In this document: positions 1 through 64,000 of the stretch, one piece after another
Numbering within the stretch: the stretch's first letter is position 1
Layout of the letters: each line of letters starts with the position of its first letter
Source of the DNA: Schmidtea nova
Lineage: Eukaryota
Length of the DNA: 64,000 bases
Reading direction: 5' to 3'
Assembly: GCA_044892505.1 (NCBI GenBank)
Contig: CM097882.1
Coordinates: 473,928,001-473,992,000 of the forward strand
Position numbers and translations under genes: made by a program
Notes under the pieces: model-generated
What the model was told of the DNA's origin: nothing
Database searches by the model: none
The model's input: only the letters and a program-made list of their open reading frames with translations

Positions 1-1997
1 TGTAATGAACTTGATCTGAAAATCCATTTAAAGCACCATTTTGTTATTATGGCGAAATGACATCAGAAAGTTTATTAGATGTGAATTTATGAATTGTATA
101 ATTTAGAAACTTCTAAACAGTGCTGTTAACTGTGAACTTAAACCGAATTTTGTAAACATACACTATTTATTATATTGAGATAAATAATACAAAAATGTAC
201 AACTTAATGAGTAGATGAATAAATTTTTAGTGCATTGTTTTTTCGGCAATATTTTTTATTTTCTAATTATAAATTCCAATAAAAATCTCAGTAAATAATT
301 AGGTGATTTTTTATTTATCGTTTTCTAAAAATACAGATGCATTATAAATAAAATTAGTTAAACTACTATAATAATTAAAATGTTAAATATCTTTTACTTT
401 TTTATCTTATTTGGTTATTTCATATAATTACATATTTTCAAGCAATAGATATTTTTTTTCATTTTCGGAACCGCAGAAATGTTAAGGATTGATTTAACGC
501 TTGAAAAATAGCTCTGCTTAAAGTGTGTATGCAAATCAAACAAAAAATAATTTATTCAATAATTATTATATTAATTTTTGTAAGACTACAAATGAGTAAA
601 CATTTGATAAATGCGGTACCAAAATATCATGTACCTAACAACCAAAAAATAAAATTTTGTATCTATAGTTTTACAAAAATTATTATGAAAATTATTGAAT
701 TAAAAAGAGATCCGAGGGGCAATCAAAAATTTATTATGAAAAAAAAATATTTTAATCGATAATCATTAAAATATATAATAAATGAAAATTTCTGAAATAG
801 AAAATAAGAGATCAAAGGTGAACAAAATTAAAGCTCTTAAAGAAAATTTGCTTTGAATAGAATAAAAATATTCTTGATTTGTTGTCGGAAGATATATGAC
901 ATAGTATAATTATCAAATGCTTCATTTTCAAATAAATAGGAAAGAATTTGAAATTTTAAAGAAACCGTCTCAAATTTTTTAAATTCATAATTGTTGTCAA
1001 ATTAAAATAATTTAATAAAACTCTTTAAGAAACATTTTTAATTTTCAAAAATAGGGTTGATGATAAATTAGCTGTTACTTATTTGCATTCTAACTGACTG
1101 AATTTCTTCTGAAATAATATAGGAAAAGAATCGGCAAATTTATATTATATGCTCATTTAGCTGAATTGAACCCATGGTCAGTATTTGCATCCTTTTATAT
1201 AAAAAATAGACTAAAGTAAATAAATAGAACGTACAACCATGTATTTTCATTGACTTCAATTGTAAACTGCTTGGTGAGATAAAGAAGACACTTAAGACAG
1301 CCTAGGTCTATGATAGGGGTAAAACTTAAATTATTTTATTGAAAACAAAATTAAATAAATAATTTCTAGACTTTTTCTCATTAAATATTGAATAAAAACT
1401 TTCAATCGACCGTTTATAATCAAAACATTATTTTTAAATCGTCAAAGTTGCCGTCAAATTCAATTTATTTAATCAGAAATAGTTAAGATAAATATTTATT
1501 TTACAAAAATTTACGTAGGTTGCTCCTTTATAAAATATGACATTTGATAAAAATTTACAGTTAATTTTTTCGCTATTACAATTTTGAACGTGTGAATATT
1601 TTACTCCTTATAATATGATTATTATTTGTTTGGCTTTTGTTGACGGTAATAATTTATGACAAATCTTTAGTCTATTAGAATTATGTGAAAAGATATAAAG
1701 CACAATTAAGCAAAACTATAATTTCATTTTAACTAAAATAATACACGTTAAATCTCGATGTTAATCAGCTCACAGGCTTAAGATTGACCATCAAGGTTTA
1801 TACGACCTAATTGTGTAAATTGAAAACAAGTTATTATTTCCATTCTTTCACAAATAAGTGTTACCATTTGAAGAAAACAAAAAATATTTTAAAATAGTCT
1901 AACCTTTTATCGTACCTAAATTGACTTGCTCGTTGGTTGAGGTGAAATTTACAGTTTCTAATTAGATATAATTAAAATCAAATATTCAAAGGAAAAC

Positions 1998-2060
<63 letters not shown>
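1998..2060. repeat. (TAT)21 microsatellite
   Basis: 63 nt of perfect TAT repeats. Confidence 0.95.
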
Positions 2061-2065
<5 letters not shown>

Positions 2066-2541
2066 AGGTAAAAATGTTAAGCTTTTCTCCAAAATGTTTA
2101 TTTGATGAAGAATTAAAAAAAAATTAAATTCAAAATGGGATTTATTTTACGAGAAATTTATAAAAGAAAATTTTATTAAAAAAGTGATTTTAATTTTATG
2201 TATTTTTAATTTTTTTAAGTGTTATGACTAAAAAAGAGCATTTTTTAAAGAAAAGATTTTGGATTTTGTATATAATTTTTTAACACACGCTAATTATTGA
2301 AGATTAATAAATAAAATTTTAATTTGTCAAATAAATTTTGATCTTAATTTAATCTATCTAGAGAATAGATAATGATTTATTTCAATAATTTATATTAAAT
2401 CCGAATTCAGGAGAAAGAAAATATTCAGCAAGAATTAAGAAGTCAATTGGAAAGAATTTCGTATTGGAGTGATCAGGATATTTCTAAGATCGAAATAAAC
2501 ATTGCGTAGAAAGACTTAACACTTTTATCTTATTATTATAT

Positions 2542-2687
2542 NNNNNNNNNNNNNNNNNNNNNNNNNNNNNNNNNNNNNNNNNNNNNNNNNNNNNNNNNNN
2601 NNNNNNNNNNNNNNNNNNNNNNNNNNNNNNNNNNNNNNNNNNNNNNNNNNNNNNNNNNNNNNNNNNNNNNNNNNNNNNNNNNNNNNN
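2542..2687. other. assembly gap (146 N)
   Basis: Run of N. Confidence 1.
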
Positions 2688-2957
2688 TAACACTTATGCA
2701 CTTCATGAAAAAATCGCGTTATATATTGTTCTACATATATTTGTATACATATCAATGATTGTTCATGTAATTGATGTTACACAATTTTATCACTACCTTC
2801 ACCGCCAGCCTGATTTCTCGTTGAAAAAACGCTTGCAATTTGTGGTATTTATAATCATTTAGCTGATAACTTTCCATCGGTGACGGTAGTGATACAAATT
2901 CGTTTTTTATCGCTAGCTTCATTTAATTTACTTGTGTTTTTTGTTTGTTTCGTTTAG

Positions 2958-5419
2958 TTATGCTTCAGTCACTATGTCATTGATCTTTCAGAGAAGGAAA
3001 TCGAAACCGTTCAACTTAACACTATTAGCGTGTTGCTCTCCGGCTGCAAAAGTAGGCATCACTTATTTTGAAAAAAAACAATAATTTATATTTCAATTTT
3101 TTCTCTTGGCTATTTTTCTACTGATTATTTTTTATTTGTCTTCGTTTAATTATTAAATCTTATAAATATTTTCCCCCTTCTTTATAATATAAATATATAA
3201 ATGATTATATTTGTTTATTTAATGCATGTTAATCTTATTTCCAAATTATTGTCATTTGTGTTTGCTGAAACAACTTTACTGATTATGTTAATTAATATTC
3301 TCTATTTTTCAATATTGATAAGGTAATTTTTGTTTTTCTAGACAAAACCGGAAGTGAACTTACGAAGTCAGAGTACAAAGAAAACTACGACCCCATACCA
3401 GTGAGGAAATATTAATATTTATTTATAAATTATTTTGTAATTATGCCGCAATTGCTTAAAATAAATTTCAAACAGAGATAGGAAATGAATTTTCGGCTGC
3501 TACATTTTTATTTAACTTCACTGTTCATAGAAAGTTGAGGTTGTAACATAAAAAAGTCAGAACAGGTGTTTTGAACCTTTTAATGTGTTTGATGGATTTC
3601 GAACTCATAAATTTGAAAATAAATAATCAAAAATATATTTTCATTTGTTAATAAATTACATATTTCAAGAGTAAAAACTATAAAAAAGATTTTGTTGTAG
3701 AGTAAAATATTTGATATATTTTTTAAAAAGGTAAAAAATATTTGAAATCGAAATGAGATCAAATTTGTGAAAAATTAAGGATAAAATGATATTTTAGAAA
3801 ATGTCAAGTTATAAATCTTCAAACAACAGGAATCATATAAAAGAGTTCGTAAAAGAATCCGTTATGAGAAAAAAACTTTTCTTTTAATTTTTTCAAATTG
3901 AGTATTTTCTTAAATTCTGATTTTTCCTATGATTAAAATATTAAAGTTATAATAAATTTTACACATTATCGAAAAAGACATTTACTGACTATTATGTGCA
4001 ATATTGAAAAAGAATTTGGATTTATTGAATGAGGTTAGGGGAAAAATGGTTAAGGAGTATTCTTCATGATGTTTTACGTGAGAAATAAATTTTCTGAAAA
4101 CTCGTATAACAAAAGATACAGTATCAATAGAAAAATTAAAATTTGATTTCAGAAAATTAAAATTCAAGTGATTCTGATTTTTTGTGGTTATAGTTACAAA
4201 TTTTGTTATTAATCGTTGTGTTACAGTCTCTGTCAATATATTATGTAGTGCTCCGTTATAACGCATCACTAATTTTTGTCTACGTTATAACCTCACATCT
4301 CGTTTATGCTTACGAAAATGATTGCCCTTTCTTTAATTAAACGTCTTCATCATTTGTATTATTTTTCTTGAAATTGAATATCCTAAACATAATCCCATCG
4401 GTTTCACTGAGGAATATTTTATGCAGTCTGTTTCTATATTTTAAAGTCAATTATTTTGTCATGTTAACTTTTTCTTGAAACTGTTTATGTCGTATTAAAT
4501 CAAATTAATGTAAATTTGTTCGTACAAAAACGGAATTAAGGTGCACTTGTTATTTAAATCTTTTTTTTGTTTTAAGTTTTTGCATGTTTAGCAAACAATT
4601 ATAGTTTGAAAAATAATTTTTACCATTAATTGAAAATAATTGATTCTTGTTAGATGGCAATAGATCGATAAAATTCTTAAGGATACCCATGAATTGTCAA
4701 CGCAGATATTATCAAGTGTAAGTCAGCCAATCCTAGTTCATTTATTACACATGGAAATGAGAAATAATTATAATACCAAATTTTATAATTATTTTAACAA
4801 TTTTGAAAAAATTTGAGTTTAAGAAAATAATATTTTTCTCAAGAACATTACAGATTTTCTGACAAAGATTTTTGGACATTTTTATTTTTTGGTCTTCTGG
4901 AATAAATTCAGAAATGGATTTAATTACCAATAATTTTTTTCTCTCTTTGTACATTGTACATGATCTAAAAGTAATTGTAGGAATGAAAGAAAAAAGTTTA
5001 ATTACCTTTACTTAGTTTTCCGTCATTCGTTCAATAAATCGGGGTCCATTTTTCTAAAAAATTTTATTTTTGATTTATTTATGGATATTTATTTCAGTTA
5101 CGAAACAGATCCTTACGATACGATAGACGGCACGTTATCATCTCCCACGGGTAACTGGAATCCGAAAAGTTTGCGTGGTACACCTCGTTCAGCAAACAAC
5201 ACGATATATGGTATTACCGGAGCGATATCGTCTACCAAAAACGGAGCGCTGGCACCACGCTCAAACAGCATCATACCATATCAGACAAACTCTAATAGAA
5301 AAACAACATCAATCAGCAACGATGTCTATGCTACAGTCAACAAACCGAACAAAAAAGAGTCAACCAATAAACAAAGTCCAAACATATCTCAAGTTCACAG
5401 AAATAAATATAAATTTTAA
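2958..5419 (+). CDS. candidate 3' exons of a host gene (2958-3051, 3342-3400, 5098-5419 stop); low-complexity tail with Tyr motifs
   Basis: Three GC-richer islands bounded by (Y)nAG acceptors and GT donors (GTAGGC, GTGAGG). Their phases chain (2->0, 0->2, 2->stop) into YASVTMSLIFQRRKSK...CCSPAAK-TKPEVNL...TTPYH-YETDPYDTI...DVYATVNKP... Confidence 0.4.
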
Positions 5420-6146
5420 ATTCTTTCAGAAAACAAAAAAAATATTTACGTTTTCATCATATCTCTAACTATCACACGAGTTTGGTTAAATCACAAAATC
5501 TTGATCTTTTCTGTATGAATATTTGTAAGTAATATGATTATTTTTATAAATTATTTTGTAAAGTTTGAAATATAATGGAAAATGTCCGTACTTTTATTTA
5601 TGAATATATTGCTGTTATTTGTAATCTGACCGAGTATTTCGTGAATGATTTATTTTTGTACATGTTCTATTGAAATATTGTGAAAATAGTACAGATTAAT
5701 AGTAAATTATTTAAATTTTAGTTTATTTTTATTTTAAATGGAAAATTTATATTCTCTAGCACAATGGAAATGGTTTTATCGATCCGCTGAGTAATTGCGC
5801 CAAGTATAGTTAAAGTTCCGGATGCTTGAGCTTCTTTTTGCAGAAAATCTAATTATAAATTAAAGTATGGCTAAAAGTCAGATTCTTAGACATAACACAG
5901 CTGTTGATAAGATAACATACACAGAAATGTTGTCACCACAAACAAAAAAGCTTAACTATTAATATAAATTTATAAAAAGTAGTATATGTATAATGATGAA
6001 ATCAAAGTGCAGTTACATATTATTTATTGGGTACTGTAAATATTTTTTTTCAGGTTCGGTGATTTCTCTTGACTCACTTGAATCTGGTCAAGGGTTTGTT
6101 GGAAATTGTATACATATTGTTTTCGTCTGCAAACTTTTGCTTAAGT

Positions 6147-8073
6147 CAGCGTTTTTCAACCTGGGAGACGCCGACTATTGCCAGTGAGAATGATACATTT
6201 TCGATCTTTTAGACAGAAAATCTTTAGATAGTTCAATGATTTTGTGCGCGAACACCATGTCTCTTACCAGGTCGCAAAATGTAAGAAACTATATACAATA
6301 GGAGACACTCTAATTTTATCAATAGCTATTTATAAGGTACGATACTTTTGTCGTATTTCCCACAGTAAATAAATAATTAATTAATTAGTTAGATATTATG
6401 GAAGGCATTAAATTCTTTTATTTAACAAAAAACTTTAACATTTATCTATAAATATAGTTTTTTTATTTAGAGAAGTTGTTTTATTTGTTATTAAAAAGCA
6501 TGTTTTACGGTTTAGTATTTTTAACTATTTATTTAACTAATTATTTAATTAATTAATTATTTACTGTGGGGAAATACGACAAAAGAATCAATGATATGTC
6601 TGAAGATCTTTGCAATCAATTAGTTTCTCGACTGTTCTTCAAAGTTCGCAATACAAGTAGATGAGGCAACTGATATAGATAAAGATGTCCATTTAATTGT
6701 ATATGTTTGATATGTTGCGTAAAATAATATAATAGAAAATATATTATTTTACAAACCCATTCTTGGAAAGACCATATCCATTGAAATTTCTAATAAACTG
6801 GATAGTCTTTTTAAAGAAAACGATGTAATGTGGTATCATTCCATTAAACTGTGTACTGATGGAGCTTACTTATCGTACAAATACAAAGCAAGTCTTCAGA
6901 AATTAGTAAAAACGAAAGATTTATATGTCATTTGGACGCACTATATAATTCACAGAGCAGCTCTAATGTAAAATAATATGAGCGAGGAACTTAACAATAT
7001 TTTTACAAGTTATAAAAATTATAAAATACATAAGGAACAGTCCATTGAGTGCTAGGTTGTTTGCAAAGCTATTTGTAGATATCAAATCCTATTATACCTC
7101 ACTTCTGTATTATTGTATAGTTCACTGTCTATCTCGTCCAAAAGTGTTTTAAAGGGTGTTTGAACTCAAAGAAAAGTTAGCAACCTTTCTCGAAGAAAAT
7201 CACCCCGAAAAAGTACATTTGTGGATGAACAATAATTTAATTGGTAAACCTACCTATTTGGTTGAAAATTTTGGAATACTGAGAAGTTTCAATAAATCAT
7301 TGAAGGGGCTACAAATGTGTCTACATGTTCAAAAAGATAAAGTAAAAGCTTTCTTTAGTAATTAAACTTTTTCAATTGACTGGGAAATAAGTATATCCTA
7401 ATACTTTTGAGTTTCCAAATCGTTAGTCTTAAAGGTATTCTAAGATCAAAATTCGAATAAATGTTGAAGTTAAAAAATATTAAAACTAATAATTTTTATT
7501 TTTGTAAATCGCCCTTAAGAAAACTAAAAACTGATGATTTAAAACAAACCAAAAAAATGATATTTATATACATAATGTAAATTTCTTTTTAACACAAATG
7601 AATGAGCTGTGCATGTTTTCACTTTCAAAATATTTTTTGACCACAACCAATACTGAAGCAAGCAAAAATCTTTTTCTTGAACTCTTGGATGGTTTAGCGT
7701 TGCATTTTTAAAATTATTTAAAGGATCTTGATTTTTCAAAAGAATTCCTTCATCGACAATGAAGTTGACAAATTTGAAGAATTGATAGAATTATCATTCA
7801 ATAGCTTACTAAAACAAAAGTTTCAAAACGAAACATTAATTCAATTCGGATCAATCTTAGTGGGGAGTATGAAACTTTGTTTTGTCAATCAATGCAAGTG
7901 CGTCTACCGTTTAAAAAGTCTTATTTAATTGAAACGAACCTTTTGGTATTGGCTGCACAAAAAAAACCAAATATCGAGTCAAGTTAGTTGTCGAAAAAGA
8001 AATACGAGTGGCACTCTCCACATTGCACCCAAGATTTGATAAATCTTGTGTCAATAAACAACAATCCTCACAT
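6147..8073 (+). pseudogene. degenerate hAT transposase remnant (ZBED5/FAM200/Buster-like) with left TIR
   Basis: TIR-like CAGCGTTTTTCAACC at 6147. Fragments SYQVAKCKKLYTIGDTLI, RINDMSEDL, FAIQVDEATD, CTDGA, WTHYIIHRAAL, RVFELKEKL and KYRVKLVVEKEIRVALSTLHPRFDK; many stops and frameshifts. Confidence 0.85.
6341..6589. repeat. foldback / MITE-like inverted repeat inside the hAT remnant
   Basis: About 45-bp arms CTTTTGTCGTATTTCCC(C)ACAGTAAATAA... around an AT-rich spacer. Confidence 0.7.
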
Positions 8074-10398
8074 TACATTTTGATGCGATAGCTGTAGTTG
8101 GTTTGAATTATTAAAAAGAATTTAATATAAAAAACAAAAATACGTGTACGTAAATGTCACAGCAAACCTTTGTTATTATTTTATTAATTGTAGTTTTCGG
8201 TTTATTTTGTAATAATCTTTTTGTTATCTAAAACGCATCTTTATTATTATATCTATTAAAAACATAGGGAGTGAGGCGTAGAAGTATAAAGTTTGGAAAC
8301 AGATGGCTTAAGCACATAACTTTCAATGAGGTCTACGGACAAAGTTCCAGGATTAAAGTTTAGAAATTTTAGAAAACCATCAGAAAACAGTAAAACTATA
8401 ATAGTACCAATACAATCTTTCAAATTGCTTTTATTTATTTCATTATATTTATTTTTATTACTATAAACATCATCATTCATACCCAATACAACATAACCTG
8501 TTTCAATAAGAGAAACAATATCATGGGAATTAAACAGATCAACACCAGGCGAAATTTTGTTATCAATAAGTTCAACTTATTAATGCAGTCATCAACATTT
8601 TCACACACCATTTTTTGTAAGAAAAATTTTGAATATCCATTATCCTGCAGTAATTTATCAATAATATAAATAGATTTAGAACAAGTTGACGTCTATGTCG
8701 AAGATAGATAAACCAATCCGCTTATCATTTCTTTTCTATTTAAAAACACAAAAACTTTACGGTTATGTGTACAAACCAATATCTGTTATTTTCCTAAAAA
8801 TTTCGGTTTAAAAATGTTTATATTTCTTTTCAATCAACAGATCAGAAAATGATATTTTAGAATGAATTTCCTTTTTAAAAGTAAATTTAATATTTTTATG
8901 TAAATTATTCATATATTTATTGTGTTGCTTTGATGAGAAAATCATTTAATCCTAAAGTAAACTACAAAATGCAATAGCTACATGCATTTTGATAGTTTTA
9001 AATTAATTTTACTGGGGTTAATAAAAGTTTTATTGGATTGTGCACCTGTCATTATATAATCACTAATAAGCGTATATATAAGATCAATTTTTATTTTATT
9101 AAATTTGTTTAAAGCCTGATAATTTTTAAAAAACGGTGTTTCTTTATTTATTTGTATAAATTGCCATTTTTATTTAATATTTTTTTTAAAATATCATTTC
9201 ATTTTTTTTATTATTATTTTTTCAATTTTGAAATATTACACGCAAAACTGCAAAATTTAATTTAAATTAAAACTTTTCTAATGAAGTCTTTGAAGAAGTC
9301 AGTGAAGTGGAAAAGTTAGATAAGTTGTGCAAAATCCTTTTCTGCAAATCAATTCCAATCACAAGAAATTTCAAATATTATACCAAAATTATTAAACTTT
9401 AAGCAAATTTTAATTTTCCAAAATGGGTTTATCAACAATTTGCAAGAATGAATTGTTTTAAAGACTTTTCTGAAAGATTTTCGTTTCAACGGATATGCTT
9501 GAATTGTTTCATTTAAAGAATCAATTATTTATTTGAAATCAGAAAAAAACGTGATTTTTTTTCATTTTAAATTTATGTGAAATTATTTTGTATCCCATAT
9601 TTATGTCAGATGTTTTCGATTTCATCGTAACAAGTTATAAATAAATTAAATTAATGTAATTTAAATATATATTACGGATCACGCGACATGAATCGAATCA
9701 TAGTACGCTCTTGAATTATAATTACAGAAAATTAAATTTATAAAAAAATTAATCATAGTTGATTGAAATTTTAAAATATTTATTAAAAATTATTTATCGG
9801 ATTTTCCGGTTTAAATTTCATGGGCTGATCTAGAAAGTTTTCCAAGTGGGTGGAGATTAAAATATATGTTTTCAGTTTATGTTTTATTTTAGCTAATTTC
9901 AATGTTAATTTCAAACAAAATTCTGAGTTTTGAAATTACAAATGGATTTCAGACACGGATTTCATTTTTGACGTTGAAATATACGTATTAAATACAGAAA
10001 TATTATGAATTATATTTTTTAATTACTGTAGTATAATGGAACAAAATTGAAATAAAATGTTTTTTTCATTCCAAAAAAGTAAGTAATTGAAGTTATTCTG
10101 TAAAAAACACTCCCCAACTGAAACAATCTAGTGTAAAGGCCAGGTCGGATGGGGGAGAGGTGATCGCATACCACTCCTTCTGGATCCGCTTTTGTTTAAT
10201 TAACAGCCGCACATTTTAAAAATGTTCACACACAGATATATATATATATATATATAAAGTGGCAGAACTTCAAAATTTAGGCCCCCTGCGAAAAAGTAAA
10301 ATAGTCCTCCAATAATCTTTTTAACAAAAACATATTAGATATTTTTTCATATATCATAAAACAATAAAAATATAAATAATAAATAAAACTTATGGACC

Positions 10399-10700
10399 TT
10401 AAATTTTAAAATCTTTTCTCCTTGATTTCATATTGGCAAATTCATTAATTATTTTTTAAATTCCATTTTTTCAGCCTCTTTTGCTTCAATAGAAAGTATT
10501 GAAAGATCGCTTAAACACTCCTTTCAAATGGTAAACGCATATAATTTTTTATTATTTTCAGCTTTGGAAAAGAACATTCAGCTGATGCAACCGTAACAGG
10601 TAGCGTGAGAAATAATAACAATGCTGTAATCACCTGTGGAACACTTGCAGCTATAGTTGACAATTTTACTATAAAAAGTTCTGCAAATTCGCGTATAGAC
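10399..10700 (-). pseudogene. hAT C-terminal dimerisation-domain remnant (ZMYM1/Tip100-like)
   Basis: Minus strand reads LFLTLPVTVASAECSFPKLKIIKNYMR...LSILSIEAKEAEKMEF...INEFANMKSRRK. Confidence 0.75.
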
Positions 10701-10871
10701 GAAATTTTGGAAATTTGTGTCCTCTATAAAAATGATCCTAAAAAAAATTTTTTCAAAAAGAATTTTAATAATAAATTTGGGCCCTCTATAAAAAATATTT
10801 TTGTAAATTTTTTTTTTAATAATTACTTTGTGCCCTCTATAGCTGCTGCCCCCCCCACAGTGCAGGTCCTG

Positions 10872-11063
10872 NNNNNNNNNNNNNNNNNNNNNNNNNNNNN
10901 NNNNNNNNNNNNNNNNNNNNNNNNNNNNNNNNNNNNNNNNNNNNNNNNNNNNNNNNNNNNNNNNNNNNNNNNNNNNNNNNNNNNNNNNNNNNNNNNNNNN
11001 NNNNNNNNNNNNNNNNNNNNNNNNNNNNNNNNNNNNNNNNNNNNNNNNNNNNNNNNNNNNNNN
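10872..11063. other. assembly gap (192 N)
   Basis: Run of N. Confidence 1.
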
Positions 11064-13418
11064 TGGATCGCATGTCAGCGGTCACTTTTTTCTGGTCATC
11101 GCTCGTCCTTATCCAGTCTGGAGGATCCCTCAGTAAAGTATTCCCATTCATAATTATTATTCCAACTGGTCTTGATAGTGAGCTAAATCATATGTGAATT
11201 GTGTCTCGGTGATAAGTCTGCATTCCTCTAAAGCCGATAAAAGGTGGGTGATTCGTGTATTTGATATACTTTCGGGATCTGTATACGTCTTTTAGTCTAA
11301 ACGATGTAGCGATTCCCAATAATTACTGAATCTCTTATCAATCATACCGATCATCACACAACCAAACCATCTGCATAACTACAAAAATTAGAATGCGATA
11401 AAATAATAAAAATTCAGTCGGCTTCCTACAACCTGTCTACTCTTAGTATACATGAAGACTTTAACTAAACAACAAATTAACACAATTTATTTAGTCTTAT
11501 AAAACAACTTCCTTTGTATGCATGAGTTTCTAATTCAGTTCAAATCTCATTAAATCCAAGCCCATCGTCTTCTTTTAGGATATAGAATTCAACACTCCGA
11601 TCTGGGTCTCGAAGTTCTTAAGTAGTTCGGCTTCGGCCATTATGCTTTTACAATAGAACTTCTTCTGACTCATTTTGGTTTTTTAATGGCATTGATAGAG
11701 GTATGCAGATACAGGGGTTGTATGAATTGATTCTCTGTCTCTCTTCGTGTAGAGGCAACTGCGATCAAAAAAGCCTGACATATAGTTCTAGCTCTTTTTC
11801 AGTTCTGTGTAGAGCTTCAGTAAATTTTGTTTTTACTATAAATCAATTATCAATTTTTTCACCAGGCGAGTCCTGCAAACCTCCTTAAGAGATGTCCGAG
11901 TACTAGATACTCTTTTCCGATAGACAGAGCCGACATGTATATATAGAAGAGTTCATGCCAAAGTGTTACCAAAGATGGGAGTCCCCCAATGACCCGAAGT
12001 CATCAGGGGCATGAACCCTATCTAGACTTTTCGGAAATAGAGATTATGCAACAATAGTCAGAAATATTTATTGAAAAATATTTACCTCCTAATAATTTGT
12101 TTTGAATTAGAGATGATACCAAATCACACTAAGTACGATAAGAAAATGTCAAATAACTTTTAAAAACTTCTCAAAATTTGTCGAAAATAGTGAGTTGTCA
12201 AAAAATAAGGGTAGCTCACTGTGTCGTGTTTGAGTATTTATACTCTTTGGGTGCTTGGTTTGGGCCAATCATTGTTTGTCTAGGTAATTTTATTTATTGT
12301 CCAATTGTTTTTTTGTTTATTTAGCTAGTCATAATTGGTTGTTGTATTTTGTTTGGTTTTCCTTGATATTATTTTAGAATTTATTTTAATTAATAAAGCC
12401 ACCTTTAGCGACATGTTGAATTTTGGTTCATTTTATGTTTTTATATATTTGTGTCCCCAAATGGTGGCTTTGGTTATGAAATGTTTCTAAATTTAATCTT
12501 TGTTATTCTTTTCTCATTGCATATTGATTTTGCATTGTTTTGATTAATTTTCTAATTATTTTTTCTTATTTTTTCTCGTTTTGCATGTCCATTTATATAT
12601 TATGCGTTTATTTTTAGGGTTCTTTTATTACTTTGATAAAACACAGTGAGTGTCGACCCAACACACACAAACAAGGACATACGAAAATTATTTAAAGTTT
12701 AATTAAATTTGAAGTAAAAATTAAATATGAAATGTTAAAATTAAAATTAAAAGCTAGATTTAAAATATTACCACAAATTATAAGTTAAATTTTAAAAAAT
12801 AATCGTCAGATGACTTTGTTTTAAAAACAAAACTAATAATAAAAGGTAACTCTGTGATTTAAAGTGAAAACCCCAATAGCAGACAAGTTCTGAGCTCTTG
12901 AATTTAATCATTTATATACAGGAGACTAAAAAATGTCTTTACACATCAAGTAAAAAAATAAAGGTGAAACGAACAACTTTACTGAGCACTTTTCCTGGTA
13001 CAATGGATAAACCACATAACGATGAATACACCTTCTGTAATATAAAATTAAATTATAATATAGAAATTTCAAACACTAACCTGTATGCTATCGGTGTGCT
13101 AACAATGAATAACACTTTTTATTATGTGGAAAACAAAAATAGTAGAAAAAAATTGTAAACCACAAAATATAATATATAATTAATTTAAAATTTTATTAAA
13201 AAAATTGAAATTTTTATTGATAAGTTTACTTAAAATGAATTTTAGTTTACACAATTAAATATTTACTTTATGTGTGAAAATAAATCCGATAATGATAATG
13301 ATAAAAATATATACAAAATTATTATTAAAATTACTTACTCGATATTAAATAAACCACTGAATAATCACTGACAAATATACCAACTAGTATTATATAAGGT
13401 GTTATTCAGTGTTAAATG

Positions 13419-14170
13419 CAGTGGTGTTTTGGGGCGGAACGACATTCCGGCACCTATTTTAGTAGTCATTTTTTAATTTCAAATGAAAATTATATTTTAA
13501 ATTGGCAAATTTGCAAAAATATTTCAAAAAATATGTTAATTAATAGAGAATTTATTTGCTTTTTGTGTCTTGTTTATTTTTCTCTTTTAAATCAAATAAA
13601 CTGAAGGTAGTTCAAATAATTTTTAATGGATTAAATATAATGCATATTAATTTTAATTATTGCAGAAATATTTCGAGAAATCCACAATAAAATTTAATTT
13701 TTTATATTAAAAATTCAAAATGAGCGAAAAACGTAAAAACCCTCTTTGGACAGTTTCTTTGGAAAAAAACTTAAAATGCAACAAGAAGATGTGTAAGTGC
13801 TGGAAACTAAAGAAAAACAAATGGATATTCCATCAAAATCAACAGAAAATGTTCAAAAATACGTAGTCCCAATTAATAAATTGGCCGAGTATTTGGACTG
13901 CAGATATGTAGTTCGAAAAGAAAAAAAAGCCGCACAACTAACTTCTTTGCGAAAAACATTTACGAACATTGTAAAAGTTTTTCACATACAACAGCTGAGA
14001 GAATCTTAAAAGAAGCAAACAAGCAAAAACTTGAAATAATTGTAGATAAGTTGAAAGATTCTGAAATTTGTAGTATCAGTAAGGTTTTTAGAACTGCTTA
14101 TTATATTGCTAAACATGATCGTCCATATTCTGATCATTTTGATTTATTAAAACTTCAAGAAATGAATGGA
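13419..14170 (+). pseudogene. 5' remnant of a hAT element (KIAA1586/ZNF862-like transposase)
   Basis: CAGTGGTG terminus at 13419; VFRTAYYIAKHDRPYSDHFDLLKLQEMNG at 14084-14170. Confidence 0.65.
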
Positions 14171-14764
14171 TCTACTGTGGCTCACGGAAATAATTGATCA
14201 TATATGAATTCAAATGAAGCTGCTTGTGGAAAGACGCTGACTAATTTTTTGTTCTCACCATGCGTACCGTTACTTCTTATTTTACCAATACATCACTGGT
14301 TAAACGGTGTACCACATCGCTTTAATATGTCAGGTCTTATATATGATCTGTAAACTTGCAATCATGGAGAATGAAACTTATTATCACCTCTGCGCACTAG
14401 TAATTTGTTTAATCAGAAACTGTTTGCAAGCGTGCCCGACTACTTTAGTTTTTTTATTATTTTTAATAACTTGAAATATTTAAAAAAAAATATTCTTCGG
14501 ATGACTCTTTATTTTTAAAAAGTCCTTTGTTCAAAGGTAAAGCTTTGTGATACCCAGTTTATGCATCCAGGTTTTGCATACATTTTTGACAAGACTTTTT
14601 GTGTTCTTTTGTATGCAAGTGTAACTTCTATATTTAAATCTTTTTTGACATTAGATGAAATGAATTTGTTATTACCCTAGAAAAGTTAATATTTTATTTT
14701 TATGCATTTTTGACAGTTTCACAGTAGATTTAACAAGAAATGACATTCGTAAACTGATATATTA

Positions 14765-14918
14765 TTGCTAGAAACGTGGATTATCTGCAATGATACTTTT
14801 AAGAGGATTACTGGCACTCATTCGGCATTCATTCAGAAATTCTTTACTGATGAGATTGAAATTCTTCCTGATCAATGGAAAAGATGTAAAAATAATCATG
14901 GCAACTATTTTGAATATT
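14765..14918 (+). pseudogene. mariner transposase C-terminal fragment
   Basis: FFTDEIEILPDQWKRCKNNHGNYFE resembles the mariner C-terminus FFxxGIxKLPxRWxKCxxxxGxYFE. Confidence 0.6.
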
Positions 14919-15547
14919 TGTATAATGAGGAAGATGAAAGAAAATGTCTTTGATATATTATATCCGAAAAACCTTATGTGAAGATCCGATATATTTTAAA
15001 AATAAAAACCTAAAATCGAGAAATTCAATATGTTTAAAATCAAATGGTATTCAGTCTATTTAAAATTAAAAAGGAGTATAAGATATGCGTCTCAAAAGAT
15101 CTTTTAGCATTATTTCAAAAATTAAAGTAGACCCGTCAAAGGTAATTCAATAATTATCACTTGCTTTGTCTTTTTCAAAATTCGCAAAGATCAACTAAAA
15201 GTGTTAGAAGTGCCTAAAGATCCAACCCCTGAAAGAGACAAGCGCTTCCTTAGCCTCTGAAAATAGTTTCACAAATATTTCCGTTACGAGTAGTTGATTC
15301 GCCCAATCATTATTTGCACTGAAATTTTGTTTCCTTTGACGTACTAACCACAAAATTTAATTGTCAGCTTCGGAAGATTTAATTGAAGAAATTGTCCAAC
15401 CTGAGTTTGATTAAATTTCCAAACAGTAAGTTCATTAACATTTAACTTTTCTCTGTCCAACTCAAAAGAATATTTGCAATTATTATTCAGTACTACGCTG
15501 CATTAAATAAAATATAAAACCGGCATTGTGCGTCGGACCAATAAAAA

Positions 15548-15651
15548 AAACTCCAAGAGCTTGATGCAATTGAACTTTCGTCACACCCCTTTATGCAGTC
15601 CAGACCTGGCGCCATCTAATTTTCGTCTTTTCCGATCAATGATACTTGGAT
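15548..15651 (+). pseudogene. mariner transposase fragment
   Basis: KLQELDAIELSSHP..SPDLAPSNFRLFRSM (YSPDLAPSDY motif). Confidence 0.65.
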
Positions 15652-15944
15652 CAACGTGGATCCTTTAATCTTGAGCAGATCAGATTTAGGTCGCGAATGT
15701 TTCCCAATTCCAAAGATAAGGATTTTTTTTCGACATAATCCGATAAAATTGAATGAAATTTTACATTATTCATCCATGAGTAACTCCAACCGGTGACATG
15801 GGTATTGTGAGCAATTTATATCTCATTGAATAATAAAAAAAAAACACTTAAAAAACTAATGAATATATTTATTACAAGCGCACCCACTTATTAATCCGGT
15901 ATTTAAATTCAATTACCTGCAATAAAAACATTTTTTTTTATCTA

Positions 15945-16182
15945 ATGATAAAATATTTATTAATTCTTTCGATTTTTTCGGTGCTAGTCTGTGAAATCAA
16001 TTGCTTATCGATTCAATCCGTCAAATTGTCGATCAAATACAAACTCTGCAACTATCTCATGAAGTACCGACAAATCTCCCAGCGATTCGATATTCAGAAA
16101 ATATACTCAAGGATTTGCTTGAAGTCCAGGTAATTTTCCTCTTTTTAAGTGTCAATGAAATTAATTTTTTAGATATGGATAG
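15945..16182 (+). CDS. secreted peptide precursor, NPY/NPF-like C-terminus (join 15945-16129,16173-16182; 64 aa ending CLKSRYG)
   Basis: Signal peptide MIKYLLILSIFSVLVCEINC. A 43-nt GT-AG intron (16130-16172) splits the Arg codon AG|A, followed by TAT GGA TAG. A paralog lies at 50040-50249. Confidence 0.65.
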
Positions 16183-16769
16183 TTTCGATCTGATGTCTAA
16201 AAACTACTAAGAACTCTCTGAAATAATTTTTTAAGCTTTGTTAAAAATTTTTATACTTTGCCTTTATGTAAATATATTTGTTGCCAATAAAAGCTGAAGT
16301 CGTATTCTTCGTATTTTAGTCGATTTGGTCATTTCCATCAGGCTAGTATACATTAACAGAAGGAAATTTTGAGAATTGCTGATTGCGTAATAATTGTTTT
16401 CAATCTAACACGAAACTTATGTGATGCTGCCATTTGAGTAGAGCCGTCGCCTCCCCACCTGCTCCATCTTCGGCTGCAGGGGGTCCACGAAACAATGGGG
16501 AAAAGTTTACCCAACTTTTTAGAGTAAATTATAGAGTATAAGTATGGAAGAAATCAGAATGACAGTTTAGAGATCGACCCAGGCCCCCAACATGTTAGAC
16601 ATGGTGTTATACTGATAGTGTATTATTTGTTCATGCCCTACAAATGTAAATCAAAAAGAAATATCCTCTAACAAGCCATTCAAATCGGAATTATTTTTCA
16701 TTCGAGAATTCTTTATTTTCATATGAAAATACCACTTTAACCAATATGCAGAAAGTCAATTATCTATAT

Positions 16770-17295
16770 CAGGGGTGGGCAAACTACGGTCCACGAGACC
16801 AAAACCACACAAGAGTTATGGGAAGTTAAGACTGAACTATTACATTTCAAAGCAATGACAGCTATGTTTTAAAAATATGGTTATAAAAAAAATTTAAGCA
16901 TAAGTCTTTAAGTAAAATACGGAGTTTCATCTTAAACCTTTGTATGAGACGTTTATCCTCCTGTTTTCTTATTAGTGAGGATTCGATATGACATTATGAA
17001 TAATAAATGAGTTTTAAATGTTTAAAAAAGTGAGTAAATCAACCTTTCTCTTTAAAAAGGGTTTAAAAATATACATAAAGAGTGTGAAGAGTAAATAAAA
17101 CGAATAAAATAAATAAAAGATTTAACATTTTAAAATCAAACCTGGGAGAAGCGCCTCCAATGCCAAGCACGAGACCAGGTACAACATATATGATTATTGT
17201 TATCAATGAAAAATACCTGTCAATAGGGCGAATTTCGCTAATGCGGCCCACTTTTTATAGGACAAATACCAATGCGACCCTCCGGTAAAAAAGTT
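16770..17295 (+). mobile_element. decayed non-autonomous hAT (Charlie/Buster-like) fragment
   Basis: Left end CAGGGGTGGGCAAACTACGG and subterminal ATGCGGCCC motifs near 17240-17280; right TIR not intact. Confidence 0.4.
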
Positions 17296-18317
17296 TTTTT
17301 TAATATGAGCATAAACTGGTTGCGCATAATTTTCACCTGAGGGGCTCCATTCTGAAATGTTGCAAGGGTCTACAGAAAGCACGCGACGGCTCTACATTTA
17401 AATAGTTACTTTCCTTTGTTATTTTTGACTGTTTTTTTTTCAAATAATGATTCAAACGATTCAAATTTGAAGTAGTAAGAGAAAGCATAACTTTCAAAAT
17501 AATTAATTTTTTTATTTAAATTTTCAGGAATAATTTTTGGAAATTCAAAATTTAGCGTTTGACATTTTTACATTTTTAAATGTACAAATATTTATAATTT
17601 GGATAGTTTAAATATTTTTATTTTTAAAAAACATTCATTAAAAATAACAAAATTAAGAATACATCCAATTGAAGAGATTATAACATCAGCTTCGCTTCGT
17701 ACTGAATTGAAAAAATATATTCATAATAAAAAATCTGATTTAAAAAAATTTTCAGTAAAAGTTTAGAATTCACATTCATTTACTCTATCAGAGTTGTCAA
17801 ACATTGATCACGTAATAATTTTTAATGGATCGACAATAATAATTGTTTTACATTCTCTTTCAATTTACGATTTTCAACTACTATTAAAAACTATAAAATA
17901 AGAAGAACATGCTGTGTATGTGTGAATTAATTTCAATATAAAAACCTATTTTAAAATAGATTCATTTTTTCATGTTTTACGTGTTTTTTAGTTATTTTTA
18001 ATTAAAAATATCGTGTTATAATTTTTTATTTTATTATATCTTAATTCAATTTAATAGATTTAAGTAGTAATCTTTATTTTTATTTACCCATTATAATTTT
18101 TAAAAAAAGTTTTCTTATGCTAAATTTTAGAGAATTTTTATTGACAAAAGTAGATCTTACGTAAAAATTAGTTGACAAGTCTACCTATATATTTGTTGGA
18201 TTGTTGGTGAAATATAAATTTACCAATTAATTCTCTCACTCCAATCGTGCTTTATTTTACCCACAAATTAACAATTTTCAGACAATATAAACATTTATTA
18301 ATTATCACAAATAGCTA

Positions 18318-19366
18318 TGTTCGGTTCGTATCAGTGGTTTACGACGAACACAGAAATATATATATATATATGTTTTGATTTGATTTGATTTGATTATCGG
18401 ACTCCAAACGATAATCCGCTTATATAATTATAAATAAAATATATGTTTTAGGTTGGGTGTAAAGAAAAGAAAACCAATTCTTTTTAATAAGATTTATGGC
18501 GATTTATGTATAACAATGTACAATATAATAAAATAAAATAGCTGCAAAGCAAAAGTTAGAAAATCGGTTATTCAAACCGTCCTCAGAGTTTAAGAACGAA
18601 AGCTGGACCTAAAAGGCTCAACAGCTCCGACTAAATGAAAGGACAAAAGATGAGGGCTTTCCCGGTAGTTTAATCGCGATAGTGACAACCCAGAAATGGT
18701 TGTCACTGTGACCTAATAATTTCCCTTCTAATAATTTATTATTTAACGAATTTACTGAAGGGGAAAAATAGTAATATAACTATTTCCCCGTGATCGATTT
18801 ATAGAATTAAAGCAAACTAGAAAATTTACCAGCTAATAAAGATTATTCCAATTTCGGGAAATTATCACAAATGAAATTCAAGCTAAACTTCTCGTAATAC
18901 TTCTGCCGTAAAAATTAATTTCTCCAATTCACAAATCTGTAAAACTTAGATTCTAAAATTCACTTCTGTAAAATTTATGTTCTGCCTCGACTGATTTGAC
19001 AATCAGTTTATATACAAATTATTTTCTCTCATGTAGGTCTAGACGACCACCTATTACTAACTACGTGTAGGTCGAAATTGACCTTACAAAATATTAACTT
19101 TTAAAGTAATTTATTATTACTATATATATCTTATTATTACTATTTAAATTTCTCATGTATTTATTTATTACTATATTTATTATATACTATTTAATTATTA
19201 CTATATTTATTATATGCTATTTAATTATTACTATATTTAATCTATATTTATTTATAGTAATTATTTATTTATTTTTAGTATTTTTTAATTGCTATTTCTA
19301 TTTATTTATTTACTTATAATATTTAATTACAAAAAACCCGAGATCCCTTGATCTCGAACCCTAACA
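18318..19366 (-). repeat. 3' LTR (1,049 bp)
   Basis: Matches 32195-33243 except at 18850/32727 and 19021/32898; minus-strand ends TGTTAGGG...CGAACA. Confidence 0.98.
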
Positions 19367-19368
19367 TG

Positions 19369-19378
19369 TCTTCCCCCT
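19369..19378 (-). promoter_or_regulatory. polypurine tract
   Basis: AGGGGGAAGA on the minus strand, 2 nt before the 3' LTR. Confidence 0.85.
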
Positions 19379-19680
19379 AACAAGATTTTCGTCCCGAAAA
19401 TTAAAGCGGAAAAAGACAAGAAGATGACGCAGCCAAAAATAAAAATAAAATAAAATAACAACACATGCATAAATATACATTGAATGCACTTGGTCAATAA
19501 AATAAAACAAAAATGAGTCTCATAAAACACACAATACATAAGTAATGTTAATCACAATCGATATCAAATAATAACTGTCTGTAAGCGTTAGATTGTTGAT
19601 CGCATAGCCGAAATGCTAATTGTTTGATTGATAGTTGTCATAGCTTATAGCTAGACCTTGGATTGAACGTAGCAGAAATG

Positions 19681-21837
19681 CTAGTTATCCTTTGCGAATA
19701 GGTTTTGAGCTGCTCTCTTGCGAATATGCGCTTGCTCGTTCTTGATGCGATCTTCCACTATATCTGGTCTATAACTGACCACCAATGTTTCGCGTGTTTC
19801 GACTTCCTTATATACCAAAGACGAAATCACGTATGATTTTCCGTTGGCCTCCAATACGCCATAGTAAGGGAAGTTTGAAACTGATGATTGGTGTACCGGT
19901 TTCCCGTCGTATTCTTTTATCCGAGGTACCCAATTTCTCTCTGGTCGCTGCCAAAAACTAGGGTCTTCATTGTCCAAATCCTGGGGTGTCTTTGCTGAAT
20001 TTCCCGTTCCAACGAAATCCCCTTCTCTTATAATAATAGGTTCGCCCTTAACCTCAGGAATCTGTTCCATATCGGGTGGAACGAATGCTGTTTCGATTAA
20101 ATCTTTGTCTTCCGTCGAGAGGAGATTTGGTACTTTCTTCTTGATCTTTAGATCTTGTAACCTTACAACAGGTTCTTGACTTTTCTTTGGGGGTGACTTT
20201 TCTACTGAAATCAATTTTTTAAAAGTCTTAGTAACTTTTTCCAAGAGCTTGTTCTCTTTCTTTGGTGGATTTTCTGGCACGATCTTTGTAATTGTACGGC
20301 TGTCTCCGTGTAAAGTTAAACGCATCTCTGTTTGCTCCTCACCCTCGCTTTCGCAGGTGGCGTAATCGTCTTCATCAGCTAAGGATATAGCTGGAGGGGA
20401 TAGTGATTCTTCCTCAACTATCTTTTGCAATTTGGTTGATAATGGTTGTTCCTGGGGTAAGCTCTCAATAGCTTTCCTTTTACTCGTTTCTTGTGGCTGT
20501 ATTGTATGAACCATTTTGACTTCTGATGTAATCGTCCCACTACGATTACCTGGGGTGATGTCATCTACCCAAACTTCTCTCAGTTTAAGGTAAATATTAC
20601 GTGTCGTTTCCACGTCATTTTCCGTTTTCAGATCTGAACGGTTTAGTTCTTCCTTTTCGAGAATTGACTTTGATAAATGCGCGAGTCGATAATGTCCGTT
20701 ACATTTCTTTAGTTCTCTCGCTTCCAGGCATTTTGCTGCTCCTAGTTCCCTAATGCCCAAAACTCGTTGAGGGTGTAACTGGACTGCTTCCAAGAAATCG
20801 TTGACTTGGAGACCTATTAGGATTTTCCCATCACATAATTTTCTAATACGGTCTGCGCAATCCTCTCCGTCAAATTGTCCGATGATTTCTTTTTCGGTCA
20901 TAGCATGCGGGTGCGATTGGTAATGTTTGACCTGGTTTCTGGGTGTAACCACCGTGTTTAGTATTAAATCACCACAGTAGTTTGCTATCAAAACAGCCAC
21001 CAAGGCTGGCTTTAAATAATCTCGCAAAGTTGCGTAATGCGCTGCAATAAATATTGACAATCTATCTTCTTGATTGGGGTGCAAATTCATCCGAACAAAG
21101 GATTTGAATGACTTGAGATCGTTCTCATTCACATTATAGGTCCAGGCAGGTTCATTTTTCCACAATGATTGCACTGCCTTGCTGGGTTCCAAAATCTCTA
21201 ATACCACAATAGTATTATATCCGTCACATTGGATGGAGATATTCTTTTCTCTGCCATCTCCGTTACTAATTTCTAGAGTTGATTCTGGTTGAAGTAGGAT
21301 AGGTCCTGTGGCTCCTGCCATGAAGATGGTAAAGGGTTTATTGATCGCGTGAATTAGGAGATGGTGAGTAAATGTTGATCTGTTAAATTCCGCCATGTGT
21401 TCAGTCAACCGGGTGTTCTCACGGCTGGTAATTGTGACTATGCACATTTGTCTCTTAGGCGATCCAAGAAACTTAAAATTGTTCGGGATGCCGGTGCAGT
21501 GCCCGTAATACCAATAGCGACGACCTTTCCGTGCTTCTGCGGATATCGCTTTTTCGATGTTTCGATAAATCAGTTTTTCCTTCTGTACTGTTTGCACATC
21601 GATAGTGCTATAACGCTGCTTGTATTGTGACACTTGATGCTTCATATCTGAAAGAAAAATAATTAACGTTAATATCAGATATACTGATATGCCAATATTG
21701 GCTAAAAAGAAATGCATAAATCTCGATTTACGGGATCTACTTATGCTGTAAGTTAATGCTACTCGGAGCTCAACAAGATTATAGATTTTAATATATATAT
21801 ATAAATACAAATATGCGATTTTATCTGTAATTGTCAT
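19681..21837 (-). CDS. ORF3 accessory protein (718 aa from ATG 21837, or 654 aa from ATG 21645): degenerate AlkB-like(?) region, degenerate DEDDh ISG20/REX4-like exonuclease, acidic/Lys-rich tail
   Basis: Intact long ORF inside the LTRs. PALVAVLIANYCGDLILNTVVTP...KLCDGKILIG...RLAHLSKSIL...TENDVETTRNIY aligns with REX4/ISG20 motifs. Confidence 0.75.
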   Translation of the reverse strand: MTITDKIAYLYLYIYIKIYNLVELRVALTYSISRSRKSRFMHFFLANIGISVYLILTLIIFLSDMKHQVSQYKQRYSTIDVQTVQKEKLIYRNIEKAISAEARKGRRYWYYGHCTGIPNNFKFLGSPKRQMCIVTITSRENTRLTEHMAEFNRSTFTHHLLIHAINKPFTIFMAGATGPILLQPESTLEISNGDGREKNISIQCDGYNTIVVLEILEPSKAVQSLWKNEPAWTYNVNENDLKSFKSFVRMNLHPNQEDRLSIFIAAHYATLRDYLKPALVAVLIANYCGDLILNTVVTPRNQVKHYQSHPHAMTEKEIIGQFDGEDCADRIRKLCDGKILIGLQVNDFLEAVQLHPQRVLGIRELGAAKCLEARELKKCNGHYRLAHLSKSILEKEELNRSDLKTENDVETTRNIYLKLREVWVDDITPGNRSGTITSEVKMVHTIQPQETSKRKAIESLPQEQPLSTKLQKIVEEESLSPPAISLADEDDYATCESEGEEQTEMRLTLHGDSRTITKIVPENPPKKENKLLEKVTKTFKKLISVEKSPPKKSQEPVVRLQDLKIKKKVPNLLSTEDKDLIETAFVPPDMEQIPEVKGEPIIIREGDFVGTGNSAKTPQDLDNEDPSFWQRPERNWVPRIKEYDGKPVHQSSVSNFPYYGVLEANGKSYVISSLVYKEVETRETLVVSYRPDIVEDRIKNEQAHIRKRAAQNLFAKDN

Positions 21838-22787
21838 AATCTCGTCATCATAATCCCATCAACCGACTCAATAGCCTGACTGAAGAATAATTTCATCCAA
21901 ACTCCCATTGCTATCAATGTAGTGATCATAGCTAATACTGCTGACGTAATAATCCATACCCCAACGGGTAATTTTCCCAAGTGAGTAATGGGGTTTACTT
22001 CATTAATTCCACACTGACAACTTTTAATATTGCTTTCTGTTGCTACTGTTGGTTTTACCATCTTCAATCCTTTCAATCTCTGCCATATGGCAGGATGAAT
22101 GACGTAACTCTCTTTCCGTATTAAGGATGTAACCGATTTCGTTGTCGTCGATGATTGAGGTAATTTCAAAGAGATTACTTCATAAAATACCTCATTCCAT
22201 TCATCGACTCCGAGCTTTTGTTTATTATTCATATAAGTGATATGAGCTTCCCACTCCACTGAACTGTTCCACTTGAGATTTTGTTTCTCAATATCTTCAT
22301 TTAGCCACAATTCTTGTACTATTTCCTTGTCGGAATGGATTTCTATCTTTACTCTATCCACTCCTTGTTTTGGTTGGCTGAAGGTAATCATACCTTGTTG
22401 GATATTTATCCTAACTTTCCTTTTGAAATCTGCTGTCTTCAGCTTCCATTGTGACTTTGAAAAATCTGACCATCGTCCAAACATAAAATGTTGTACAAGT
22501 ATATCTAATAAATATTCCTTTTCTGCTCGTAAGTCCTTTATGACTTTCACTCTTGTGTTTGAATCCAATGTAAAATGGAAACAACGTCGTTCACAAAACG
22601 AGAACTTGAATTTTGTATCATTTTCAGCTAATGATATTATCCTAAATTCCTGGAAAGATCTTCTGAATGCGAGATCTTGAATTTGTACCGCCGTTGGAAC
22701 AAATGTCTTTACACAGGATATAAGGCAACTTATTATTACCAAAAACGTAACTGATTTTGGCACGCCTCTTGATCGTAATGGATATCT
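21834..22787 (-). other. post-integrase type I membrane-protein module of unknown family
   Basis: RYPLRSR, then hydrophobic SVTFLVIISCLISCVKT (22704-22754), sequons NDT and NSS, and TM VGVWIITSAVLAMITTLIAMGVWMKLFF (21882-21965). Confidence 0.7.
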
Positions 22788-25700
22788 GTCTGAGACTGGT
22801 TCTGACCCTTTATCCTCTTTTTCCTTAATCGGATCTTTCTCCGTGACCGCAACTTTCTTGCATCTGTTAGCATGTACCATTATTGGTTCAGCTTTTCTAT
22901 TTGCTACTAATTGCAAGATTAAATTCGTGTCTGTGGTTCTCAAAACCTCATACGGTCCTTTGAAGTTTCTCATTAATTTTGGTGATAAGCCCTTTTTATT
23001 ATAATGGCTTTCCAACATCACCTTGTCTCCAACTAACATGCCATGTCCTTTGGCTTTCTTATCATGATAATCTTTCGATGCTTCCTGACTGAATTTTATA
23101 CTAAGACCTGCTTTTGTCCATGCTTCTTGCATTCTTTCTCTCATTTCCATGAGGTAATTTTCTTGGTCTAGATACTGTGTTGCTTTTGGGAAGAACAACA
23201 AATCTATAGGCATTTTACTTTGCCTTAAATACATGAGATAGAACGGCGTTTGTCCCGTACCCTCATGAACAGCATTTCTATATGCGAATAGGCATGATGG
23301 AATATGTATATCCCAATCCGTTTGCCCTGAATTTACGTATGATGCTAGCATATTTGCAAGCGTTCCGTTAAATCTCTCTACCAATCCGTCTGTTTGTGGA
23401 TGATACGGAGAGGTATTCAATTTTAAAATGTCGAAATAATCATTTATTCCTTTTAACAGATTACTCATGAAATCTGCTCCTCTATCTGTTAGTAGTTTTG
23501 TAGGTACTCCATACCTAAAAACGATTTGTTCTACAAAAATCCTGGCTATCGTATCTGCCTTGTGATTCGGTATCGGATAAGCCTCCGGCCATTTTGTCAG
23601 ATAATCGCAAAATACTAATATGTATTTGTTACCACTATTTGATTCTTTGAATGGCCCTAAAACATCCATTGCCGTCATTTCCATCGGTGTGGATGGTACT
23701 GGCATTGGTTTCATTGGCACATGCGGTTTCTTCCCCGTATTTCTCCTGGTGATACAGATCTTACATGACTGACACCATTCCTGTACGTCTGGTTTGATTG
23801 TCGGCCAGAAATATTTCTGCTTCAACCTTGACAATGTTTTCCTGAAAGACAAATGCCCTCCCAGTGCTCCATCATGATATTGTAACATCAAGGCTTCCCG
23901 ATATTTCTTAGGGACCATTATGACATTATCCCTTACATCCACATATTTGACTAATCCTTCTTCTAGGATAAATTTGTCTCGATTTTTCTCCCAATATTTA
24001 TTAAATTCCGTCGGTATGAACTTTGCTTCTAAAGCCTGTCTGATTTGGTTTATCTCTTCATCCGATTGTTGTGCTGCCATTAAATCCGCGAGTCTGTTTG
24101 CTTCTCTTGTAAGTGCGAAGATTGTTCCTTCTAATCTTCCTTCTTTGACATCTTCTGCTTCATCACCCTGGTCCATTCGAGAAAATGCATCTGCATTCCC
24201 ATTTTGATGTCCTTTTCGGTAATGTATTTCGATGTCGTACGGCTGCAAGATCAATGCCCATCTAACCAATTTTGATGTATCCATAGTATGCTTTGTTAAC
24301 CACTGTAATGGTCTATGATCCGTATACACAATGATCTTTCGACCCCATAAATATGTCCTGAATTGGTGTATAGCATACACAATTGCTAATGCTTCTAATT
24401 CGATAACTGCGTAATTCTTTTCGTGTGGTTTTAATCCTCTGCTAGCATACGCTATGGCATATTCGTCTCCTAGGTCATCTCTTTGACCTAACACAGCACC
24501 AATACCCCGAGTGCTGGCATCTGTCATGACCAAAAATTGTTTCTCAAAATCTGGAAACCGTAATATAGGAGGTTCCACGAGCATTCTCTTTAGCATAGCA
24601 AATGCTTCCTGTTGCTCTTTTCCCCAAACAAATTTGACATTTTTGCCCTCTAATTGTGTCAGAGGAAATGCTATTGCCGAAAAGTTCCTGATGAACTTCC
24701 TGTAATATCCCACTAAGCCCAAAAACCCTTTTATATGTTTGACTGTCTTTGGCTCTGGAAAATTCTTTGCTTTCTCAACATTTGCTGGATCTGGCTTTAC
24801 TCCATCCTTCGAGATAATGTGACCGACATAGACTACCTCTGATTCGGCCCATTTACATTTCGATGGTTTTACCTTAAGATTTGCATTAATTAACCTTTTG
24901 AATACGTCCTCTAAATGTTCTAAATGTTTTTCCAAATCTGGAGAAAATACTATGATATCATCTATGTATACCATTGCATGATGAACATCCATTAACATTA
25001 GATTCATGGCTCTTTGAAACGTTGCCGGCGCTCCTGTGAGACCAAATGGCATTACTGTATATTCGAAGTGTCCAAGGCTTGTAGAAAAAGCCGTAATTGG
25101 TATTGTCTCCTCTTTTAACTTGATTTGGTAAAATCCCTTCTGAGCATCCATCACTGAGAAATATTTTGAATTTCTCATGCGTCCGTAAATGTAATCCAAT
25201 AATGGTAATGGGTGACTATCCTTGCAAGTTGCTTCGTTTACCATTCGATAGTCGTTGCATAGTCGTACTGTTCCATCCTTTTTTGCCACTACTATCATTG
25301 GTGACTGGTATGGTGATTTACTATGCCTGATGATGTTATGTTTTAACATCAGTTTTACCTGCTTATCGACAGGTTCTTCCAAGCTAAACGGAATTCGATA
25401 CGGTCTCAGCTTTATTGGTTTAATATTGTTAAGAACAATTTCATGTTCCAACAAGTTCGTCTTTCCCAGATCATATTCGTGCTTGGCGAATACTTGATCA
25501 TATTTTCTTAACAACATGTTTACTTGAATATTCTCTCTTCGTGAAAGAGCTTTACTATTTGCCGTTGGCGCATCATAGTACTCGATGTCTGGTTCTCTAT
25601 TCTCTGCCTTCACTGTCAGGACAGATCCCCCAATCGGTAATTGATCCGACTTTGATACTCTCCCTACTCTTGTATCTGGGTACAATTTTAATGGTTTTAT

Positions 25701-25811
25701 ATCTAAATTGGCTACCCGAATTGGTATTCTGCCATTTTCAACTTTACCAACGCTATGCGTAATTGGTAGATTATATTTTGCTGAGAACCTTTCATCTGGT
25801 TCAAATACAAC
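21834..25811 (-). CDS. pol: Pol: RT - RNase H - integrase (HHCC, DDE, GPY/F) - signal peptide - ectodomain - TM; in frame with ORF1 after a TAA
   Basis: RT: DAQKGFYQI, PFGL, YIDD (24957-24968). RH: TDAS, ELEALA, TDHRPL. IN: HDGALGGH..CQSCKIC, MDVLGP, TDRGADF, VERFNGTL, FKGPY. The ORF track start at 25685 is a TTG within a frame that is open from 25811. Confidence 0.97.
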   Translation of the reverse strand, partial: VVFEPDERFSAKYNLPITHSVGKVENGRIPIRVANLDIKPLKLYPDTRVGRVSKSDQLPIGGSVLTVKAENREPDIEYYDAPTANSKALSRRENIQVNMLLRKYDQVFAKHEYDLGKTNLLEHEIVLNNIKPIKLRPYRIPFSLEEPVDKQVKLMLKHNIIRHSKSPYQSPMIVVAKKDGTVRLCNDYRMVNEATCKDSHPLPLLDYIYGRMRNSKYFSVMDAQKGFYQIKLKEETIPITAFSTSLGHFEYTVMPFGLTGAPATFQRAMNLMLMDVHHAMVYIDDIIVFSPDLEKHLEHLEDVFKRLINANLKVKPSKCKWAESEVVYVGHIISKDGVKPDPANVEKAKNFPEPKTVKHIKGFLGLVGYYRKFIRNFSAIAFPLTQLEGKNVKFVWGKEQQEAFAMLKRMLVEPPILRFPDFEKQFLVMTDASTRGIGAVLGQRDDLGDEYAIAYASRGLKPHEKNYAVIELEALAIVYAIHQFRTYLWGRKIIVYTDHRPLQWLTKHTMDTSKLVRWALILQPYDIEIHYRKGHQNGNADAFSRMDQGDEAEDVKEGRLEGTIFALTREANRLADLMAAQQSDEEINQIRQALEAKFIPTEFNKYWEKNRDKFILEEGLVKYVDVRDNVIMVPKKYREALMLQYHDGALGGHLSFRKTLSRLKQKYFWPTIKPDVQEWCQSCKICITRRNTGKKPHVPMKPMPVPSTPMEMTAMDVLGPFKESNSGNKYILVFCDYLTKWPEAYPIPNHKADTIARIFVEQIVFRYGVPTKLLTDRGADFMSNLLKGINDYFDILKLNTSPYHPQTDGLVERFNGTLANMLASYVNSGQTDWDIHIPSCLFAYRNAVHEGTGQTPFYLMYLRQSKMPIDLLFFPKATQYLDQENYLMEMRERMQEAWTKAGLSIKFSQEASKDYHDKKAKGHGMLVGDKVMLESHYNKKGLSPKLMRNFKGPYEVLRTTDTNLILQLVANRKAEPIMVHANRCKKVAVTEKDPIKEKEDKGSEPVSDRYPLRSRGVPKSVTFLVIISCLISCVKTFVPTAVQIQDLAFRRSFQEFRIISLAENDTKFKFSFCERRCFHFTLDSNTRVKVIKDLRAEKEYLLDILVQHFMFGRWSDFSKSQWKLKTADFKRKVRINIQQGMITFSQPKQGVDRVKIEIHSDKEIVQELWLNEDIEKQNLKWNSSVEWEAHITYMNNKQKLGVDEWNEVFYEVISLKLPQSSTTTKSVTSLIRKESYVIHPAIWQRLKGLKMVKPTVATESNIKSCQCGINEVNPITHLGKLPVGVWIITSAVLAMITTLIAMGVWMKLFFSQAIESVDGIMMTRL

Positions 25812-28800
25812 TTATCCTTCCCACTGTTTGCTAGTGGACACGAAACATACTGTTTCTGCTCTAGGTGGTATTATCATCGTATGGTCGATGAAAACTGTAT
25901 CATCATTATAAACTTTTCTTTTCTTACCGGTTGATCTAACTAACAATCCGGTAGCACAGTCAAATACGACTCCTTTTAATCTTCTTAAAAAATCCATTCC
26001 TAGTAGACATTCTACTGGACAAGTTCTCATGACTATAATATCATGACGAAATTCTTGGTCACATAGCTTGATGTTACAAGCTAGAGTACCGATAATATTC
26101 AATGATGTGCCTGTAGCACCTGTTAGCGAAACTCTAGAGGTTTCCATTGATTCCAATTCTTTTTGATTTAATAGCGTTGCCTCTATGATAGTGCCGTCTG
26201 CTCCTGAATCTATCACTGCATTAACTGTGTGTCTGTTTATTTTTATCTTTATCATGGGTTTCTTCTCCAAGTTCACCCCATTTGCCATCAAAATAGTAGC
26301 ATGCGTTATCCCGATGGTATTTGCTCTGAATTTCTCAGCCTCATCTTGTTCGGTATCACTCAATTTTGGATTATATTCCTTGAATTTAGCTTTTATTGCT
26401 TCTAACGACTCGATAGGATACAGTTTCCCTTCATTTTCTAACGATAATGATATGCTTTTACCTGTTTCTCGAGCATCTTTGTCGGGAATTTGTTGATGTT
26501 TAGAAATGTACATTTTGTTTCTTGGTATGGTTAAAGCATAACTTGGCTTGCCTTCTCCTGATGTCTTTTGAAACTCTGGCGATTCCCCTTTTGGCGCTGT
26601 TGGTAAGCTTCTAAGATACGGCAATTGCATATATCTTGGGCTTCTTTTCAATCTAGGCGATGTTGTATTGATTGCAAATTTCTGGTCTGCACTATCGTAT
26701 TCATCTTCTGAAATCATACTTTTGTCGAAAATCTGTTTTGTCGCTTCGTAAGGTGGTTGATAATCCCGATATTTCATTTTCCTTAATTGATGATTCGGTT
26801 TTTTATTGTAGTTTCTTTTTCGACTTCTACTTTGCCTCTGAACTGTATTAAGAGAGTCTCCATTACCTCCTCCTTCAGAATTGTTATCGTCCCGATAACT
26901 TGTATTACCCTCCATTTCGATTCCAATAATCTCGTGTTTTACCAAGCTTCTCTGTTTGATTGTCTTTATTTCTTTACGATGATGTTTAAACAATGCAAAT
27001 TCCGCACACATAGGACACAATCCTAGTATCAACTTCCAAGACCATCCACCGATTTTGAATATACTGTATGTGGAAATTAATTGTGTTATTATTAACTTTA
27101 GAATTACGAATATTGCATATATTCCTGAGCAGCCTGCCACGAAAATACCAAAATTGGTAAACCTTCCCCATATTTTCATCATCACATTTTTAGCTGCTTC
27201 TTTATAATGATCTGGACCAAATAATAAATTGTAATCTGGTCTCATTTCGCTTGCTTGGTAAATTGTTCTTATGATTTCAGTGATACCTCTTTCTCTTACT
27301 TGAGGAAATAGCAACGTCTGTCTTGCCTCCTCAATGTCTGCTGGAGTGTAAATTCCTCCTTGTGATAATTCATCGAGTGATTTAAATTCCATGTTTTCCT
27401 CGAGTTTCGTGACTTCCAATGTTTCCACCTTTCTATTAGATGGTTTTCTGTCCGGTAATGAGATCCATCTATCATTTACCTTGTATAACGGTGATATTGC
27501 TGGATTGCAAATTGAAGGTTGAGGCTTTTGTTTTTCATCCAAAAGTCTCCTCGTTACTGGCATTACAAATCGTATCTTGTTTTGATATGACACTGGTAAT
27601 TCTAGAGTACATTCGTTATACCGTGTTAATTGTACCTCTATGGGTTGACATTGATAGCTGTATATAGCTTCCCCCATAATTCTGCCAAACATTCCATCTT
27701 CTAGCAACATAGGTGTCACTAGATCCGGATTCACGATTGATATCGCTAATCGATTTCGAACTATTTCGCGATTTAGTTTGCAATCATTGAGTATTACTTC
27801 CTGATACATTTCCTGCATTTGTCCTTGCAGATCATGATATAAATAATCTATTTTATTATTTATATAGTTCGTGATTTTGATATCCTGGCTGTGAATATTC
27901 TTGGCTTTTTGGATAAATGTTTTTGACAAATATAATCCTTTATAGTTGGTCTCGTACACCACTTTTCCGCATTTTGTCTTCTTATCTTTTCTGACAAATC
28001 TGATTGCATCTTTCTTATCTTCTGATACTAATACTAGAGGTGTGATTTCCTCACTAATATCCTCTTTTTGCTGTTTGTTGATCCTTTTCAACGTCTTTTC
28101 TTTATCCCAAATTCTTTCTCTTTTGGGTAAATCTCGATACTTTGTCCCGTTCAACTTATGGAAATTAATTTTCTTTAGTAATGACAATTCGCAATGGTCT
28201 AGTATTTGATCGTATAATAATGTAATGACCCCTGTTCTGCAGCTTCCAAATTTCGCGAGGCACTGAGGGTGTGCCATTAATCTTCCTGATAATACATCGA
28301 ACGTCCCTTCGTATTCTCTTAATTCGATTGAATAGTCCTCGATATCTACGACAAAACTTACCAACTCCGATCCGCGAGTTTTCTTTCTTCCCGTACAGGT
28401 ACCATCTGATCCAATTGATCCTCCTCTTGTAATGGTTACTCCCAGTGTTTTCCCTACTTCCGCGGCGATGGTTACCTCGTTATCGATTCTTAAAGTACCT
28501 TTTCGAAAGGCATCTAGACAATCTTCTGGCAATATGTTAACTGGTCTAGGTATTAGAGTGGCTGATAGAAAAGCTGTATAGCTGTGTGAACCACAATAAT
28601 ATTCAAACGTTGCTCTTTGGACTCTACATTCTCTTATCTTAGTTCTGAAGAATTCACTTTCTTGGTAAACATAGTATTCGACCTTTTCTCCTGTTTGGAC
28701 TTTCTCTGGGTATGCCTCTTTGCACTCAATTGCATCCACGAGCGAATATATCCGAGCCAACTTTGGATCACTGCAATCAAACGCTGTCATTGTGTTTGTC

Positions 28801-31800
28801 TGTTTCATTATCCCCATCATTACTAAAAACATTAATATCATATTTGTCATATTCCCCATTCCTCCATTTCCGAGGTGGTTGTTATTCATAGCCTCTTCCA
28901 CAAATTCATATCGTGGTTTATGTTTCTCCTCTTCCCAGAAGTTATTTTCACTCATCCACGTTCCGAGATAATGCTCCGTTATCTCCGTGATCTGGTCTAT
29001 TTCTCGATTAATAAGTTTCTTCTCATTGCCTGCGCGGGCTAAGGCATCTTGAATCAACATAGATAATGCTGTCACTATTTTTCCTTTAGATAACCCATCT
29101 TGTATGAGTGTCTCTAACATACTCTGTATCTCGTTTTGAGGTACCCCTTTAGGTAATCTCCTCATCGTCTTCGCGATTGACTGTGTCACTTTATCCACTT
29201 GAATTCCTTTAATCCGAGTGATCTGCCATTCCGGCTTTAATATTCCTATGATCTGTTTGATTCTCTTCCATGTCAGAGATTTTTCTGGTATATGTACACC
29301 CTCGTCTCTCATATCAACATCCCTGGCTATTCCTGACAGGGTTTTCATCTGAACCTGTTTAATGGTTTCTTGGTTTAATTGCTCCGTGGGTGGAGGTTTC
29401 ATTTGATCTTTCCTAGGCCTTCCTCGCCTATCTTTCTTTGTCTGCCATGCTGGCCTGACAGTTTCTACCGCCTGAGAAGTTGAAGCACCCACGTTAGTTT
29501 CCTCATTATTGCGCCTGATTTCCTCTTCTCCGTGATTATCGGCATCGATATCTACATTAAGTGGTTGTGTCTCAACGTTACCAATGACCATTTCATCTGG
29601 TAATCGTAATGCTGACCATTGAGATTCAGGTGGCTCTACGGGAATGATTGCTACCGTTGTAGTTTCAAATGGTAGACATCCCACATCTACTAAATATTCA
29701 TCATCATCCACTTGCCCTCCATGAATCATAATCAAGAATATACCAGTAGTCTGCCCAGTATCTATTAAATCCTTTCTCAACGTTATCACTTTGCTAAAAC
29801 AACGATATAACCTCGTCATGGGTTCTTTTCCCGATATTCGAATGTCTAAAGTTATCATGCCTTGTCGGTGTGCTTGATGACGTATTGCTGTTCCATTTTT
29901 TCTCATTAACATTTTTATTTCTGTTTGAAAAGAACTAGTTTCTTTTACTACAGGTAGTAATATAGGAATTATACTCTCCAATGATTCTACTGGTATGCGC
30001 AATACCAACATCCAGTCTAATATTTCCTTGATTGTTTCTCCATCCCTCGGAGATTTCTGCAACTCTATCTTCAGACGTTGCTCTATTTGTTGAACTTCCT
30101 CCAACTGTGCGATTTCCATCTGTGTGAGTAGAAACACACTGTCTTGATCCACTACTGGGACCGATATTCCTGTCAGTTTCGTTGTGAGTTTCGTTACCTT
30201 TCCTGGTAATACACCATTTTGTAGTAGTGTTTCTCCAACTACTAACTTTTCTCCATATAAGTAAAAATCATATCTATTATGTTTCAATTTCATCATTGTA
30301 TCTGACAACTTGTCTGTTCGACATCTTACATTCATGTCGATGTTAAACTCCTGCTCCTGAGGAAGTTTTATGTTTAAATGCGAATCCTGAAGATCCCATT
30401 CATGTTCCATTGCTGTTCCTATCTTTCGTAGGATTTTGTGTATGTCGTTATGATACCTTGGATCATCTTCGACCTGAGATATTAACTGTAATATCTTTCC
30501 AATTTCACTATTCTTGATCTCACCTTGTGATAATTTCTCTAATTCTCTAGTCAGTCTCTGCTGATACTCATATCTGGAATCCACCAGTTTTAAACATTTT
30601 GCTAGGGTATCTGACCCTTTCTTGGCCTTTGTTTCCTTGAACAAAGCCTGGTCGAACTCGCTCAGTATGGTACTCATACTGGGTTCGTCATCATTATCAG
30701 AATTTGTTTCTGATTCTATTACCTCCTGATTCTCGCTGCTGGAATCCATGGGTTCACTATTACCTTGCTCATCTGTGTAAGCATCATGATTTTTCTCAGC
30801 TGAAATCATCAAAACTGTTCCTTGCCCAACTGTGTGAGCATCATCGCTTTCCTCAATGGGATTCATTATAACTGTTCCTCGCCCATCCATGTGAGCATGA
30901 TTTTTCTCAGCTGAAATCATAAAAACTGTCTCTTGCCCAACTGTGTGAGTCTCATTTATTTCTTCAATTGTATTCATCAAAACTGTTCCTCGCTCATCTG
31001 TGTGAGCATGATTTTTCTCAGCTGAAATCATAAAAACTGTATCATCTCGATCCATTAGCCGTGCTAATCGATTTTTCTCCTCCTGGATTTCCATTTCCAG
31101 TTGTTGCAAATACGTCAATTCTTTATCGTGATTGACCATGAACGTAGTTTTTGGCTTGCTGATATTACCACCATTGGTAGTCCTATTATTCGTATTATTA
31201 CTCTGATTTTGAGGACACGACCTCAGTATATGCCCGAATTTTCCACATCCGTGACATTTTATCTTTCCTGATGAATTAACATCATCCCTTTTAATATTAA
31301 AATTCCCATTCGTGGGGAGATTCTTAACTCTACAAACGGAAGCCACATGCCCTCTGCGTTTGCATTTATCACACTGCAAGTTCGTGACTCTACAGTTCTC
31401 AACACTATGATTATTCATACCACATTTGGTACACTGAATACCCCTACGAGTATCAGCTACCTTCTTACTGTGGCAATCTTTTGATATGTGCCCTTTCTTA
31501 TGGCAGTTAAAACATTCAATGGCTGGCTTCTCATTATTTACCATAAATGATGTAGCCTTTTCTAAGCTGCTTTCGATTACGACAGCTTTTCTTGTTAATT
31601 CCCAAAAATCATCTCCCGTGTGGAGAATCAATGCATTTCTCATTACATTTGTGAATCCAGCTAATAATTGGTCTTTAACCATAGCTTTAGTTGCATCATT
31701 CCAGGTAGTTCTGAGCCCAAATGCTCTTTCTGCTAATAACAATAATTGATAGGAAAATTCTCCTACATGCTCATTGGCATTCTGTTTTCTATGGTAAAAC

Positions 31801-32102
31801 TGTTGTCGGAAAATTCTACTTGAATCTCCCGGTAATATTCTAGCTGTTAGTGATTCTCTCATCTTTTCCCATGTAGCTGGTTTATCTGCTGCTGGTAACG
31901 CCATAATATCATTGTAGTTTTCCCTTGCCATACCCTTAAGGTAAATTGGCAGTCTTTGTATCATTATTGCATCTGGATACCCATAGGCCTTTGCCATCTG
32001 ATAATACTCTGACATAAACTCCGGAAATTCCCCTGGATCTCCGCTAAATGCCTTGACAGGTAAAGCGGGATATCTAGCAAAAACATTATTCTCTTCAGCC
32101 AT
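25812..32102 (-). CDS. gag: Gag-Env-Pro polyprotein (2,096 aa from ATG 32102)
   Basis: Uninterrupted frame: capsid (FSGDPGEF..YLKGMA..TWEKMRESL..RKQNANEHVGEF), 4 CCHC knuckles, accessory region, glycoprotein, and protease DSG...LLGMDFL. Confidence 0.95.
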   Translation of the reverse strand: MAEENNVFARYPALPVKAFSGDPGEFPEFMSEYYQMAKAYGYPDAIMIQRLPIYLKGMARENYNDIMALPAADKPATWEKMRESLTARILPGDSSRIFRQQFYHRKQNANEHVGEFSYQLLLLAERAFGLRTTWNDATKAMVKDQLLAGFTNVMRNALILHTGDDFWELTRKAVVIESSLEKATSFMVNNEKPAIECFNCHKKGHISKDCHSKKVADTRRGIQCTKCGMNNHSVENCRVTNLQCDKCKRRGHVASVCRVKNLPTNGNFNIKRDDVNSSGKIKCHGCGKFGHILRSCPQNQSNNTNNRTTNGGNISKPKTTFMVNHDKELTYLQQLEMEIQEEKNRLARLMDRDDTVFMISAEKNHAHTDERGTVLMNTIEEINETHTVGQETVFMISAEKNHAHMDGRGTVIMNPIEESDDAHTVGQGTVLMISAEKNHDAYTDEQGNSEPMDSSSENQEVIESETNSDNDDEPSMSTILSEFDQALFKETKAKKGSDTLAKCLKLVDSRYEYQQRLTRELEKLSQGEIKNSEIGKILQLISQVEDDPRYHNDIHKILRKIGTAMEHEWDLQDSHLNIKLPQEQEFNIDMNVRCRTDKLSDTMMKLKHNRYDFYLYGEKLVVGETLLQNGVLPGKVTKLTTKLTGISVPVVDQDSVFLLTQMEIAQLEEVQQIEQRLKIELQKSPRDGETIKEILDWMLVLRIPVESLESIIPILLPVVKETSSFQTEIKMLMRKNGTAIRHQAHRQGMITLDIRISGKEPMTRLYRCFSKVITLRKDLIDTGQTTGIFLIMIHGGQVDDDEYLVDVGCLPFETTTVAIIPVEPPESQWSALRLPDEMVIGNVETQPLNVDIDADNHGEEEIRRNNEETNVGASTSQAVETVRPAWQTKKDRRGRPRKDQMKPPPTEQLNQETIKQVQMKTLSGIARDVDMRDEGVHIPEKSLTWKRIKQIIGILKPEWQITRIKGIQVDKVTQSIAKTMRRLPKGVPQNEIQSMLETLIQDGLSKGKIVTALSMLIQDALARAGNEKKLINREIDQITEITEHYLGTWMSENNFWEEEKHKPRYEFVEEAMNNNHLGNGGMGNMTNMILMFLVMMGIMKQTNTMTAFDCSDPKLARIYSLVDAIECKEAYPEKVQTGEKVEYYVYQESEFFRTKIRECRVQRATFEYYCGSHSYTAFLSATLIPRPVNILPEDCLDAFRKGTLRIDNEVTIAAEVGKTLGVTITRGGSIGSDGTCTGRKKTRGSELVSFVVDIEDYSIELREYEGTFDVLSGRLMAHPQCLAKFGSCRTGVITLLYDQILDHCELSLLKKINFHKLNGTKYRDLPKRERIWDKEKTLKRINKQQKEDISEEITPLVLVSEDKKDAIRFVRKDKKTKCGKVVYETNYKGLYLSKTFIQKAKNIHSQDIKITNYINNKIDYLYHDLQGQMQEMYQEVILNDCKLNREIVRNRLAISIVNPDLVTPMLLEDGMFGRIMGEAIYSYQCQPIEVQLTRYNECTLELPVSYQNKIRFVMPVTRRLLDEKQKPQPSICNPAISPLYKVNDRWISLPDRKPSNRKVETLEVTKLEENMEFKSLDELSQGGIYTPADIEEARQTLLFPQVRERGITEIIRTIYQASEMRPDYNLLFGPDHYKEAAKNVMMKIWGRFTNFGIFVAGCSGIYAIFVILKLIITQLISTYSIFKIGGWSWKLILGLCPMCAEFALFKHHRKEIKTIKQRSLVKHEIIGIEMEGNTSYRDDNNSEGGGNGDSLNTVQRQSRSRKRNYNKKPNHQLRKMKYRDYQPPYEATKQIFDKSMISEDEYDSADQKFAINTTSPRLKRSPRYMQLPYLRSLPTAPKGESPEFQKTSGEGKPSYALTIPRNKMYISKHQQIPDKDARETGKSISLSLENEGKLYPIESLEAIKAKFKEYNPKLSDTEQDEAEKFRANTIGITHATILMANGVNLEKKPMIKIKINRHTVNAVIDSGADGTIIEATLLNQKELESMETSRVSLTGATGTSLNIIGTLACNIKLCDQEFRHDIIVMRTCPVECLLGMDFLRRLKGVVFDCATGLLVRSTGKKRKVYNDDTVFIDHTMIIPPRAETVCFVSTSKQWEG
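25956..26260 (-). other. retropepsin aspartic protease domain
   Basis: AVIDSGADGTII (catalytic D at 26208-26210), flap TGATGTSL, CLLGMDFL. Confidence 0.95.
26988..28850 (-). other. env: envelope glycoprotein domain, chuvirus/Jingchuvirales G-like (class III-like fusogen), embedded in ORF1
   Basis: Signal-like MILMFLVMMGIM, then AFDC, YYCGSHS, GSIGSDGTCTG, CKLNREI, GEAIYSYQCQP, CTLELPV, GGIYTPADIE, LLFP; TM FGIFVAGCSGIYAIFVILKLII (27087-27153). Confidence 0.85.
29640..30563 (-). other. duplicated helical + ubiquitin-like module
   Basis: QRL..EL.K...(D/E)I..(I/L).RK.GTA occurs twice, each followed by a 72-73 aa segment matching the ubiquitin-fold pattern. Confidence 0.6.
30762..31040 (-). repeat. 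in-frame 111-bp (37-aa) tandem repeat x2.5 built from 18/19-aa subunits
   Basis: TVFMISAEKNHAH...TV(L/I)MN(T/P)IEE...HTVGQ repeated. Confidence 0.9.
31215..31514 (-). other. four CX2CX4HX4C zinc knuckles (nucleocapsid)
   Basis: CFNCHKKGHISKDC, CTKCGMNNHSVENC, CDKCKRRGHVASVC, CHGCGKFGHILRSC. Confidence 0.95.
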
Positions 32103-32173
32103 GTCCTCCACAACTTTTAACTTTTTAGGAGCTATTTTGTATATATGACAATATGCCCACTGATAATAATTGT

Positions 32174-32191
32174 ATCACGTCGGGCTCACCA
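32174..32191 (-). promoter_or_regulatory. primer-binding site, tRNA-Trp type
   Basis: TGGTGAGCCCGACGTGAT, 3 nt after the 5' LTR. Its complement ATCACGTCGGGCTCACCA differs at one base from the animal tRNA-Trp 3' end as I recall it (ATCACGTCGGGGTCACCA). Confidence 0.85.
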
Positions 32192-32194
32192 AAA

Positions 32195-33243
32195 TGTTCG
32201 GTTCGTATCAGTGGTTTACGACGAACACAGAAATATATATATATATATGTTTTGATTTGATTTGATTTGATTATCGGACTCCAAACGATAATCCGCTTAT
32301 ATAATTATAAATAAAATATATGTTTTAGGTTGGGTGTAAAGAAAAGAAAACCAATTCTTTTTAATAAGATTTATGGCGATTTATGTATAACAATGTACAA
32401 TATAATAAAATAAAATAGCTGCAAAGCAAAAGTTAGAAAATCGGTTATTCAAACCGTCCTCAGAGTTTAAGAACGAAAGCTGGACCTAAAAGGCTCAACA
32501 GCTCCGACTAAATGAAAGGACAAAAGATGAGGGCTTTCCCGGTAGTTTAATCGCGATAGTGACAACCCAGAAATGGTTGTCACTGTGACCTAATAATTTC
32601 CCTTCTAATAATTTATTATTTAACGAATTTACTGAAGGGGAAAAATAGTAATATAACTATTTCCCCGTGATCGATTTATAGAATTAAAGCAAACTAGAAA
32701 ATTTACCAGCTAATAAAGATTATTCCTATTTCGGGAAATTATCACAAATGAAATTCAAGCTAAACTTCTCGTAATACTTCTGCCGTAAAAATTAATTTCT
32801 CCAATTCACAAATCTGTAAAACTTAGATTCTAAAATTCACTTCTGTAAAATTTATGTTCTGCCTCGACTGATTTGACAATCAGTTTATATACAAATTCTT
32901 TTCTCTCATGTAGGTCTAGACGACCACCTATTACTAACTACGTGTAGGTCGAAATTGACCTTACAAAATATTAACTTTTAAAGTAATTTATTATTACTAT
33001 ATATATCTTATTATTACTATTTAAATTTCTCATGTATTTATTTATTACTATATTTATTATATACTATTTAATTATTACTATATTTATTATATGCTATTTA
33101 ATTATTACTATATTTAATCTATATTTATTTATAGTAATTATTTATTTATTTTTAGTATTTTTTAATTGCTATTTCTATTTATTTATTTACTTATAATATT
33201 TAATTACAAAAAACCCGAGATCCCTTGATCTCGAACCCTAACA
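32195..33243 (-). repeat. 5' LTR (1,049 bp)
   Basis: Direct repeat of 18318-19366, adjacent to the PBS. Confidence 0.98.
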
Positions 33244-35162
33244 GCTACACAGATTGCAATGACACGACCAATTCAATATCACTACAAATTACTATACAGT
33301 TCTTATTACGACATTTCGTGAAGAATAGAACTAACGTATAATGCCTAAAATTTACGATCACTGACTGCTGACTTGGATTCGACAATTGATTAACAAATCT
33401 GATTGTTCTGTTGTTTTGATTCAGTAATGTACTAGACAGGTTGCGACTCATTTCTTACTCGATTTATTCGTGTTTTGCTATGTTTTATTTAATCTTCTCA
33501 AATTTTCCTTTGATTCCACGTTTTACAATAATAAACTCTATTTAACTCAATAAGTTTCTTTACCAGTTTCCTCTACTACAAATTTGTATTTCTCCTATCT
33601 GACTTTCTTTTTTCTAATTTTTAATTTCACTAATCTAAATTTCTAATTCATCTGCTGTGGTTTCTCTTTTTTTTATTTTGTCATTTTCTGATACTTAAGA
33701 TTATCTTTGTTTTTCTATTTCTCTGCCCCAGCATACTCCCTACTTTCTTCCTAGCTCCTGCATTATCTCTGAGAAGCTGTTGAGATATGAATTTTCCTCT
33801 TGTTTTGTTTTTAATTTTCGAATTCCCTTTTCCATTTGTTCTTGTTAATTGGCAATGAACTTTTAAATTACTTTAATTTTTCTATTATCTTCTCCTTTCT
33901 TAATTTTTACTCTCTTCTCTTCTCCGAATTCTAGAACATCACATAAGTTACTCTGTCAATTCCTCCAATGATTTTATTTATTTTTGATATTATTTAATTT
34001 TTTTTTATGTATATCAACTACAAAAACCGATGAACATTTCTGATTTTAGAAATAGAGATATTACTAAATGACGAAACGGTAGCCTGTGAAAAATTAGTCT
34101 GTCTTTCTCGTATCTCTAAATAACATAAAGCAGTGTTTTGCAACCTTTAGGCACATGAAATCCACGTGAAATTTTGATTGTGTACGTGAACCAAAATTAT
34201 AATTTAATATTTTTTAACAAATCCGGAACATAGTTACGGTAGTTTTATTAAATTTGATCTATTGCCTGAAAATATGAAAATATATATGCTAAAATGGATT
34301 TATTTACTTCTGTAAAATAATTAAAGCTTCACTCAGTATTTGATATTGGAGGACGCAGGAGATTTTTAGAGTTGATAGATATTTTGGTTTAATAATCATC
34401 ATTGTCAGAAATACAGCTTCATAAAAATATGAAGTAGAAAATGGCAAAAGTATGTCCAGAGCCATTTCTGAAAATTATTGAAATTCTGTTGAGTCAAAAT
34501 AGATCGTAAAATTTTTGGACAAGATCTTATCGTTCGGTAATTCAATTTTGAGTTCTGTTCTCAACAATATTTGTTCTTTTACGTTGACTTGGAAATGTAA
34601 ATCAGTTCTACCCCTGTTAAAATGCTTGCATAATTTTAGATCGTAACTCAGCAGTTTGTTTTGCAGAGCGGTTAACGAAATAAATTTGAGCGAAAACTAA
34701 TTGAAATGTTACGGTTTATAAACTTTTTTACATTCAATGAAAAATCATAGAAAACAAATTTAATTATTTTTATTATATTTTTACCCCAATAAAAGCAGCT
34801 GAACATATTGTTCATCATAAAATTATTTATAAAATATATTTTTTTTAATTATGCTGGCTTTCGCCTGTAGTTGTAATTTTAATGGATTAAAACCACTAAA
34901 ACTTTTTAACTTCTTTTAATATAATTTAAATCTTTTTTACAATTATACATTATGATAAAATAATTTACAATAATTCGATCAAATTATATAGAGCACAGTC
35001 AATTTAATCAAATTAAAAAGGCATCACGGGTGTGGGCCGCCAACCTGTGTTAATAAACACTGTTAATAGACGATGTTATTTTGTTTTAAAACAAATATTA
35101 GTTTTAGAAATAATTTGGGTTCTCATAAAAATATTTAAATTATTTAAATCTTAGTTACATTA

Positions 35163-35548
35163 ATGTTGGTAAACATTAATTACAAAGGGCGAGTTCCTAT
35201 GAAAATCATACGCAACATGAGATTTCCAACAGGAAAACCTCAACAAATTAAACATAAAAATGATAATCATACTTTTTCAATATATCTTTCAAAACAGGGA
35301 AATGTCGAATAATGGAATGTAAGAAACCTCTGGAAAGCATACTTTATAATATTAAAGATGTTTATCTTCAATCATGTACAATCACTATTGATATCAAACA
35401 AAGAATTAAATTGTATTATTTGTCAAAGAAAACAGAATGTGTATATGAACCAGAAATATTCCCTGCATTGAGACTTGAATCTTATAAACCATTGTGTGTA
35501 AATATATTTACTAGCGGGAAAATAGTTGTTCTCGGATTAAAAACTTAA
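35163..35548 (+). pseudogene. compact intronless TBP-fold gene with one frameshift near 35284
   Basis: Two TBP-like repeats: ...FKTGKCRIMECKK and YEPEIFPALRL...VNIFTSGKIVVLGLK. Confidence 0.65.
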
Positions 35549-36077
35549 TTTTGATTGGTTGGTAAATAAAATAGTTCATGATGTAAAATATTTAATTGGT
35601 TCATCAACACTGCTGGGTTCATGGAGGGGTTAGATGAAAATATTCTAACGATGGCTAGAGATTCCCATCCATGATCATGCATAAATATTCGTATATTCAC
35701 ACTCGAGCTCCCTTGATTATTTCCCTTGATAACCAAGTTGGTGATGCGCAAGGTGGTTAAACAATGATGGGCAGGTGAGCACTATTGCTAGGACTACTCC
35801 CCATTTATGTTTACGGGTTCATTGCCGCCGTTAGAAGGACTTACGCTTTATTCATGAATGATTTCATTAGTTGTGTTTGTAGCATGTATTATTTACTTTC
35901 TCCGATCGATATCAGGTTCTATTTATTTATTTATGTACTTTACGTTTCAATGAATCAATTATGTGATTTGTAAAGAATCCATGTCTGTTATAATTATTAT
36001 ATTCTCTTTACTTTATTAATTAAACTTTACGTTAAGAAATAACAAAAATGTCAATATGAGTGAGAGTTTATTTATTT

Positions 36078-36667
36078 TCATAACAGGTGGATGAAATTTC
36101 CTTCGGAAGGAAAGATTGCGTCTAACAGTTCTGCTTCTGACAATTTTGTAAATTCATCCACCTGACCTTGTAGCCTTTGAGCGAAGAGTTTCCTCTGCCT
36201 TCTTCGCTTCTGGCCAATTCGTTTGCGTTTTTGGTGCGTGCTGAGTGAGGGAGCTTTTACAATAACTGGTTGAGGGTCCCTTTCGATCGTTTCGGTTAGG
36301 CCTTCAACATCCGTGCCGATTGAGATTGTCGAGGTTTTCTCGGTGATCCACCCTTGGTAGGTCACCGGCCGGATTTGTGCTTTCAGCTCTCGCTCTATGT
36401 ATGAAGCCGTCACTGAGTGGAGGCATTACGTAACTTGATCTTGGTTGCCTCCCACTCCATCCGGTAGTCGTCTCCCGTCCGCTGAGCCCACTTGGTTTTA
36501 CTTAGCTGATCTTTCATCTGCGCAGGAGCAAACCAACTCTTGCGCAGATAAGCTATTTGTGCCTCCGCTTTGACCAATTGTTCCTTTACTTGAGCCAATT
36601 CCTTGTCCTGGGCTCTTCGAATTCTCCTTAGTTTATCTATTTCTCTTTGTAACGACTCTGAACTCAT
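36078..36667 (-). CDS. two compact overlapping ORFs of unknown function (36410-36667 coiled-coil-like; 36078-36413 with basic cluster)
   Basis: GC-richer than the flanks, 4-nt stop/start overlap (GTGA), KRKRIGQKRRRQRK. Confidence 0.4.
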
Positions 36668-39600
36668 TTCTACAAAGTGGATTAAGTTAAATTTCTACGC
36701 TAATTGGATTTTTATTGGTATTTGTATCTGTAGCTACTTCAAAAAAAAAGAAAATCAACACACAAAACTATAAATTAAATCTAGCTAAATGTTTATTTAT
36801 TAATCAATCATCAAAAACTGCAGTTTCTAAAAAGGATGTGAAGTTCCTGGTTTACGGTCGTTTTGAGCAACCTGGCCAACGAAAACTTGGGTTTTTTTGG
36901 CTTCGCATTCCCTCCCAAATGACCGGAGTGTAATAAAGGCATGGAGTCCTAGTTGTTTCAATTCCCCTTGGGGGACGTGTCCCCAATATATCATTTGGCT
37001 GGGCCTTCCCTCCGAGTCGTTCACGACTATTATCAATCGGCCAAATCTTTTCGAATAACGTCGGCTTGAGATTGTCCATCCCGGTCCTCCCGATACATGA
37101 CGCGGTCATTGCTATCCGCCCAAATAGAGAACGGACATCTCCTGTTGAAACTGCGGCGCCATTTATACATTTGCGCATTTACTGTTCGCAGAATTGGTGG
37201 AGGTAGATCCTTCAACTACCTGTCATTGTGTTTGGCATCGACCGTCTCTATAGATTTCCTACAATCTGTTAGCAATTGATGTATTCCCGCTAGTGACATC
37301 TGTGTTATTTCACGGAATAAAGGAAATTAATTTATTATTAATAACAATTTTGTTTTAATGCGATTAAAGAAGGGTTGGATTACCTCTGTCGTGATGTACC
37401 ACGATCAGAATAGTCTTATATAGTTCATTTATTTAATTGTCCCTGCGCTATGTACAGCGATCAGGATAACTATTGAAGTAAAATTTAAATAAATTCCTGC
37501 GCTATTTACAGCGATCAGGATAATAATAGAAAATCTCAATCAGATTATTATGCTGTCTCGATGGATCCGTTCGCGTGTTATTCGTCTTAATTTTGTGCAT
37601 GCTAAATTTTAGACCAATTGATTTGGATGATAGATATAATTTCGATCGATGTTTCTCATGTCTAGCTAAGGACTTTGATCCTATTGGTTTTATGATACGC
37701 ATTATCGTATTGGAAAAATTTTCACTACTTAATTACAACTCGCTTACCCCTTGGGATCATAATTAACCTATTTCACTACTCCATTCGATGGAAGGTACGT
37801 TGGACCTTCGGGATGCCCCTTGACGTCTAACAGCCCTCGACTTGATACCCTTGACCAATGCCGACCTATCCTATATGAACCATAAAACCTAAAATTATTA
37901 TCGTGAATCCATCAACTATAAATATTCAAATCATCGAAAATTTTATCAAACCTAAAAAGGTAAAACCGCCATGTGAAACCGTTAAGTCCCACAACGACGA
38001 CTTGGGCTCCCTCGCCGCGTGAGCAGTCGAGGAAGCATGATTATATTCATGAATTAAAATAAATTAAATGCATAAAATCATAATAATAAAACATCAAAAC
38101 TTAGACTAAATTATAATGATGAAATCATGGTACATAATTAATACAATAAAAATAAAAAATAAAATTACTGTTCCAATTCGTTAGTTCGCCGAATAAAAGA
38201 TCAAATTAATCAGTCTCAAAATTTCTATCTCAAAAATAGGCTTCAAAATTATGCTCTAAATTACAGTACTCAGAATTTTATGCTTTAACACAAAGTCTAA
38301 GTCTCAAAAAATTTTATTTTTGGGCTAAAATTATGATTTTCGGATCGGTATTTATACTGATCCGGCTGGTCAGATTGACCAATCAGGATCAGGCCGTCCA
38401 TCAAAGTAATTCTGCTATTTTATTTTATTATAAATATTATTTTATTTCCGGTTCAGGTTTCTCGCTAGGTGGTCCTGATTTTCAAAGTAATTAATCAATT
38501 AATTGTACTAATATTTTGATTTAATTCTTCATATTCCAATTTCAGGCCCCCTTGCTGCTTGTTCTAATATACATTTTGAATTTTCCTTTTGCTGGAAATT
38601 TATTTATTATTAATTATAATTTTATTCTGGTTTTTAATTTAGGTTTTTTCGATGTTTTTTGTCTTTATTATTTTTATTTTTGTTTGAATGGCTCTATTAT
38701 TTTGTCAATTTAGATCACTTGGCGGGCCCAACAACACTATAAAGACAGAAAACCTTTTCTTTCCAATCTTTCTACAATGACAAAAATCTCAGAAACGGGT
38801 CAATATGTGCTCCATTATTTTATTATTTATTTTTTAGCATTTAGAGTTGAAGTTCTTGTTAATAAAATGACCGCTGGAGATATCTCAACAAATCGACTAG
38901 CGCATGGGGAAATAGTGAAGTGAATTACGCAGCAGATGCCCGTTTTCGATCTGGGTCGCCAAAGATCACGATTTATAGTATTGGGGTGGACCCCACTGGC
39001 CGATAACAAAAGAGAATAAATTTTTGCAAACCTACTCTAAATGGTTGATAGTGCTGAAAGACGATCAAATGCAACCTAGGACGATTCTATATATTCTATA
39101 TTCCTTCTCTCATTTTCAAGGAGCTGGGATTTCTATTCATCAGCCCCGCAAAGCCTCAACGCGCAGATAGATCAGAGAAACTTCAGGATGGCACCGAAAT
39201 TGAATCAAAATATGACTCCATCCGGTGGCGGTTACAGGTCCATCATGTGTTCTCCTATCGGAACGAACTATGCTTAAATTGATAAATTTTTGTTAATAAA
39301 GATGTCGTTTCCCGTGTGCTACTCTTGATGGTTCCATATTGTTTTGAAATTCTCATGATTAAATTTTATGGTTGAAATATAATTCATCCAAGTATTAGAA
39401 TTTCGTTCGACTAACCAATAATTTTCACTTTTTTAGAAAACCTTTTCACCTTGAACACACACAAAGCCAGTGACGATTTCCATAATGAGCGACGAGAATA
39501 CGAGAGTGAGATCAAAAGATAAAAACTGCCACCCGGGAGAGTAACGGCTCAAAATGACGATTTGAGAACCCGCTGGTTCGCCCCAGCAAGAATGAAAGAG

Positions 39601-41269
39601 CAAATTTTAAGAACTGAAAGGGCAAAAAGGGTGATTATCGACGCCTAGCTGGAACTGGACGCGTCAAATTGGAACTAAATAATTGCCTAAACTCGCTCAT
39701 CCTATATTGCATAGAAGACTAATTGAAATCTCTTATTCATTCAATCACTTTACAGTGTTGGATCAATACAAATACCCGCAGCCATACTGTTGGAACCAAT
39801 ACCGGGGGCCTGGAAAAGGAAGCGTCCCCGAAATCTGACCAAAATTAAAACACTCCACTCCAAACTGACATACCATCCAAGCGCAAACGATTAGGTTCAA
39901 AGAGACGGTGACAGAAGAAGGAGCTCATTCAACAGCTAGAAGCACCGATCGATCACTTATGTGGTTTGGCCGAAGTCGACCTACTGGCTGAAGTTATCCC
40001 ATTAAAAAGAGAATTACTAGACTGTTATAAAATATATGTATCCTAGTAGAAGTGAGTTGTTTTTAAATAATTCATCAAAGGTATTAGACCCAAGTAACCC
40101 TGAGGCAGATAAGAGAAATTTATCTAGTAATTTTGGATGAATGAGTGTAGAGCGAAGATAGAGTTAGGTAATAGAAAGTTAAAAGTTAATCATGTGACAG
40201 AACCGTAAAATTAGTAGATGCGTTAGTCCTTACATCGGCTGCAAGAACGCGAAAGAGAGAATATAGTGAGAAGTAGTCTTGTTAACGAGGCTCACCTGCT
40301 CACTAGATTCTCGTCACCGTGAAAAATATCAAAATAGTTAATTGAAGAATAACTATAAGTACAAGAGTGAGGTAGTACAGTATTTTTTATGGGTCATGGG
40401 GTGTACAATAATTTCCATTGTCAACAATCATTTTATAACAACACCCATACCAGCCCAACAAAGAGCACTTATTTGCGACACTGATGATATTATTTAGGAG
40501 GTGCGCAATAATTCATACTGATTCATGGGGCATACATATACCCTTATCGATCTATATATAATTTAATAAGCTATGGTCAGAAGACTCAAAACCAACCGTT
40601 CGGTTCAAAAACCTCCACCGATCGGGAGCTCGTGGCCTCGGAGTCGACAGAGCCTCTCCTAAATCAGTTTAATTTGAGAAAATCTAATTGACACAGAGCA
40701 TTATCGACTATTAATATAAAAAACGAATATTATTTCTTCAAATATTTATTTATAATTACAAATAAAACTTAACAATATATCAAACATAAACAAAAAACAT
40801 AAAAGTACCTACTGGCTCCTGCCCACAAACCGTTTCACAAGAATAAATAAAATGAATAATGTTGATGTTGGATGATAGAGTGAATATCAAAAGAAAGGTC
40901 GTTCCGCAATATAAATGGTTAAATTATGATTTTTCATAGTCAATTTATTTTATTTTTATTTATTTTATTTATTTTTATTTATTTTAGTAAATGAATTATT
41001 TATTTGTTTTTCACTAAAATTAGTTTTACAATTTAATTAATTTATTTTCCAAATATTTAATTTTAATAACTTATGTGTGTATCCAATATGGCGTCATTTA
41101 TCGCGCGATAATTGATTAAATAATCAAAATTTTTCCTATTTTGTCCATATCACTGTTATTTTAACGATATTTTAATAGTGATTTCTTCTATAATTTTTAA
41201 TAAATTATTTTCTTAATTTTGATATCAAATCTGTCTTCAATCATGTTTTTTCATATTTAATATACAAGC

Positions 41270-41720
41270 AATGATCTTCCTCATTCAATTCTCGTGTGGT
41301 CTTTCCTATGTATATTTGATCTGCACTCAAATTGTGTGCTCTCTTTTGAGATGCCTCTTTTTTATCGTTTTTATCCCTACCTTGACCGACCTATGAAATG
41401 CGTTTCGTATGTCTACTATTTGTGCCTTACTATTCTATATACTTTTGTGTAATTTTTCTGCCTAATGCTCTTATGTGTTATCGTGAGCTTTAAATTCTCC
41501 TCTTTTTGTGTGTATTTATTTTATGACGCATTCAAACAAAATTTTTAACTTCACTTCTACCAGTCCAAGAATTGTAAACTTGCTGTTGGTCCAGCTTAGT
41601 TGATCTTTTTATGAGAAAATGGTCTAATAATTGGCACCAGAAACAATAAAGCTTTTACTGTATCAACAAATACCTTCAAAAAATCACTTTTCTTGTCATC
41701 TGTTTTTTAAAGCAATTGTT
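41270..41720 (-). pseudogene. possible Penelope-like element remnant (RT end / GIY-YIG)
   Basis: Minus strand QIYIGKTTRELNEEDH and SLQFLD; heavily decayed. Confidence 0.4.
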
Positions 41721-42017
41721 ACGTCTTGTGAAGAGACTTTCGTCGATTTCTGTTACCAATTAAAACTCTCAAATCATTGCGTGAGGGTGTATATGTCGTT
41801 CAATTTAAGTTAAATGCTTAATCAGTTAACAGTTTACTGCAAGTGCTGACTGTTTTGAGCGTCGCTTAAATAAGTGTAATATCCACCAGTCAATTCTTAT
41901 TTGCATTAGATTAACTCATACACCTGTTTATTTGTTTTATATCGAGCATTTTTTTACTTTTTTTAGTGAAAAATATACGATTTTAGTTCATCTTATATTT
42001 AAATAATTAGTCAGATA

Positions 42018-43290
42018 CGTGGTGCGGTCAAAGAGTTTCCGGCCTACCCCAGAAAAAAGTAAAAGCAAGAAACCACAACTATATTTTTATAAACACCAAT
42101 ACCATTACTTCTCGAACCAATTACCTCCGGCATCGACACACATCTGCCAACGACCAGGGAGGGCTTCGAATGCCCCATGGTAAAATGAGTGTGGTAGCTG
42201 GTCAAAAATCCGATTTACAGCCTCCTCTAAATCGCCTGCATCCATGAAATACTGTCCCCTCAGTTGCTTCTTCAATTCCGTAAATAGGCAGTAATCTGAG
42301 GGAGCCAAATCAGGGCTGTATGGAAAGTGGCTAATGATCTCGAAGCCACAGTCATTGAGTTTTGCTTGGGCAATGCGGCTGGTGTGAACTAGCGCATTGT
42401 CATGTTAAAACCAGTGAGGGAGGCCATATGGTTTTCGCCACTTTCTACGAGCTTGCTCAACGAGATTACCGCAATATTGTCCGCTGATTGTCCGTCCCTT
42501 CTCAAGAAAGTCGGTGAGGATCACTCCCTTATGACTCCAAAACACAGTCAACATAAGTTCCCGTCTGTGCGACATTCCGGAACGAGACTTCCAAACTTTT
42601 CCTTCTTCCGGCTTTCTCCATTCCATAGACTCCCGCTTTGATTCAGGCTGATGTAGGGGCAACTGTGTCTCATCAACAGTGAGGATGTTTTGGATAAATC
42701 TTTCTCCATACTTGCGGTAAATGGCGAGGTTCATGAGACACGCATTCTTTCGGTTATTGTACATCTCAGTTGTCAAAAAGCGAGACACAAAGCGAGACAC
42801 CACCTTGTTAAAGTTAAGGTCTTTCAATAATTGCACTACGTACCGTGTGATATTTGTAGGGATTCTTCCAGCTGCCTGGGAGTTATACGGCGATCTTCCA
42901 GTACCATTTTCTCCAATTTTTCCTTCACATCTTCATTTCTCGAAGTCGTTGGTCGACCCTCTCGTTCCTCATCTGACACACTTTGTGGACCCCGTTTGAA
43001 TTCAGCAATCCAAAACTTGATGGTAGACTGAGAGGGACACTTTTCGCCATAGGCTCGATTCAGATTTGCCATGATTTCAACACAAAAGCGAATAGCACTG
43101 CGATACTCAATTTTTTCCAGCGAATGCACTTGCAACGACATTTCCATCTGCAACAGATAAAGTAAATGGATTAGGTCAATAAGATTTTCAACATGAAATT
43201 GTCAATAAATTTCCAATAAAATAAACCTATTTCCATTAAAAAATCAATTTGTTAAGTAGGGTAGGCCGGAAACCTTTTGACCGCACCACG
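42018..43290 (-). mobile_element. full-length (1,273 bp) defective mariner (DD34D)
   Basis: 32-bp TIRs CGTGGTGCGGTCAAA(GA/AG)GTTTCCGGCCTACCC (30/32) with TA on both sides. Transposase from ATG 43147 to stop 42105 with TVDET, HDNAR and YSPDLAPSDY; at least two frameshifts (about 42836 and 42405). Confidence 0.95.
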
Positions 43291-43794
43291 TATGTGATTA
43301 AATTAAACATTGTATATTTTTAAATTTTAAATTTATTTTCACAAAACTTGAGGTTGTATGAGGTACACTGCAAGCAGTTAACTATCGTTCAACTGAAATG
43401 AAAGAGTAAAATAGTGGCTAGTCCATCAAAGAAATACAAATTTTAGAGTCTAAAGTGATATCTAAATTTTTTTTTATTTATTACAATTCATAAATAATGC
43501 ATAATTAGTTATCAGCATTTGTCCAGCATTGGTATGTCTGACTGTTATAAACCAGGATGTTTTATTTTTAACTTAGATTGAGAAGTGTAGACTCAATAGA
43601 GAGCGTAAAGCAATATTGCAGAAAAAGCAAGCAATATTTTCAATTTTAAAGAGACCAATTCGCAAATAAAATCATTTTTTTAATTATTAAAATTACAATT
43701 AAATTTATTTAAAATAATCCATATTAAACGTATTTTGATAACGATCCATAACTTGATACACCAACTGTCTGTAATTAAGGGCAACAAATACATA

Positions 43795-44556
43795 TGTTAG
43801 GGTTGTTAAAATAAACAGGAAATAAATTTAAAATGCACAAATCAAAAAATACGAAAATTGGAAACATAATAATTAAACATTAATTAAAAATTTATAAGAA
43901 TTCAAAATAAAGATTGAAAGGGGAAACTGGTATGGGAAGATGCCAAATGATGAGAAAAATTCAAATATGAAAGTATATAAAATTAAAAATGGAGCCCCAG
44001 AAAGAAATATTAAGAAAATGCAAATTAATTAAAATAATTAATTACCTAATGGGAAACCCGAGCTAATAGAAAACCCAAGCGACGTGGGAAACCGTGGGCA
44101 TCAACAAATTCATTAATTAGGAAAAATAATTTGAATAATAGCAGGGCTCTCCGGGAAAACCCAATTAGCGGCAACTCTAGAGTTAATTAAGCAGTTGAAG
44201 CTGTGACAGGACCAAACTGCTAGGCACTATATAAACGGAGAGCACTTTGCCGAGATTGACAGCTGGTCAAAGAAAAATTCAAAAGAGTTGAGCAAGAAAT
44301 CTGAAAGTGGAAAAGGAAGCTAAAACGGTAATAAGTTATAAAGTATCGATCTATCAATTTCCTGCTTACCAGAAAGGGAGATATCCCATTGGGTCTTCTA
44401 CCCTAGCGGAGAGTGTAGAACATTTTAACTTTCTGTTATTTAGAGTGTTGTTATTGAATCGAAAAATAAAAAATTATTGTGTTGAGTCTAATTTATTTTA
44501 TGAACGAAAGAACACCGAAGTCAGATAACAACCGACTACTGATTAATAACCCAACA
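43795..44556 (+). mobile_element. solo LTR (762 bp)
   Basis: TGTTAGGGTT...AACCCAACA, CATA duplicated on both sides (43791-43794, 44557-44560), internal TATATAAA near 44228 and AATAAA near 44465. Confidence 0.8.
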
Positions 44557-44587
44557 CATATATTAAATGCAGTTTGTGAGTAATAAC

Positions 44588-44670
44588 TACCGTATATACT
44601 CGACTATAGGTCGAGAAATTTATTTGTATTAAAGGACGAAAAAACGGCCTTCGACTTATACTCGAGACGT
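44588..44670 (+). mobile_element. pogo/Tc1-like left-end fragment
   Basis: TACCGTATATACTCGACTATAGGTCGA plus internal TCGACTTATACTCGAG; no right end found. Confidence 0.35.
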
Positions 44671-45225
44671 GAAATAGCCGGAAGATTTCCGAACGAAAAT
44701 AGACTTAACGATTATTTTGTACACCGTTTTTTCGCAGGAAAAATAACATTTACACAAATATGTATATAAAGACAAAAAGAATATACTCATATAAAAATAA
44801 GATTATACTATATTAGTACTATATGTTACCATTTTCTTTATTTTGGCTTGCGTTTACTTCCGCCAAAACAAATAGATAGTACGCATGCATAATCACGGAA
44901 CACGGACACATATATGTAGCGTAGAAGTCTTTGTTTCTTTGGCTGTCTAGATAGTCTATGCCCTAGAGCGGTATGGGGCGTAAAACATCATTTATTGGAA
45001 TCAATTACCCCATTTATTTTTTTATCACCAATATAATAAAATAATCCAAAAGTGCTGGTGTTAATGTCTTTATCTCATTGATTTAATTATCGGTTTTGAA
45101 CTAAACGTGGTTACATAAAGCAATTATAGTATTATTGATGATGGTAAAGGAAATTTGAACATTTTGTTTCCAAATATGAACTTTTAGCAAATGTTAAATT
45201 AACTTAATATTTTACGTTCAATATC

Positions 45226-45228
<3 letters not shown>

Positions 45229-45310
<82 letters not shown>
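45229..45310. repeat. (TA)41 microsatellite
   Basis: 82 nt of perfect TA. Confidence 0.95.
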
Positions 45311-45314
<4 letters not shown>

Positions 45315-48300
45315 TGGGTTGTTGATCGTCAATATGACCTTGAAGTTGCTATGGCTCTCATCAACAACTCAACACATGAAACATTAGATTAACCATATTG
45401 TTGCCCGTCAGAATGTAACGTTGGTAATGCAACAAATGGGTGAGTATTCCAATCAGTGAGCGTCGAAAATTCGAAACTATGATTGAATATCTCCTGGGTC
45501 CAAGGGCTACCGATAAAAAGTTTCATGCCTATTTTGTCCCTTCTTTATTGATTTAACTGCAGATATCCATTTTAAATTGGCAAAAACGAAGTAATTTCAT
45601 CGTTAAAAACTTAATAATTTGTCCCAATCGATCATTAAACACGGTATACATCCAAATTCTCGGGAATTTTCGCACATTTACTTTATTCGTAAACTCATAC
45701 TCAAACATATCATCGCAAACTCAATTAGGGGATCGAATAATCTTTTACCAACACATATGTTAGGGGTATTTGATTTCCATTGATTTTAACTAAACTTTTA
45801 TTATTTTCCAGATTTTTTAAAATTTGTATATTTTTGTGTCAGTAAATTTAACTAAATTTTACTTATCCCCTATACCTAATGTCTATCTTGCTTTATATTT
45901 GTGATTTAATTTTTAATTAAAAATTTAACATCATAGCTTTTAAATTCTTGCCGCGGCCTTGACAACGGCAACGGTTACAGCTATTGTTAAAAGGAAAACT
46001 TGGGTTTTTTTTAAACCTTAAGATTTTTCTGTAGATAAAAGTGAGGAGATAAGGTATTTAATTTTACACTACAAAATTAGGTTTTTCCCCGCTCCCTTAC
46101 CCTTCGAAACGGTAGATTTCAAATTTTTAAAATATACTATATAAACTAATTTCTAAATTAAATGATTTTTATTGGTTAATTTACACTATTATATTTCATT
46201 TAAAATAATATTTCATTGATTTTTAGACGTTTATTTTTAGAAGTAGTGGAAAATTCGAATTTCCCTCAGAGCAAAAGAAAAACTTAATTTACAAGTAATT
46301 TGGTATTATTTCATTCTCCTATATAATGGTATCAATCCTATTTAGAGCAATCATTCCAATGAAGACACACTGCAGATCGAAACATATTACATTCAAATAA
46401 CCTACTCAATGAAATTCTTCCACTCTGGATTTTCAGTTGGCTCTGTTTACGGAATAAAATGATTTCAGAAAATTTTCATTCTAAGTCGATTTTCTCCACG
46501 GATCTCATTATTCACCATCTCGTTTATTATGGATTTTATTGTGATTTGATTTTCTATCTCAAAAATTTGAAAAAAAATGATCACAAATCTATTTCCCAGC
46601 TCGCATTCATGGCAACATGACAAGAAGCTTCACAGATGTGCAGTGGTTTTACGTCCGCAATGATTTTATATCTGCAATAACTTTATGAATAAAATGTCTT
46701 TCTTTGTTCCGACCAACAAAACTTGGAAGTAAATTTTTCCTGCAAAAAAAAAATTTGGCTTCGTTTATTTTTATAACTAAATAAATTCTTAAAGTAATGA
46801 TTTTATGATAATCTCTATGTATAAGTTATTAAAAGTACAAAATAAAACATTATGAATTTTAAAATTTTAATTCTCTCTAAAATATCAAAATTTATGTTGA
46901 AATTGTATGAACGGGTGATTCGAAATTCTAACGACCCTGTTTGCAGTTTATTCCCCATTTTGAACATACTATTAACTTATACTATAAATGGAAATAACGA
47001 CCTTGTAGTAACTTGATGATGATCTGATCATGGTACCATAATCTACCTTAGTATAATAACCTCATAAAACGGTTTCCAACGTTTCTATTTCGACTGTAAG
47101 GGGTGGAACTTAAAGAAACATTAGATTATTTTGACGATGGGTATTGTAGTTGCAAATGATTTGAAGTTTTGGGGAGTTATGATTGCCAATATTTGCTTTT
47201 GGTTATTGGGAATTACAGATTTTATGAATTTTCCGTCTGTTCATGAATGAATCGGTAGGGTTTAAAATAATAATGTGAAGATAGGAGTTCGTATGTGATT
47301 ATATGCAATTATATGTGTCTGTATGTTGAATTGAATGCTGGATGAAAACAAGTGAAATTTTCTGGATGTAAGGTGAAGACACATGTGGTTATATAAATTT
47401 CGGGTGTGTATTCTATGGGTTTTGATGCAGATAGGTACTATTGAGTGAAACGATATAGTAGGTGTGTTGATGAATGAATGGATTTTTATGTGGTGTTATA
47501 TGTGAATGTTACTAATGAATGAAATGGATGTAAGGTTTTGCAAATATGGATGCATTATGATTTTTGTGGTATCGTGGGGGGTACTTTATAAAATAATATA
47601 TATTTATATATAAAATATTTTTAGAATTAAAATAATAATAATGATTTTATAATACTTTCTACAAATTTTTTAATTTATAATTTTATAAAAGTTATATAAT
47701 AATAAAATTTCTAATTTTTATAATATTAATTTTTGAATTCTAATTTTTATATTTTAAGGATATATATACTAATTGTAAATTTTCTACGAAATTTCAAATT
47801 TGGAATTTTAAAAAATGATAAAATTTTTAATATAATAATAATATTTTTGATTTTCATGTGCTCCAATATAATTTTTGATTTAAAAATTTTTAGGAAAAAT
47901 GTTGATTAATAATTTTTTTCATTATAAATTTTTCGTAATATTGTATCTACAAAAGTAAATTTTTATTTTAATGATCAAATTTGAAATTCCATAAAATCCA
48001 CACAATAATAAAATTTTATCCAAAAATTTCGCAATCTAAATAAAAATTCAATCTAAAAAAATTTTATATATTAAATAAAAATTTTTACAAAAGTCTTCGG
48101 TTTAATGAAGTTCAAATAGATGGAATCAATTTTTATTCACCTGTTCGAAGCATTTCTAATAACCATTGAGCTGTTGTTTTCGAGCAAATCTTTGTAATTT
48201 TATATAATTCTATGAGGTTTAAATTTTTTATCAATCGACAATTATTCACTTCGTCTGTCATGATCTAAATAACTATATTGATCTTTGAGCATCTGTTTTT

Positions 48301-49076
48301 AACAATTTTCACAATTTCAACTTCCATTTGGATCATAAGTTCTGAGGAGATAAGAAGGTTTTTGCGAAAGCGAAGGCGAATAACGAGCTGTATGTTTTAT
48401 ACTAATAAATTTTATGGAAATAAAGATAACACTGGACGAATTGACGTTGATTTTCATCATGATATAAAATCTTAATTTATTGTATGTTGTAAAATATAAT
48501 TCAAATAAAAATACACTAATATAAATTGATGATCATTAATATGAAAACCTTGCCCTTGGCCAAGCCACTGTTCCCCAGTTGGGATGAAGTGATCATGGAT
48601 GTTTGGGCGTATCACCTGAATCGGAAATATTGGCTGATCGATTACGAATCGAACCATCGATCAGCTCAGACTACTTTCACCCGTACGGCTCAAAGCCTGA
48701 ACAGATGTCAGAGGTTATGGAAGTGGTTTTAATGAAATAAATAAAAACAATATTAATAATTTTACATCAAATTTTCATAATCCAAAATTTTACTTTTGAA
48801 TTATTCTAATTTGATTTAATTTGTTGCAATTTCGATCAAAATCATTTTCTTTTATATTTTAACGAATTTTTAAGATAAAATCGTAATCTTCCTTCTGCAA
48901 ACATGCTAATTTTCCACAACCGAGGTTTTATATCATGAATGCGTTCTCTACATGCATATTCCATATGTTTTTTTGTCTATTCTAGCTTTTTAGACGTGCT
49001 TCTTTTAACCATTTTGATTTTTCCTTGATGTTTTGATTAAGGGACTTTTGATTAAGGGACTTTTTTGATTAAAGGA

Positions 49077-49432
49077 CTTCTGCATTTCTAAAAATATTTT
49101 TTATTAAATTTTTAATATAATATTAAATTTACATTTCTCCTTGATTCTCTCCTATAAAATGGTATGGTTGATTTTGACAAATATTTTGAAATGTCTTTAT
49201 AAATCATTTTATTTTTTAATTTTAAATTTTCTTAATTAAATATTGTCAAATAATATTTGTCCTTGTTTGTATTTTTTATTATACGGTTTCTGTGTGTTGT
49301 GTATGCTATTTTGACTTAATTTACTTTTCTGGTCAAAAGCCCGTAAATTATGACTGTTCTTAATTTTGTCTTTATCTGCAGTAGGTGTTTTTTTCTATAT
49401 ATAATTTTAATTGTTATTATAGATAAACTTAA
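49077..49432. repeat. dispersed repeat, copy 1 (homologous to 61477-61852)
   Basis: Colinear blocks TTCTGCATTTCTAAAAATATTTTT...GCCCGTAA..TATGAC...TCTGCAGTAGGT...TATTATAGATA shared in direct orientation; probably a Tc1-like element end. Confidence 0.7.
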
Positions 49433-50039
49433 TTGTTGCCTACCACACCCTTAATTTTTGCTTTTTGGTGTAAAAAAGTTACAAATATCGTGAAAATACT
49501 GTCAAACATAGTAAAATTACATTAGAACAAACATAGGTGTAAATGAAAAACATTTTGTTCAATTAAAGCGGAGCCTTCTAAAATACAAACATTCTTTATG
49601 TATTTATTAAACTTGATTAAATCATTTCGTAACCTTATTTTATTTTTTCAAAAAAATTGCTTATAAGCTACAGATTTGTATTTATGTTGTCAACTTAATC
49701 AATTACCTGCAACCTTCGTATATAAATGATTTTTACATTAGAACTCATAACATGCTTTCTTCTCAGGATACTCTGTACTCCAATGTCCCTATCTCGTAGG
49801 CAAAATAAGCAATAAGAAGTATAAAATAAGGAAGCACTTAAACCGAACACGTTTGGTAAACAGTGCATTATCATTTGATTCTATTTTATTATGAAATTTA
49901 GAATTCTTTTATTGATATTAAAAATATTTTATAATTGAATAAAAAAAATTTCAAATGATAAAAATCGTATTGATAATTCTAGAACAAAAATAACCAACAA
50001 ATATAATTAAAAATATGATATTCAATAGATCTAGAAAAG

Positions 50040-50249
50040 TTAATGAAATCGAGACTTTAGACACAGCCTTTGATAAATCCTCGAGAGATTGTTTGAATTT
50101 GAATTCTTTAGGAAATTGAAAATCATTTTACAAACAATATATCTATCGATAATTCGGTTGGAGCTAGATATGTTGGTGATGGACGCAGCCGGACAAAAAG
50201 TGTTGCTGACAATGACAAATATTATTGCGAGTTTTAATAAGTAAAACAT
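50040..50249 (-). CDS. secreted peptide precursor (69 aa ending CLKSRFH), paralog of 15945-16182
   Basis: Signal peptide MFYLLKLAIIFVIVSNTFC; YxxC-x22-CLKSR[YF] shared with the first copy. Confidence 0.6.
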   Translation of the reverse strand: MFYLLKLAIIFVIVSNTFCPAASITNISSSNRIIDRYIVCKMIFNFLKNSNSNNLSRIYQRLCLKSRFH

Positions 50250-50879
50250 TGTTTAATATGACGTTTATTCAAGATGCGCGTCATCATAAATAACAGATGT
50301 TATTCTATATTTAGATTTATTTATACGGATGTTCTACGTTAACAATTTAGACTTTGAACCCGAATTATCTAATAAACAAATATTTGATCGTTAATGAATA
50401 CAAATAAACTTATTAAAATTCCAAAGTCAGATTCATAAAATTCTTTTGGTATAAAACTTTAACATTATTTTCTAAAAATTAAGTAAGCTTCAAATTAAGT
50501 AAATCTATATATGCATCTATTTTCGGAAAAATGAAAGATGAATTAAAATTGTTAAACTTATAAGTTAATAATATTGTTAGAGTTCAAAATTATATATAAT
50601 TCACATATTAGAAAACAATATAATAAGAAATATAATAATAACTCATTTCAAAATTTTAATCAATCTATAGATTTCAAACTAAGTTTAACTTAAAACAAAT
50701 AAATAAAATATATTAATTATAAAATAACAGAATTATAAATACAATTTATGAAATGTTTAATCAAACTTATTTTTTGAAATACTTTTATTTCAATAAATTA
50801 TATTTAATAAAGCAAATATAATCTGATAATATCTATCAAACTATTTTTAAATGGTCGATAATTCTTCTTTTCTTAAAAT

Positions 50880-52060
50880 CTTTGTTACTTATTCAACTAA
50901 GGTTTCCGGGATATGTATGTTTTTAGAAAACATGTTCTCTTTTGTTTTTATCTTTTAGGGTTTTGTGTTATCCTATCTACAGTGACTATATGCCTTAAAA
51001 ATAGCGCCGAAGGTTCCGACCATTTACATTTAGTGAATTTAATTTTTATTTTAGCCTTTCTCAATCTTTCAAGTATATTTGTTATATAAAATGCACCATG
51101 TTGTACATCTACTAATATCGTCTTCATTAAAAGTTATAATGTAGCTAGTGCATTAGTCAATCCGAAGGGTAGTCTCATATATTCGTATAAACCGTCTTCA
51201 ATCACAAATGATGTCTTTTCCGCATCCCCTCCTCCGTTTGAATTTCTATATACCACTTATTCTCTAAGTACTTATTATCCCTAAGTTTGTCATATTATTC
51301 TTGTGGTTTTGGAAATGGATATGAATCTTTTATTGTAACATCGTTCAGCTTACGGTTGTTATACACATTCTTATTTCACCGTCTTTCATTTTAATGGGTA
51401 CAATGGTTGATGACTATTTAAAAAATTTATTTGATTACGCCTGTCTCATTTAATTCTTTACTTTGTCGCTTTATTTTTTCTTTTAGCTTATATGGTACCC
51501 CCCATAAGGTCTTTGTTTTATTAATCTCACATTACTTGTATCTATTACATGGTTAATGATATCAGTATCTCCTAGATCAAACTCGTTGTTTGTAATTACA
51601 TTATGTAATTGCATTTGTTGTGTTGTATTTAGGTAGTTTTTATTGATTTTTACTTTATCAAAGAGTTTAATAATATTTTTCTGACTAGATTCAACAACTT
51701 GTCCACAGCCATCCCCCAATACGGATGTTTCATATATTTCATATGTTTTCTATAACTCACTTTTAAAAAGCTTTCCAATTTTGTACCTTTATGAATTTTG
51801 ACATTATTGTTTTCGTAGTTTGCTATTATTATCAGAATCATCTAATTATTTGAAACTACACATTCATCTTTTAATATTACATTATGACCTTTTGTGATTA
51901 TCGTATCTGGCTCAAAAGTGAAAGTGCCCTCACTCTTGATATTATCTTTTACAGAATTTATGTTATCGCATTCATATTCGAATTCGAATGATTCTAATAC
52001 AACCACCTTTGAAATGCAATAGAACCTAACCTTGACCCTGACCATAACCCTTAACACTTA
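50880..52060 (-). pseudogene. decayed Gypsy pol fragment (post-protease region and RT)
   Basis: IANYENNNVKIHKGTKL, FDLGDTDIINHVIDT..IKQRPY, DAEKTSFVIEDGLYEYMRLPFGLTNALAT, KCKWSE. Confidence 0.8.
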
Positions 52061-52545
52061 TTTGTTTTCTTATATATTTTATATAATAGTTCTATAAATA
52101 TTTTCCATTTCTAACAACCCTATCTTCAACAATTATATTTGTAATTTGTTCGTCATGTTTAAAAATTGAAGTTCAAATCAAAACGGTTGCAAAAATATGA
52201 TTTTGTAAAGGCCTTGATATTGCATTCCGTCCTTATGTTTTCTCTGTGTTTCTTTACTAATTAATTCTTGTTAATAACCGATGCCATGACATCAGTGGTA
52301 ATTGACACCAGAACTTCAAAAAAATTTAGTTATGTGATGGATTGTCGGTTGGTAACTGACATTGGATTTCTATGATAAAGGATGTTTTTTTACAGTCATC
52401 AGATAAGATTCTTTCATAATTATCCCACAAGATTACAAGTCAATGTCGTTCTGTATATATGAGGTTGATAGACTATTTCAAACAGTGATGAAACTTATCA
52501 AACTTTGCGCCTGAACATATTAATTAATTGTTGGTGACTATTGAA

Positions 52546-53029
52546 CAGAGGCGTAACTAGGGCATGGTAGGCATGGCACGTGCCAAGGGCGCCAACTGAA
52601 GGGGCGCGAAAAAGCGCATAACGTATAAATACGCAAATGAAAATAAAAAAATATCTTTATAAATATAAATATGTGTGGTAAAATCGCGGTTTCTATTGCC
52701 AGTTGCGAAATATCATTTAGCAAATTAAAATTGATACTTTCATACTTGAGAGCCTTGATGGACAAAAGTCGATTATGTGATCCTGCTTTACTTGGCATAG
52801 AACGAGAAATGACCGAAGAAATATACTTTGATGATATAATTAAACAATTTGCGTCAGCTAAAGCAAGAAAGATAAATTTGTAATAAAGTTTTAATAGATT
52901 TAACTTGCGCGCTTTTTTTACCCAATTCTAAAGTAGTTTTTAGAAAATAAAACGTAAGTAACCTATCGTCGGGGAGGGGCGCAAGAGCGGTGTTTGCCAT
53001 AGGCGCCATTTACCCTAGGTACGCCACTG
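52546..53029 (+). mobile_element. 484-bp non-autonomous hAT deletion derivative
   Basis: TIRs CAG(A/T)GGCGTA(A/C)CTAGGG (15/17), perfect 8-bp TSD CTATTGAA (52538-52545, 53030-53037), internal dimerisation-domain remnant SIASCEISFSKLKLILSYLR...FASAKARK. Confidence 0.93.
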
Positions 53030-54716
53030 CTATTGAAAGTACCTTTATGCTTTACCTTACCTTAACCGGTATCGGTCTTAAGCTTATGCGTGTTTCCAAT
53101 TTACTTTTCAATATAAAACTCGTTGACAGTTTATTTGTATCTCAATTATGCTGAATCACTATCCAGTGTTTACACCTACATTTCCTGTTAACTCGAATCT
53201 TCCGAAATTTAGAGCAGCGTTCCGTTTTTATTTATATATAATGATTCAAAATTTTCTAAGTTATTTTAATTGTTTAAATATTTTGTTCAGGGATCTCCCA
53301 TTATTTCCAGGCAGGAATACCCTGATTCCACATTCTTAATAGATTCCAGAACTTATAAATACTATCCTATTAAGGATAGGCGGACTTGATAAGGATAAAA
53401 ATTCTTATAGTAACTCCATTTATCCCAATCACAAGATTTTAGACACAAATCGATTAGGCCTTAAGACTATTCCGAAAACTGTAAAAAGCATATAGCGAGA
53501 GTCCAAGTTTTTGGCAAAATGAACTCAAGAAGAAAATTTCAAGGGATTTTTAGAACTTCAACCCTTCCGATTCCTATTCATATTTTTGGGAGTAATTTTA
53601 CCCGAATAGAGATCATGTGAGTCTAAACTTTATCAAAGAAAATTAAAATGAAACAACAAAAATTTATTGACAAAAATGTTTTGCTTTCAATTACAATTAC
53701 ACAAAAATAAAAGAAATTCTTGATTTCACTGATTTCAAATAAAAATTTCAGTTCTGAATAATAAGGAAACTTGGCTGTGACAACGAAGTTTAATGAATAA
53801 TTTCATTGTCGAATTTATATTAAATTTGAGTGAGACGCACGTATTTCACAATGAGATTTCATGTTAGGTGTGCTCAGTTTCTCTCGCAGGCATTGGGAGT
53901 TATACCGGAAAATTCACAGAATTTTAGAATTGGCATCACAACTTTACACATGAATTATTTTTGTATCGATAGATATTTAATTTATTTTAATTTTAATTAA
54001 TTTATTTTTTTCAAAAATGTTTGTTAACTTAATTGCAATAACACGATATCTCCGTCATGGTTTCCTGTTTTTATCGAAAATTAAATAACAAATCAAAACA
54101 ATCAGATTAAATTTATTTCAATTTTTAGATTCTTTTCCTGAAATTTTACTGATATTTTTATGTGGATTTTATCTATTATACTAATTAAATTATTCTCTGT
54201 TTTTTATTTAGTTTTATTCTTTCGTATTTTAATTTGAATATAATATTTCCACATAAATCTGCTTGCTGTCCTTCGTATGTAAATTCGACCAGCAATACAA
54301 GTGTGCTCTTCTTTTACAATGTTTTTCTTTATCGTTTTTCTACATGACAGCATCACAAAACGCAGTTTTTATGTTCCTACTATGTTGAGGCTTGTAATCT
54401 CTTGCAATTTAATATTTTATTTATTCGTGATTAATAAACCTCACAAATTACTTAATGCATTTTCGTGAATTTTAAATTAACTTCTTGTGGTGCTTGTGTA
54501 TTTTCAATGCATTTAAACAAATCAAAAATTTCACTTCTGCCAACCCAAAATCTGTTACTAAAAGTATTTTATGTTACTTTTGTTTTTCTGATTCTATGGC
54601 TACCTATAGAATAATTTAAGCCTTGCGTGTATCTTTTATTTTCAATTTTCCACTATTTACCGGTTGTTTTGCTTTAATTCAGGATTTTCAAAGATTTACA
54701 CAGTAGACAGATGTCT

Positions 54717-54970
54717 GCACACCAGAACAGAGACATGACGTCATCGACGAGTCATAGCCAATACAAATCAATAGACCTCCCGAGCGGGTACTTTTTTGTA
54801 CACCCCCCTATTTTATTTTCAAACACATAATGAATCATCAAATAATGAATTATCATAATAATGAATTATCATAATAATTTATCATAATAATGAATTATCA
54901 AACAACGAAATCATCTTAAGGTCAAGGTCACATTAAGGTCGAGGTACACATAAGGTAAAGGCAAAACTTT
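54717..54970. repeat. regulatory-like block homologous to 62105-62320, with 15-bp ATAATGAATTATCAT repeats
   Basis: Shares GCAC..CAGAACA..ATGACGTCATCGA(C/T)GAGTCAT and downstream AAGGTCAA repeats with 62105-62320. Confidence 0.55.
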
Positions 54971-56030
54971 TTAAAAACTTAATTTTTTCAAAAACTTAAA
55001 AATTTACAAAACTTTAAAAAATTTAAATTCTTTCAAATACTTTAAAAAATATGAAAAACTTTAACAAATTCAAAAATTCAAAAACTCAAGAATTTATTAT
55101 AAACATGTATTAAAACACATTAAGCGATTCTAGCACTGTTGATTTTCCAAATCGGAGACACTTATTTTTTGGATCTACTTTATAGCCTTGAATCGATATA
55201 TCTATAATTCAATTTTCATTATCCATAAATTCAACGGATTGAAATGAGTCATGAAAGTAAGCTTTCTTGTTGTTGATAAATTTTGTTTCATTTCAAGATA
55301 ATTTCTATTTGATTTTCATCAACACTTTATTGATTGCACCGACATCTTCTTTATAAAGCTGACCGATTAAGTTTGAATATTGCGAGATTGTCATATTTGC
55401 TGGATATAAGCACTTGAATGGGATTTCATTTACCAAGAAAATTATTTGGAAATCGTGAAACATTCTAACCGGTATGAAATCATTTTTTGTTTGAGTTGAT
55501 TTGGTTTCGTTCTTAACTGGTTTCATTTTAACTGAATATTTAATTGGACTCGATTTGCTGAAAAGATTTTGCGTTTTATGACTAATACTAATTTTGTTAG
55601 GTTATTTATACTAGTCATCGTCTGTTTGCAGCCAATCAGCTTCACGCACTTGTATTGCACATGACATGCTTGTGTATTGCAACTCGATTTCAATTGTTGT
55701 GCATGTACGAAAGTTAATAACCTTTTATGTGTGTGAATATATGAGTAATATTATACATTTGTATTGCCACTTGTTTGCATATCTACTGCAAATTGATTAT
55801 TACTATAACTTTAATTATTATCTTTTATAATTATTACTGATTCTTAAAAATATTTATTAAACAAAAAATATATTTAACAACTAATAAACTAAGAAAATAT
55901 AAAAAAACAAGTCATTTATCATGATTCATTACAACTTGATTGCACATTGCTCAATTAGAAATTGATAAAAAATGACCTACAACTAATAATAAAGTTTTAA
56001 AACTATCAAGACAAATTCACTAAGACAAAT

Positions 56031-56624
56031 TCACACAACAAATTCACTAAGTGATGTTGATAAATTTCTTTTTTCATCTTTACCCAAATTTGGAAACCTA
56101 TTTATAATATATTTATTCTTAACATCTGATGCAAGCCAGAATTTAATACCAAATTTATCGGGTTTATTTGGCATATATTGCGTAAATCTACATCTAGCTT
56201 TAGTGGGAAATAGTTGTTCATCAATTGTAATATTCGCATTTGGTTTATAGCAATTTTGGCGATTTTCAATAAACATATCCCACACTGTTGATATCATAGC
56301 AAATTTATCCGTTTGTAAGTGTTTATGTCCAGTTTTTTATCAAATCGAATGAATCTTAAAATATCCGTAAACTATTTTCTAGCCATGGTTGATGAAAAAA
56401 AGGTTGATACAAATTTCTTATTCCATAAATATGAAAGGTTCAAATATTTTGCTTCCTATGCCTCTCGTGCACACAGTATTTGCAATGAAAGCCTTGATTT
56501 TTGTTTTCGCGAGGCTCCATTCCCCCACTCCTTGGTAAGACTCTAACTCTGTGCAAGTTATTATATGCTTTATAATACGATCGTCAATTATCAATGAAAA
56601 TGCACTACTAACTCTAACTTTCAT
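56031..56624 (-). pseudogene. piggyBac transposase remnant (PGBD4-like)
   Basis: ITIDEQLFPTKARCRFTQYMPNKPDKFGIKFW; TDKFAMISTVWD. Confidence 0.85.
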
Positions 56625-57059
56625 AATATTTCTTTTTGCAAAACCTGTTACAACTGTTGAGTTTGATTTTGTACATTAACATTAAGTGCTGCTCGATGTT
56701 GATAATTCATTTGGTGAACATTCAATTATGCATTGACAAAGGTATTATTCACCATAATAGATGGTGCTCGCTGATGTCTTGCTTGGACTGACGCCCCTGG
56801 AATCGTTCCACCGGAATTATTGGTAGCAGAGATCCGTTGTGTAGGCTCGTTGTTGGTAGTATCAATGGGCAATTGTTGATTAGGATATGATTGATATTGT
56901 CAAAACACAATCTCATGGAAATCAGGAAACTGATGCTGATGCTGAGAAATTTGATTCGGTTGAATATGGTATGTAATAAAATTGTTGGGCTGCTTATTAA
57001 CTATTGATTGAGGGGCATAGATTTTTTATGTGACTGAATCATCGGATTAAGAAGAATAA

Positions 57060-59830
57060 AGACACTCACAGAATATTTACCACATGTCAGAACTAGTGAT
57101 ATTCCTATAAAACTGATATGCCTATAAAACTGTGTGATATTCCAACTTTTGAACGTAAATATCCTGGTTTGGTAATCAATGTGTTAACTTATAATGATAA
57201 TCAGTTATCAGATATGAATAATGTTGTAATGAAACAACCACATTTGAATATAATTCATCGATCAAAAGTCATAGACGGCAAGCAGATTTACTTATTAATG
57301 TTAGAAAATACAGATCAATTTCATTATACTGCAGTAATCAACATCGATCGTTTGATGAATTGTCATAAAAGCACAAACTGTAGTGTTCAGATTTGTTGCA
57401 AGTAGTGTATAAATGGCTTGAATGGATACAGAAAGAAAAAAAGTTTTTCAAAAGCATCAAGCACTGTGCAAGAAAAATCAATCGGAATCAACTTTATATA
57501 CTATGTCAACAGATAAAAACTTGGAATTAAAAAACTGGTCAAAGATTATAACACCCTAATTTGTTATTTATGTAGATTTTGAGTAGATTTTATTCAAAGA
57601 TGACACTTATTTTTAAAGAAATTTACCAATTCCAGCCGGACTCTTATTAATCAACAATTTTAATTGAATATCAATTTATTATCAATTTTTAGGTGATGAT
57701 TTTGTTTATTAATTTTTTAAGAAAGTAAAAATTATAGCAACAAAAATTGCTTGTCCATATTACATCAAAAAAGGTAGAAATTGAATGTCACCACTTTCTC
57801 TAGATGAAAAGCAATAATTTGAAAATTCAAAAATTTGCTACTTGTGCAAGAAACAGATAATAGAAAAGGTCAGAGATCACGATCATTTAACAAGAAAATT
57901 ATTCGGGTTCCATATGTAATAAATGTAATATGTCAAGAAAAATCAATGAAATTTTGTCCGTTGCGTTTAATAATTTGAGGGGTTATAATTTACACCATAT
58001 CCTTAAGCATAGGTTAAATCGTTTTCCGGATTGGAATTTAATCTGTATTCATCTTAAAACTGAAAAATTTCTATCATTTATTGCATACATTGGTGGAATT
58101 TCAATAAAATTTATTGACTCTTATCAGTTTGTCAATGAATCTTTAGCTAAAGCCATCAAAACATTGAACCACTTACCCATTACAAAATCAGAATTTAATG
58201 GAATTATAGTAGAATCAAAAGGAATATTTCAATATAACTTTGCCACTAGTCAAGAAGTTATGGAAACAACAACACAATTACCCCCAATCTGGGATAGTGT
58301 TTCAAAAAAAGAATATGAAAAGGCCCAACATATATAAGAAGAAACATACTGTGAAATATTGATGGATTATCAGTTAATTTATTTGAAACTTAACGTGTTT
58401 CTATTGGCTGATTTCTTCCAACAATTTTAAGCCAATTCCATAGCTCATAATCGATTGAAACAATTAAACTTTTATGGAATTCTTGGAATGTATTCGGCAT
58501 CATCACTTATGACTTTAGATGAAACAATTTAACTGATACAAGAAATGGAAATGTTTAACTTTTATGAAGGCGGAACCCGTGGTGGTCTTTCATTTGTGAA
58601 CAAGCATTATGTTAAATCAGATGCAAATACAAAGTTATTGTACATATATATTAATAACCTTTATGGATCCGCTTTAAGTAAAGCTTGCCGTGGAGACTTT
58701 AGTTGGATTTATTCAGATTTAGATAAAATCTAAGAAGAATGCAAGAATTTAGAATTAGAAACGCTTCCGAATGGCTATACAGTAGAAGTTTATTTAGAGA
58801 TCTTTTCAGAAATTCATGATTTATTGGATGATCTACATGTAGCATCTTAAAAGATGTGTGCTCTAGGATCTAAAGTAGAAAAGTTAATGCTGACACACTA
58901 TCCGAAGTAAAAAATTATGTAATTCATTGGCGGTTTCTTCAAATGTAATATCAATATACATAGAGCTGTTAAATTTAAACAGGCTGCTATTTTCAAGAAG
59001 TATATTGATACAAATACTAAGCTAAGAGCTGAGTCGAATAATAGTCTCGATAAAAATTATTATAAGCTTTTGAATTATAGTCTGTACGGAAAAACAGTCA
59101 AAAATTTGAAGAAAAGAATGAATTTGAGACAATATAATACTGACCAGAAAAAGGTAACATATGCTTCTAAGCCAACTTTTCAAAGAAGTATAAAGATTGA
59201 TGATGATTCAATAGTTGTCTTAGTAAATAAAGACTATATTTGTTTGTTTAGACCCAGCTATATAGGTCAATCGATTTTGGATTTATCGAAACTTCGGATG
59301 TATCATATACAATATCTGGAGTCAGCTAAATATCGAGCACAATTTGGTTGCGAAAAAAATATTATACTGGGGATACCTATAGTTTTTTTGCAATGTAAAA
59401 TGTAAAATTAGATACATTATTACTGGCAATGGTTAATGACAATCTCTTGGATACGTCTAATTATCCTTCAGAACATCCAATCTTTTCCAGGAAATTAGAT
59501 GTAGCTATCGGAAAATTCAAGGATGAAAGTAAAGGCGATGCATATAAAGAATAGATCTTTTTCAAACCAAAATGTTACAGTTGTTCAGTGGAAAAGAGAC
59601 CTTAAAAGCTAAAAGAAAAACATTGAAGGGTACTGACATCAAACATCAGTCGTATCTAGATTGTTATAATAACACAGAAGGTTTATAGCATCACAATGTC
59701 GAATTGGTACACAAAATAATAAATAATTAAGTTTCCAGCAGTCGCAAGTTGCTTTAACAAATAAAAAAATAAAATAAATTGGATTGAAAAGTATAAAAAT
59801 CACACATATGGACACTACGGCGATGAGAAA
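57060..59830 (+). pseudogene. fragmented protein-primed family B DNA polymerase (Polinton/Maverick-type) with endonuclease-VII-like motif
   Basis: FERKYPGLVINV, HYTAVI, KVRDHDHLT, FNNLRGYNLH, FIDSYQF, KGIFQY, EGGTRGGLS, YINNLYGSA, NYSLYGKT, PSYIGQSILDLSKLRMY, GKFKDESKG, HTYGHY; many stops and frameshifts. Confidence 0.85.
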
Positions 59831-61476
59831 ATGAAAACAATATATGAAGAAGATAGTTTGAAATGAAATTTTGTTAAGCCTAATAACTATTATCACAAAA
59901 AGTCTTAGGTATTTTTTATGTTTAAATGAAATTTATAATATATTAGTAATCTAGATACTGATGAATACTGTTAATAACTATTTTGTGTGTTTATTTATTA
60001 GTGATTTAAAAGCGACTTTTAATATCAATTAAAATAACGATTTTATTGACCTATTGTTAATGTAAAACTAATAACTACTTAAAACAATGTGCCAAATATT
60101 TAGTAGATATATTTTAAGATTTTACCACACCCTTTTCAAAATTCCCGTCAATGAATTGAAAATAAAAATTATTTTGAAATCCTTTCCAATTTTTATTTAA
60201 ACAAAATATTTATAAACTACTTTTTTTGAACATGCTAAATTTTCGTCAACATTTGACTATACTTATTTAAAAGTCAACCTAATGTTCATTTACACACACT
60301 ATATTCCGCGAAAGTTCATGTACACACATACAATTAATTCCCGCTAAATCTAGTTTATACATACTATAATCATTCGATCGTAAATCTTATGAGGGAGGGG
60401 GTTAAGTGACCTAGATGTCACAAATCATACTACTGCTCCTAAAGAAATGTTAATGACTACAAGAAGGTTGATCCTAAATATGTTTTGAGGGTTTTGCTGC
60501 TTACAAAAGTTCAATAGCAGCCTAAAGGTCTGATTTTATTGCCAGAAGGCTCTTAGAGCCAGCGTTCCCAAATTTTTCCCTCAACCTTGACACATAGTGG
60601 AAAGTAAGACCTTATTTTACTATTGTTAGTGTGCTGAAGGAGCACTTCGATTGTACAAAAGCAAAAGAGTACAAAAGATTTTAATAATCACGAAATGTTC
60701 AAAAAAGAATATTAAACTTTAAAAATGGTGTATATACGGCGAATTTAGCGCTAGCTTGTGACGTTTCTAGAAATGTACTTGGTTGTGTTAACTTGACGCG
60801 AGATGGTACAGCCTGTAAGCGTTACTTTATTATTCTACACCAACAGTCTGCAATTAAGGGCCATAAAGACACTTAATACAGGCAGTTGGTATTTATTATC
60901 TTCTTATTTAATTTTTAATTTAATTTTTTTGCTATGTATTTAAGCAATTTAGCATATTTTAAATTTATTTAATATTTTAAGTTAAATAACAATTTATTTT
61001 ATCTAGATATTTTTTAGATATTTATGAAATACAGAAAAAAGTAAGTCTTTATAATTTTATCAGCTTATTTTTTAAACATTTGGATATTGTTTATGTGTAT
61101 ACATTGTAGCTAATTGTATTCAAGAAGTTTTTCATTTCTTCCAAAGTAATCCAATAATTTTGGTCTACAATCAATTCATTGTATTCCACTTTCTTCAATT
61201 ATTAGGCTAACATTTTATTTGCCTCTTTTCCCTGCTGTAAGAATGCCAGTTTTTCTACCTCGACACTATGTCTTTAATAATCTTAGGTTCAAAACCTATT
61301 TACCTGCCGAATTCTTCATAATTTTCACGCCGTTTCATTACTTCTTTTAATAATTTTTTGTCATGTTTAGATTATCTATAAAATTTTAAGTTAAAAATTA
61401 AAAATTAAAATTTGTTTTACGTTTTTCGATGTTTTCTTTCTACAATTTCGGCCGTTTGAGGCATTATAGCTTCATT

Positions 61477-61852
61477 TTCTGCATTTCTAAAAATATTTTT
61501 TTAAATTTTTTTAATATAATTTCAAGTTTACATTTCTTCTTGATCCTCTCCAATAAATGGTACAGTTGATTCCAAAAACGTTTCTGAAATATCATTATAA
61601 ATCATGATTTTTTAAAATTTTAAAATCCCTTAATTAAAGACTGTCCCTTAAATTATGACCATGTGTTTGTATTTTTCATTATAGGTTTTTTGTGTGTTGT
61701 GTAAGTGTGTTTTTTTTACCTAATTTATTTTTCTTATTTTCTATAATATAGGCCCGTAATTTATGACCGTGCTTTTTTACTTTGTCCTAATCTGCAGTAG
61801 GTATGTATATTTTTTCTATATATAAAATTATTTGTTATTATAGATACTTTAA
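61477..61852. repeat. dispersed repeat, copy 2 (homologous to 49077-49432)
   Basis: See copy 1. Confidence 0.7.
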
Positions 61853-62118
61853 ATTTTAGTAGGAGGATGTGTCCTGTCTGAACCACTATGAGTTATCGCG
61901 CGTTTTTTGGCGCCATTTTTAAAGTGTGTTTTGTTTAAATGTTTGGATTTTTTTTTATTATTTTTATTTTATTATTAAATTATTTCTTTTTTTTTATTTA
62001 AATAATTTTTTTTTTATTAATTTATTTTAATTAGTTATTTATTTTTTTAAAAATATTATTAATTTACTTTTGTTAATATAATTTATTATTGTTCTTAAGT
62101 AGACAGAAGTGTGCACCA

Positions 62119-62262
62119 TGAGTCATCGCAGAACAAAGGAAATGACGTCATCGATGAGTCATCCATGACCCCCTCCCCCCGCCCGATGACTCACTTTTTT
62201 CTTTGTTATGACTCATCAATGACTCATCACATGACTCATCGCATGACTCATCGCATGACTCA
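62119..62262. promoter_or_regulatory. cluster of 8 AP-1/GCN4-type TGA(C/G)TCA sites plus one CRE (TGACGTCA)
   Basis: Heptamers at 62119, 62155, 62187, 62209, 62220, 62232, 62244 and 62256; CRE at 62143. Confidence 0.6.
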
Positions 62263-62321
62263 TTTCAAATTTTAAATTTAAATTGCCAAAGGTCAAATAA
62301 GGTCAAACCTTCAAACAAGGG

Positions 62322-63645
62322 TATCATTCGAAAGGTCTTGGAGAGGTCTATACAATGGTCATACCTTCGAAGGTGTATGTGGGTGCTCAAACTTCAAAGG
62401 GTGCAAAACCTTCAAACTTTTTCAAACCTTGTGTGTAATATATCATTCGAAAGGTATTTGAGAGGTAAGTATGTTGGTCATACCTTCGAAGGTGTATGGT
62501 GGGTGCTCAAACTTCAAAGGGTGCAAAACCTTCAAACTTTTTCAAACCTTGTGTGTAATATATCATTCGAAAGGTATTTGAGAGGTAAGTATGTTGGTCA
62601 TACCCTCGAAGGTGTATGGTGGGTGCTCAACCTTCAAAGGGTGCAAAACCTTCAACCTTTTTCAAACCTTGTGTTTAATATATCATTCGAAAGGTATTTG
62701 AGAGGTAAGTATGTTGGTCATACCGTCGAAGGTTTATGGTGGGTGCTCAACCTTCAAAGGGTGCAAAACCTTCAAACTTTTTCAAACCTTGTGTGTAATA
62801 TATCATTCGAAAGGTATTTGAGAGGTAAGTATGTTGGTCATACCCTCGAAGGTGTATGGTGGGTGCTCAACCTTCAAAGGGTGCAAAACCTTCAAAGTTT
62901 TTCAAACCTTGTGTGTAATATATCATTCGAAAGGTATTTGAGAGGTAAGTATGTTGGTCATACTCTCGAAGGTTTATGGTGGGTGCTCTACCTTCAAAGG
63001 GTGCAAAACCTTCAAAGTTTTTCAAATCTTGTGTGTAATATATCATTCGAAAGGTATTTGAGAGGTAAGTAAAATGGTCCTACCCTCAAAGGTGTATGGT
63101 GGGTCCTGAACCTTCAAGGGGTCAAAAACCTTCAAATTTTTTTCAAACATTATAATATATATATATCAAACAAAAGGTAATTGAGATGTGCACACAATGG
63201 TCATACCTTCGAAGGTCTATGGAGGGTCCTTAACCTTCAAGGGGTCAAAAACCTTCAACCTTTTTCAAACCTTGTGTGTAATATATCAAACAAAATGCAT
63301 TGGTGATGTAAGTATCATGGTCATACTTTCAAAGGTTAATGGTGGGTGCTCAACCTTCAAGGGGTCAAAAACCTTCAAATTTTTCAAACCTTATAATATA
63401 TATATCAAACAAAAGGTAATTGAGATGTGCACACAATGGTCATACCTTCGAAGGTCTATGGTGGATGCTAAACCTCCAAGGGGTCAAAAACCTTTAAAAA
63501 TTTTTAAACATTACAAGTTATATATCAAACAAAAGGTAATTGAGAGTTGAGTATGATGGTCAACCCTCGAAGGGTCCAAGGTTCAAAACTATTTAATATA
63601 TGTATCAAACAAAAAGTAATTGAAATTTGAGTATGATGGTCATAT
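62322..63645. repeat. about 11-unit tandem array, 120-bp period
   Basis: Exact 120-bp period from 62441 to 63041, then diverged 118-123-bp units; core GGTCATACCTTCGAAGG. Confidence 0.95.
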
Positions 63646-63738
63646 TCATGTGTGTGTATGTGTTCAAATTTTTTTTTTAACACAAATTTTTTTAACACAA
63701 ATATTTTTTTTTTTAACACAAATATGAGTCATCAAGAA

Positions 63739-64000
63739 ACATTGCAATCCATGTGCAATATTAACAAAGACATTGCAATCCATGTGCAATATTAACAAAG
63801 ACATTTAATTGGTATAATAATTAAACAAATACATTTCGATGCCAAAACACCTAAACAAAGACATTTCGATGCCAAGAAGCCAAACAAAGACATTTCATTG
63901 CCAAATTTCTTAACAAAGACATTTCATTGCCAAAATAACTTAACAAAGACATATCATTGCCAAAATAACTTAACAAAGACATATCATTGCCCAAAATAAC
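63739..64000. repeat. tandem array of about 9 units of 29-31 bp, running off the window end
   Basis: ACAT(T/A)(T/G)C..TGCCAAA...TAACAAAG repeats. Confidence 0.9.

What the first reader, a model, noticed from the sequence alone, without database searches (positions are those of the whole stretch)
18318..33243. Gypsy element with its envelope glycoprotein embedded in frame between Gag and protease
Seen: one stop-free frame (32102-25815) runs capsid, 4 zinc knuckles, about 750 aa of accessory sequence, a hydrophobic signal-like stretch (28850-28791), an approximately 550-aa Cys-patterned ectodomain starting AFDC, a TM (27087-27153), a tail, and a DSG protease. RT-RH-IN follow in the same frame. 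Knowledge: env-bearing Metaviridae/errantiviruses and BEL/Pao elements normally place env after pol. The AFDC / YYCGxHS / DGxCxG / ELPV / GIY..FP pattern matches my recollection of chuvirus (Jingchuvirales) glycoproteins, which BEL/Pao 'Anakin' elements are known to have captured. Inference: this is an enveloped retrovirus-like element using a flavivirus/alphavirus-style membrane-threaded polyprotein, with Gag cytosolic, signal peptidase releasing a luminal fusogen, and PR-RT-IN back in the cytosol. I know of no described gag-env-pro-pol order.
Basis: partly seen in the sequence, partly recalled or inferred. Interest (0 to 1): 0.95.

Follow-up and report, generated by a model that had tools for sequence, protein, structure and literature searches.

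The report
Gypsy-type retrovirus, envelope gene inside polyprotein
This is a young, nearly intact 14.9-kb Ty3/gypsy endogenous retrovirus whose chuvirus-like fusion glycoprotein sits in frame between Gag and protease; that layout is the rule in a whole lineage and its gene order is already published, so it is a good new example, not a new kind.

Summary
The element lies on the minus strand, 18318-33243. It has 1049-bp TG..CA LTRs with 2 mismatches, a 4-bp GCTA target duplication, a primer-binding site (PBS) and a polypurine tract (PPT).

One frame of 3,426 codons reads Gag (four zinc knuckles), about 770 aa of post-NC sequence, an internal signal-like stretch, a roughly 540-aa ectodomain, a TM, a 260-aa linker, a DSG protease, RT, RNase H and IN. 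It holds one internal stop.

The ectodomain matches Pfam Monjiviricetes_fusion (E 2e-90). Its model matches herpesvirus gB (class III) and, best of all, chuvirus glycoproteins.

It is not a one-off. At least 12 diverged relatives (28-47% identity) keep Env directly upstream of protease; in most, Env and protease share one ORF.

The novelty claim fails. GAG-ENV-POL gB-type gypsy elements are published for nematodes, bryozoans and flatworms.

The membrane-threaded polyprotein model fits the conserved topology, but it is inferred, not shown.

The parts
18314..18317 (.). Target-site duplication, left copy (GCTA)
   Evidence: Read directly from the flanks.
33244..33247 (.). Target-site duplication, right copy (GCTA)
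   Evidence: Read directly from the flanks.
32195..33243 (-). 5' LTR, 1049 bp, TG..CA ends
   Evidence: Direct repeat with 2 mismatches to the other LTR.
18318..19366 (-). 3' LTR, 1049 bp
32174..32191 (-). Primer-binding site, starts TGG, 3 nt inside the 5' LTR
   Evidence: Sequence read. The tRNA was not identified; there is no tRNA gene in the window.
19367..19378 (-). Polypurine tract abutting the 3' LTR
   Evidence: Sequence read.
21837..32102 (-). gag-env-pro-pol reading frame, 3,426 codons counted from the upstream GTG. It has 1 internal in-frame stop, 0 frameshifts and no large insertion or deletion against its closest full-length relative.
   Evidence: collinear alignment with P0001.
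31173..32102 (-). Gag: capsid-like N-terminal part plus nucleocapsid with four CCHC knuckles (knuckles at 31194-31517)
   Evidence: zf-CCHC E 7e-8 and weak Retrotrans_gag E 0.02. HIV NC hits E 5e-6. 40% identity to the N-terminus of P0001.
30728..31043 (-). Three tandem 111-nt (37-aa) repeats inside the post-NC region
   Evidence: translation.
29538..30077 (-). Conserved post-NC block of unknown fold. In relative L004 it lies inside the separate gag ORF.
   Evidence: BLASTP to P0001, P0003, P0010 and the L004 gag, L005 and L006 ORFs. The AF2 model failed.
28791..28850 (-). Internal signal-like hydrophobic stretch, followed by a short c-region with small residues before AFDC
   Evidence: Translation. 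The same feature sits at the same place in 13 relatives.
27162..28784 (-). Env ectodomain, a chuvirus-type class III fusion glycoprotein. It has 14 Cys and keeps all 13 near-invariant family cysteines.
   Evidence: PF24664 E 2.4e-90. Alignment A2. AF2 pLDDT 86. Foldseek gB E 3e-15. Chuvirus G E 1e-38.
27057..27161 (-). Stop-transfer or membrane anchor stretch of Env (35 hydrophobic residues)
   Evidence: Kyte-Doolittle scan. Modelled as part of one continuous helix.
26268..27056 (-). Env tail to protease linker. It carries PTAP (26592-26603) and YPx3L (26403-26420).
   Evidence: YPx(1-3)L recurs 21-77 aa before PR (121 aa for a second copy in one relative) in 7 of 11 relatives; 0 of 20,000 shuffles reach that.
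25971..26267 (-). Aspartic protease (DSG active site)
   Evidence: RVP E 2e-12 and gag-asp_proteas E 2e-12.
24813..25286 (-). Reverse transcriptase
   Evidence: RVT_1 E 2e-33.
24237..24626 (-). RNase H (Ty3/gypsy type)
   Evidence: RT_RNaseH E 2e-37 and RT_RNaseH_2 E 3e-34.
23349..23915 (-). Integrase (H2C2 finger plus core). A GPY/F-type C-terminal part follows.
   Evidence: Integrase_H2C2 E 3e-19 and rve E 3e-8; sequence.
21837..22766 (-). Post-integrase membrane module: signal-like stretch, about 230-aa domain, TM, then a 14-aa tail
   Evidence: The same layout follows IN in P0001, P0002, P0007, P0016, P0152 and P0156. Sequence conservation is poor (A3). No Pfam hit.
19684..21837 (-). ORF3 (718 aa; the conserved part starts at the Met at 21645). 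It derives from an ISG20/SDN-type DEDDh exonuclease, and the catalytic residues are absent in this copy.
   Evidence: Homologous to the 3' ORFs of L001 and L002. RNase_T in L002 and L004. The family profile hits ISG20L2 at E 3e-13.

Best explanation
**What it is.** This is a recently inserted member of a lineage of Ty3/gypsy (Metaviridae) endogenous retroviruses with the non-canonical order gag-env-pro-pol. The env is a class III fusion glycoprotein of the chuvirus (Jingchuvirales/Monjiviricetes) type.

**How it most likely works (inferred).**
- Env is not a separate gene. It is translated as an internal segment of the Gag-Env-PR(-RT-RH-IN) polyprotein.
- Gag and the post-NC region stay in the cytosol.
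- An internal signal sequence inserts the chain into the ER membrane, and the ectodomain folds and forms disulfides in the lumen.
- The anchor returns the chain to the cytosol, where the linker, protease, RT, RNase H and integrase lie.
- After integrase, a second signal+TM pair puts a small domain into the lumen.
- Host signal peptidase would free the Env N-terminus. The element's protease would cut the cytosolic junctions.
- The linker carries late-domain-like motifs, P(T/S)AP and YPx(n)L. The Tyr-Pro could equally be a protease site.

**Shown:** the identity of the parts, the fold, and the conserved architecture and hydrophobic pattern.

**Inferred:** translation through the junctions, membrane threading, and the cleavages.
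For: **Identity.**
- LTRs, TSD, PBS and PPT are present.
- The Pfam set is Ty3/gypsy.
- PF24664 scores E 2.4e-90.
- The AF2 model has pLDDT 86.
- Foldseek matches herpesvirus gB at E 3e-15 over about 630 columns. It matches chuvirus and chu-like glycoproteins at E 1e-38, with TM-score up to 0.70.

**Architecture is conserved.**
- The closest 15 or so Env relatives among 1.84 billion representatives are mostly embedded in long ORFs. Free-standing G proteins of about 650 aa appear mainly below 30% identity.
- P0001, P0002, P0003, P0004, P0005, P0007, P0013, P0016, P0017, P0152 and the L006 ORF have Env followed in frame by PR. L005 has the same order, but there Env and PR are adjacent separate ORFs.
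- The window aligns to P0001 without a break from 100 aa before the signal through the anchor. The junction therefore predates their divergence (Pol 56% identical).
- GC content is even across the element.

**Topology.**
- A signal-like stretch sits right before the ectodomain, and a hydrophobic anchor right after it, in nearly all relatives.
- A second such pair follows IN in seven proteins. The number of passes is even, which keeps every enzyme cytosolic.
- Six of 14 relatives have no Met in the 45 aa before the ectodomain ahead of the hydrophobic core. Env there cannot start at its own AUG.
- Small residues lie 4-7 aa before the conserved [AG][YF]DC.
- All near-invariant cysteines of the family are kept.
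- YPx(1-3)L occurs in the linker of 7 of 11 relatives; no shuffle out of 20,000 reaches that.
Against: - There are no transcript or protein data, so translation through the junctions is not shown.
- In some relatives Gag is a separate ORF in another frame (L004, L005). Only the Env-to-PR fusion is the near-constant feature, not the Gag-to-Env fusion.
- In the window and in P0003 the signal-like stretch is Met-rich and only weakly hydrophobic on the Kyte-Doolittle scale.
- The 35-aa hydrophobic stretch could in principle be a hairpin. No dedicated topology predictor was at hand.
- The ectodomain has a single N-x-S/T sequon, so glycosylation sites give no support.
- A polyprotein gives equimolar Gag, Env and PR, which is unusual for retroviruses.
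- This copy has one internal stop, so it may not make Pol at all.
Confidence: 0.6

Rival explanations
1. The identity of the parts is the same, but expression is retrovirus-like. Env would be made from a spliced subgenomic mRNA. Either an AUG just before the signal starts translation, or a splice brings the gag AUG in frame. Gag-PR-Pol would be made from an RNA from which env is spliced out. The shared frame would then be a by-product.
For: - The window has a cluster of Met codons right at the signal-like stretch. P0001, P0006 and P0013 have an M-x-R/K start typical of N-terminal signal peptides.
- Gag is a separate ORF in L004 and L005.
- Several relatives' ORFs begin only 125-190 aa before the signal.
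- Errantiviruses and retroviruses express env from spliced RNA (established knowledge).
Against: - No stop codon closes env before PR in 11 diverged proteins. A separately translated env would be expected to keep one.
- Six of 14 relatives have no Met ahead of the hydrophobic core within 45 aa.
- The alignment is continuous across the Gag-to-Env junction between the window and P0001.
- The even number of hydrophobic passes, including the post-IN pair, matters only if the chain is threaded as one.
Confidence: 0.3
2. The element and its relatives are decaying fossils. The long fused frame has no function; an ancestral env stop was simply lost.
For: This copy has one internal stop. Its ORF3 lacks the catalytic residues of its exonuclease relatives. 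L005 is split into several ORFs.
Against: - Open frames of about 2,100 and 1,280 codons at 37% GC cannot persist by chance.
- The LTRs are 99.8% identical and the TSD is intact.
- The same fusion is kept at 28-47% identity in many lineages, with the family cysteines and enzyme motifs intact.
Confidence: 0.06
3. The block is a one-off insertion of a chuvirus-derived endogenous viral element into an ordinary gypsy copy, or an assembly chimera.
For: Chuvirus glycoprotein EVEs often lie next to gypsy fragments in insects (PMC10084718).
Against: - Relatives from independent assemblies share the block at the same place.
- GC content shows no step across the element.
- The frame is continuous on both sides.
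- The nearest Pol relatives also carry env upstream.
Confidence: 0.02

Closest known systems
Non-canonical GAG-ENV-POL Ty3/gypsy 'errantiviruses' with HSV/gB-type env: nematode elements of Sacco et al. 2022 (J Gen Virol, doi 10.1099/jgv.0.001739, not held here) and the bryozoan and flatworm elements of Chary & Hayashi 2026 (PMC13524379)
   Same: The backbone is Ty3/gypsy, the env is class III (gB-like) and was taken from an RNA virus, and env lies between gag and pol (for the papers; here).
   Different: - The host of the window is unknown, and I could not place its Pol in their tree.
- The text I could read treats ENV as an ORF and says nothing of an in-frame polyprotein, internal signal sequences, a post-integrase membrane module or an exonuclease-derived ORF3.
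- My own unverified memory is that the Sacco abstract speaks of a continuous gag-env-pro-pol ORF with a Nyamiviridae/Chuviridae-like env. If so, the fused frame itself is also already described.
Anakin (mosquito BEL/Pao elements with a chuvirus glycoprotein; Dezordi et al. 2020, PMC7642597)
   Same: A chuvirus-type glycoprotein has been captured by an LTR retroelement and lies between the LTRs.
   Different: - Anakin is BEL/Pao, whereas this element is Ty3/gypsy.
- The paper's text says env-bearing BEL/Pao elements place env downstream of the polyprotein. I could not see the figure that shows Anakin's own order.
- Env identity to the free-standing insect glycoproteins is only 22-28%.
Insect errantiviruses (gypsy, ZAM and others) and the hymenopteran gB-type gypsy elements
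   Same: They are Ty3/gypsy elements with an envelope gene and a 4-bp TSD. Some carry a gB or chuvirus-like env (PMC13524379).
   Different: Their order is GAG-POL-ENV with env as a separate 3' ORF, and most carry an F-type env. Here env is upstream of protease, in frame, and the 3' ORF is not an env.
Polytopic polyproteins of flaviviruses, hepaciviruses and pestiviruses (a functional analogy only; established knowledge)
   Same: A cytosolic capsid part is followed by an internal signal sequence, luminal glycoprotein(s), stop-transfer anchors and then cytosolic enzymes including the viral protease. Cleavage is shared between host signal peptidase and the viral protease.
   Different: There is no homology. 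Those are RNA viruses with class II fusogens or E1/E2 and serine proteases. For this element, threading is inferred from hydrophobic patterns alone.
Bdelloid rotifer LTR retrotransposons with enzymatic ORF3s (Rodriguez, Kenefick & Arkhipova 2017, PMC5408684)
   Same: They are LTR elements carrying a 3' ORF derived from a 3'-5' exonuclease of the DEDD superfamily.
   Different: Theirs is DEDDy (RNase D-like). Here the family profile matches DEDDh ISG20/ISG20L2/SDN1, and the window copy lacks the catalytic residues.

Membership tests
Ty3/gypsy (Metaviridae) LTR retroelement | LTRs with TG..CA ends, short TSD, PBS and PPT | tested here: met
   1049-bp LTRs with 2 mismatches, a 4-bp TSD (GCTA), a TGG-initiated PBS and a purine tract.
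Ty3/gypsy (Metaviridae) LTR retroelement | Pol order PR-RT-RH-IN with gypsy-type RNase H and an H2C2 integrase | tested here: met
   RVP, RVT_1, RT_RNaseH, RT_RNaseH_2, Integrase_H2C2 and rve occur in that order. Named Pol hits are Ty3/gypsy polyproteins.
Ty3/gypsy (Metaviridae) LTR retroelement | RT groups with Ty3/gypsy in a phylogeny | not tested
   No reference RT set was at hand. The only evidence is the Pfam signature and best hits.
BEL/Pao (Belpaoviridae), including Anakin | BEL/Pao-type protease and RT (Pfam Peptidase_A17 and associated DUFs) | tested here: not met
   None of these families appears at E <= 0.01 in any of the three ORFs.
Monjiviricetes/Jingchuvirales fusion glycoprotein (PF24664) | Sequence match above the curated Pfam threshold | tested here: met
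   303.8 bits against a cut-off of 27, E 2.4e-90.
Monjiviricetes/Jingchuvirales fusion glycoprotein (PF24664) | Class III fusogen fold | tested here: met
   AF2 pLDDT 86. Foldseek probability 1.00 to herpesvirus gB. Best viral hits are chuvirus and chu-like G, E 1e-38.
Monjiviricetes/Jingchuvirales fusion glycoprotein (PF24664) | Type I layout: signal sequence, ectodomain with conserved cysteines, C-terminal anchor | tested here: met
   Hydropathy. All 13 near-invariant Cys are present. No dedicated signal or TM predictor was available.
Monjiviricetes/Jingchuvirales fusion glycoprotein (PF24664) | Membrane fusion activity | not testable with these tools
Non-canonical GAG-ENV-POL gB-type errantiviruses (Sacco 2022; Chary & Hayashi 2026) | env between gag and pol on a Ty3/gypsy backbone | tested here: met
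   Domain order; the papers' description.
Non-canonical GAG-ENV-POL gB-type errantiviruses (Sacco 2022; Chary & Hayashi 2026) | HSV/gB-type (class III) env | tested here: met
Non-canonical GAG-ENV-POL gB-type errantiviruses (Sacco 2022; Chary & Hayashi 2026) | Pol falls in one of their clades; host is a nematode, bryozoan or flatworm | not testable with these tools
   Their sequences are not held. The host of the window and of the ENA contigs is unknown.
Insect errantivirus (genus-level sense) | GAG-POL-ENV order with a separate 3' env ORF | tested here: not met
   Env lies upstream of PR, and the 3' ORF is exonuclease-derived.

The most novel reading that the evidence does not exclude
A whole lineage of reverse-transcribing elements may make its envelope protein as an internal, co-translationally threaded segment of one polytopic Gag-Env-PR-RT-RH-IN-(small membrane protein) precursor. 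Host signal peptidase would do the luminal cuts. This is an expression strategy known from flavivirus-like RNA viruses and, to my knowledge, never demonstrated for any retroelement. Late-domain-like motifs would then sit on the Env tail rather than on Gag.
Probability: 0.5. Interest if true: 0.8.

Novelty: new member of a known kind. Interest (0 to 1): 0.5.

Why it matters
The element is an unusually complete specimen of the little-studied gag-env-pro-pol gypsy retroviruses. It has both LTRs, a TSD and almost fully open frames.

The relatives found here show that Env-in-frame-with-protease is the lineage's rule, not an accident. That turns an open question into a concrete, testable one: how can a retroelement express an envelope protein from inside its polyprotein?

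It also bears on how retrotransposons turn into viruses by capturing fusogens from negative-strand RNA viruses.

For annotation, these elements are easily missed by pipelines that expect GAG-POL-ENV. They also surface as 'bacterial' proteins in MAGs.

Tried and rejected
**Searches and models that gave nothing.**
- A sequence search of the PDB with Env gave nothing useful. Only the fold search worked.
- The AF2 model of the conserved post-NC block failed, with a 4-sequence alignment and pLDDT 37, so no fold search was run on it.
- Pfam gave no hit on the post-NC region, the post-IN module or ORF3.
- The third word-indexed protein search, with Env alone, gave one unnamed fragment.
- Scans of viral contigs and metagenome contigs with Env gave no relative.

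**Host identification failed.**
- Exact look-ups of the window's ORF1 and ORF3 found no record.
- Rfam and tRNA scans were empty.
- The other ORFs in the window are only transposon remnants.
- The ENA sample codes appear in no paper.
- All close relatives come from unnamed metagenome assemblies.

**Other dead ends.**
- No LTR pairs were found on the relatives' contigs, so the window copy is the only complete element seen.
- Sequon density does not separate luminal from cytosolic parts.
- Sacco et al. 2022 could not be read, by PubMed id or by DOI. No held paper uses 'gag-env-pro-pol'.

**Rejected readings.** BEL/Pao or Anakin membership was rejected for lack of BEL/Pao families. One-off insertion was rejected by the relatives. 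ORF3 as a second env was rejected because it is exonuclease-derived and its relatives have no TM.

- My first two notes and the printed output hold ORF bounds and the sequence context next to the internal stop. I wrote them before I treated that stop as a possible break.
- In my reasoning I once recalled a tRNA sequence from memory while guessing the PBS.
- Consensus lines printed by the alignment tool were not used.

- The N runs were left alone.
- No contig looked human.

Full report
**1. What is in the sequence**

The finding's coordinates bound a complete LTR retroelement on the minus strand.
- Two 1049-bp LTRs lie at 18318-19366 and 32195-33243. They differ at 2 positions and start TG and end CA.
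- A 4-bp target-site duplication, GCTA, flanks them.
- A TGG-initiated primer-binding site lies 3 nt inside the 5' LTR, and a purine tract abuts the 3' LTR.
- The host DNA around it is AT-rich (29% GC) and the element is 37% GC. There is no compositional step inside the element.

From the ATG at 32102, one frame runs 3,426 codons with a single internal stop and no frameshift. A third ORF of 718 codons follows in another frame, at 19684-21837. Open frames of this length at this base composition cannot be chance.

**2. The domains**

Pfam gives the following:
- zinc knuckles; four CX2CX4HX4C are visible in the translation;
- a weak Retrotrans_gag signal (E 0.02);
- Monjiviricetes_fusion, PF24664, at E 2.4e-90;
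- retroviral aspartic protease (DSG);
- RVT_1, RT_RNaseH and RT_RNaseH_2, Integrase_H2C2 and rve.

No BEL/Pao family appears. This is the Ty3/gypsy signature.

About 770 residues lie between the last knuckle and the signal. They hold three 37-aa tandem repeats and one block conserved in relatives (29538-30077). In relative L004 that block lies inside the separate gag ORF, so it belongs with Gag. Its fold could not be modelled.

**3. The glycoprotein**

With a 50-sequence alignment (A2), AlphaFold2 gave a confident model (pLDDT 86).
- Foldseek against the PDB returns herpesvirus gB in many entries, at E down to 3e-15 and probability 1.00 over about 630 columns.
- Against predicted viral structures, the best hits are glycoproteins of chuviruses and chu-like viruses, at E about 1e-38 and TM-score up to 0.70. 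They include Tacheng tick virus 4, soybean thrips chu-like virus 4, dermapteran chu-related virus 142 and Wenling crustacean virus 14.
- All 13 near-invariant cysteines of the family are present.

**4. Is the position an accident?**

No. A search of 1.84 billion representatives with the Env segment found 1,445 relatives. The closest ones (28-43% identity) are mostly parts of long ORFs. Free-standing glycoproteins of about 650 aa appear mainly below 30% identity; they include annotated ones in a beetle and a parasitoid wasp.

Pfam maps of the long proteins:

| Protein or locus | Domain order |
|---|---|
| P0001 (3,181 aa) | zf-CCHC, Env, PR, RT, RH, IN in one ORF |
| P0007, P0016, P0017 | N-terminal part, Env, PR, RT, RH, IN |
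| P0002 | Env, PR, PR, RT, RH, IN |
| P0003 | zf-CCHC, Env, several PR |
| P0013 | Retrotrans_gag, Env, PR, PR |
| P0004, P0005 | Env, PR, PR |
| P0152 (4,844 aa) | Env, C2H2 finger, PR, ankyrin, PR, RT, RH, IN and more |

Contigs L003-L006 show the same order.
- L006 has a 2,713-aa Gag-Env-PR ORF.
- L004 has Gag as a separate ORF in another frame.
- L005 has the same order split into several ORFs, with Env and PR in adjacent separate ORFs.

The nearest Pol relatives of the window (about 50% identity) sit on those same env-bearing contigs. I found no env-less sister. The window aligns to P0001 without a break from 100 residues before the signal to the anchor, so the junction is ancestral to both. 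The near-constant feature of the lineage is Env fused in frame to protease. Gag is in the same frame in a subset that includes the window.

**5. Topology**

A hydropathy scan shows a hydrophobic stretch 10-25 residues before the ectodomain in nearly every relative, and a hydrophobic anchor right after it.

In the window the anchor is one 35-residue stretch, and the model makes it part of one continuous helix. That argues for a single pass.

A signal-like stretch and a TM enclose 230-340 residues after integrase in the window (21837-22766) and in P0001, P0002, P0007, P0016, P0152 and P0156. Sequence conservation there is poor (12-20%).

With four membrane segments, the chain would run as follows: Gag cytosolic, Env luminal, PR-RT-RH-IN cytosolic, the small domain luminal, and a short cytosolic tail. 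This is self-consistent.

The 45 residues before the ectodomain show two things.
- Small residues lie 4-7 positions before the conserved [AG][YF]DC. That fits signal peptidase (the von Heijne -3/-1 rule, established knowledge).
- Six of 14 relatives have no Met ahead of the hydrophobic core. Env there cannot start at its own AUG.

**6. The Env tail to protease linker**

- YPx(1-3)L occurs in the linker of 7 of 11 relatives, mostly 21-77 residues before PR. Shuffled linkers average 1.2, and none of 20,000 shuffles reaches 7. The relatives are not independent, so this shows conservation, not a probability.
- P(T/S)AP lies about 30-60 residues upstream of it in the window, P0001 and P0008.
- This pair recalls retroviral late domains (established knowledge).
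- Tyr-Pro is also a classical retroviral protease cleavage dipeptide, so the motif may be the site that frees PR.

I cannot tell which reading is right.

**7. The internal stop**

The gag-env-pro-pol gene has one break: 1 stop, 0 frameshifts, and no large indel against P0001. It separates a Gag-Env-PR part from an RT-RH-IN part.

Six relatives are continuous there. L003 and L006 have an ORF boundary elsewhere, among their PR repeats.

Given the LTR divergence, a private nonsense mutation is quite possible (inference; about 0.4). Lineage-specific termination or read-through is not excluded. Only other copies from the same genome can settle it.

**8. ORF3**

ORF3 is homologous to the 3' ORFs of L001 and L002 (28% and 24% identity).
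- The L002 and L004 ORFs match Pfam RNase_T.
- A profile of the three sequences hits ISG20L2 (E 3e-13), ISG20 and the small-RNA-degrading nuclease SDN1 in the PDB.
- The L002 ORF keeps the DEDDh motifs. The window and L001 copies lack them.

DEDDy exonuclease ORF3s are known in rotifer LTR elements (PMC5408684). A role against small-RNA silencing is a guess.

**9. What is known**

- Dezordi et al. 2020 (PMC7642597) described Anakin, a BEL/Pao element with a chuvirus glycoprotein.
- Dezordi et al. 2023 (PMC10084718) saw gypsy fragments next to such glycoproteins but found no clear capture by gypsy.
- Chary & Hayashi 2026 (PMC13524379) report 114 gypsy elements with this glycoprotein in Coleoptera, Hymenoptera, Polyneoptera and Hexanauplia.
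- They also report GAG-ENV-POL elements with gB-type env in Nematoda, Bryozoa and Platyhelminthes, and ENV-GAG-POL elements in oribatid mites.
- They cite Sacco et al. [quoted passage not shown]
- Their insect pipeline required GAG-POL-ENV, and they did not look for other orders in insects.
- Neither version of their text mentions a fused frame, polyprotein, frameshift or splicing.
- I could not read Sacco et al.. My unverified memory is that its abstract describes a continuous gag-env-pro-pol ORF with a Nyamiviridae/Chuviridae-like env.

So the gene order and the env type are known, and the fused frame is probably known too. I found no description of the post-integrase membrane module, the linker motifs, the ISG20-type ORF3 or the breadth of the lineage in metagenome assemblies. 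I cannot exclude that such a description exists.

**10. Verdict**

It is a new member of a known kind, with interest 0.5.

The host is unknown. The published hosts of this gene order (nematodes, bryozoans, flatworms) are candidates, but nothing here tests that.

Noticed in passing
window 21837-22766 (-): A signal-like stretch, a domain of about 230 aa and a TM are fused to the C-terminus of integrase. The same layout is seen in six relatives, but sequence conservation is very poor and there is no family hit.
   Followed up: partly
window 19684-21837 (-); L002 9547-11622; L004 21702-22841: The 3' ORF of the lineage derives from an ISG20/SDN-type DEDDh exonuclease. The motifs are intact in L002 and absent in the window and L001 copies.
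   Followed up: partly
window 26403-26420 and 26592-26603 (-): YPx3L and PTAP lie in the Env tail to protease linker. YPx(1-3)L recurs at this place across the lineage. It may be a late-domain-like motif or a Tyr-Pro protease site.
   Followed up: partly
window 30728-31043 (-): Three tandem 111-nt repeats encode 37-aa units inside the post-NC region of the polyprotein.
   Followed up: no
L003 1544-13814; L004 6512-21046; L006 1130-14898: Relatives carry up to six protease-like repeats, ankyrin repeats, a C2H2 finger and, in L004, a RING-finger ORF. One ORF reaches 4,844 aa, which is very large for an LTR retroelement.
   Followed up: partly
P0007 (NCBI HBK71150.1) and P0159: Members of this eukaryotic retroelement lineage are filed in public databases as proteins of bacterial MAGs (Flavobacteriaceae, Turicibacter). 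This is evidently contamination of the bins.
   Followed up: no
window 42405-43153 (-): A remnant of a mariner/Mos1-type transposase (Transposase_1, HTH_48), split over two ORFs.
   Followed up: no
window 57930-58337 (+): A fragment of a protein-primed type B DNA polymerase (DNA_pol_B_2), as found in Maverick/Polinton-like elements.
   Followed up: no
window 50957-51671 (-): A degraded reverse-transcriptase fragment of another retroelement (30-39% identity to the element's RT).
   Followed up: no
   Followed up: no

Follow-up and report, generated by a model that had tools for sequence, protein, structure and literature searches.

An in-frame membrane protein with a predicted tandem FN3 ectodomain behind the integrase of a gB-type-env Ty3/gypsy element

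Why would an LTR element that already encodes a fusion glycoprotein carry a second, unrelated membrane protein fused to the end of its integrase? The question is raised by a 64-kb window of Schmidtea nova DNA (64,000 nucleotides, GCA_044892505.1 CM097882.1:473928001-473992000; "the window" is this whole analysed stretch, and positions are counted from its first letter). Here, a sequence-only reading had placed a type I membrane protein at 21834..22787, in the slot where env normally sits, and had proposed a receptor-binding or immune-modulating protein or the remnant of an earlier env.

The element and its three long frames

The element spans 14,926 bp (~14.9 kb; 18318-33243) on the minus strand, on which all genes and motifs given below also lie. 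It is bounded by a 5′ LTR (32195..33243) and a 3′ LTR (18318..19366), each of 1049 bp, with 2 mismatches between them. A polypurine tract lies immediately inside the 3′ LTR (about 19367-19378), a 4-bp target-site duplication flanks both LTRs (18314-18317 and 33244-33247), and sequence comparison revealed a tRNA-Trp-like primer-binding site at 32174..32191, with one mismatch to a tRNA-Trp 3′ 12-mer in supplement 1 of PMC13524379. The near-identity of the LTRs, together with the duplication, the polypurine tract and the primer site, points to a recent insertion.

Three long frames occupy the internal region. ORF1 (25812..32174, 2120 aa) comprises a Gag with zinc knuckles, about 750 unassigned residues, an env and an aspartyl protease. 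The env is a gB-type (Monjiviricetes-like) fusion glycoprotein (26958..28850; PF24664, E = 2.5e-90) that matches over ORF1 residues ~1130-1739, between the zinc knuckles and the protease, and by hydropathy it has a signal segment in its interior and, towards its C-terminus, two hydrophobic segments. ORF2 follows in the same frame, one stop apart, and contains RT, RNase H and an integrase with an SH3-like C-terminal domain (22788..25811; Pfam), in the frame of the membrane protein. Frame analysis places the intervening stop, between protease and RT, at 25812..25814. Since five relatives are open at this point (P0005, P0011, P0012, P0013 and L001), the present copy is probably broken here, or else the stop may be read through. 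The order PR-RT-RNase H-IN, the LTRs, the primer site, the polypurine tract and the target-site duplication are those of Ty3/gypsy elements (Metaviridae), the position of the fusion glycoprotein between gag and pol is that of the HSV/gB-type GAG-ENV-POL errantiviruses, and RT and integrase share one continuous ORF as in errantiviruses, with the protease separated from RT by the stop. The element is thus a young Ty3/gypsy element of a known kind: Chary and Hayashi (eLife, PMC13524379) describe gag-env-pol elements with a gB-type env in nematodes, bryozoans and flatworms, and ours shares with them the Ty3/gypsy Pol, the env placement, the LTRs and the tRNA primer site.

ORF3 (19681..21858, 725 aa from stop to stop) begins 25 nt before ORF2 ends. 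GC content is 28% over the first 211 nt of ORF3, versus 42% for the remainder, and this opening stretch ends in an acceptor-like site at 21648, two bases before an ATG at 21645 and among the five best-scoring such sites of the internal region; ORF3 is therefore probably translated from that ATG on a spliced message. It had no match in Pfam, and its residues 286-432 matched the ISG20L2 exonuclease (E = 3.9e-4 and 1.1e-4) in an alignment that leaves the first catalytic motif uncovered. Judged by this similarity, ORF3 is a homologue of DEDD exonucleases, with the exonuclease-like domain at 21003-20563; DEDDy exonuclease ORF3s occur in rotifer LTR elements (PMC5408684).

Topology and conservation of the post-integrase protein

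The protein of interest, hereafter the cassette, takes up 22787-21834, that is, residues 1009-1325 of a 1325-aa frame shared with RT, RNase H and integrase (Pfam), with neither a stop nor a frameshift at the integrase junction. The coordinates and features reported for it earlier, including the in-frame fusion, proved correct. At the integrase end lies a basic motif (22767..22787) that is common to most of the clade and would face the cytosol. It is followed by an internal signal-peptide-like segment with a basic n-region and a hydrophobic core (22704..22754, ORF2 residues 1020-1036); over residues 1020-1038, starting at 22754, the best 11-mer scores 3.03 on the Kyte-Doolittle scale, behind a net charge of +4. 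Two FN3-type domains, predicted from AlphaFold, VIA and Foldseek and bearing one sequon each, then extend over about residues 1040-1127 (22431..22694) and 1129-1218 (22158..22427). A stalk (21966..22157), in which a 25-aa window reaches 40% Ser/Thr, leads to a transmembrane (TM) helix at about residues 1283-1305 (21897..21965) and a cytoplasmic tail of about 20 residues (21834..21896; 15-24 aa, varying with the chosen helix end). The tail closes with [ST]-x-[VIL]-COOH directly before the stop codon. The best 19-mer of the second hydrophobic segment, from 21965, scores 2.17. The earlier reading had drawn the TM segment at 21882-21965: its existence and its start at 21965 were confirmed, and its length of 28 aa is a little long.

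This topology rests on hydropathy, charge and conservation. In 5000 shuffles of the 317 residues, a signal segment as good as the observed one arose in 57 and a TM segment as good in 66, and both together in none, so that hydropathy and shuffles alike support a signal segment plus one C-terminal TM, the layout of a type I membrane protein. The two sequons that had been singled out (NDT and NSS, at residues 1064 and 1182) are present, at a frequency no higher than chance (shuffle mean 1.55; P(≥2) = 0.48). The description of about 250 residues as beta-rich held for about 185 of the ~246 ectodomain residues in the AlphaFold model and not for the others. Release by furin was considered and rejected: the 317-aa cassette contains no R-x-[KR]-R site, and the basic motif, which does not have this form, lies on the cytosolic side. 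The 64-kb window contains no second copy of the cassette.

Used alone as a query, the 317 residues gave no hits. Protein searches returned 0 of 950 candidates and 0 among 1.84 billion representatives, comparison with Pfam and NCBIfam yielded no family, and the best hit of a profile search against the PDB had an E of 0.28. The integrase region provided a better handle: it retrieved 641 proteins among 2049 candidates, the best 120 of which were used. Eleven of these 120 were 52-60% identical to our integrase and the remaining 109 were at 44% or less. In a tree of 48 of the 121 sequences (this element, the 44 best by BLAST ranking and 3 chosen extras), the cassette element and the eleven relatives formed one clade with support 100/100. 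A scan of genome contigs reduced 63 pattern matches to 2 loci, one of them useful.

The search for homologues in other LTR elements that had been proposed as a check was thus run, and it bore out the fusion as a second, in-frame type I membrane protein with no relation to the gB-type env further upstream: in 10 of the 11 close relatives, the integrase runs on in frame into a signal-like segment, an ectodomain and a TM, and nine of the eleven carry 1-3 FN3-type repeats. The variations on this plan are considerable. The TM of P0004 lies beyond an in-frame stop on contig L001, which itself starts within the protease; P0006 and P0007 have signal segments of low hydrophobicity; and P0014 has a Cys-rich ectodomain in place of the FN3-type repeats. 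The called protein of P0008 lacks the cassette and has two protease-like domains only, while P0009 and P0010 have protease-like domains inserted between integrase and signal, P0010 with ankyrin repeats in addition. Upstream of the protease, P0012 carries a second signal-FN3-TM unit besides the post-integrase one, whereas P0011 has there a second protease-like domain together with a zinc finger. Only two of the 109 other Pols (P0053 and P0060), which sit elsewhere in the tree, extend into a long, TM-bearing tail. Judged from these sequences, the cassette is a family trait of the integrase clade. No gB-type env was matched among the relatives' proteins examined, which are Pol-frame proteins.

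The residues themselves change fast. Two sister pairs whose integrases are 86% identical have tails that are only 39% and 44% identical, and across lineages tail identity drops to about 22-26%. Layout and terminus thus persist while the sequence turns over, a pattern that host pressure on a surface protein would be expected to produce.

It is the very end of the tail that is kept. A C-terminal [ST]-x-[VIL], which we take to be a class I PDZ-binding motif, stands at the free end of 8 of the 10 cassette proteins that are complete there (this element included), compared to 2 of the 109 other Pols (Fisher p = 2.5e-9), the relatives' ends being those of their called proteins. When sister pairs were collapsed, 5 of 7 lineages, which are not fully independent, had the motif, against a chance rate of 0.04. 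P0005 and P0014 lack it. The tails preceding it vary in length and have little sequence in common. The conservation of a PDZ-binding motif implies that the C-terminus is cytosolic. There is precedent for such an end on a viral glycoprotein, as the tail of rabies G binds the PDZ domain of MAST2 (PMC10419289).

Predicted fold of the ectodomain

The first fold prediction, from the single sequence, was poor (pLDDT 46). In that model, domain 2 superposed on fibronectin EDB (Z 7.9, rmsd 2.0, 80 residues aligned), a level that may reflect a common arrangement, and a viral fold search gave no matches at E ≤ 1e-3. We then drew on the relatives. Whole-protein alignments mis-registered the repeats and were left out of folding; the alignment used had 8 rows and was cut by hand after several subsets had been tried. 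With it, AlphaFold returned a model with a pLDDT of 75.5 and a pTM of 0.59, comprising 14 strands in two sandwiches. MAFFT aligned the two domains of the cassette to repeats 2 and 3 of P0007 and P0006. When the PDB was searched with the AlphaFold model, Foldseek gave 422 matches at E ≤ 1e-3. Fibronectin 9-10 ranked first (E = 1.8e-7), and Tie2, tenascin, DCC, NCAM and CD45 were among the other leading matches, at identities of 9-16%; the matches listed are matrix, adhesion and receptor-type proteins with FN3 domains. The AlphaFold-plus-Foldseek check suggested at the outset thus ended in two predicted FN3 folds, each, in the model, a seven-strand sandwich of ~90 residues that superposes on FN3.

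Structural alignment with VIA gave a similar, less specific, picture. Domain 1 aligned to an FN3 monobody with Z 8.9 (rmsd 2.9, 82 residues), and VIA-align gave Z 8-9 per domain, FN3 proteins scoring no higher than bacterial Ig-like domains; the top match was a bacterial Ig-like DUF3244 protein, and Z 8-9 is near what common beta-sandwich arrangements reach. In a viral structure library, many of the named top matches were FN3-containing or phage tail proteins. Proteins of a carp herpesvirus and of lymphocystis virus also appeared among the top matches of this library. Atlas feature neighbours of the cassette and of P0007 were FN3 plus TM proteins (0.86-0.90), which we treat as leads only.

At the level of sequence, a profile built from 20 repeats of the relatives scored a modest 9.7 bits on the cassette, at two places, a value reached by none of 1000 shuffles (best 8.9), while the best of the 109 outgroup Pols scored 1.7 bits; the 20 repeats had been picked by a motif that is also present in the cassette, which biases this test in its favour. 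When whole groups were left out in turn, two of the 10 held-out proteins, P0004 and P0010, failed to beat their shuffles; each of the other 8 outscored 199 or more out of 200. No clade member exceeded the curated cut-off of Pfam fn3, with no match for the cassette and E values of 0.013-0.7 for the relatives, and a comparison of one FN3 domain with the other found them dissimilar in sequence (E 6.1). Our claim is accordingly one of a predicted FN3 fold, not of membership in Pfam fn3.

A faint likeness to Methyltransf_FA that had been offered speculatively is rejected, since no Pfam family matched at E ≤ 1 or at E ≤ 10, the Methyltransf_FA profile had no match, and the listed Foldseek matches are FN3-domain proteins. 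The sequence-only reading had missed three things: the FN3 fold, the C-terminal PDZ-binding motif and the conservation across the family.

Possible function, alternatives and known systems

What could such a protein do for the element? The reading that we rate as most likely, at about even chances, is that the cassette is an accessory type I surface protein with the build of a small adhesion molecule, anchored by PDZ binding and assisting the gB-type fusogen in adhesion or attachment. It would be translated as the last part of the Pol polyprotein. The internal signal would direct the FN3 domains to the ER lumen, cleavage by signal peptidase would free them, and the TM helix would bring the tail back to the cytosol, with the integrase held on the signal anchor until a protease released it. 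The polyprotein would cross the ER membrane twice, for env and then for the cassette, and each signal-TM pair would return the enzymes to the cytosol; of the two C-terminal hydrophobic segments of env, only one could then cross. PDZ scaffolds would hold the protein at a polarised surface or cell junction, where the FN3 domains would bind a partner on the neighbouring cell and so provide attachment or targeting to contact sites, with fusion left to the gB-type env.

Release by signal peptidase is favoured over a separate start by the scarcity of Met residues near the signal. In this element, the nearest in-frame Met lies 42 residues upstream of the signal-like segment, with none in the 41 residues before it; P0010, P0012, P0013 and P0014 likewise have no Met within 25 residues of their signals, and P0006 has none in its first 60 tail residues. 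A Met does occur close to the signal in five relatives, P0007 among them, and there are moderate acceptor-like sites 430-470 nt upstream, so a spliced message is a possible alternative to polyprotein processing. Several points speak against the adhesion reading or its pairing with env: the FN3 fold is also used in cytokine receptors and as a spacer, no relative's protein matched this env, P0012 has an FN3-TM unit in the slot ahead of the protease, and the copy at hand has a stop upstream of RT.

The same architecture and the same fast divergence would also suit a host modulator with no role in attachment, such as an FN3 cytokine or immune-receptor decoy, a PDZ competitor or a factor that acts on the producing cell in superinfection exclusion. 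A receptor-binding or immune-modulating role, as originally proposed, fits the predicted FN3 fold; the Atlas and fold neighbours include IL-11R, IL-13R, gp130, CD45 and Tie2, and other accessory cargo is present in the element and its clade (the DEDD-like ORF3, the ankyrin repeats of P0010). We nevertheless judge a pure modulator rather unlikely, given that identities of 9-16% amount to no specific receptor homology, that the tail of the element lacks a YxxPhi or PPxY motif (2 of the 10 cassette tails have one), and that fusion to Pol links synthesis to particle production. Still less probable, in our estimate, is that the FN3 protein is the clade's own device for contact-mediated spreading without a classical fusogen, to which the gB-type env was a later addition. 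The pre-protease signal-FN3-TM unit of P0012, the additional domains ahead of the protease in P0011 and the lack of an env match in any relative's protein would all agree with such a history, but the relatives are seen as Pol-frame proteins, beyond which an env may sit farther upstream, the L001 contig begins inside the protease, and we know of no fusion activity of FN3 domains.

Proteins that combine FN3 domains, a TM and a PDZ-binding end are frequent in animals, and the cassette might be a passenger, a host FN3 membrane gene recently captured and carried without function. The varied ORFs that LTR elements capture (PMC5408684) lend this some plausibility; a passenger is nonetheless very unlikely: the cassette and its 1-3 repeats are found in frame across the clade, where integrase identity is 52-60%, two protein searches gave no host homologue, and the base composition of the cassette (36% GC, 36% A) resembles the rest of the element. 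At least as hard to credit is a relic of an older env, an idea that drew on the canonical post-integrase env slot and on the env-like layout of signal plus TM. The predicted fold is tandem FN3 and probably not that of a fusogen: no fusogen appeared among the listed PDB matches, Pfam returned no fusogen family for the cassette, and the matches listed in the structure searches were FN3 and other beta-sandwiches. A fish retrovirus env that matched the poor model (E 0.09) was absent from the 50 matches listed for the good one. The lack of a furin site and the retention of architecture and C-terminal motif across the diverged clade, at the low tail identities given above, likewise leave the relic little support, and we rate its probability as slight.

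Returning to the attachment-partner reading, its proposed division of labour has counterparts among viruses. Herpesvirus gB-class fusogens need partner proteins, and attachment and fusion reside on separate proteins in herpesviruses (gD or gH/gL with gB) and in paramyxoviruses (HN with F); the parallel is one of workings, with no homology claimed. Single-pass FN3 proteins of animals (FNDC5, the FN3 pairs of NCAM, DCC and neogenin, CD45, Tie2 and cytokine receptors) share the signal, tandem FN3 domains, stalk, TM and short tail, and PDZ-binding ends are frequent among them. The cassette differs from these in its identity of only 9-16%, its lack of a Pfam fn3 match and its encoding within a retroelement polyprotein.

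Among retroelements, the closest comparisons each lack part of this arrangement. For the GAG-ENV-POL errantiviruses, the main text of PMC13524379 contains the words fibronectin, FN3, immunoglobulin, PDZ, accessory and exonuclease 0 times each, 7 supplements contain fibronectin and FN3 0 times (a control word was found), and the sole post-integrase domain discussed there, as far as available, is the chromodomain. Bdelloid LTR retrotransposons resemble our element in their post-pol cargo, which includes small TM proteins and DEDDy exonucleases. Unlike here, where an FN3 membrane protein is fused to the integrase beside a fusogen and a DEDD-like ORF, that cargo consists of separate ORF3s, usually of one type per family, and "fibronectin" occurs 0 times in the text (PMC5408684). 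Oikopleura Tor elements are likewise Ty3/gypsy elements with membrane glycoproteins after pol, but their Env has an ORF to itself and shows the features of a fusion protein, and the text has 0 occurrences of "fibronectin" (PMC4402516). The literature searched, represented in part and mostly from outside subscription journals, showed no case in which an FN3 membrane protein is joined to the integrase of a retrotransposon, and we provisionally regard such a cassette as undescribed as far as searched.

Seen across the clade, the end of Pol appears as a modular cargo slot, filled with FN3 repeats, a Cys-rich ectodomain, extra protease-like domains or ankyrin repeats, and such cargo is overlooked by sequence searches and env-centred surveys. 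More tentatively, as a scenario that may well be wrong, we propose that the clade evolved its own adhesion molecule from the Pol end, parked by PDZ scaffolds at junctions and docking on neighbouring, perhaps germ-line, cells, which would give two-component entry with the gB-type fusogen in this element and might make it the sole surface protein in some relatives. The gB-type errantiviruses have been described with env alone, and an FN3 surface protein with a PDZ-binding tail is a candidate for attachment or junction targeting. This element carries, beside its fusogen, a second surface protein that resembles an adhesion molecule, and most close relatives carry such a protein too, which suggests that these elements may possess an extra docking tool at cell contacts.

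ORF1 and the protease-RT junction

In ORF1 of the Ty3/gypsy element, the ~750 aa that extend from the Gag zinc knuckles to the env signal (31100-28860, minus strand) gave zero family matches in Pfam/NCBIfam, and a three-copy repeat was found inside this region, at 30728-31006. At the protease/RT boundary, the reading frame is interrupted by one in-frame stop (25812-25814); the element is otherwise open, and it is very young.

A putative exonuclease-like domain in ORF3

ORF3, which is 725 aa long, carries a putative DEDD exonuclease-like domain at 21003-20563 on the minus strand, as judged from its sequence match to ISG20L2 (E about 1e-4). The N-terminal part of ORF3 is beta-rich, and its last, C-terminal 290 aa are acidic. 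ORF3 is probably spliced, at 21648. The stop codon of ORF2 overlaps an in-frame ORF3 ATG (21835-21837, minus strand), and this stop-start overlap is an alternative route for starting ORF3: Begun at this ATG, ORF3 would gain a hydrophobic segment (ORF3 aa 51-69).

Other features of the window

Elsewhere in the window, positions 42007-43301 hold a transposon that we take to be Mariner-like; its terminal inverted repeats are 43 nt long, and its transposase is broken. We also observed decayed pieces of a further gypsy pol (50957-52057, minus strand). Fragments at 55993-56675 and 57100-59405 presumably resemble piggyBac transposase and Maverick/Polinton-type DNA polymerase, and another, at 35267-35548, is assumed to be similar to TATA-binding protein. 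A stretch richer in GC, with short and fragmented ORFs, lies at 36078-37215 (minus strand), and tandem arrays of 120-bp and 30-bp repeats occupy 62259-63640 and 63762-63996, respectively.

Pol relatives and module shuffling

L001 (positions 1-4655), a contig that was assigned to a bacterial genome bin and that is probably eukaryotic DNA within that bin, carries a Pol of the window's integrase clade; two in-frame stops interrupt this Pol, and its post-integrase cassette has three repeats. Outside the clade, P0053 and P0060 are Pols with a chromodomain, ~900 additional aa, and a TM at the end, and are possibly pol-env fusions. Among five clade relatives (P0008-P0012), modules change place between the pre-protease slot and the post-integrase slot. 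The modules concerned are additional protease-like domains and ankyrin repeats, together with a C2H2 finger and a second FN3-TM unit. What precedes the protease in P0011 is similar to the post-integrase region of P0008 (E 1e-20).

Follow-up and report, generated by a model that had tools for sequence, protein, structure and literature searches.

A REX4/ISG20-like pseudo-exonuclease joined to a predicted double-stranded beta-helix in the accessory ORF of an env-bearing Ty3/Gypsy element from Schmidtea nova

We analyzed a 64,000-nucleotide stretch of Schmidtea nova DNA (assembly GCA_044892505.1, contig CM097882.1, positions 473,928,001 to 473,992,000; hereafter the window) and found that a retroelement on its minus strand carries an accessory ORF whose middle domain is, judged by its residues, homologous to the REX4/ISG20 group but not one of its active members, with sequence, profile, and predicted structure together supporting a DEDDh (DnaQ-like) exonuclease fold of that family. 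This domain stands behind an N-terminal domain that we predict, from structural models, to be a cupin/AlkB-type double-stranded beta-helix (DSBH) without a conserved metal triad, and the element that bears both is a young, multi-copy Ty3/Gypsy element of the known GAG-ENV(gB-type)-POL kind.

LTR comparison and Pfam searches over the window delimited the element, 14.9 kb long and of Ty3/Gypsy type, that encloses the accessory ORF on the minus strand (Table 1). Its primer-binding site is presumably a complement of tRNA-Trp, its ORF1 matches PF13975 (E 2e-12) and PF00098 in addition to the fusion-protein family PF24664, and an Rfam search over the element gave no match. The features by which gB-type GAG-ENV-POL errantiviruses are recognized were all found, i.e., LTRs, the order PR-RT-RH-IN, and a class III env between gag and pol. 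The element family is multi-copy, as in three runs contigs from one study, possibly the one from which the window derives, covered all 30 bins of the element, their summed depth being high and their variants numerous. A metagenome scan for the accessory family returned four loci (L001 to L004), all with intact members, two of them long (L001 and L002) and two too short for context; in both long loci an env-PR-RT-RH-IN polyprotein, with pol 47-49% identical to that of the window, is followed downstream by an intact member placed as in the window. The genomic context of the dead form is that of the window element, and the context of the intact form is that of L001 and L002.

Table 1. Positions in the window of the element, its accessory ORF, and the catalytic codons
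Feature	Position	Strand	Details
5' LTR	32195..33243	-	1049 nt, TG...CA; 2 mismatches vs 3' LTR
3' LTR	18318..19366	-	1049 nt; pair comparison
Target-site duplication	18314-18317 and 33244-33247		GCTA, 4 nt; flanks the element
Primer-binding site	32174..32191	-	3 nt inside from 5' LTR; begins TGG
Polypurine tract	19369..19378	-	
ORF1	25812..32102	-	Gag with CCHC knuckles, long unannotated region, class III fusion protein, aspartic protease
Class III fusion protein (Monjiviricetes/chuvirus-type, gB-like)	about 26958-28850	-	PF24664, E 2.5e-90
ORF2	21834..25811	-	in phase with ORF1; RT, RNase H, and integrase, followed by a C-terminal extension holding two hydrophobic stretches
ORF1/ORF2 stop	25812-25814	-	single, in frame
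Accessory ORF ("ORF3")	19681..21645	-	654 aa from M72; relatives have a matching Met
Splice-acceptor-like pyrimidine tract and CAG	21648..21659	-	ends 2 nt upstream of the likely initiation codon
N-terminal domain, predicted double-stranded beta-helix	21187..21645	-	model; OsALKBH1 and ALKBH6 matches
REX4/ISG20-family DEDDh pseudo-exonuclease domain	20557..21060	-	residues about 267-434
C-terminal part	19684..20556	-	long variable linker and short block common to closest relatives
ExoI D -> A272	21043-21045	-	catalytic position
ExoI E -> H274	21037-21039	-	catalytic position
ExoII D -> F355	20794-20796	-	catalytic position
ExoIII H -> L410	20629-20631	-	catalytic position
Last catalytic D = D415	20614-20616	-	kept

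At the stop between ORF1 and ORF2, every covering contig differs within the codon (four of four runs, one study), and the stop looks private to the window copy; read-through was considered for it and rejected on that ground. Given this, and given that the ORF1 and ORF2 equivalents form one polyprotein in L001 and L002, the frame that a sequence-only reading had numbered ORF3 probably counts as the second ORF in this element family.

Several further features were recorded in the element and around it. Past the integrase, about 300 aa (window 21834-22800, minus strand) contain a hydrophobic stretch resembling a signal and, at the C-terminal end, a membrane anchor, and have no Pfam match; the polyproteins of L001 and L002 end in the same layout, and this extension may represent a second surface protein. 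The interval that separates env from the Gag knuckles (about 28850-31100, minus strand; about 750 aa) gave no Pfam match; a 57/111-nt repeat occupies 30728-31006 within it, and a run of 107 residues resembles L001 (E 8e-9). The L001 and L002 polyproteins carry two to three protease-like stretches compared with one in the window, L002 has a membrane-protein-like insert between them, and L001 has an extra charged ORF of 222 aa, without Pfam match, between pol and the DSBH-DEDDh ORF (L001:9207-9875). Elsewhere, the window contains a mariner-type remnant with 43-nt inverted ends (42007-43301; Transposase_1, E 4e-12), a decayed DNA transposon and Polinton-like pieces, seen as fragments with similarity to DDE_Tnp_1_7 (E 6e-18) and to DNA_pol_B_2 (E 2e-7) (56031-59405), a tandem array of a 120-nt unit (62259-63640), and two assembly gaps (2542-2687 and 10872-11063).

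The open frame around the accessory ORF spans 19681-21858 on the minus strand (725 codons), but M72 (21645), rather than the beginning of the frame, is the most likely start of the protein, since the proteins of relatives begin at a Met matching M72, GC content is 0.28 upstream of it vs 0.42 downstream, and a pyrimidine tract with CAG ends 2 nt upstream. From the same three observations we infer that the 654-aa protein is made from a spliced mRNA. An AG stands 0-2 nt before the ATG at two of the four related loci (L001 and L002) and is absent in L003 and L004. Initiation at M8, which would overlap the ORF2 stop, is disfavored, and two contigs that span the M8/ORF2-stop region are 2 nt shorter than the window. 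The C-terminal part of the protein gave no Pfam match.

The sequence-only reading had proposed a REX4/ISG20-like DEDD fold within 20581-21057, and this stretch is indeed stop-free on the minus strand (477 nt, 159 aa), with all four motifs that the reading had quoted present in its translation. Pfam returned no match for either the accessory ORF or this stretch. Searched with phmmer against 177,635 PDB sequences, the stretch alone matched ISG20L2 (7yw5) at E 3.5e-4, with the next match at E 0.29; a profile built from the query and its five closest relatives matched ISG20L2 at 2.7e-10, and a 60-row family profile matched ISG20L2 (2.5e-32), ISG20 (5.2e-23), and SDN1 (8.4e-19). The best ESM Atlas match was "RNA exonuclease 4-like" (0.95), and RNase_T was found in 23 of 30 matches. 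An AlphaFold2 model of residues 72-440, made on the 60-row alignment, is a compact two-domain structure (pLDDT 92, pTM 0.89) whose exonuclease domain aligns with ISG20 (1wlj) at Z 18.7 (rmsd 2.8, 161 aligned; next match 14.7) and, by Foldseek, with 7yw5 at E 2.9e-8 and a TM to target of 0.84; sequence identity to ISG20L2 is 18%. The same two folds were modeled separately for an intact relative, P0010 (pLDDT 71; ISG20 Z 19.2). The proposed fold is thereby upheld, with a small correction of its extent, the domain running over residues about 267-434 (Table 1).

Alignments to ISG20L2 and ten REX4-like proteins leave the window copy with one of the five residues of the catalytic D-E-D-H-D set, exactly as had been read from the sequence: both ExoI positions (A272, H274), the ExoII position (F355, with an Asp, D354, one residue before it), and ExoIII His (L410) are replaced, and D415 alone is kept. 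Private substitutions of the window copy fall at codons 317 and 319 and none at the catalytic codons, among the 40 of 841 read differences listed.

A phmmer search over 1.84 billion representatives yielded 76 matches, 34 of them at E ≤ 1e-10; RNase_T is matched at E ≤ 0.05 by 35 of the 76, the five closest not included. After 11 matches were dropped for coverage below 80%, six for gaps in catalytic columns, two as seemingly chimeric or frameshifted, and one as a fungal REX4, the query and the remaining 56 gave an alignment of 57 rows. All five catalytic residues are kept in 35 rows, two in one row, one in three, and none in 18, and no row keeps three or four. The intact rows have the ExoIII His throughout (35/35) and either D (16) or E (19) at ExoII, a column that is D/E in none of the 22 dead rows. 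Whether the loss is common to homologues had been named beforehand as a check, and it is: 22 of the 57 rows keep at most two of the five residues, and 21 of these form one clade. The dead rows are open frames of 299-1113 aa, the N-terminal domain is present in 19 of them and in 29 of the 35 intact rows, and at 22 non-catalytic columns (at least 80% conserved in intact rows) they average 66% identity vs 6% at the four catalytic columns that satisfy the same threshold, a figure that is biased by the query itself being dead. Median pairwise identity within the exonuclease domain is 24% among dead and 35% among intact rows. A word-based homologue search with residues 130-440 retained none of 2768 candidates, its family-profile version gave only three matches, and scans of viral contigs yielded no relatives, neither among the 24 pattern matches of the intact alignment nor in the single one of the dead alignment. 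Of 29 clusters looked up, two bore a name, one of them uninformative and the other that of a fungal protein.

With the catalytic columns removed and the tree rooted on 10 REX4-like proteins (nine fungal-type REX4 and one from a tapeworm), all 57 rows fall into one group (100/100), in which the intact rows prove paraphyletic; of the 22 dead rows, 21, with the query among them, unite in a single clade (97/90) nested among the intact ones; P0051 stands apart, and a single origin for the 22 dead rows together is not rejected (p-AU 0.19). The tree shows intact DEDDh members to be basal and the dead ones to derive from them once or twice, with the caveat that long branches could draw dead rows together. 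Because dead members share only about 24% identity yet keep both domains, the dead domain is likely a long-selected pseudo-enzyme rather than a product of decay, and the pseudo-nuclease status suggested earlier is backed both by the alignment and by the spread of catalytic loss through relatives. Neutral decay of a once-useful nuclease, the least probable account that we weighed, would explain the private changes of the window copy (the ORF1/ORF2 stop and codons 317 and 319), but it fits poorly with a loss common to 22 relatives whose identity goes down to 13% while their frames stay open, with the lack of intermediates keeping three or four catalytic residues, and with a multi-copy family whose LTRs differ at 2 of 1049 sites.

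As to function, we tentatively favor, at a probability of roughly 45%, the reading that the dead domain has been retained to bind RNA ends without cutting them and thereby to protect the element's RNA against host nucleases or small-RNA silencing. The sequence-only reading had suggested an RNA-binding or decoy protein, such as a silencing suppressor, which stands as a conjecture. An ancestor of the element would have captured a host REX4-like gene, and the exonuclease would have been fused behind a cupin/AlkB-type domain and used as an active 3'-5' exonuclease; in the dead branch, selection would have continued on the scaffold and the substrate-binding surface. The accessory protein would be made from a spliced subgenomic mRNA, and its dead domain would, by analogy with metazoan Maelstrom, bind nucleic-acid 3' ends without cleaving them. 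This reading is favored because P306-R307 (invariant in dead rows) and R370 (86%), which we take as putative substrate-side residues, are kept, and because the ExoI Glu column is basic (R/K/H) in 12 of 22 dead rows, all of these counts coming from rows that are related and not independent; Maelstrom supplies a precedent. Against it, the exonuclease-domain net charge (dead +3.3 vs intact +1.0) does not differ significantly (p 0.08) and the query domain has only +1, the faster evolution of the dead domain (24% vs 35% identity) would fit relaxed constraint too, and the function could instead reside in the N-terminal domain, which is conserved in intact and dead rows alike.

That the dead domain is still a nuclease, with its active site relocated, is very unlikely. 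D354 and E413 adjoin the old site and have acidic residues in four of the five rows of the query's subclade, and most dead rows are acidic at D330/E331/E371/D432; but both ExoI metal ligands are gone, D354 and E413 are not conserved across the dead clade, and the other acidic columns are kept in intact rows as well and, from the secondary structure, would lie at helix caps. There is also no Maelstrom-type ECHC zinc site, H318 being the sole Cys/His column at 40% or more in dead rows and being present in intact rows too.

The sequence-only reading captured the exonuclease fold and missed both the N-terminal domain and the intact sister group. For the N-terminal domain there was no ESM Atlas match and only a sub-threshold Pfam match, and a family could not be found by sequence. 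Its model aligns with OsALKBH1 (Z 10.8, rmsd 3.3, 139 aligned) and ALKBH6 (Z 10.7), with Z values of about 10-11 that do not separate AlkB-family, prolyl-hydroxylase, and cupin structures, and the P0010 model aligns with ALKBH6 (Z 12.1), Ofd2 (11.7), and a cupin (11.2). Two independent models point in this way to a DSBH (Z 10-12, 130-145 aligned) with AlkB tied with cupins, and the defining residues place the accessory protein in neither AlkB nor Maelstrom. The domain keeps an IPN motif (P125, N126), H170, and E221, with H170 in 27 of 29 intact and 14 of 19 dead rows and E/D221 in 25 of 29 and 19 of 19. Across the 48 rows no conserved columns correspond to an HxD/E...H or HxH...H metal triad with a 2OG-binding Arg, only H170, E221, and R136 being found.

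These observations bear on an alternative in which the N-terminal domain is the functional part, by binding a ligand or modified base or through an atypical metal site, with the dead exonuclease retained only as its structural partner; we regard it as unlikely, although foremost among the rivals. It would account for P125, N126, H170, and E221 being kept in intact and dead rows, for DSBH identity being 18% in both groups while exonuclease identity falls, and for the compactness of the two-domain model (pTM 0.89), and an active AlkB ORF is described for orchid Gypsy elements in the available part of the source (PMC9289625). It is weakened by the lack of a conserved HxD...H or HxH...H metal motif, by the lack of a family match by sequence or in the Atlas, and by Z values of 10-12 that do not discriminate AlkB from prolyl hydroxylases or cupins. 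A further match of the model is to poxvirus DSBH proteins of the C4L/C10L-like kind (E 2.1e-4). Such poxvirus proteins are non-enzymatic immune antagonists, and the match agrees with another alternative, a protein decoy: by imitating a host DEDD nuclease, the dead domain would sequester partners in RNA decay or small-RNA trimming and would not itself have to bind RNA. A fold kept with its chemistry lost, and faster sequence change as expected of a host-facing surface, would suit such a decoy, but the dead domain has little sequence identity with host REX4-like proteins (18% to ISG20L2), and we rank this account, doubtful as it is, behind the one centered on the N-terminal domain.

To our knowledge, few accessory proteins of animal LTR retrotransposons are known and almost none that act in counter-defense. 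It is conceivable, if improbable, that RNA-end binding by the dead form belongs to an undescribed counter-defense module of env-bearing invertebrate retroelements, in which a cupin/AlkB-fold domain is joined to a captured REX4/ISG20-like nuclease and which exists in active and dead forms, the dead one being a double pseudo-enzyme that reads and caps (possibly modified) RNA ends and blocks small-RNA silencing as a mirror of Maelstrom. If true, the module would be a rare transposon-encoded silencing antagonist in animals. Intact and dead versions in the same place of the same kind of element form a natural pair, which makes the question of degrading vs shielding testable with purified proteins.

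No description of the DSBH + DEDDh accessory family was found in the literature searched, which, with most subscription papers and Repbase outside its scope, yielded no DEDDh, cupin-exonuclease, or DSBH-DEDDh accessory ORF for Gypsy elements; this domain architecture, absent from the searches made, is an addition. The closest cellular proteins, REX4, ISG20, and ISG20L2 (DEDDh 3'-5' exoribonucleases, RNase_T PF00929), resemble the window domain in fold and non-catalytic motifs and are its best PDB matches, whereas the window domain lacks four of the five catalytic residues, is fused to a DSBH, and is borne by an element. Among mobile elements, bdelloid Juno and Vesta LTR elements and Terminons encode, according to the available text, an RNase D-like DEDDy ORF3 with invariant residues intact, placed like the window ORF between pol and the 3' LTR (PMC5408684). 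The rotifer precedent invoked by the sequence-only reading stands as a DEDD-superfamily accessory ORF with intact residues and fails as to subfamily: the ExoIII His is present in 35 of 35 intact relatives, whose best matches are DEDDh, and the bdelloid elements, as far as that text covers them, lack a true env and are DEDDy, whereas the window ORF is REX4-like DEDDh, two-domain, of a dead clade, and in an env-bearing element (PMC5408684).

The element itself agrees in gene order, in a class III fusogen related to chuvirus glycoproteins, and in a length of 14-15 kb with the GAG-ENV-POL HSV/gB-type errantiviruses described from nematodes, bryozoans, and flatworms (PMC13524379). The main text of that paper has no occurrence of exonuclease, DEDD, AlkB, nuclease, or dioxygenase and includes no accessory ORF of the DSBH-DEDDh kind (PMC13524379). 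Planarian Burro elements are reported to have an in-frame env between gag and pol (PMC6431247, available part), and the accessible text of the Troyka paper holds no relevant term (PMC12440569).

On the host side, metazoan Maelstrom, EXD1, and Exuperantia likewise have a DEDD fold without catalytic residues and active relatives elsewhere, and Bombyx Maelstrom is DEDD-less, inactive, and binds ssRNA (PMC4408791, sections available); our model aligns with the pseudo-nuclease structure 5l80 at Z 10.5. These are, however, host genes on the defense side and of a different DEDD subfamily, and the ECHC zinc site of Maelstrom is absent in the window protein. Among parasites, the AlkB ORF of orchid Gypsy elements and the ExoN of arenavirus NP, an active DEDDh domain tied to immune suppression (PMC7968707), are DSBH and DEDDh domains that mobile elements are proposed or shown, in the parts of the sources available, to use against host surveillance (PMC9289625, PMC7968707). 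Both of those are described there as active and single-function, whereas in the window clade the two folds are joined and both are without canonical catalytic motifs.

Follow-up and report, generated by a model that had tools for sequence, protein, structure and literature searches.

Putative TSG101- and ALIX-type late-domain motifs in the predicted cytosolic tail of a chuvirus-type fusion glycoprotein carried by a Gag-Env-Pol Ty3/gypsy element

A Ty3/gypsy element in the window (the whole stretch of 64,000 nucleotides that was analysed) encodes a fusion glycoprotein whose predicted cytosolic tail carries a PTAP and a LYPIESL word, both of them representatives of motifs enriched in the tails of its relatives. 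We regard it as probable, on the sequence comparisons presented below, that these words are late domains for TSG101 and ALIX through which the fusogen tail recruits ESCRT for particle budding, and the element is likely to have inherited them with its chuvirus-type fusion glycoprotein. Because the same motifs recur in related chuvirus Env tails, it is likely the Env protein itself that recruits the budding machinery. Elements of this type are already published; the placement of late domains on a fusogen tail appears to be new, would reach chuvirus-type fusogens generally and has strong statistical support.

The element maps to 18318-33243 on the minus strand, is of the Gag-Env-Pol Ty3/gypsy type and shows a 4-bp target-site duplication (GCTA). 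Its parts and the two motifs are listed here in the order in which the element is read.

32195..33243, minus strand: 5' LTR of 1049 bp, TG...CA, then a PBS-like TGG stretch at 32174-32191
31215..32102, minus strand: Gag, first Met at aa 25, four CCHC zinc knuckles at aa 221-320
28791..28865, minus strand: internal hydrophobic segment, predicted signal or signal-anchor before Env, aa ~1104-1128
27153..28787, minus strand: Env ectodomain, class III chuvirus-type fusogen by sequence (Pfam PF24664 Monjiviricetes_fusion, E 2.5e-90), 14 Cys
27075..27152, minus strand: predicted single transmembrane helix, aa ~1675-1700
26988..27074, minus strand: amphipathic segment following the anchor, aa ~1701-1729, conserved and weakly hydrophobic, predicted to be interfacial and not membrane-spanning
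26295..26987, minus strand: Env tail, predicted to be cytosolic and of low order, aa ~1730-1960
26592..26603, minus strand: PTAP, TSG101-type late-domain motif by motif match, aa 1858-1861
26394..26423, minus strand: LYPIESLEAI, ALIX-type LYPx3LxxI motif by motif match, aa 1918-1927
25971..26267, minus strand: aspartic protease, DSG at aa 1989, sharing its frame with Env and the tail
25812..25814, minus strand: single in-frame stop between protease and RT in this copy
21834..25811, minus strand: RT, RNase H, integrase and C-terminal extension, continuing the Env-PR frame after the one stop
19681..21858, minus strand: additional ORF of 725 aa ahead of the 3' LTR, its N terminus with a hydrophobic segment
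18318..19366, minus strand: 3' LTR, differing from the 5' LTR at 2 positions and lying downstream of a polypurine tract

The insertion is young, as judged from LTRs that differ at 2 positions, and its primer-binding site presumably resembles the 3' end of tRNA-Trp. A matrix domain would not fit into Gag, which does not start with Met-Gly either; the region that we take, by likeness, to be capsid-like has no Pfam match, nor do the ~780 aa between NC and Env (28870-31200, minus strand). It is the position of the PF24664 domain between the zinc knuckles and the protease that places a class III glycoprotein at this point of the polyprotein. In alignment this Env resembles the Platyhelminthes C1a rows, and a search of solved structures returned no match under E 0.4. 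The Pol domain order is PR-RT-RNase H-IN (Pfam), as in GAG-ENV-POL errantiviruses. Not all ORFs are intact in this copy, given the one in-frame stop, which is probably private to it or an assembly error, since family contigs at full depth from four runs of one study (all 30 bins covered, summed depth high) differ from the window inside the stop codon. Among 40 variant sites listed of 311, none falls within either motif and several are adjacent to them (26485, 26545, 26589, 26607, 26622), a subset too small to bear on their conservation.

GAG-ENV-POL Ty3/gypsy errantiviruses with an HSV/gB-type Env have been reported from nematodes, bryozoans and flatworms (Chary and Hayashi, PMC13524379), in a paper that cites an earlier one on such elements in nematodes (Sacco et al. 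2022). The present element has in common with them the Gag-Env-Pol order, a class III Env, LTRs and many copies. The nearest is Smed_errantivirus_4 of Schmidtea mediterranea, whose Env agrees with this one at 34 of the first 50 aligned positions, as counted by eye, and is not the same sequence; on this likeness a planarian is the likely host. In the main text of PMC13524379, the terms 'late domain', 'ESCRT', 'ALIX' and 'cytoplasmic' have no occurrence, and the analysis there is of ectodomains. Late domains have been described on Gag, matrix, some non-structural and other proteins (PMC8402826, PMC7923801); among the top-ranked open-licence literature there was no report of them in chuvirus or errantivirus glycoprotein tails.

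Both motifs are in frame in the minus-strand ORF 25812-32174 and lie 60 aa apart, the core LYPIESL spanning aa 1918-1924 (nt 26403-26423). The original prediction had placed such a pair between the Env transmembrane segment and the protease, at about this distance, and is borne out on both points, the motifs being flanked by a hydrophobic anchor (aa 1672-1710) and the protease (Pfam RVP, aa 1970-2068). Each occurs once in this 2120-aa frame and is absent from the element's other two long frames; PPxY is absent from its Env tail. LYPIESLEAI also matches the longer pattern LYPxxx[LI]xx[LI], which we take to be that of ELM. The YP motif of this element stands in the exact context KLYP and has the n=3 spacing, with Glu at Y+3. 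When the 238-aa tail was shuffled 20,000 times, P[ST]AP arose in 0.6% and [LM]YPxxx[LI] in 0.8% of the shuffles, and the two together in none. Over ORF1+ORF2 both appeared together in 0.33% of 3,000 shuffles, and either motif alone in 3.6-10% of whole-polyprotein shuffles. A YPAL word in Gag (aa 35) was considered as a late domain and rejected, as it has no hydrophobic residue before the Tyr and a counterpart in only 1 other Gag-bearing region.

Conservation was assessed on the best 150 relatives of Env from a full HMMER search; of these and the query, 133 fit the membrane-region profile and 124 reach its end, and 18 further rows (fragments, truncated or fused) were excluded before counting. 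The tails scored comprise 13 that run into a protease (Env-PR polyproteins) and 92 from stand-alone glycoproteins of 600-900 aa. [LIVM]YP is present in 9 of the 13 Env-PR tails (shuffle mean 0.7, maximum 4) and in 50 of the 92 stand-alone tails (mean 3.5, maximum 10), and P[ST]AP in 17 of the latter (mean 0.7, maximum 4) and in only 1 of the former (p about 0.05). As for conservation of the motifs against a divergent tail, which the original prediction had raised, the YP motif answers to it, and P[ST]AP is rare among polyprotein relatives. The strict [LIVM]YP is missing from 4/13 polyprotein and 42/92 stand-alone tails, and 35 of the 92 have neither motif. Where a stand-alone tail has both, P[ST]AP precedes YP in 9 cases out of 10, the same order as in this element.

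Control words, made by reversing or altering the motifs, are not enriched in the stand-alone tails (PY 13/92 vs 17.6; PA[ST]P 0/92; [LIVM]FP 1/92), and PPxY is not enriched in the relatives' tails (1/13, 4/92). Per 1000 aa, [LIVM]YP occurs 5.9-8.0 times in tails and 0.5 times in ectodomains (a twelfth to a sixteenth), and P[ST]AP is absent from 55,307 aa of ectodomain. A k-mer scan of the 105 tails that assumed no motif returned YP as the top 2-mer, LYP (28 vs 1.6), IYP and SAP as the top 3-mers, and PSAP, KLYP and PTAP as the top 4-mers. Motif-bearing rows (59/104) are scattered across the whole tree (FastTree), although these occurrences are not independent origins, since the relatives share ancestry. 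Median identity is 28% in the ectodomain and 21% in the tail (16% when shuffled), such that the tails appear otherwise nearly unalignable. On these counts the enrichment of the motifs in the tails is not chance; what is conserved at the core is the YP motif, with PTAP as an accessory that comes and goes. Among the three held-out full-length glycoproteins, the only new ones from word-index protein searches (1, 4 and 7 matches), none has [LIVM]YP or P[ST]AP and one has YYP. A metagenome scan gave 56 pattern matches, of which none was confirmed.

The Env tail is predicted to be cytosolic, with a single pass through the membrane, and not luminal, in keeping with the original prediction. This topology was derived from hydropathy scales and relies on one strong helix, a weak second segment and a basic flank. 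On an insertion scale, the helix scores 0.7-1.2 and the second segment (~1709-1729) ~5, both here and as the mean over 124 sequences. The column of aa 1693 holds K/R in 81% of 124 relatives, and aa 1729-1750 include 7 basic against 2 acidic residues. The tail, basic at its start, has no Cys, and order-promoting residues make up 21% of it vs 35% of the ectodomain. One membrane pass would put both the tail and Pol in the cytosol, and Pol must be cytosolic to be packaged.

Chuviridae glycoproteins share the Pfam family and membrane-region pattern of this Env; they are stand-alone proteins with tails mostly of 40-90 aa, whereas the tail of this element is ~230 aa long and runs on into the protease. 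Twenty stand-alone or fragment rows were looked up, 10 of them picked for having motifs: 5 belong to named chuviruses or chu-like viruses, 2 group with proteins of insect genomes, and the other 13 are unnamed. All five named proteins (Tacheng tick virus 4, Yichun mivirus, Blattella germanica chuvirus 1, Soybean thrips chu-like virus 2 and Fushun oxya chinensis chuvirus 1) have [LIVM]YP close to the end of the tail, and P[ST]AP is present in two of them; three of the five were looked up for having motifs. For chuviruses, PMC7642597 gives the genome as NP-Gly-RdRp and names no matrix gene; 'cytoplasmic' and 'transmembrane' do not occur in its text. The Anakin elements of that paper are also LTR elements with a captured chuvirus-type glycoprotein, but belong to BEL/Pao and not to Ty3/gypsy.

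With HIV-1 p6 (PTAP + YPXnL) the element shares the two motif classes and their order; EIAV p9 (YPDL) has n=1 like most relatives, whereas this element has n=3. The p6-like character that the original prediction saw in a motif pair placed before the protease proves to be positional only, because stand-alone chuvirus glycoproteins, which have neither Gag nor protease, carry the same motifs at the ends of their tails. In p6 and p9 the motifs follow NC at the C-terminal end of Gag, whereas here they lie on a transmembrane fusogen ~1500 aa past NC, in the protease frame. Among other systems with ESCRT links outside Gag or matrix, bluetongue NS3 interacts with ESCRT proteins (PMC4452911) but is not a fusogen; bornavirus P, not a fusogen either, has putative P[S/T]AP and YPXL motifs at the protein end (PMC5834213); and Oropouche Gn/Gc bind CHMP6 without identifiable late domains (PMC9888203).

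The other half of the original prediction assigned the motifs to the glycoprotein tail and not to Gag; the tail placement held, whereas a displaced Gag p6 does not account for them. Regions upstream of Env are free of [LIVM]YP and P[ST]AP in 8 of the 9 polyproteins examined (the ninth, with a motif upstream of Env, has no zinc knuckle in that region), and this, together with the recurrence in stand-alone tails, argues that the motifs belong to the captured glycoprotein. We accordingly consider it very improbable that they are a p6-like remnant displaced by env insertion or, in this element, chance words or functionless inherited leftovers. The single-motif frequencies in shuffles quoted above leave some room for chance, but the motifs, KLYP included, are the family's most enriched words, and the few LTR mismatches of a young insertion speak against leftovers.

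A further reading takes the Tyr motif as a YxxPhi adaptor (AP-2/AP-3) signal, or as another host-factor site, with PTAP incidental. YxxPhi is found in 60/92 stand-alone tails vs 29.8 shuffled, and at 45 of the 59 YP sites the Y+3 residue is hydrophobic (background 19%), the n=1 spacing of most relatives being compatible with YxxPhi as well. However, the enrichment is gone once Y+1 is not Pro (Y[^P]xPhi, 24/92 vs 27.1), YxP-Phi is not enriched (6/92 vs 3.6), P[ST]AP is enriched independently, and the motif of this element, with its Glu, does not fit; a plain YxxPhi signal was rejected for its failure to explain the Pro requirement and this Glu, and we judge the wider reading improbable. Of the remaining 14 sites, 6 have a hydrophobic residue at Y+5, and the Y+3 and Y+5 placements are the two spacings that ALIX ligands are known to use, as in EIAV (YPDL) and HIV p6 (YPXnL; PMC8402826). 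The n=3 form alone is found in 1/13 polyprotein tails besides this element. The motifs might also bind ALIX and TSG101 and yet act in directing Env to intraluminal vesicles, whether for turnover, for loading into exosomes or for budding into internal compartments, with no free extracellular infectious stage. There is precedent in the YPX3L of the PAR1 receptor, which is bound by ALIX and leads to MVB/lysosomal sorting (PMC3341166), and in the late-domain-dependent loading of E-cadherin into vesicles described in the literature, and the sequence evidence fits vesicle sorting and plasma-membrane budding alike. We nevertheless hold it to be unlikely, since exogenous chuviruses, for which PMC7642597 names no matrix gene, keep the same motifs, and the PTAP-then-YP layout matches viral budding modules (PMC8402826). 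Nor would use of ESCRT by itself prove the extracellular stage that the original prediction had in view, since membrane proteins also use ALIX motifs for MVB/lysosome sorting (PMC3341166).

Under the budding interpretation that we favour, LYPx3L and PTAP in the predicted cytosolic Env tail would be the docking sites for ALIX and TSG101, respectively, whereupon ESCRT-III would be recruited and the bud neck cut. A single polyprotein would be threaded with Gag cytosolic before the internal signal segment, the ectodomain luminal, and the tail and PR-RT-IN cytosolic; the signal segment would hold Gag at the membrane and the Env anchor would hold Pol. As Gag is without a matrix domain, Env would supply both the membrane tethering and the scission signal. 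The tail would bring in ESCRT before the protease cuts, and a cut downstream of the YP motif, at a site near aa 1960, would leave the motifs on the Env side. More tentatively, we propose that chuvirus-type class III fusogens may be self-budding, their tail late domains replacing matrix; that LTR elements capturing them may have gained entry and exit in one step; and that in Gag-Env-Pol elements the polyprotein may anchor matrix-less Gag and Pol while Env drives the ESCRT-dependent release of infectious particles.

If true, a conserved late-domain pair on the fusogen tail would offer a mechanism for the cell exit of chuviruses, with no matrix gene named for them, and would mean that env capture brought budding besides entry. 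The pair is a direct handle on whether errantiviruses use ESCRT, a question called open in a 2012 review (PMC3383448). Should the host be a planarian, RNAi in it would allow a test on natural particles.

Several further observations concern the element and its relatives. A possible protease-site-like word, a weak match, lies upstream of PTAP at ~26660-26685 on the minus strand (aa ~1832-1836); if it is cut, both motifs would be released on a ~125-aa peptide. Three repeats follow NC (30728-31006, minus strand), whose TV[FL]M words resemble other domain-junction words and may be protease sites. The Pol frame continues ~310 aa past integrase (21834-22770, minus strand) into a possible second membrane protein with hydrophobic segments that are signal-like (aa 1016-1046) and C-terminal (aa 1278-1315), and this extension has no match in Pfam or Atlas. 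For the extra 725-aa ORF, Atlas features suggest RNase T-like exonucleases at 0.85, as a lead only. Low-depth contigs of runs X1-X4 over 25000-32400 correspond to internally deleted copies, with joints such as 25396 to 26417 and 28154 to 31073. Relatives P0005, P0006, P0007, P0009, P0012 and P0014 have two to four tandem protease-like domains after Env, and the Gag-Env-Pol polyprotein P0008 (HBK71150.1), although its label assigns it to a Flavobacteriaceae MAG, probably stems from a binned animal contig.

Elsewhere in the window, 43-nt inverted repeats surround broken transposase-like frames at 42007-43301, which we take, by likeness, to be mariner-like. Broken frames at 56031-59405 presumably derive, again by likeness, from a piggyBac-type transposase and a B-family DNA polymerase, and tandem arrays with units of 120 bp and ~30 bp occupy 62259-63996.

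Follow-up and report, generated by a model that had tools for sequence, protein, structure and literature searches.

In a retroelement of Schmidtea nova, a first-pass annotation made from the sequence alone had described two homologous units inside Gag, each with a helical segment followed by a ubiquitin-like (UBL) segment, and had read them as non-conjugatable decoys or adaptors. This raises the question of whether the two units are a true repeat, what they fold into, where else they occur, and what such a module could do for a retroelement. The window analysed here is a stretch of 64,000 nt (contig CM097882.1 of assembly GCA_044892505.1, positions 473,928,001 to 473,992,000), and positions refer to it throughout.

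Layout of the element and place of the module

The LTR element spans 18318-33243 (14,926 bp) on the minus strand. The module lies in a single open frame of 2,120 codons (25812-32174, minus strand; Table 1), within which the peptides and positions quoted in the first-pass annotation were recovered. The insertion is considered young because its LTRs differ at just two positions and the pair is flanked by a 4-bp target duplication, GCTA. The primer-binding site is presumably tRNA-Trp-like. Within the Gag core, Pfam matches were obtained to zf-CCHC (E 1.4e-4) and Retrotrans_gag (E 0.14), and the PF24664 match covers residues 1375-1739 of the Gag frame, placing a gB-type Env between Gag and protease. 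An in-frame stop parts the protease from RT in the window copy; one frame of 3,446-3,453 codons is listed for 22 of the 107 scored family-A rows, and the usual form of the family is therefore taken to be a single Gag-Env-Pol polyprotein. The module comes after four zinc knuckles and the protease-site-like motifs and therefore lies downstream of the Gag core, not within it as had been supposed.

Table 1. Features of the LTR element, with positions in the window.
Feature	Position	Strand	Basis or remark
5' LTR	32195..33243	-	1,049 bp, TG...CA; 2 mismatches to the 3' LTR
3' LTR	18318..19366	-	1,049 bp
Primer-binding site	32174..32191	-	sequence adjoining the 5' LTR
Gag core: capsid and four CCHC-type zinc knuckles	31140..32102	-	Pfam matches, knuckle positions
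57/111-nt tandem repeats (D4/D5)	30728..31040	-	protease-site-like motif TVF/MIS three times
Unit 1, four-helix bundle	30411..30611	-	AlphaFold helices 2-11, 17-29, 34-47, 51-67; block pLDDT 78-96
Unit 1, ubiquitin-like beta-grasp domain (UBL1)	30171..30389	-	
Linker beta-hairpin	30114..30170	-	model strands 148-154 and 160-166; alignment
Unit 2, four-helix bundle	29877..30113	-	helices 167-185, 191-203, 208-222, 229-245
Unit 2, ubiquitin-like beta-grasp domain (UBL2)	29631..29864	-	conserved acidic loop
Linker motifs GASTS and RGRP (AT-hook-like)	29415..29489	-	3/15 frames scanned
Bcl-2-like domain	28917..29336	-	Pfam and PDB profile matches
Hydrophobic signal/anchor segment ahead of Env	28791..28853	-	sequence, hydropathy
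Class III (gB/chuvirus-type) envelope glycoprotein with membrane anchor	26955..28790	-	PF24664, E 2.5e-90
PTAP and YPx3L late-domain-like motifs	26403..26603	-	cytosolic tail between Env and protease
Aspartic protease	25971..26267	-	PF13975, E 2e-12
RT, RNase H, integrase and C-terminal membrane-protein-like extension	21834..25811	-	Pfam
Separate ORF, ISG20L2-like DEDDh exonuclease fold	19681..21858	-	PDB 7yw5, E 3.9e-4

The Bcl-2-like domain is located ~110 residues after UBL2; neither this domain nor the Gag-Env-Pol layout had been noticed in the first-pass annotation. Pfam Bcl-2 was matched in seven of nine aligned members (best E 2.1e-4, with every score shown falling short of the curated threshold), and the best 60 matches of the PDB profile search all belong to the Bcl-2 family (best E 7.5e-4). 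With modest scores and a degenerate BH1 signature, the domain resembles the Bcl-2 family at the level of the BH1/BH2 profile. The hydropathy peak ahead of Env is present in 10/12 frames, falling under the threshold in the window copy and in L030. In the tail between Env and protease, YPx3L was found in all 12 frames scanned (window, L030, L056, L057, L060, L063, L065, L068, L069, L071, L077 and L092), PTAP in eight and PPxY in two.

Several other features of the locus were recorded. In the otherwise variable linker after UBL2, GASTS and RGRP are kept in families A-C (3/15 frames); GASTS may fit a USP7/SPOP MATH-binding pattern, and a literature search found no USP7-binding precedent for this motif. 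At the place of the tandem repeats, another peptide repeat is found in family C. Past the integrase, the Pol frame (21837-22790) continues into a signal-like segment, ~250 residues without a Pfam match and a C-terminal membrane segment, and this membrane-protein-like stretch may represent a second membrane protein within the polyprotein. By eye, the exonuclease ORF appears to lack its first acidic motif and catalytic His, and its product is possibly an inactive RNA-binding decoy. Elsewhere in the window (42405-43201, 57891-59405, 62212-63550), mariner-type transposase remnants, frame fragments resembling protein-primed DNA polymerases and a tandem repeat array were seen by eye.

Repeat and predicted fold of the two units

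From the window copy alone, the duplication is marginal: unit 1 against unit 2 scored 55, a value reached by 1 of 2000 shuffles and equalled by the best of 111 control windows taken from the element, and UBL1 against UBL2 was not significant (405/2000 shuffles). With relatives included, sequence comparison makes a firm case. HHalign related the two units at 99.1% probability (E 4.7e-19) with 45 rows and at 98.3% with the 23 genome rows only, where none of 202 block shuffles reached the score of either the whole units or helix 1 against helix 2; with families A-C alone the probability was 10%. In the divergent families, each of the two unit profiles matches both units. The repeat claimed in the first-pass annotation is thus borne out by the wider alignment, the window copy and families A-C contributing little by themselves.

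Searches of PDB and Pfam with the module of the window copy as a single sequence returned nothing useful, and a single-sequence AlphaFold model was unusable (pLDDT 35.9). In the alignment-based model, the two homologous units stand in tandem, each consisting of a predicted bundle of four helices and, behind it, a ubiquitin fold without a di-glycine end; the pTM of 0.68 over both units suggests that bundle and UBL pack together. The helical part described earlier is present in the model, with the first bundle starting at 30611, ~16 residues before the boundary originally drawn. The hairpin between the units is found by alignment in families A-C and P0005 and is lacking in D-H. A BAG-domain reading of the helices was dropped, the helices being short and the order being helix then UBL. 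For the module, the ESM Atlas leads to the ubiquitin family stayed under 0.9, and its lead from helix 2 to a sigma-70 non-essential region (0.96, low recognition) was discarded as noise.

Both UBLs are predicted to adopt the beta-grasp fold, as anticipated in the first-pass annotation, with close fold matches to ubiquitin, ISG15 and the UBLs of Dsk2 and Rad23. The best 60 of 290 PDB profile matches are ubiquitin or UBL-bearing chains (best E 3.8e-6), and Pfam ubiquitin was matched in 11 of 45 aligned members (best E 4.3e-7), the window copy having no such match. The ungapped alignments proposed earlier were reproduced against host ubiquitin, with 8/34 identities for segment 1 (ubiquitin 43-76) and 6/31 for segment 2; identity to the host protein in a MAFFT alignment is 9/76 residues for each UBL. 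Gly-Gly in register with ubiquitin 75-76 occurs in 0/67 UBL rows (seven have a GG somewhere among their final 18 residues, always out of register), and the absence of this di-glycine is the reason for considering the UBLs non-conjugatable, in agreement with the earlier proposal.

Integral (type II) UBLs such as TINCR, the OASL tandem UBL, Rad23/Dsk2 and the Rad60 SLD share 6-19% identity with those of the element, which differ from them in being fused behind a four-helix bundle and in having the 51-63 loop as their conserved face. The acidic loop of UBL2, at ubiquitin positions 51-58, reads DDDEYLVDVGCLP in the window copy; D302, E305 and Y306 are present in 24/24 unit-2 rows and D303 and D304 in 23/24, and G60 and P63 are also kept. 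Basic residues are kept on the last helix of the bundle and as a cluster on the UBL helix, those conserved in unit 2 being at positions 238 and 244 (0.92) and 274 and 279 (0.96 and 0.88). These acidic and basic faces may pair inside the unit, or they may form a site for a partner.

Relatives of the module and likeness to Burro

In genome G000, at least 107 copies of family A were scored (of 122 matches) and at least 90 of a second family (of 123 matches), and there are further families at ~20-45% identity, one of them with dozens of scored copies. With alignment A1 as the query, 1.84 billion representatives yielded 26 proteins at E up to 0.001, comprising 24 module relatives and 2 poly-ubiquitin-like proteins. 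The word-index protein search gave eight matches with alignment A2, none with the polyprotein region and none among proteins of 539-2000 aa. No RNA record was listed for the region either, a result without bearing on its expression. All nine G000 families placed on the tree have two units, and a single unit behind Gag is found in P0009, P0013, P0016 and P0027. All unit 1s fall on one side of the tree (support 89/82). A topology that unites units 1 and 2 in families A-C (p-AU 0.126), or one that does so in D-H (p-AU 0.173), was not rejected on a tree that left out P0005, P0007, P0015, P0018, P0035 and the Burro1-like row, all of which were taken into another analysis; the trees are compatible with separate duplications in these two sets of families. 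Purifying selection acts on the module, with a pN/pS of 0.10 among 24 family-A copies compared with the window copy and whole-module dN/dS values of 0.13-0.39 in 11/12 pairs (dS was saturated in the twelfth); single sub-domains reach dN/dS 0.95-0.96 in two pairs.

The first-pass annotation knew of no retrotransposon with such modules, a statement that does not hold. In planarian Burro polyproteins, a Ubi2/SUMO-like domain (PF11976) lies between the MATH and BCL-2 domains, and env precedes the protease in the same frame (PMC6431247). Burro/GYPSM1, the giant Ty3/gypsy element of Arkhipova and Yushenova (2019, PMC6431247), shares with the window element a CCHC Gag, a UBL, a BCL2-like domain and a mononegavirus-like env, then the protease, and the Burro succession of UBL, BCL2-like domain and in-frame env ahead of the protease is found here in full. 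Burro exceeds 30 kb, whereas the window element measures 14.9 kb, and the Burro cargo of MATH/TRAF, BIR, ankyrin and dUTPase gave no Pfam match (E up to 1) in the three frames of the window element. The element works like a compact Burro, without the size and cargo features. Section 7 of PMC6431247 names a UBL motif only, with no helical partner or duplication, whereas the window element has two units.

A homologous unit was also found in Burro1-like elements. A BIR search of G000 gave 1,295 candidates, of which 150 were scored and three 50-kb neighbourhoods were read (loci L111-L125, on C1 near 548.26, 163.56 and 400.13 Mb). All three contain Burro1-like elements with one helix+UBL unit before the protease (25-32 bits), and the unit of one copy matched the unit-2 profile at 37.8 bits (0/1000 shuffles) and PF11976 at E 0.008. 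The ORFs of these elements encode Gag-unit-protease-ankyrin, TRAF, BIR-RING and coiled-coil proteins; no RT, env or Bcl-2 was matched within 50 kb at the three loci, and they are possibly a non-autonomous form present in many copies. The Burro1 BIR-RING protein is reported to protect stem cells from apoptosis, as cited in a passage of PMC13465017.

Paired LTRs, a target duplication and the order PR-RT-RH-IN identify the element as a member of the Ty3/gypsy GAG-ENV-POL errantivirus group. Flatworm errantiviruses with HSV/gB-type Env are catalogued in PMC13524379, and among its entries consulted the closest is Smed_errantivirus_4, which agrees with the window element in gene order, Env type and size (its span is listed as ~14.9 kb); by eye, 34 of the first 50 Env residues match those in its supplement. 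The words "ubiquitin", "Bcl" and "TFIIS" do not occur in its main text, nor does "ubiquitin" in seven text supplements, and in these parts of the source the region between Gag and Env is undescribed. A UBL in this position is known from Burro (PMC6431247); no published description of the helix+UBL unit or its doubling was located, and Lee et al. 2026, Grohme 2018 and Repbase may cover it.

In an abundant, unrelated BEL/Pao family of the same genome, Gag is preceded by a fragment of Hsp70 and a near-canonical ubiquitin (two frames scanned, L132:2839-7956:+ and L133:3729-9998:+; 2,602 candidates in the ubiquitin search, 150 scored). This shows an independent capture, and that ubiquitin folds have been taken up repeatedly by LTR elements.

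Possible roles of the module

The explanation we tentatively favor, while giving it as a whole somewhat less than an even chance, is that the non-conjugatable module is carried on an anchored accessory protein and binds a host factor. The two units would be the protein-docking head of this accessory protein, which the protease of the element would cut free from Gag ahead of the module, with no cut between module and Env. A protease-site pattern, made by hand from the capsid/nucleocapsid border after viewing the sequence, matches five times before the module in the window copy and nowhere inside the module or between it and Env, which makes module - linker - Bcl-2-like domain - membrane anchor the likely predicted product. 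This protein would stay membrane-anchored via the Bcl-2-like domain and the Env signal segment, and its rigid helix+UBL unit would bind through the acidic loop and basic helices rather than through the I44 patch. A candidate partner would be a host ubiquitin-system or cell-survival protein, and the carrying cell might thereby be helped to survive while the element replicates. The neighbors of the unit are host-manipulating domains, Bcl-2-like here and TRAF, BIR-RING and ankyrin in the Burro1-like elements. However, the hand-made pattern works better in some families than in others: B1 and B2 lack a match upstream of the module, and C, D, E, G and H show scattered ones within or behind it. The conserved acidic and basic residues might merely contact one another within the unit, and the two high sub-domain dN/dS values also speak against a docking head. 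The unit, moreover, follows the nucleocapsid whatever comes next, be it a Bcl-2-like domain as here or the protease in Burro1-like copies.

This last point would suit just as well a Gag-linked role in assembly, a close rival that we regard as doubtful but worth weighing, in which the units would be a matrix- or spacer-like tether from the nucleocapsid/RNP to the membrane-anchored Env segment and would bind the element's own proteins or RNA. Coronavirus nsp3 Ubl1, which binds nucleocapsid, offers an analogy. The unit directly follows the zinc knuckles and a conserved coiled helix in 9/9 G000 families, and likewise in P0009, P0013, P0016, P0027 and the Burro1-like elements; the basic cluster is kept on the UBL helix, and in a Gag-Env fusion the segment would lie topologically between capsid and membrane. 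Yet protease-site-like motifs part the unit from the nucleocapsid in the window copy, most Ty3/gypsy elements assemble without such a unit, and single-unit elements exist, which argues that a second copy is not needed for assembly. Retroviral late domains occupy this same place right behind the nucleocapsid, and pestiviruses, whose ubiquitin inserts serve as a cut site for host ubiquitin hydrolases, have polyproteins among the viral fold matches. That the UBLs are such a cut site or a late-domain substitute is nevertheless highly improbable given the missing di-glycine, and the ordinary PTAP and YPx3L motifs of the Env tail mean that the UBLs are not needed as budding signals.

The earlier proposal of decoys engaging proteasome receptors or deubiquitinases through the usual ubiquitin surfaces draws on the close beta-grasp match and on some kept residues, namely G47 (18/29 UBL1 and 31/37 UBL2 rows) and Met at position 44 of UBL2 (M in 15 of 37 rows, T in 6, I in 4, R in 4). 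The window UBL2 has this Met, and weak binding via its ubiquitin-type patch is conceivable. The L8/I44/V70 hydrophobic patch of ubiquitin mimics is otherwise poorly kept: L8 is present in 3/29 UBL1 rows, position 44 of UBL1 is K, Y or R in 21/29, V70 is not among the common residues and the R72/R74/G75/G76 tail is absent from the alignment. With the low identity to ubiquitin and a conserved face that lies elsewhere, we consider such decoys improbable. A possible likeness of the helical part to TFIIS N-terminal domains, a family that we take to include TFIIS, MED26, Elongin A, IWS1 and the LEDGF IBD, would instead point to a nuclear adaptor binding elongation-factor peptides or integrase with the help of RGRP, which we judge unlikely. 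The small bundle of the module has four short helices of similar size, HHalign matched 50 of its columns to host TFIIS-N domains in a register that is plausible and with a similar hydrophobic rhythm, and RGRP is found behind the module in families A-C as well as in outside relatives. But the HHalign probability was 1-3%, with a 5-residue gap and a score reached by 8/100 block shuffles; host TFIIS-N domains scored at most 6.7 bits on the helix profile, which 9/135 decoys reach; RGRP is missing from families D-H; and the predicted product is membrane-anchored. TFIIS-N was absent from the PDB, Pfam and fold lists for the helix, an absence that does not count against the likeness, the fold lists being filled by UBLs. 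The more specific version, in which a captured TFIIS-N/LEDGF-IBD-type domain is joined to a ubiquitin fold as a chromatin adaptor, tethering the integrase encoded by the element or sequestering peptides of elongation factors, is less likely still; if true, the element would bring its own LEDGF, kept and doubled across a flatworm endogenous-virus clade. The host genome itself contains TFIIS-N-domain gene arrays (G000:C1 216.19-216.25 Mb, L108-L110; C2 283.99-284.27 Mb; C1 28.8 Mb, L099-L103), with ~28 copies at ~1.2-kb spacing that by eye resemble Elongin A, together with clustered IWS1-like paralogues.

What was a one-line domain note for Burro has become a defined, foldable composite domain under purifying selection, situated in a clade of abundant, young, enveloped retroelements. 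Such elements are reported to influence planarian stem-cell survival, and the partner of the module would therefore be a testable handle on how endogenous viruses of invertebrates may tune apoptosis or the ubiquitin system.
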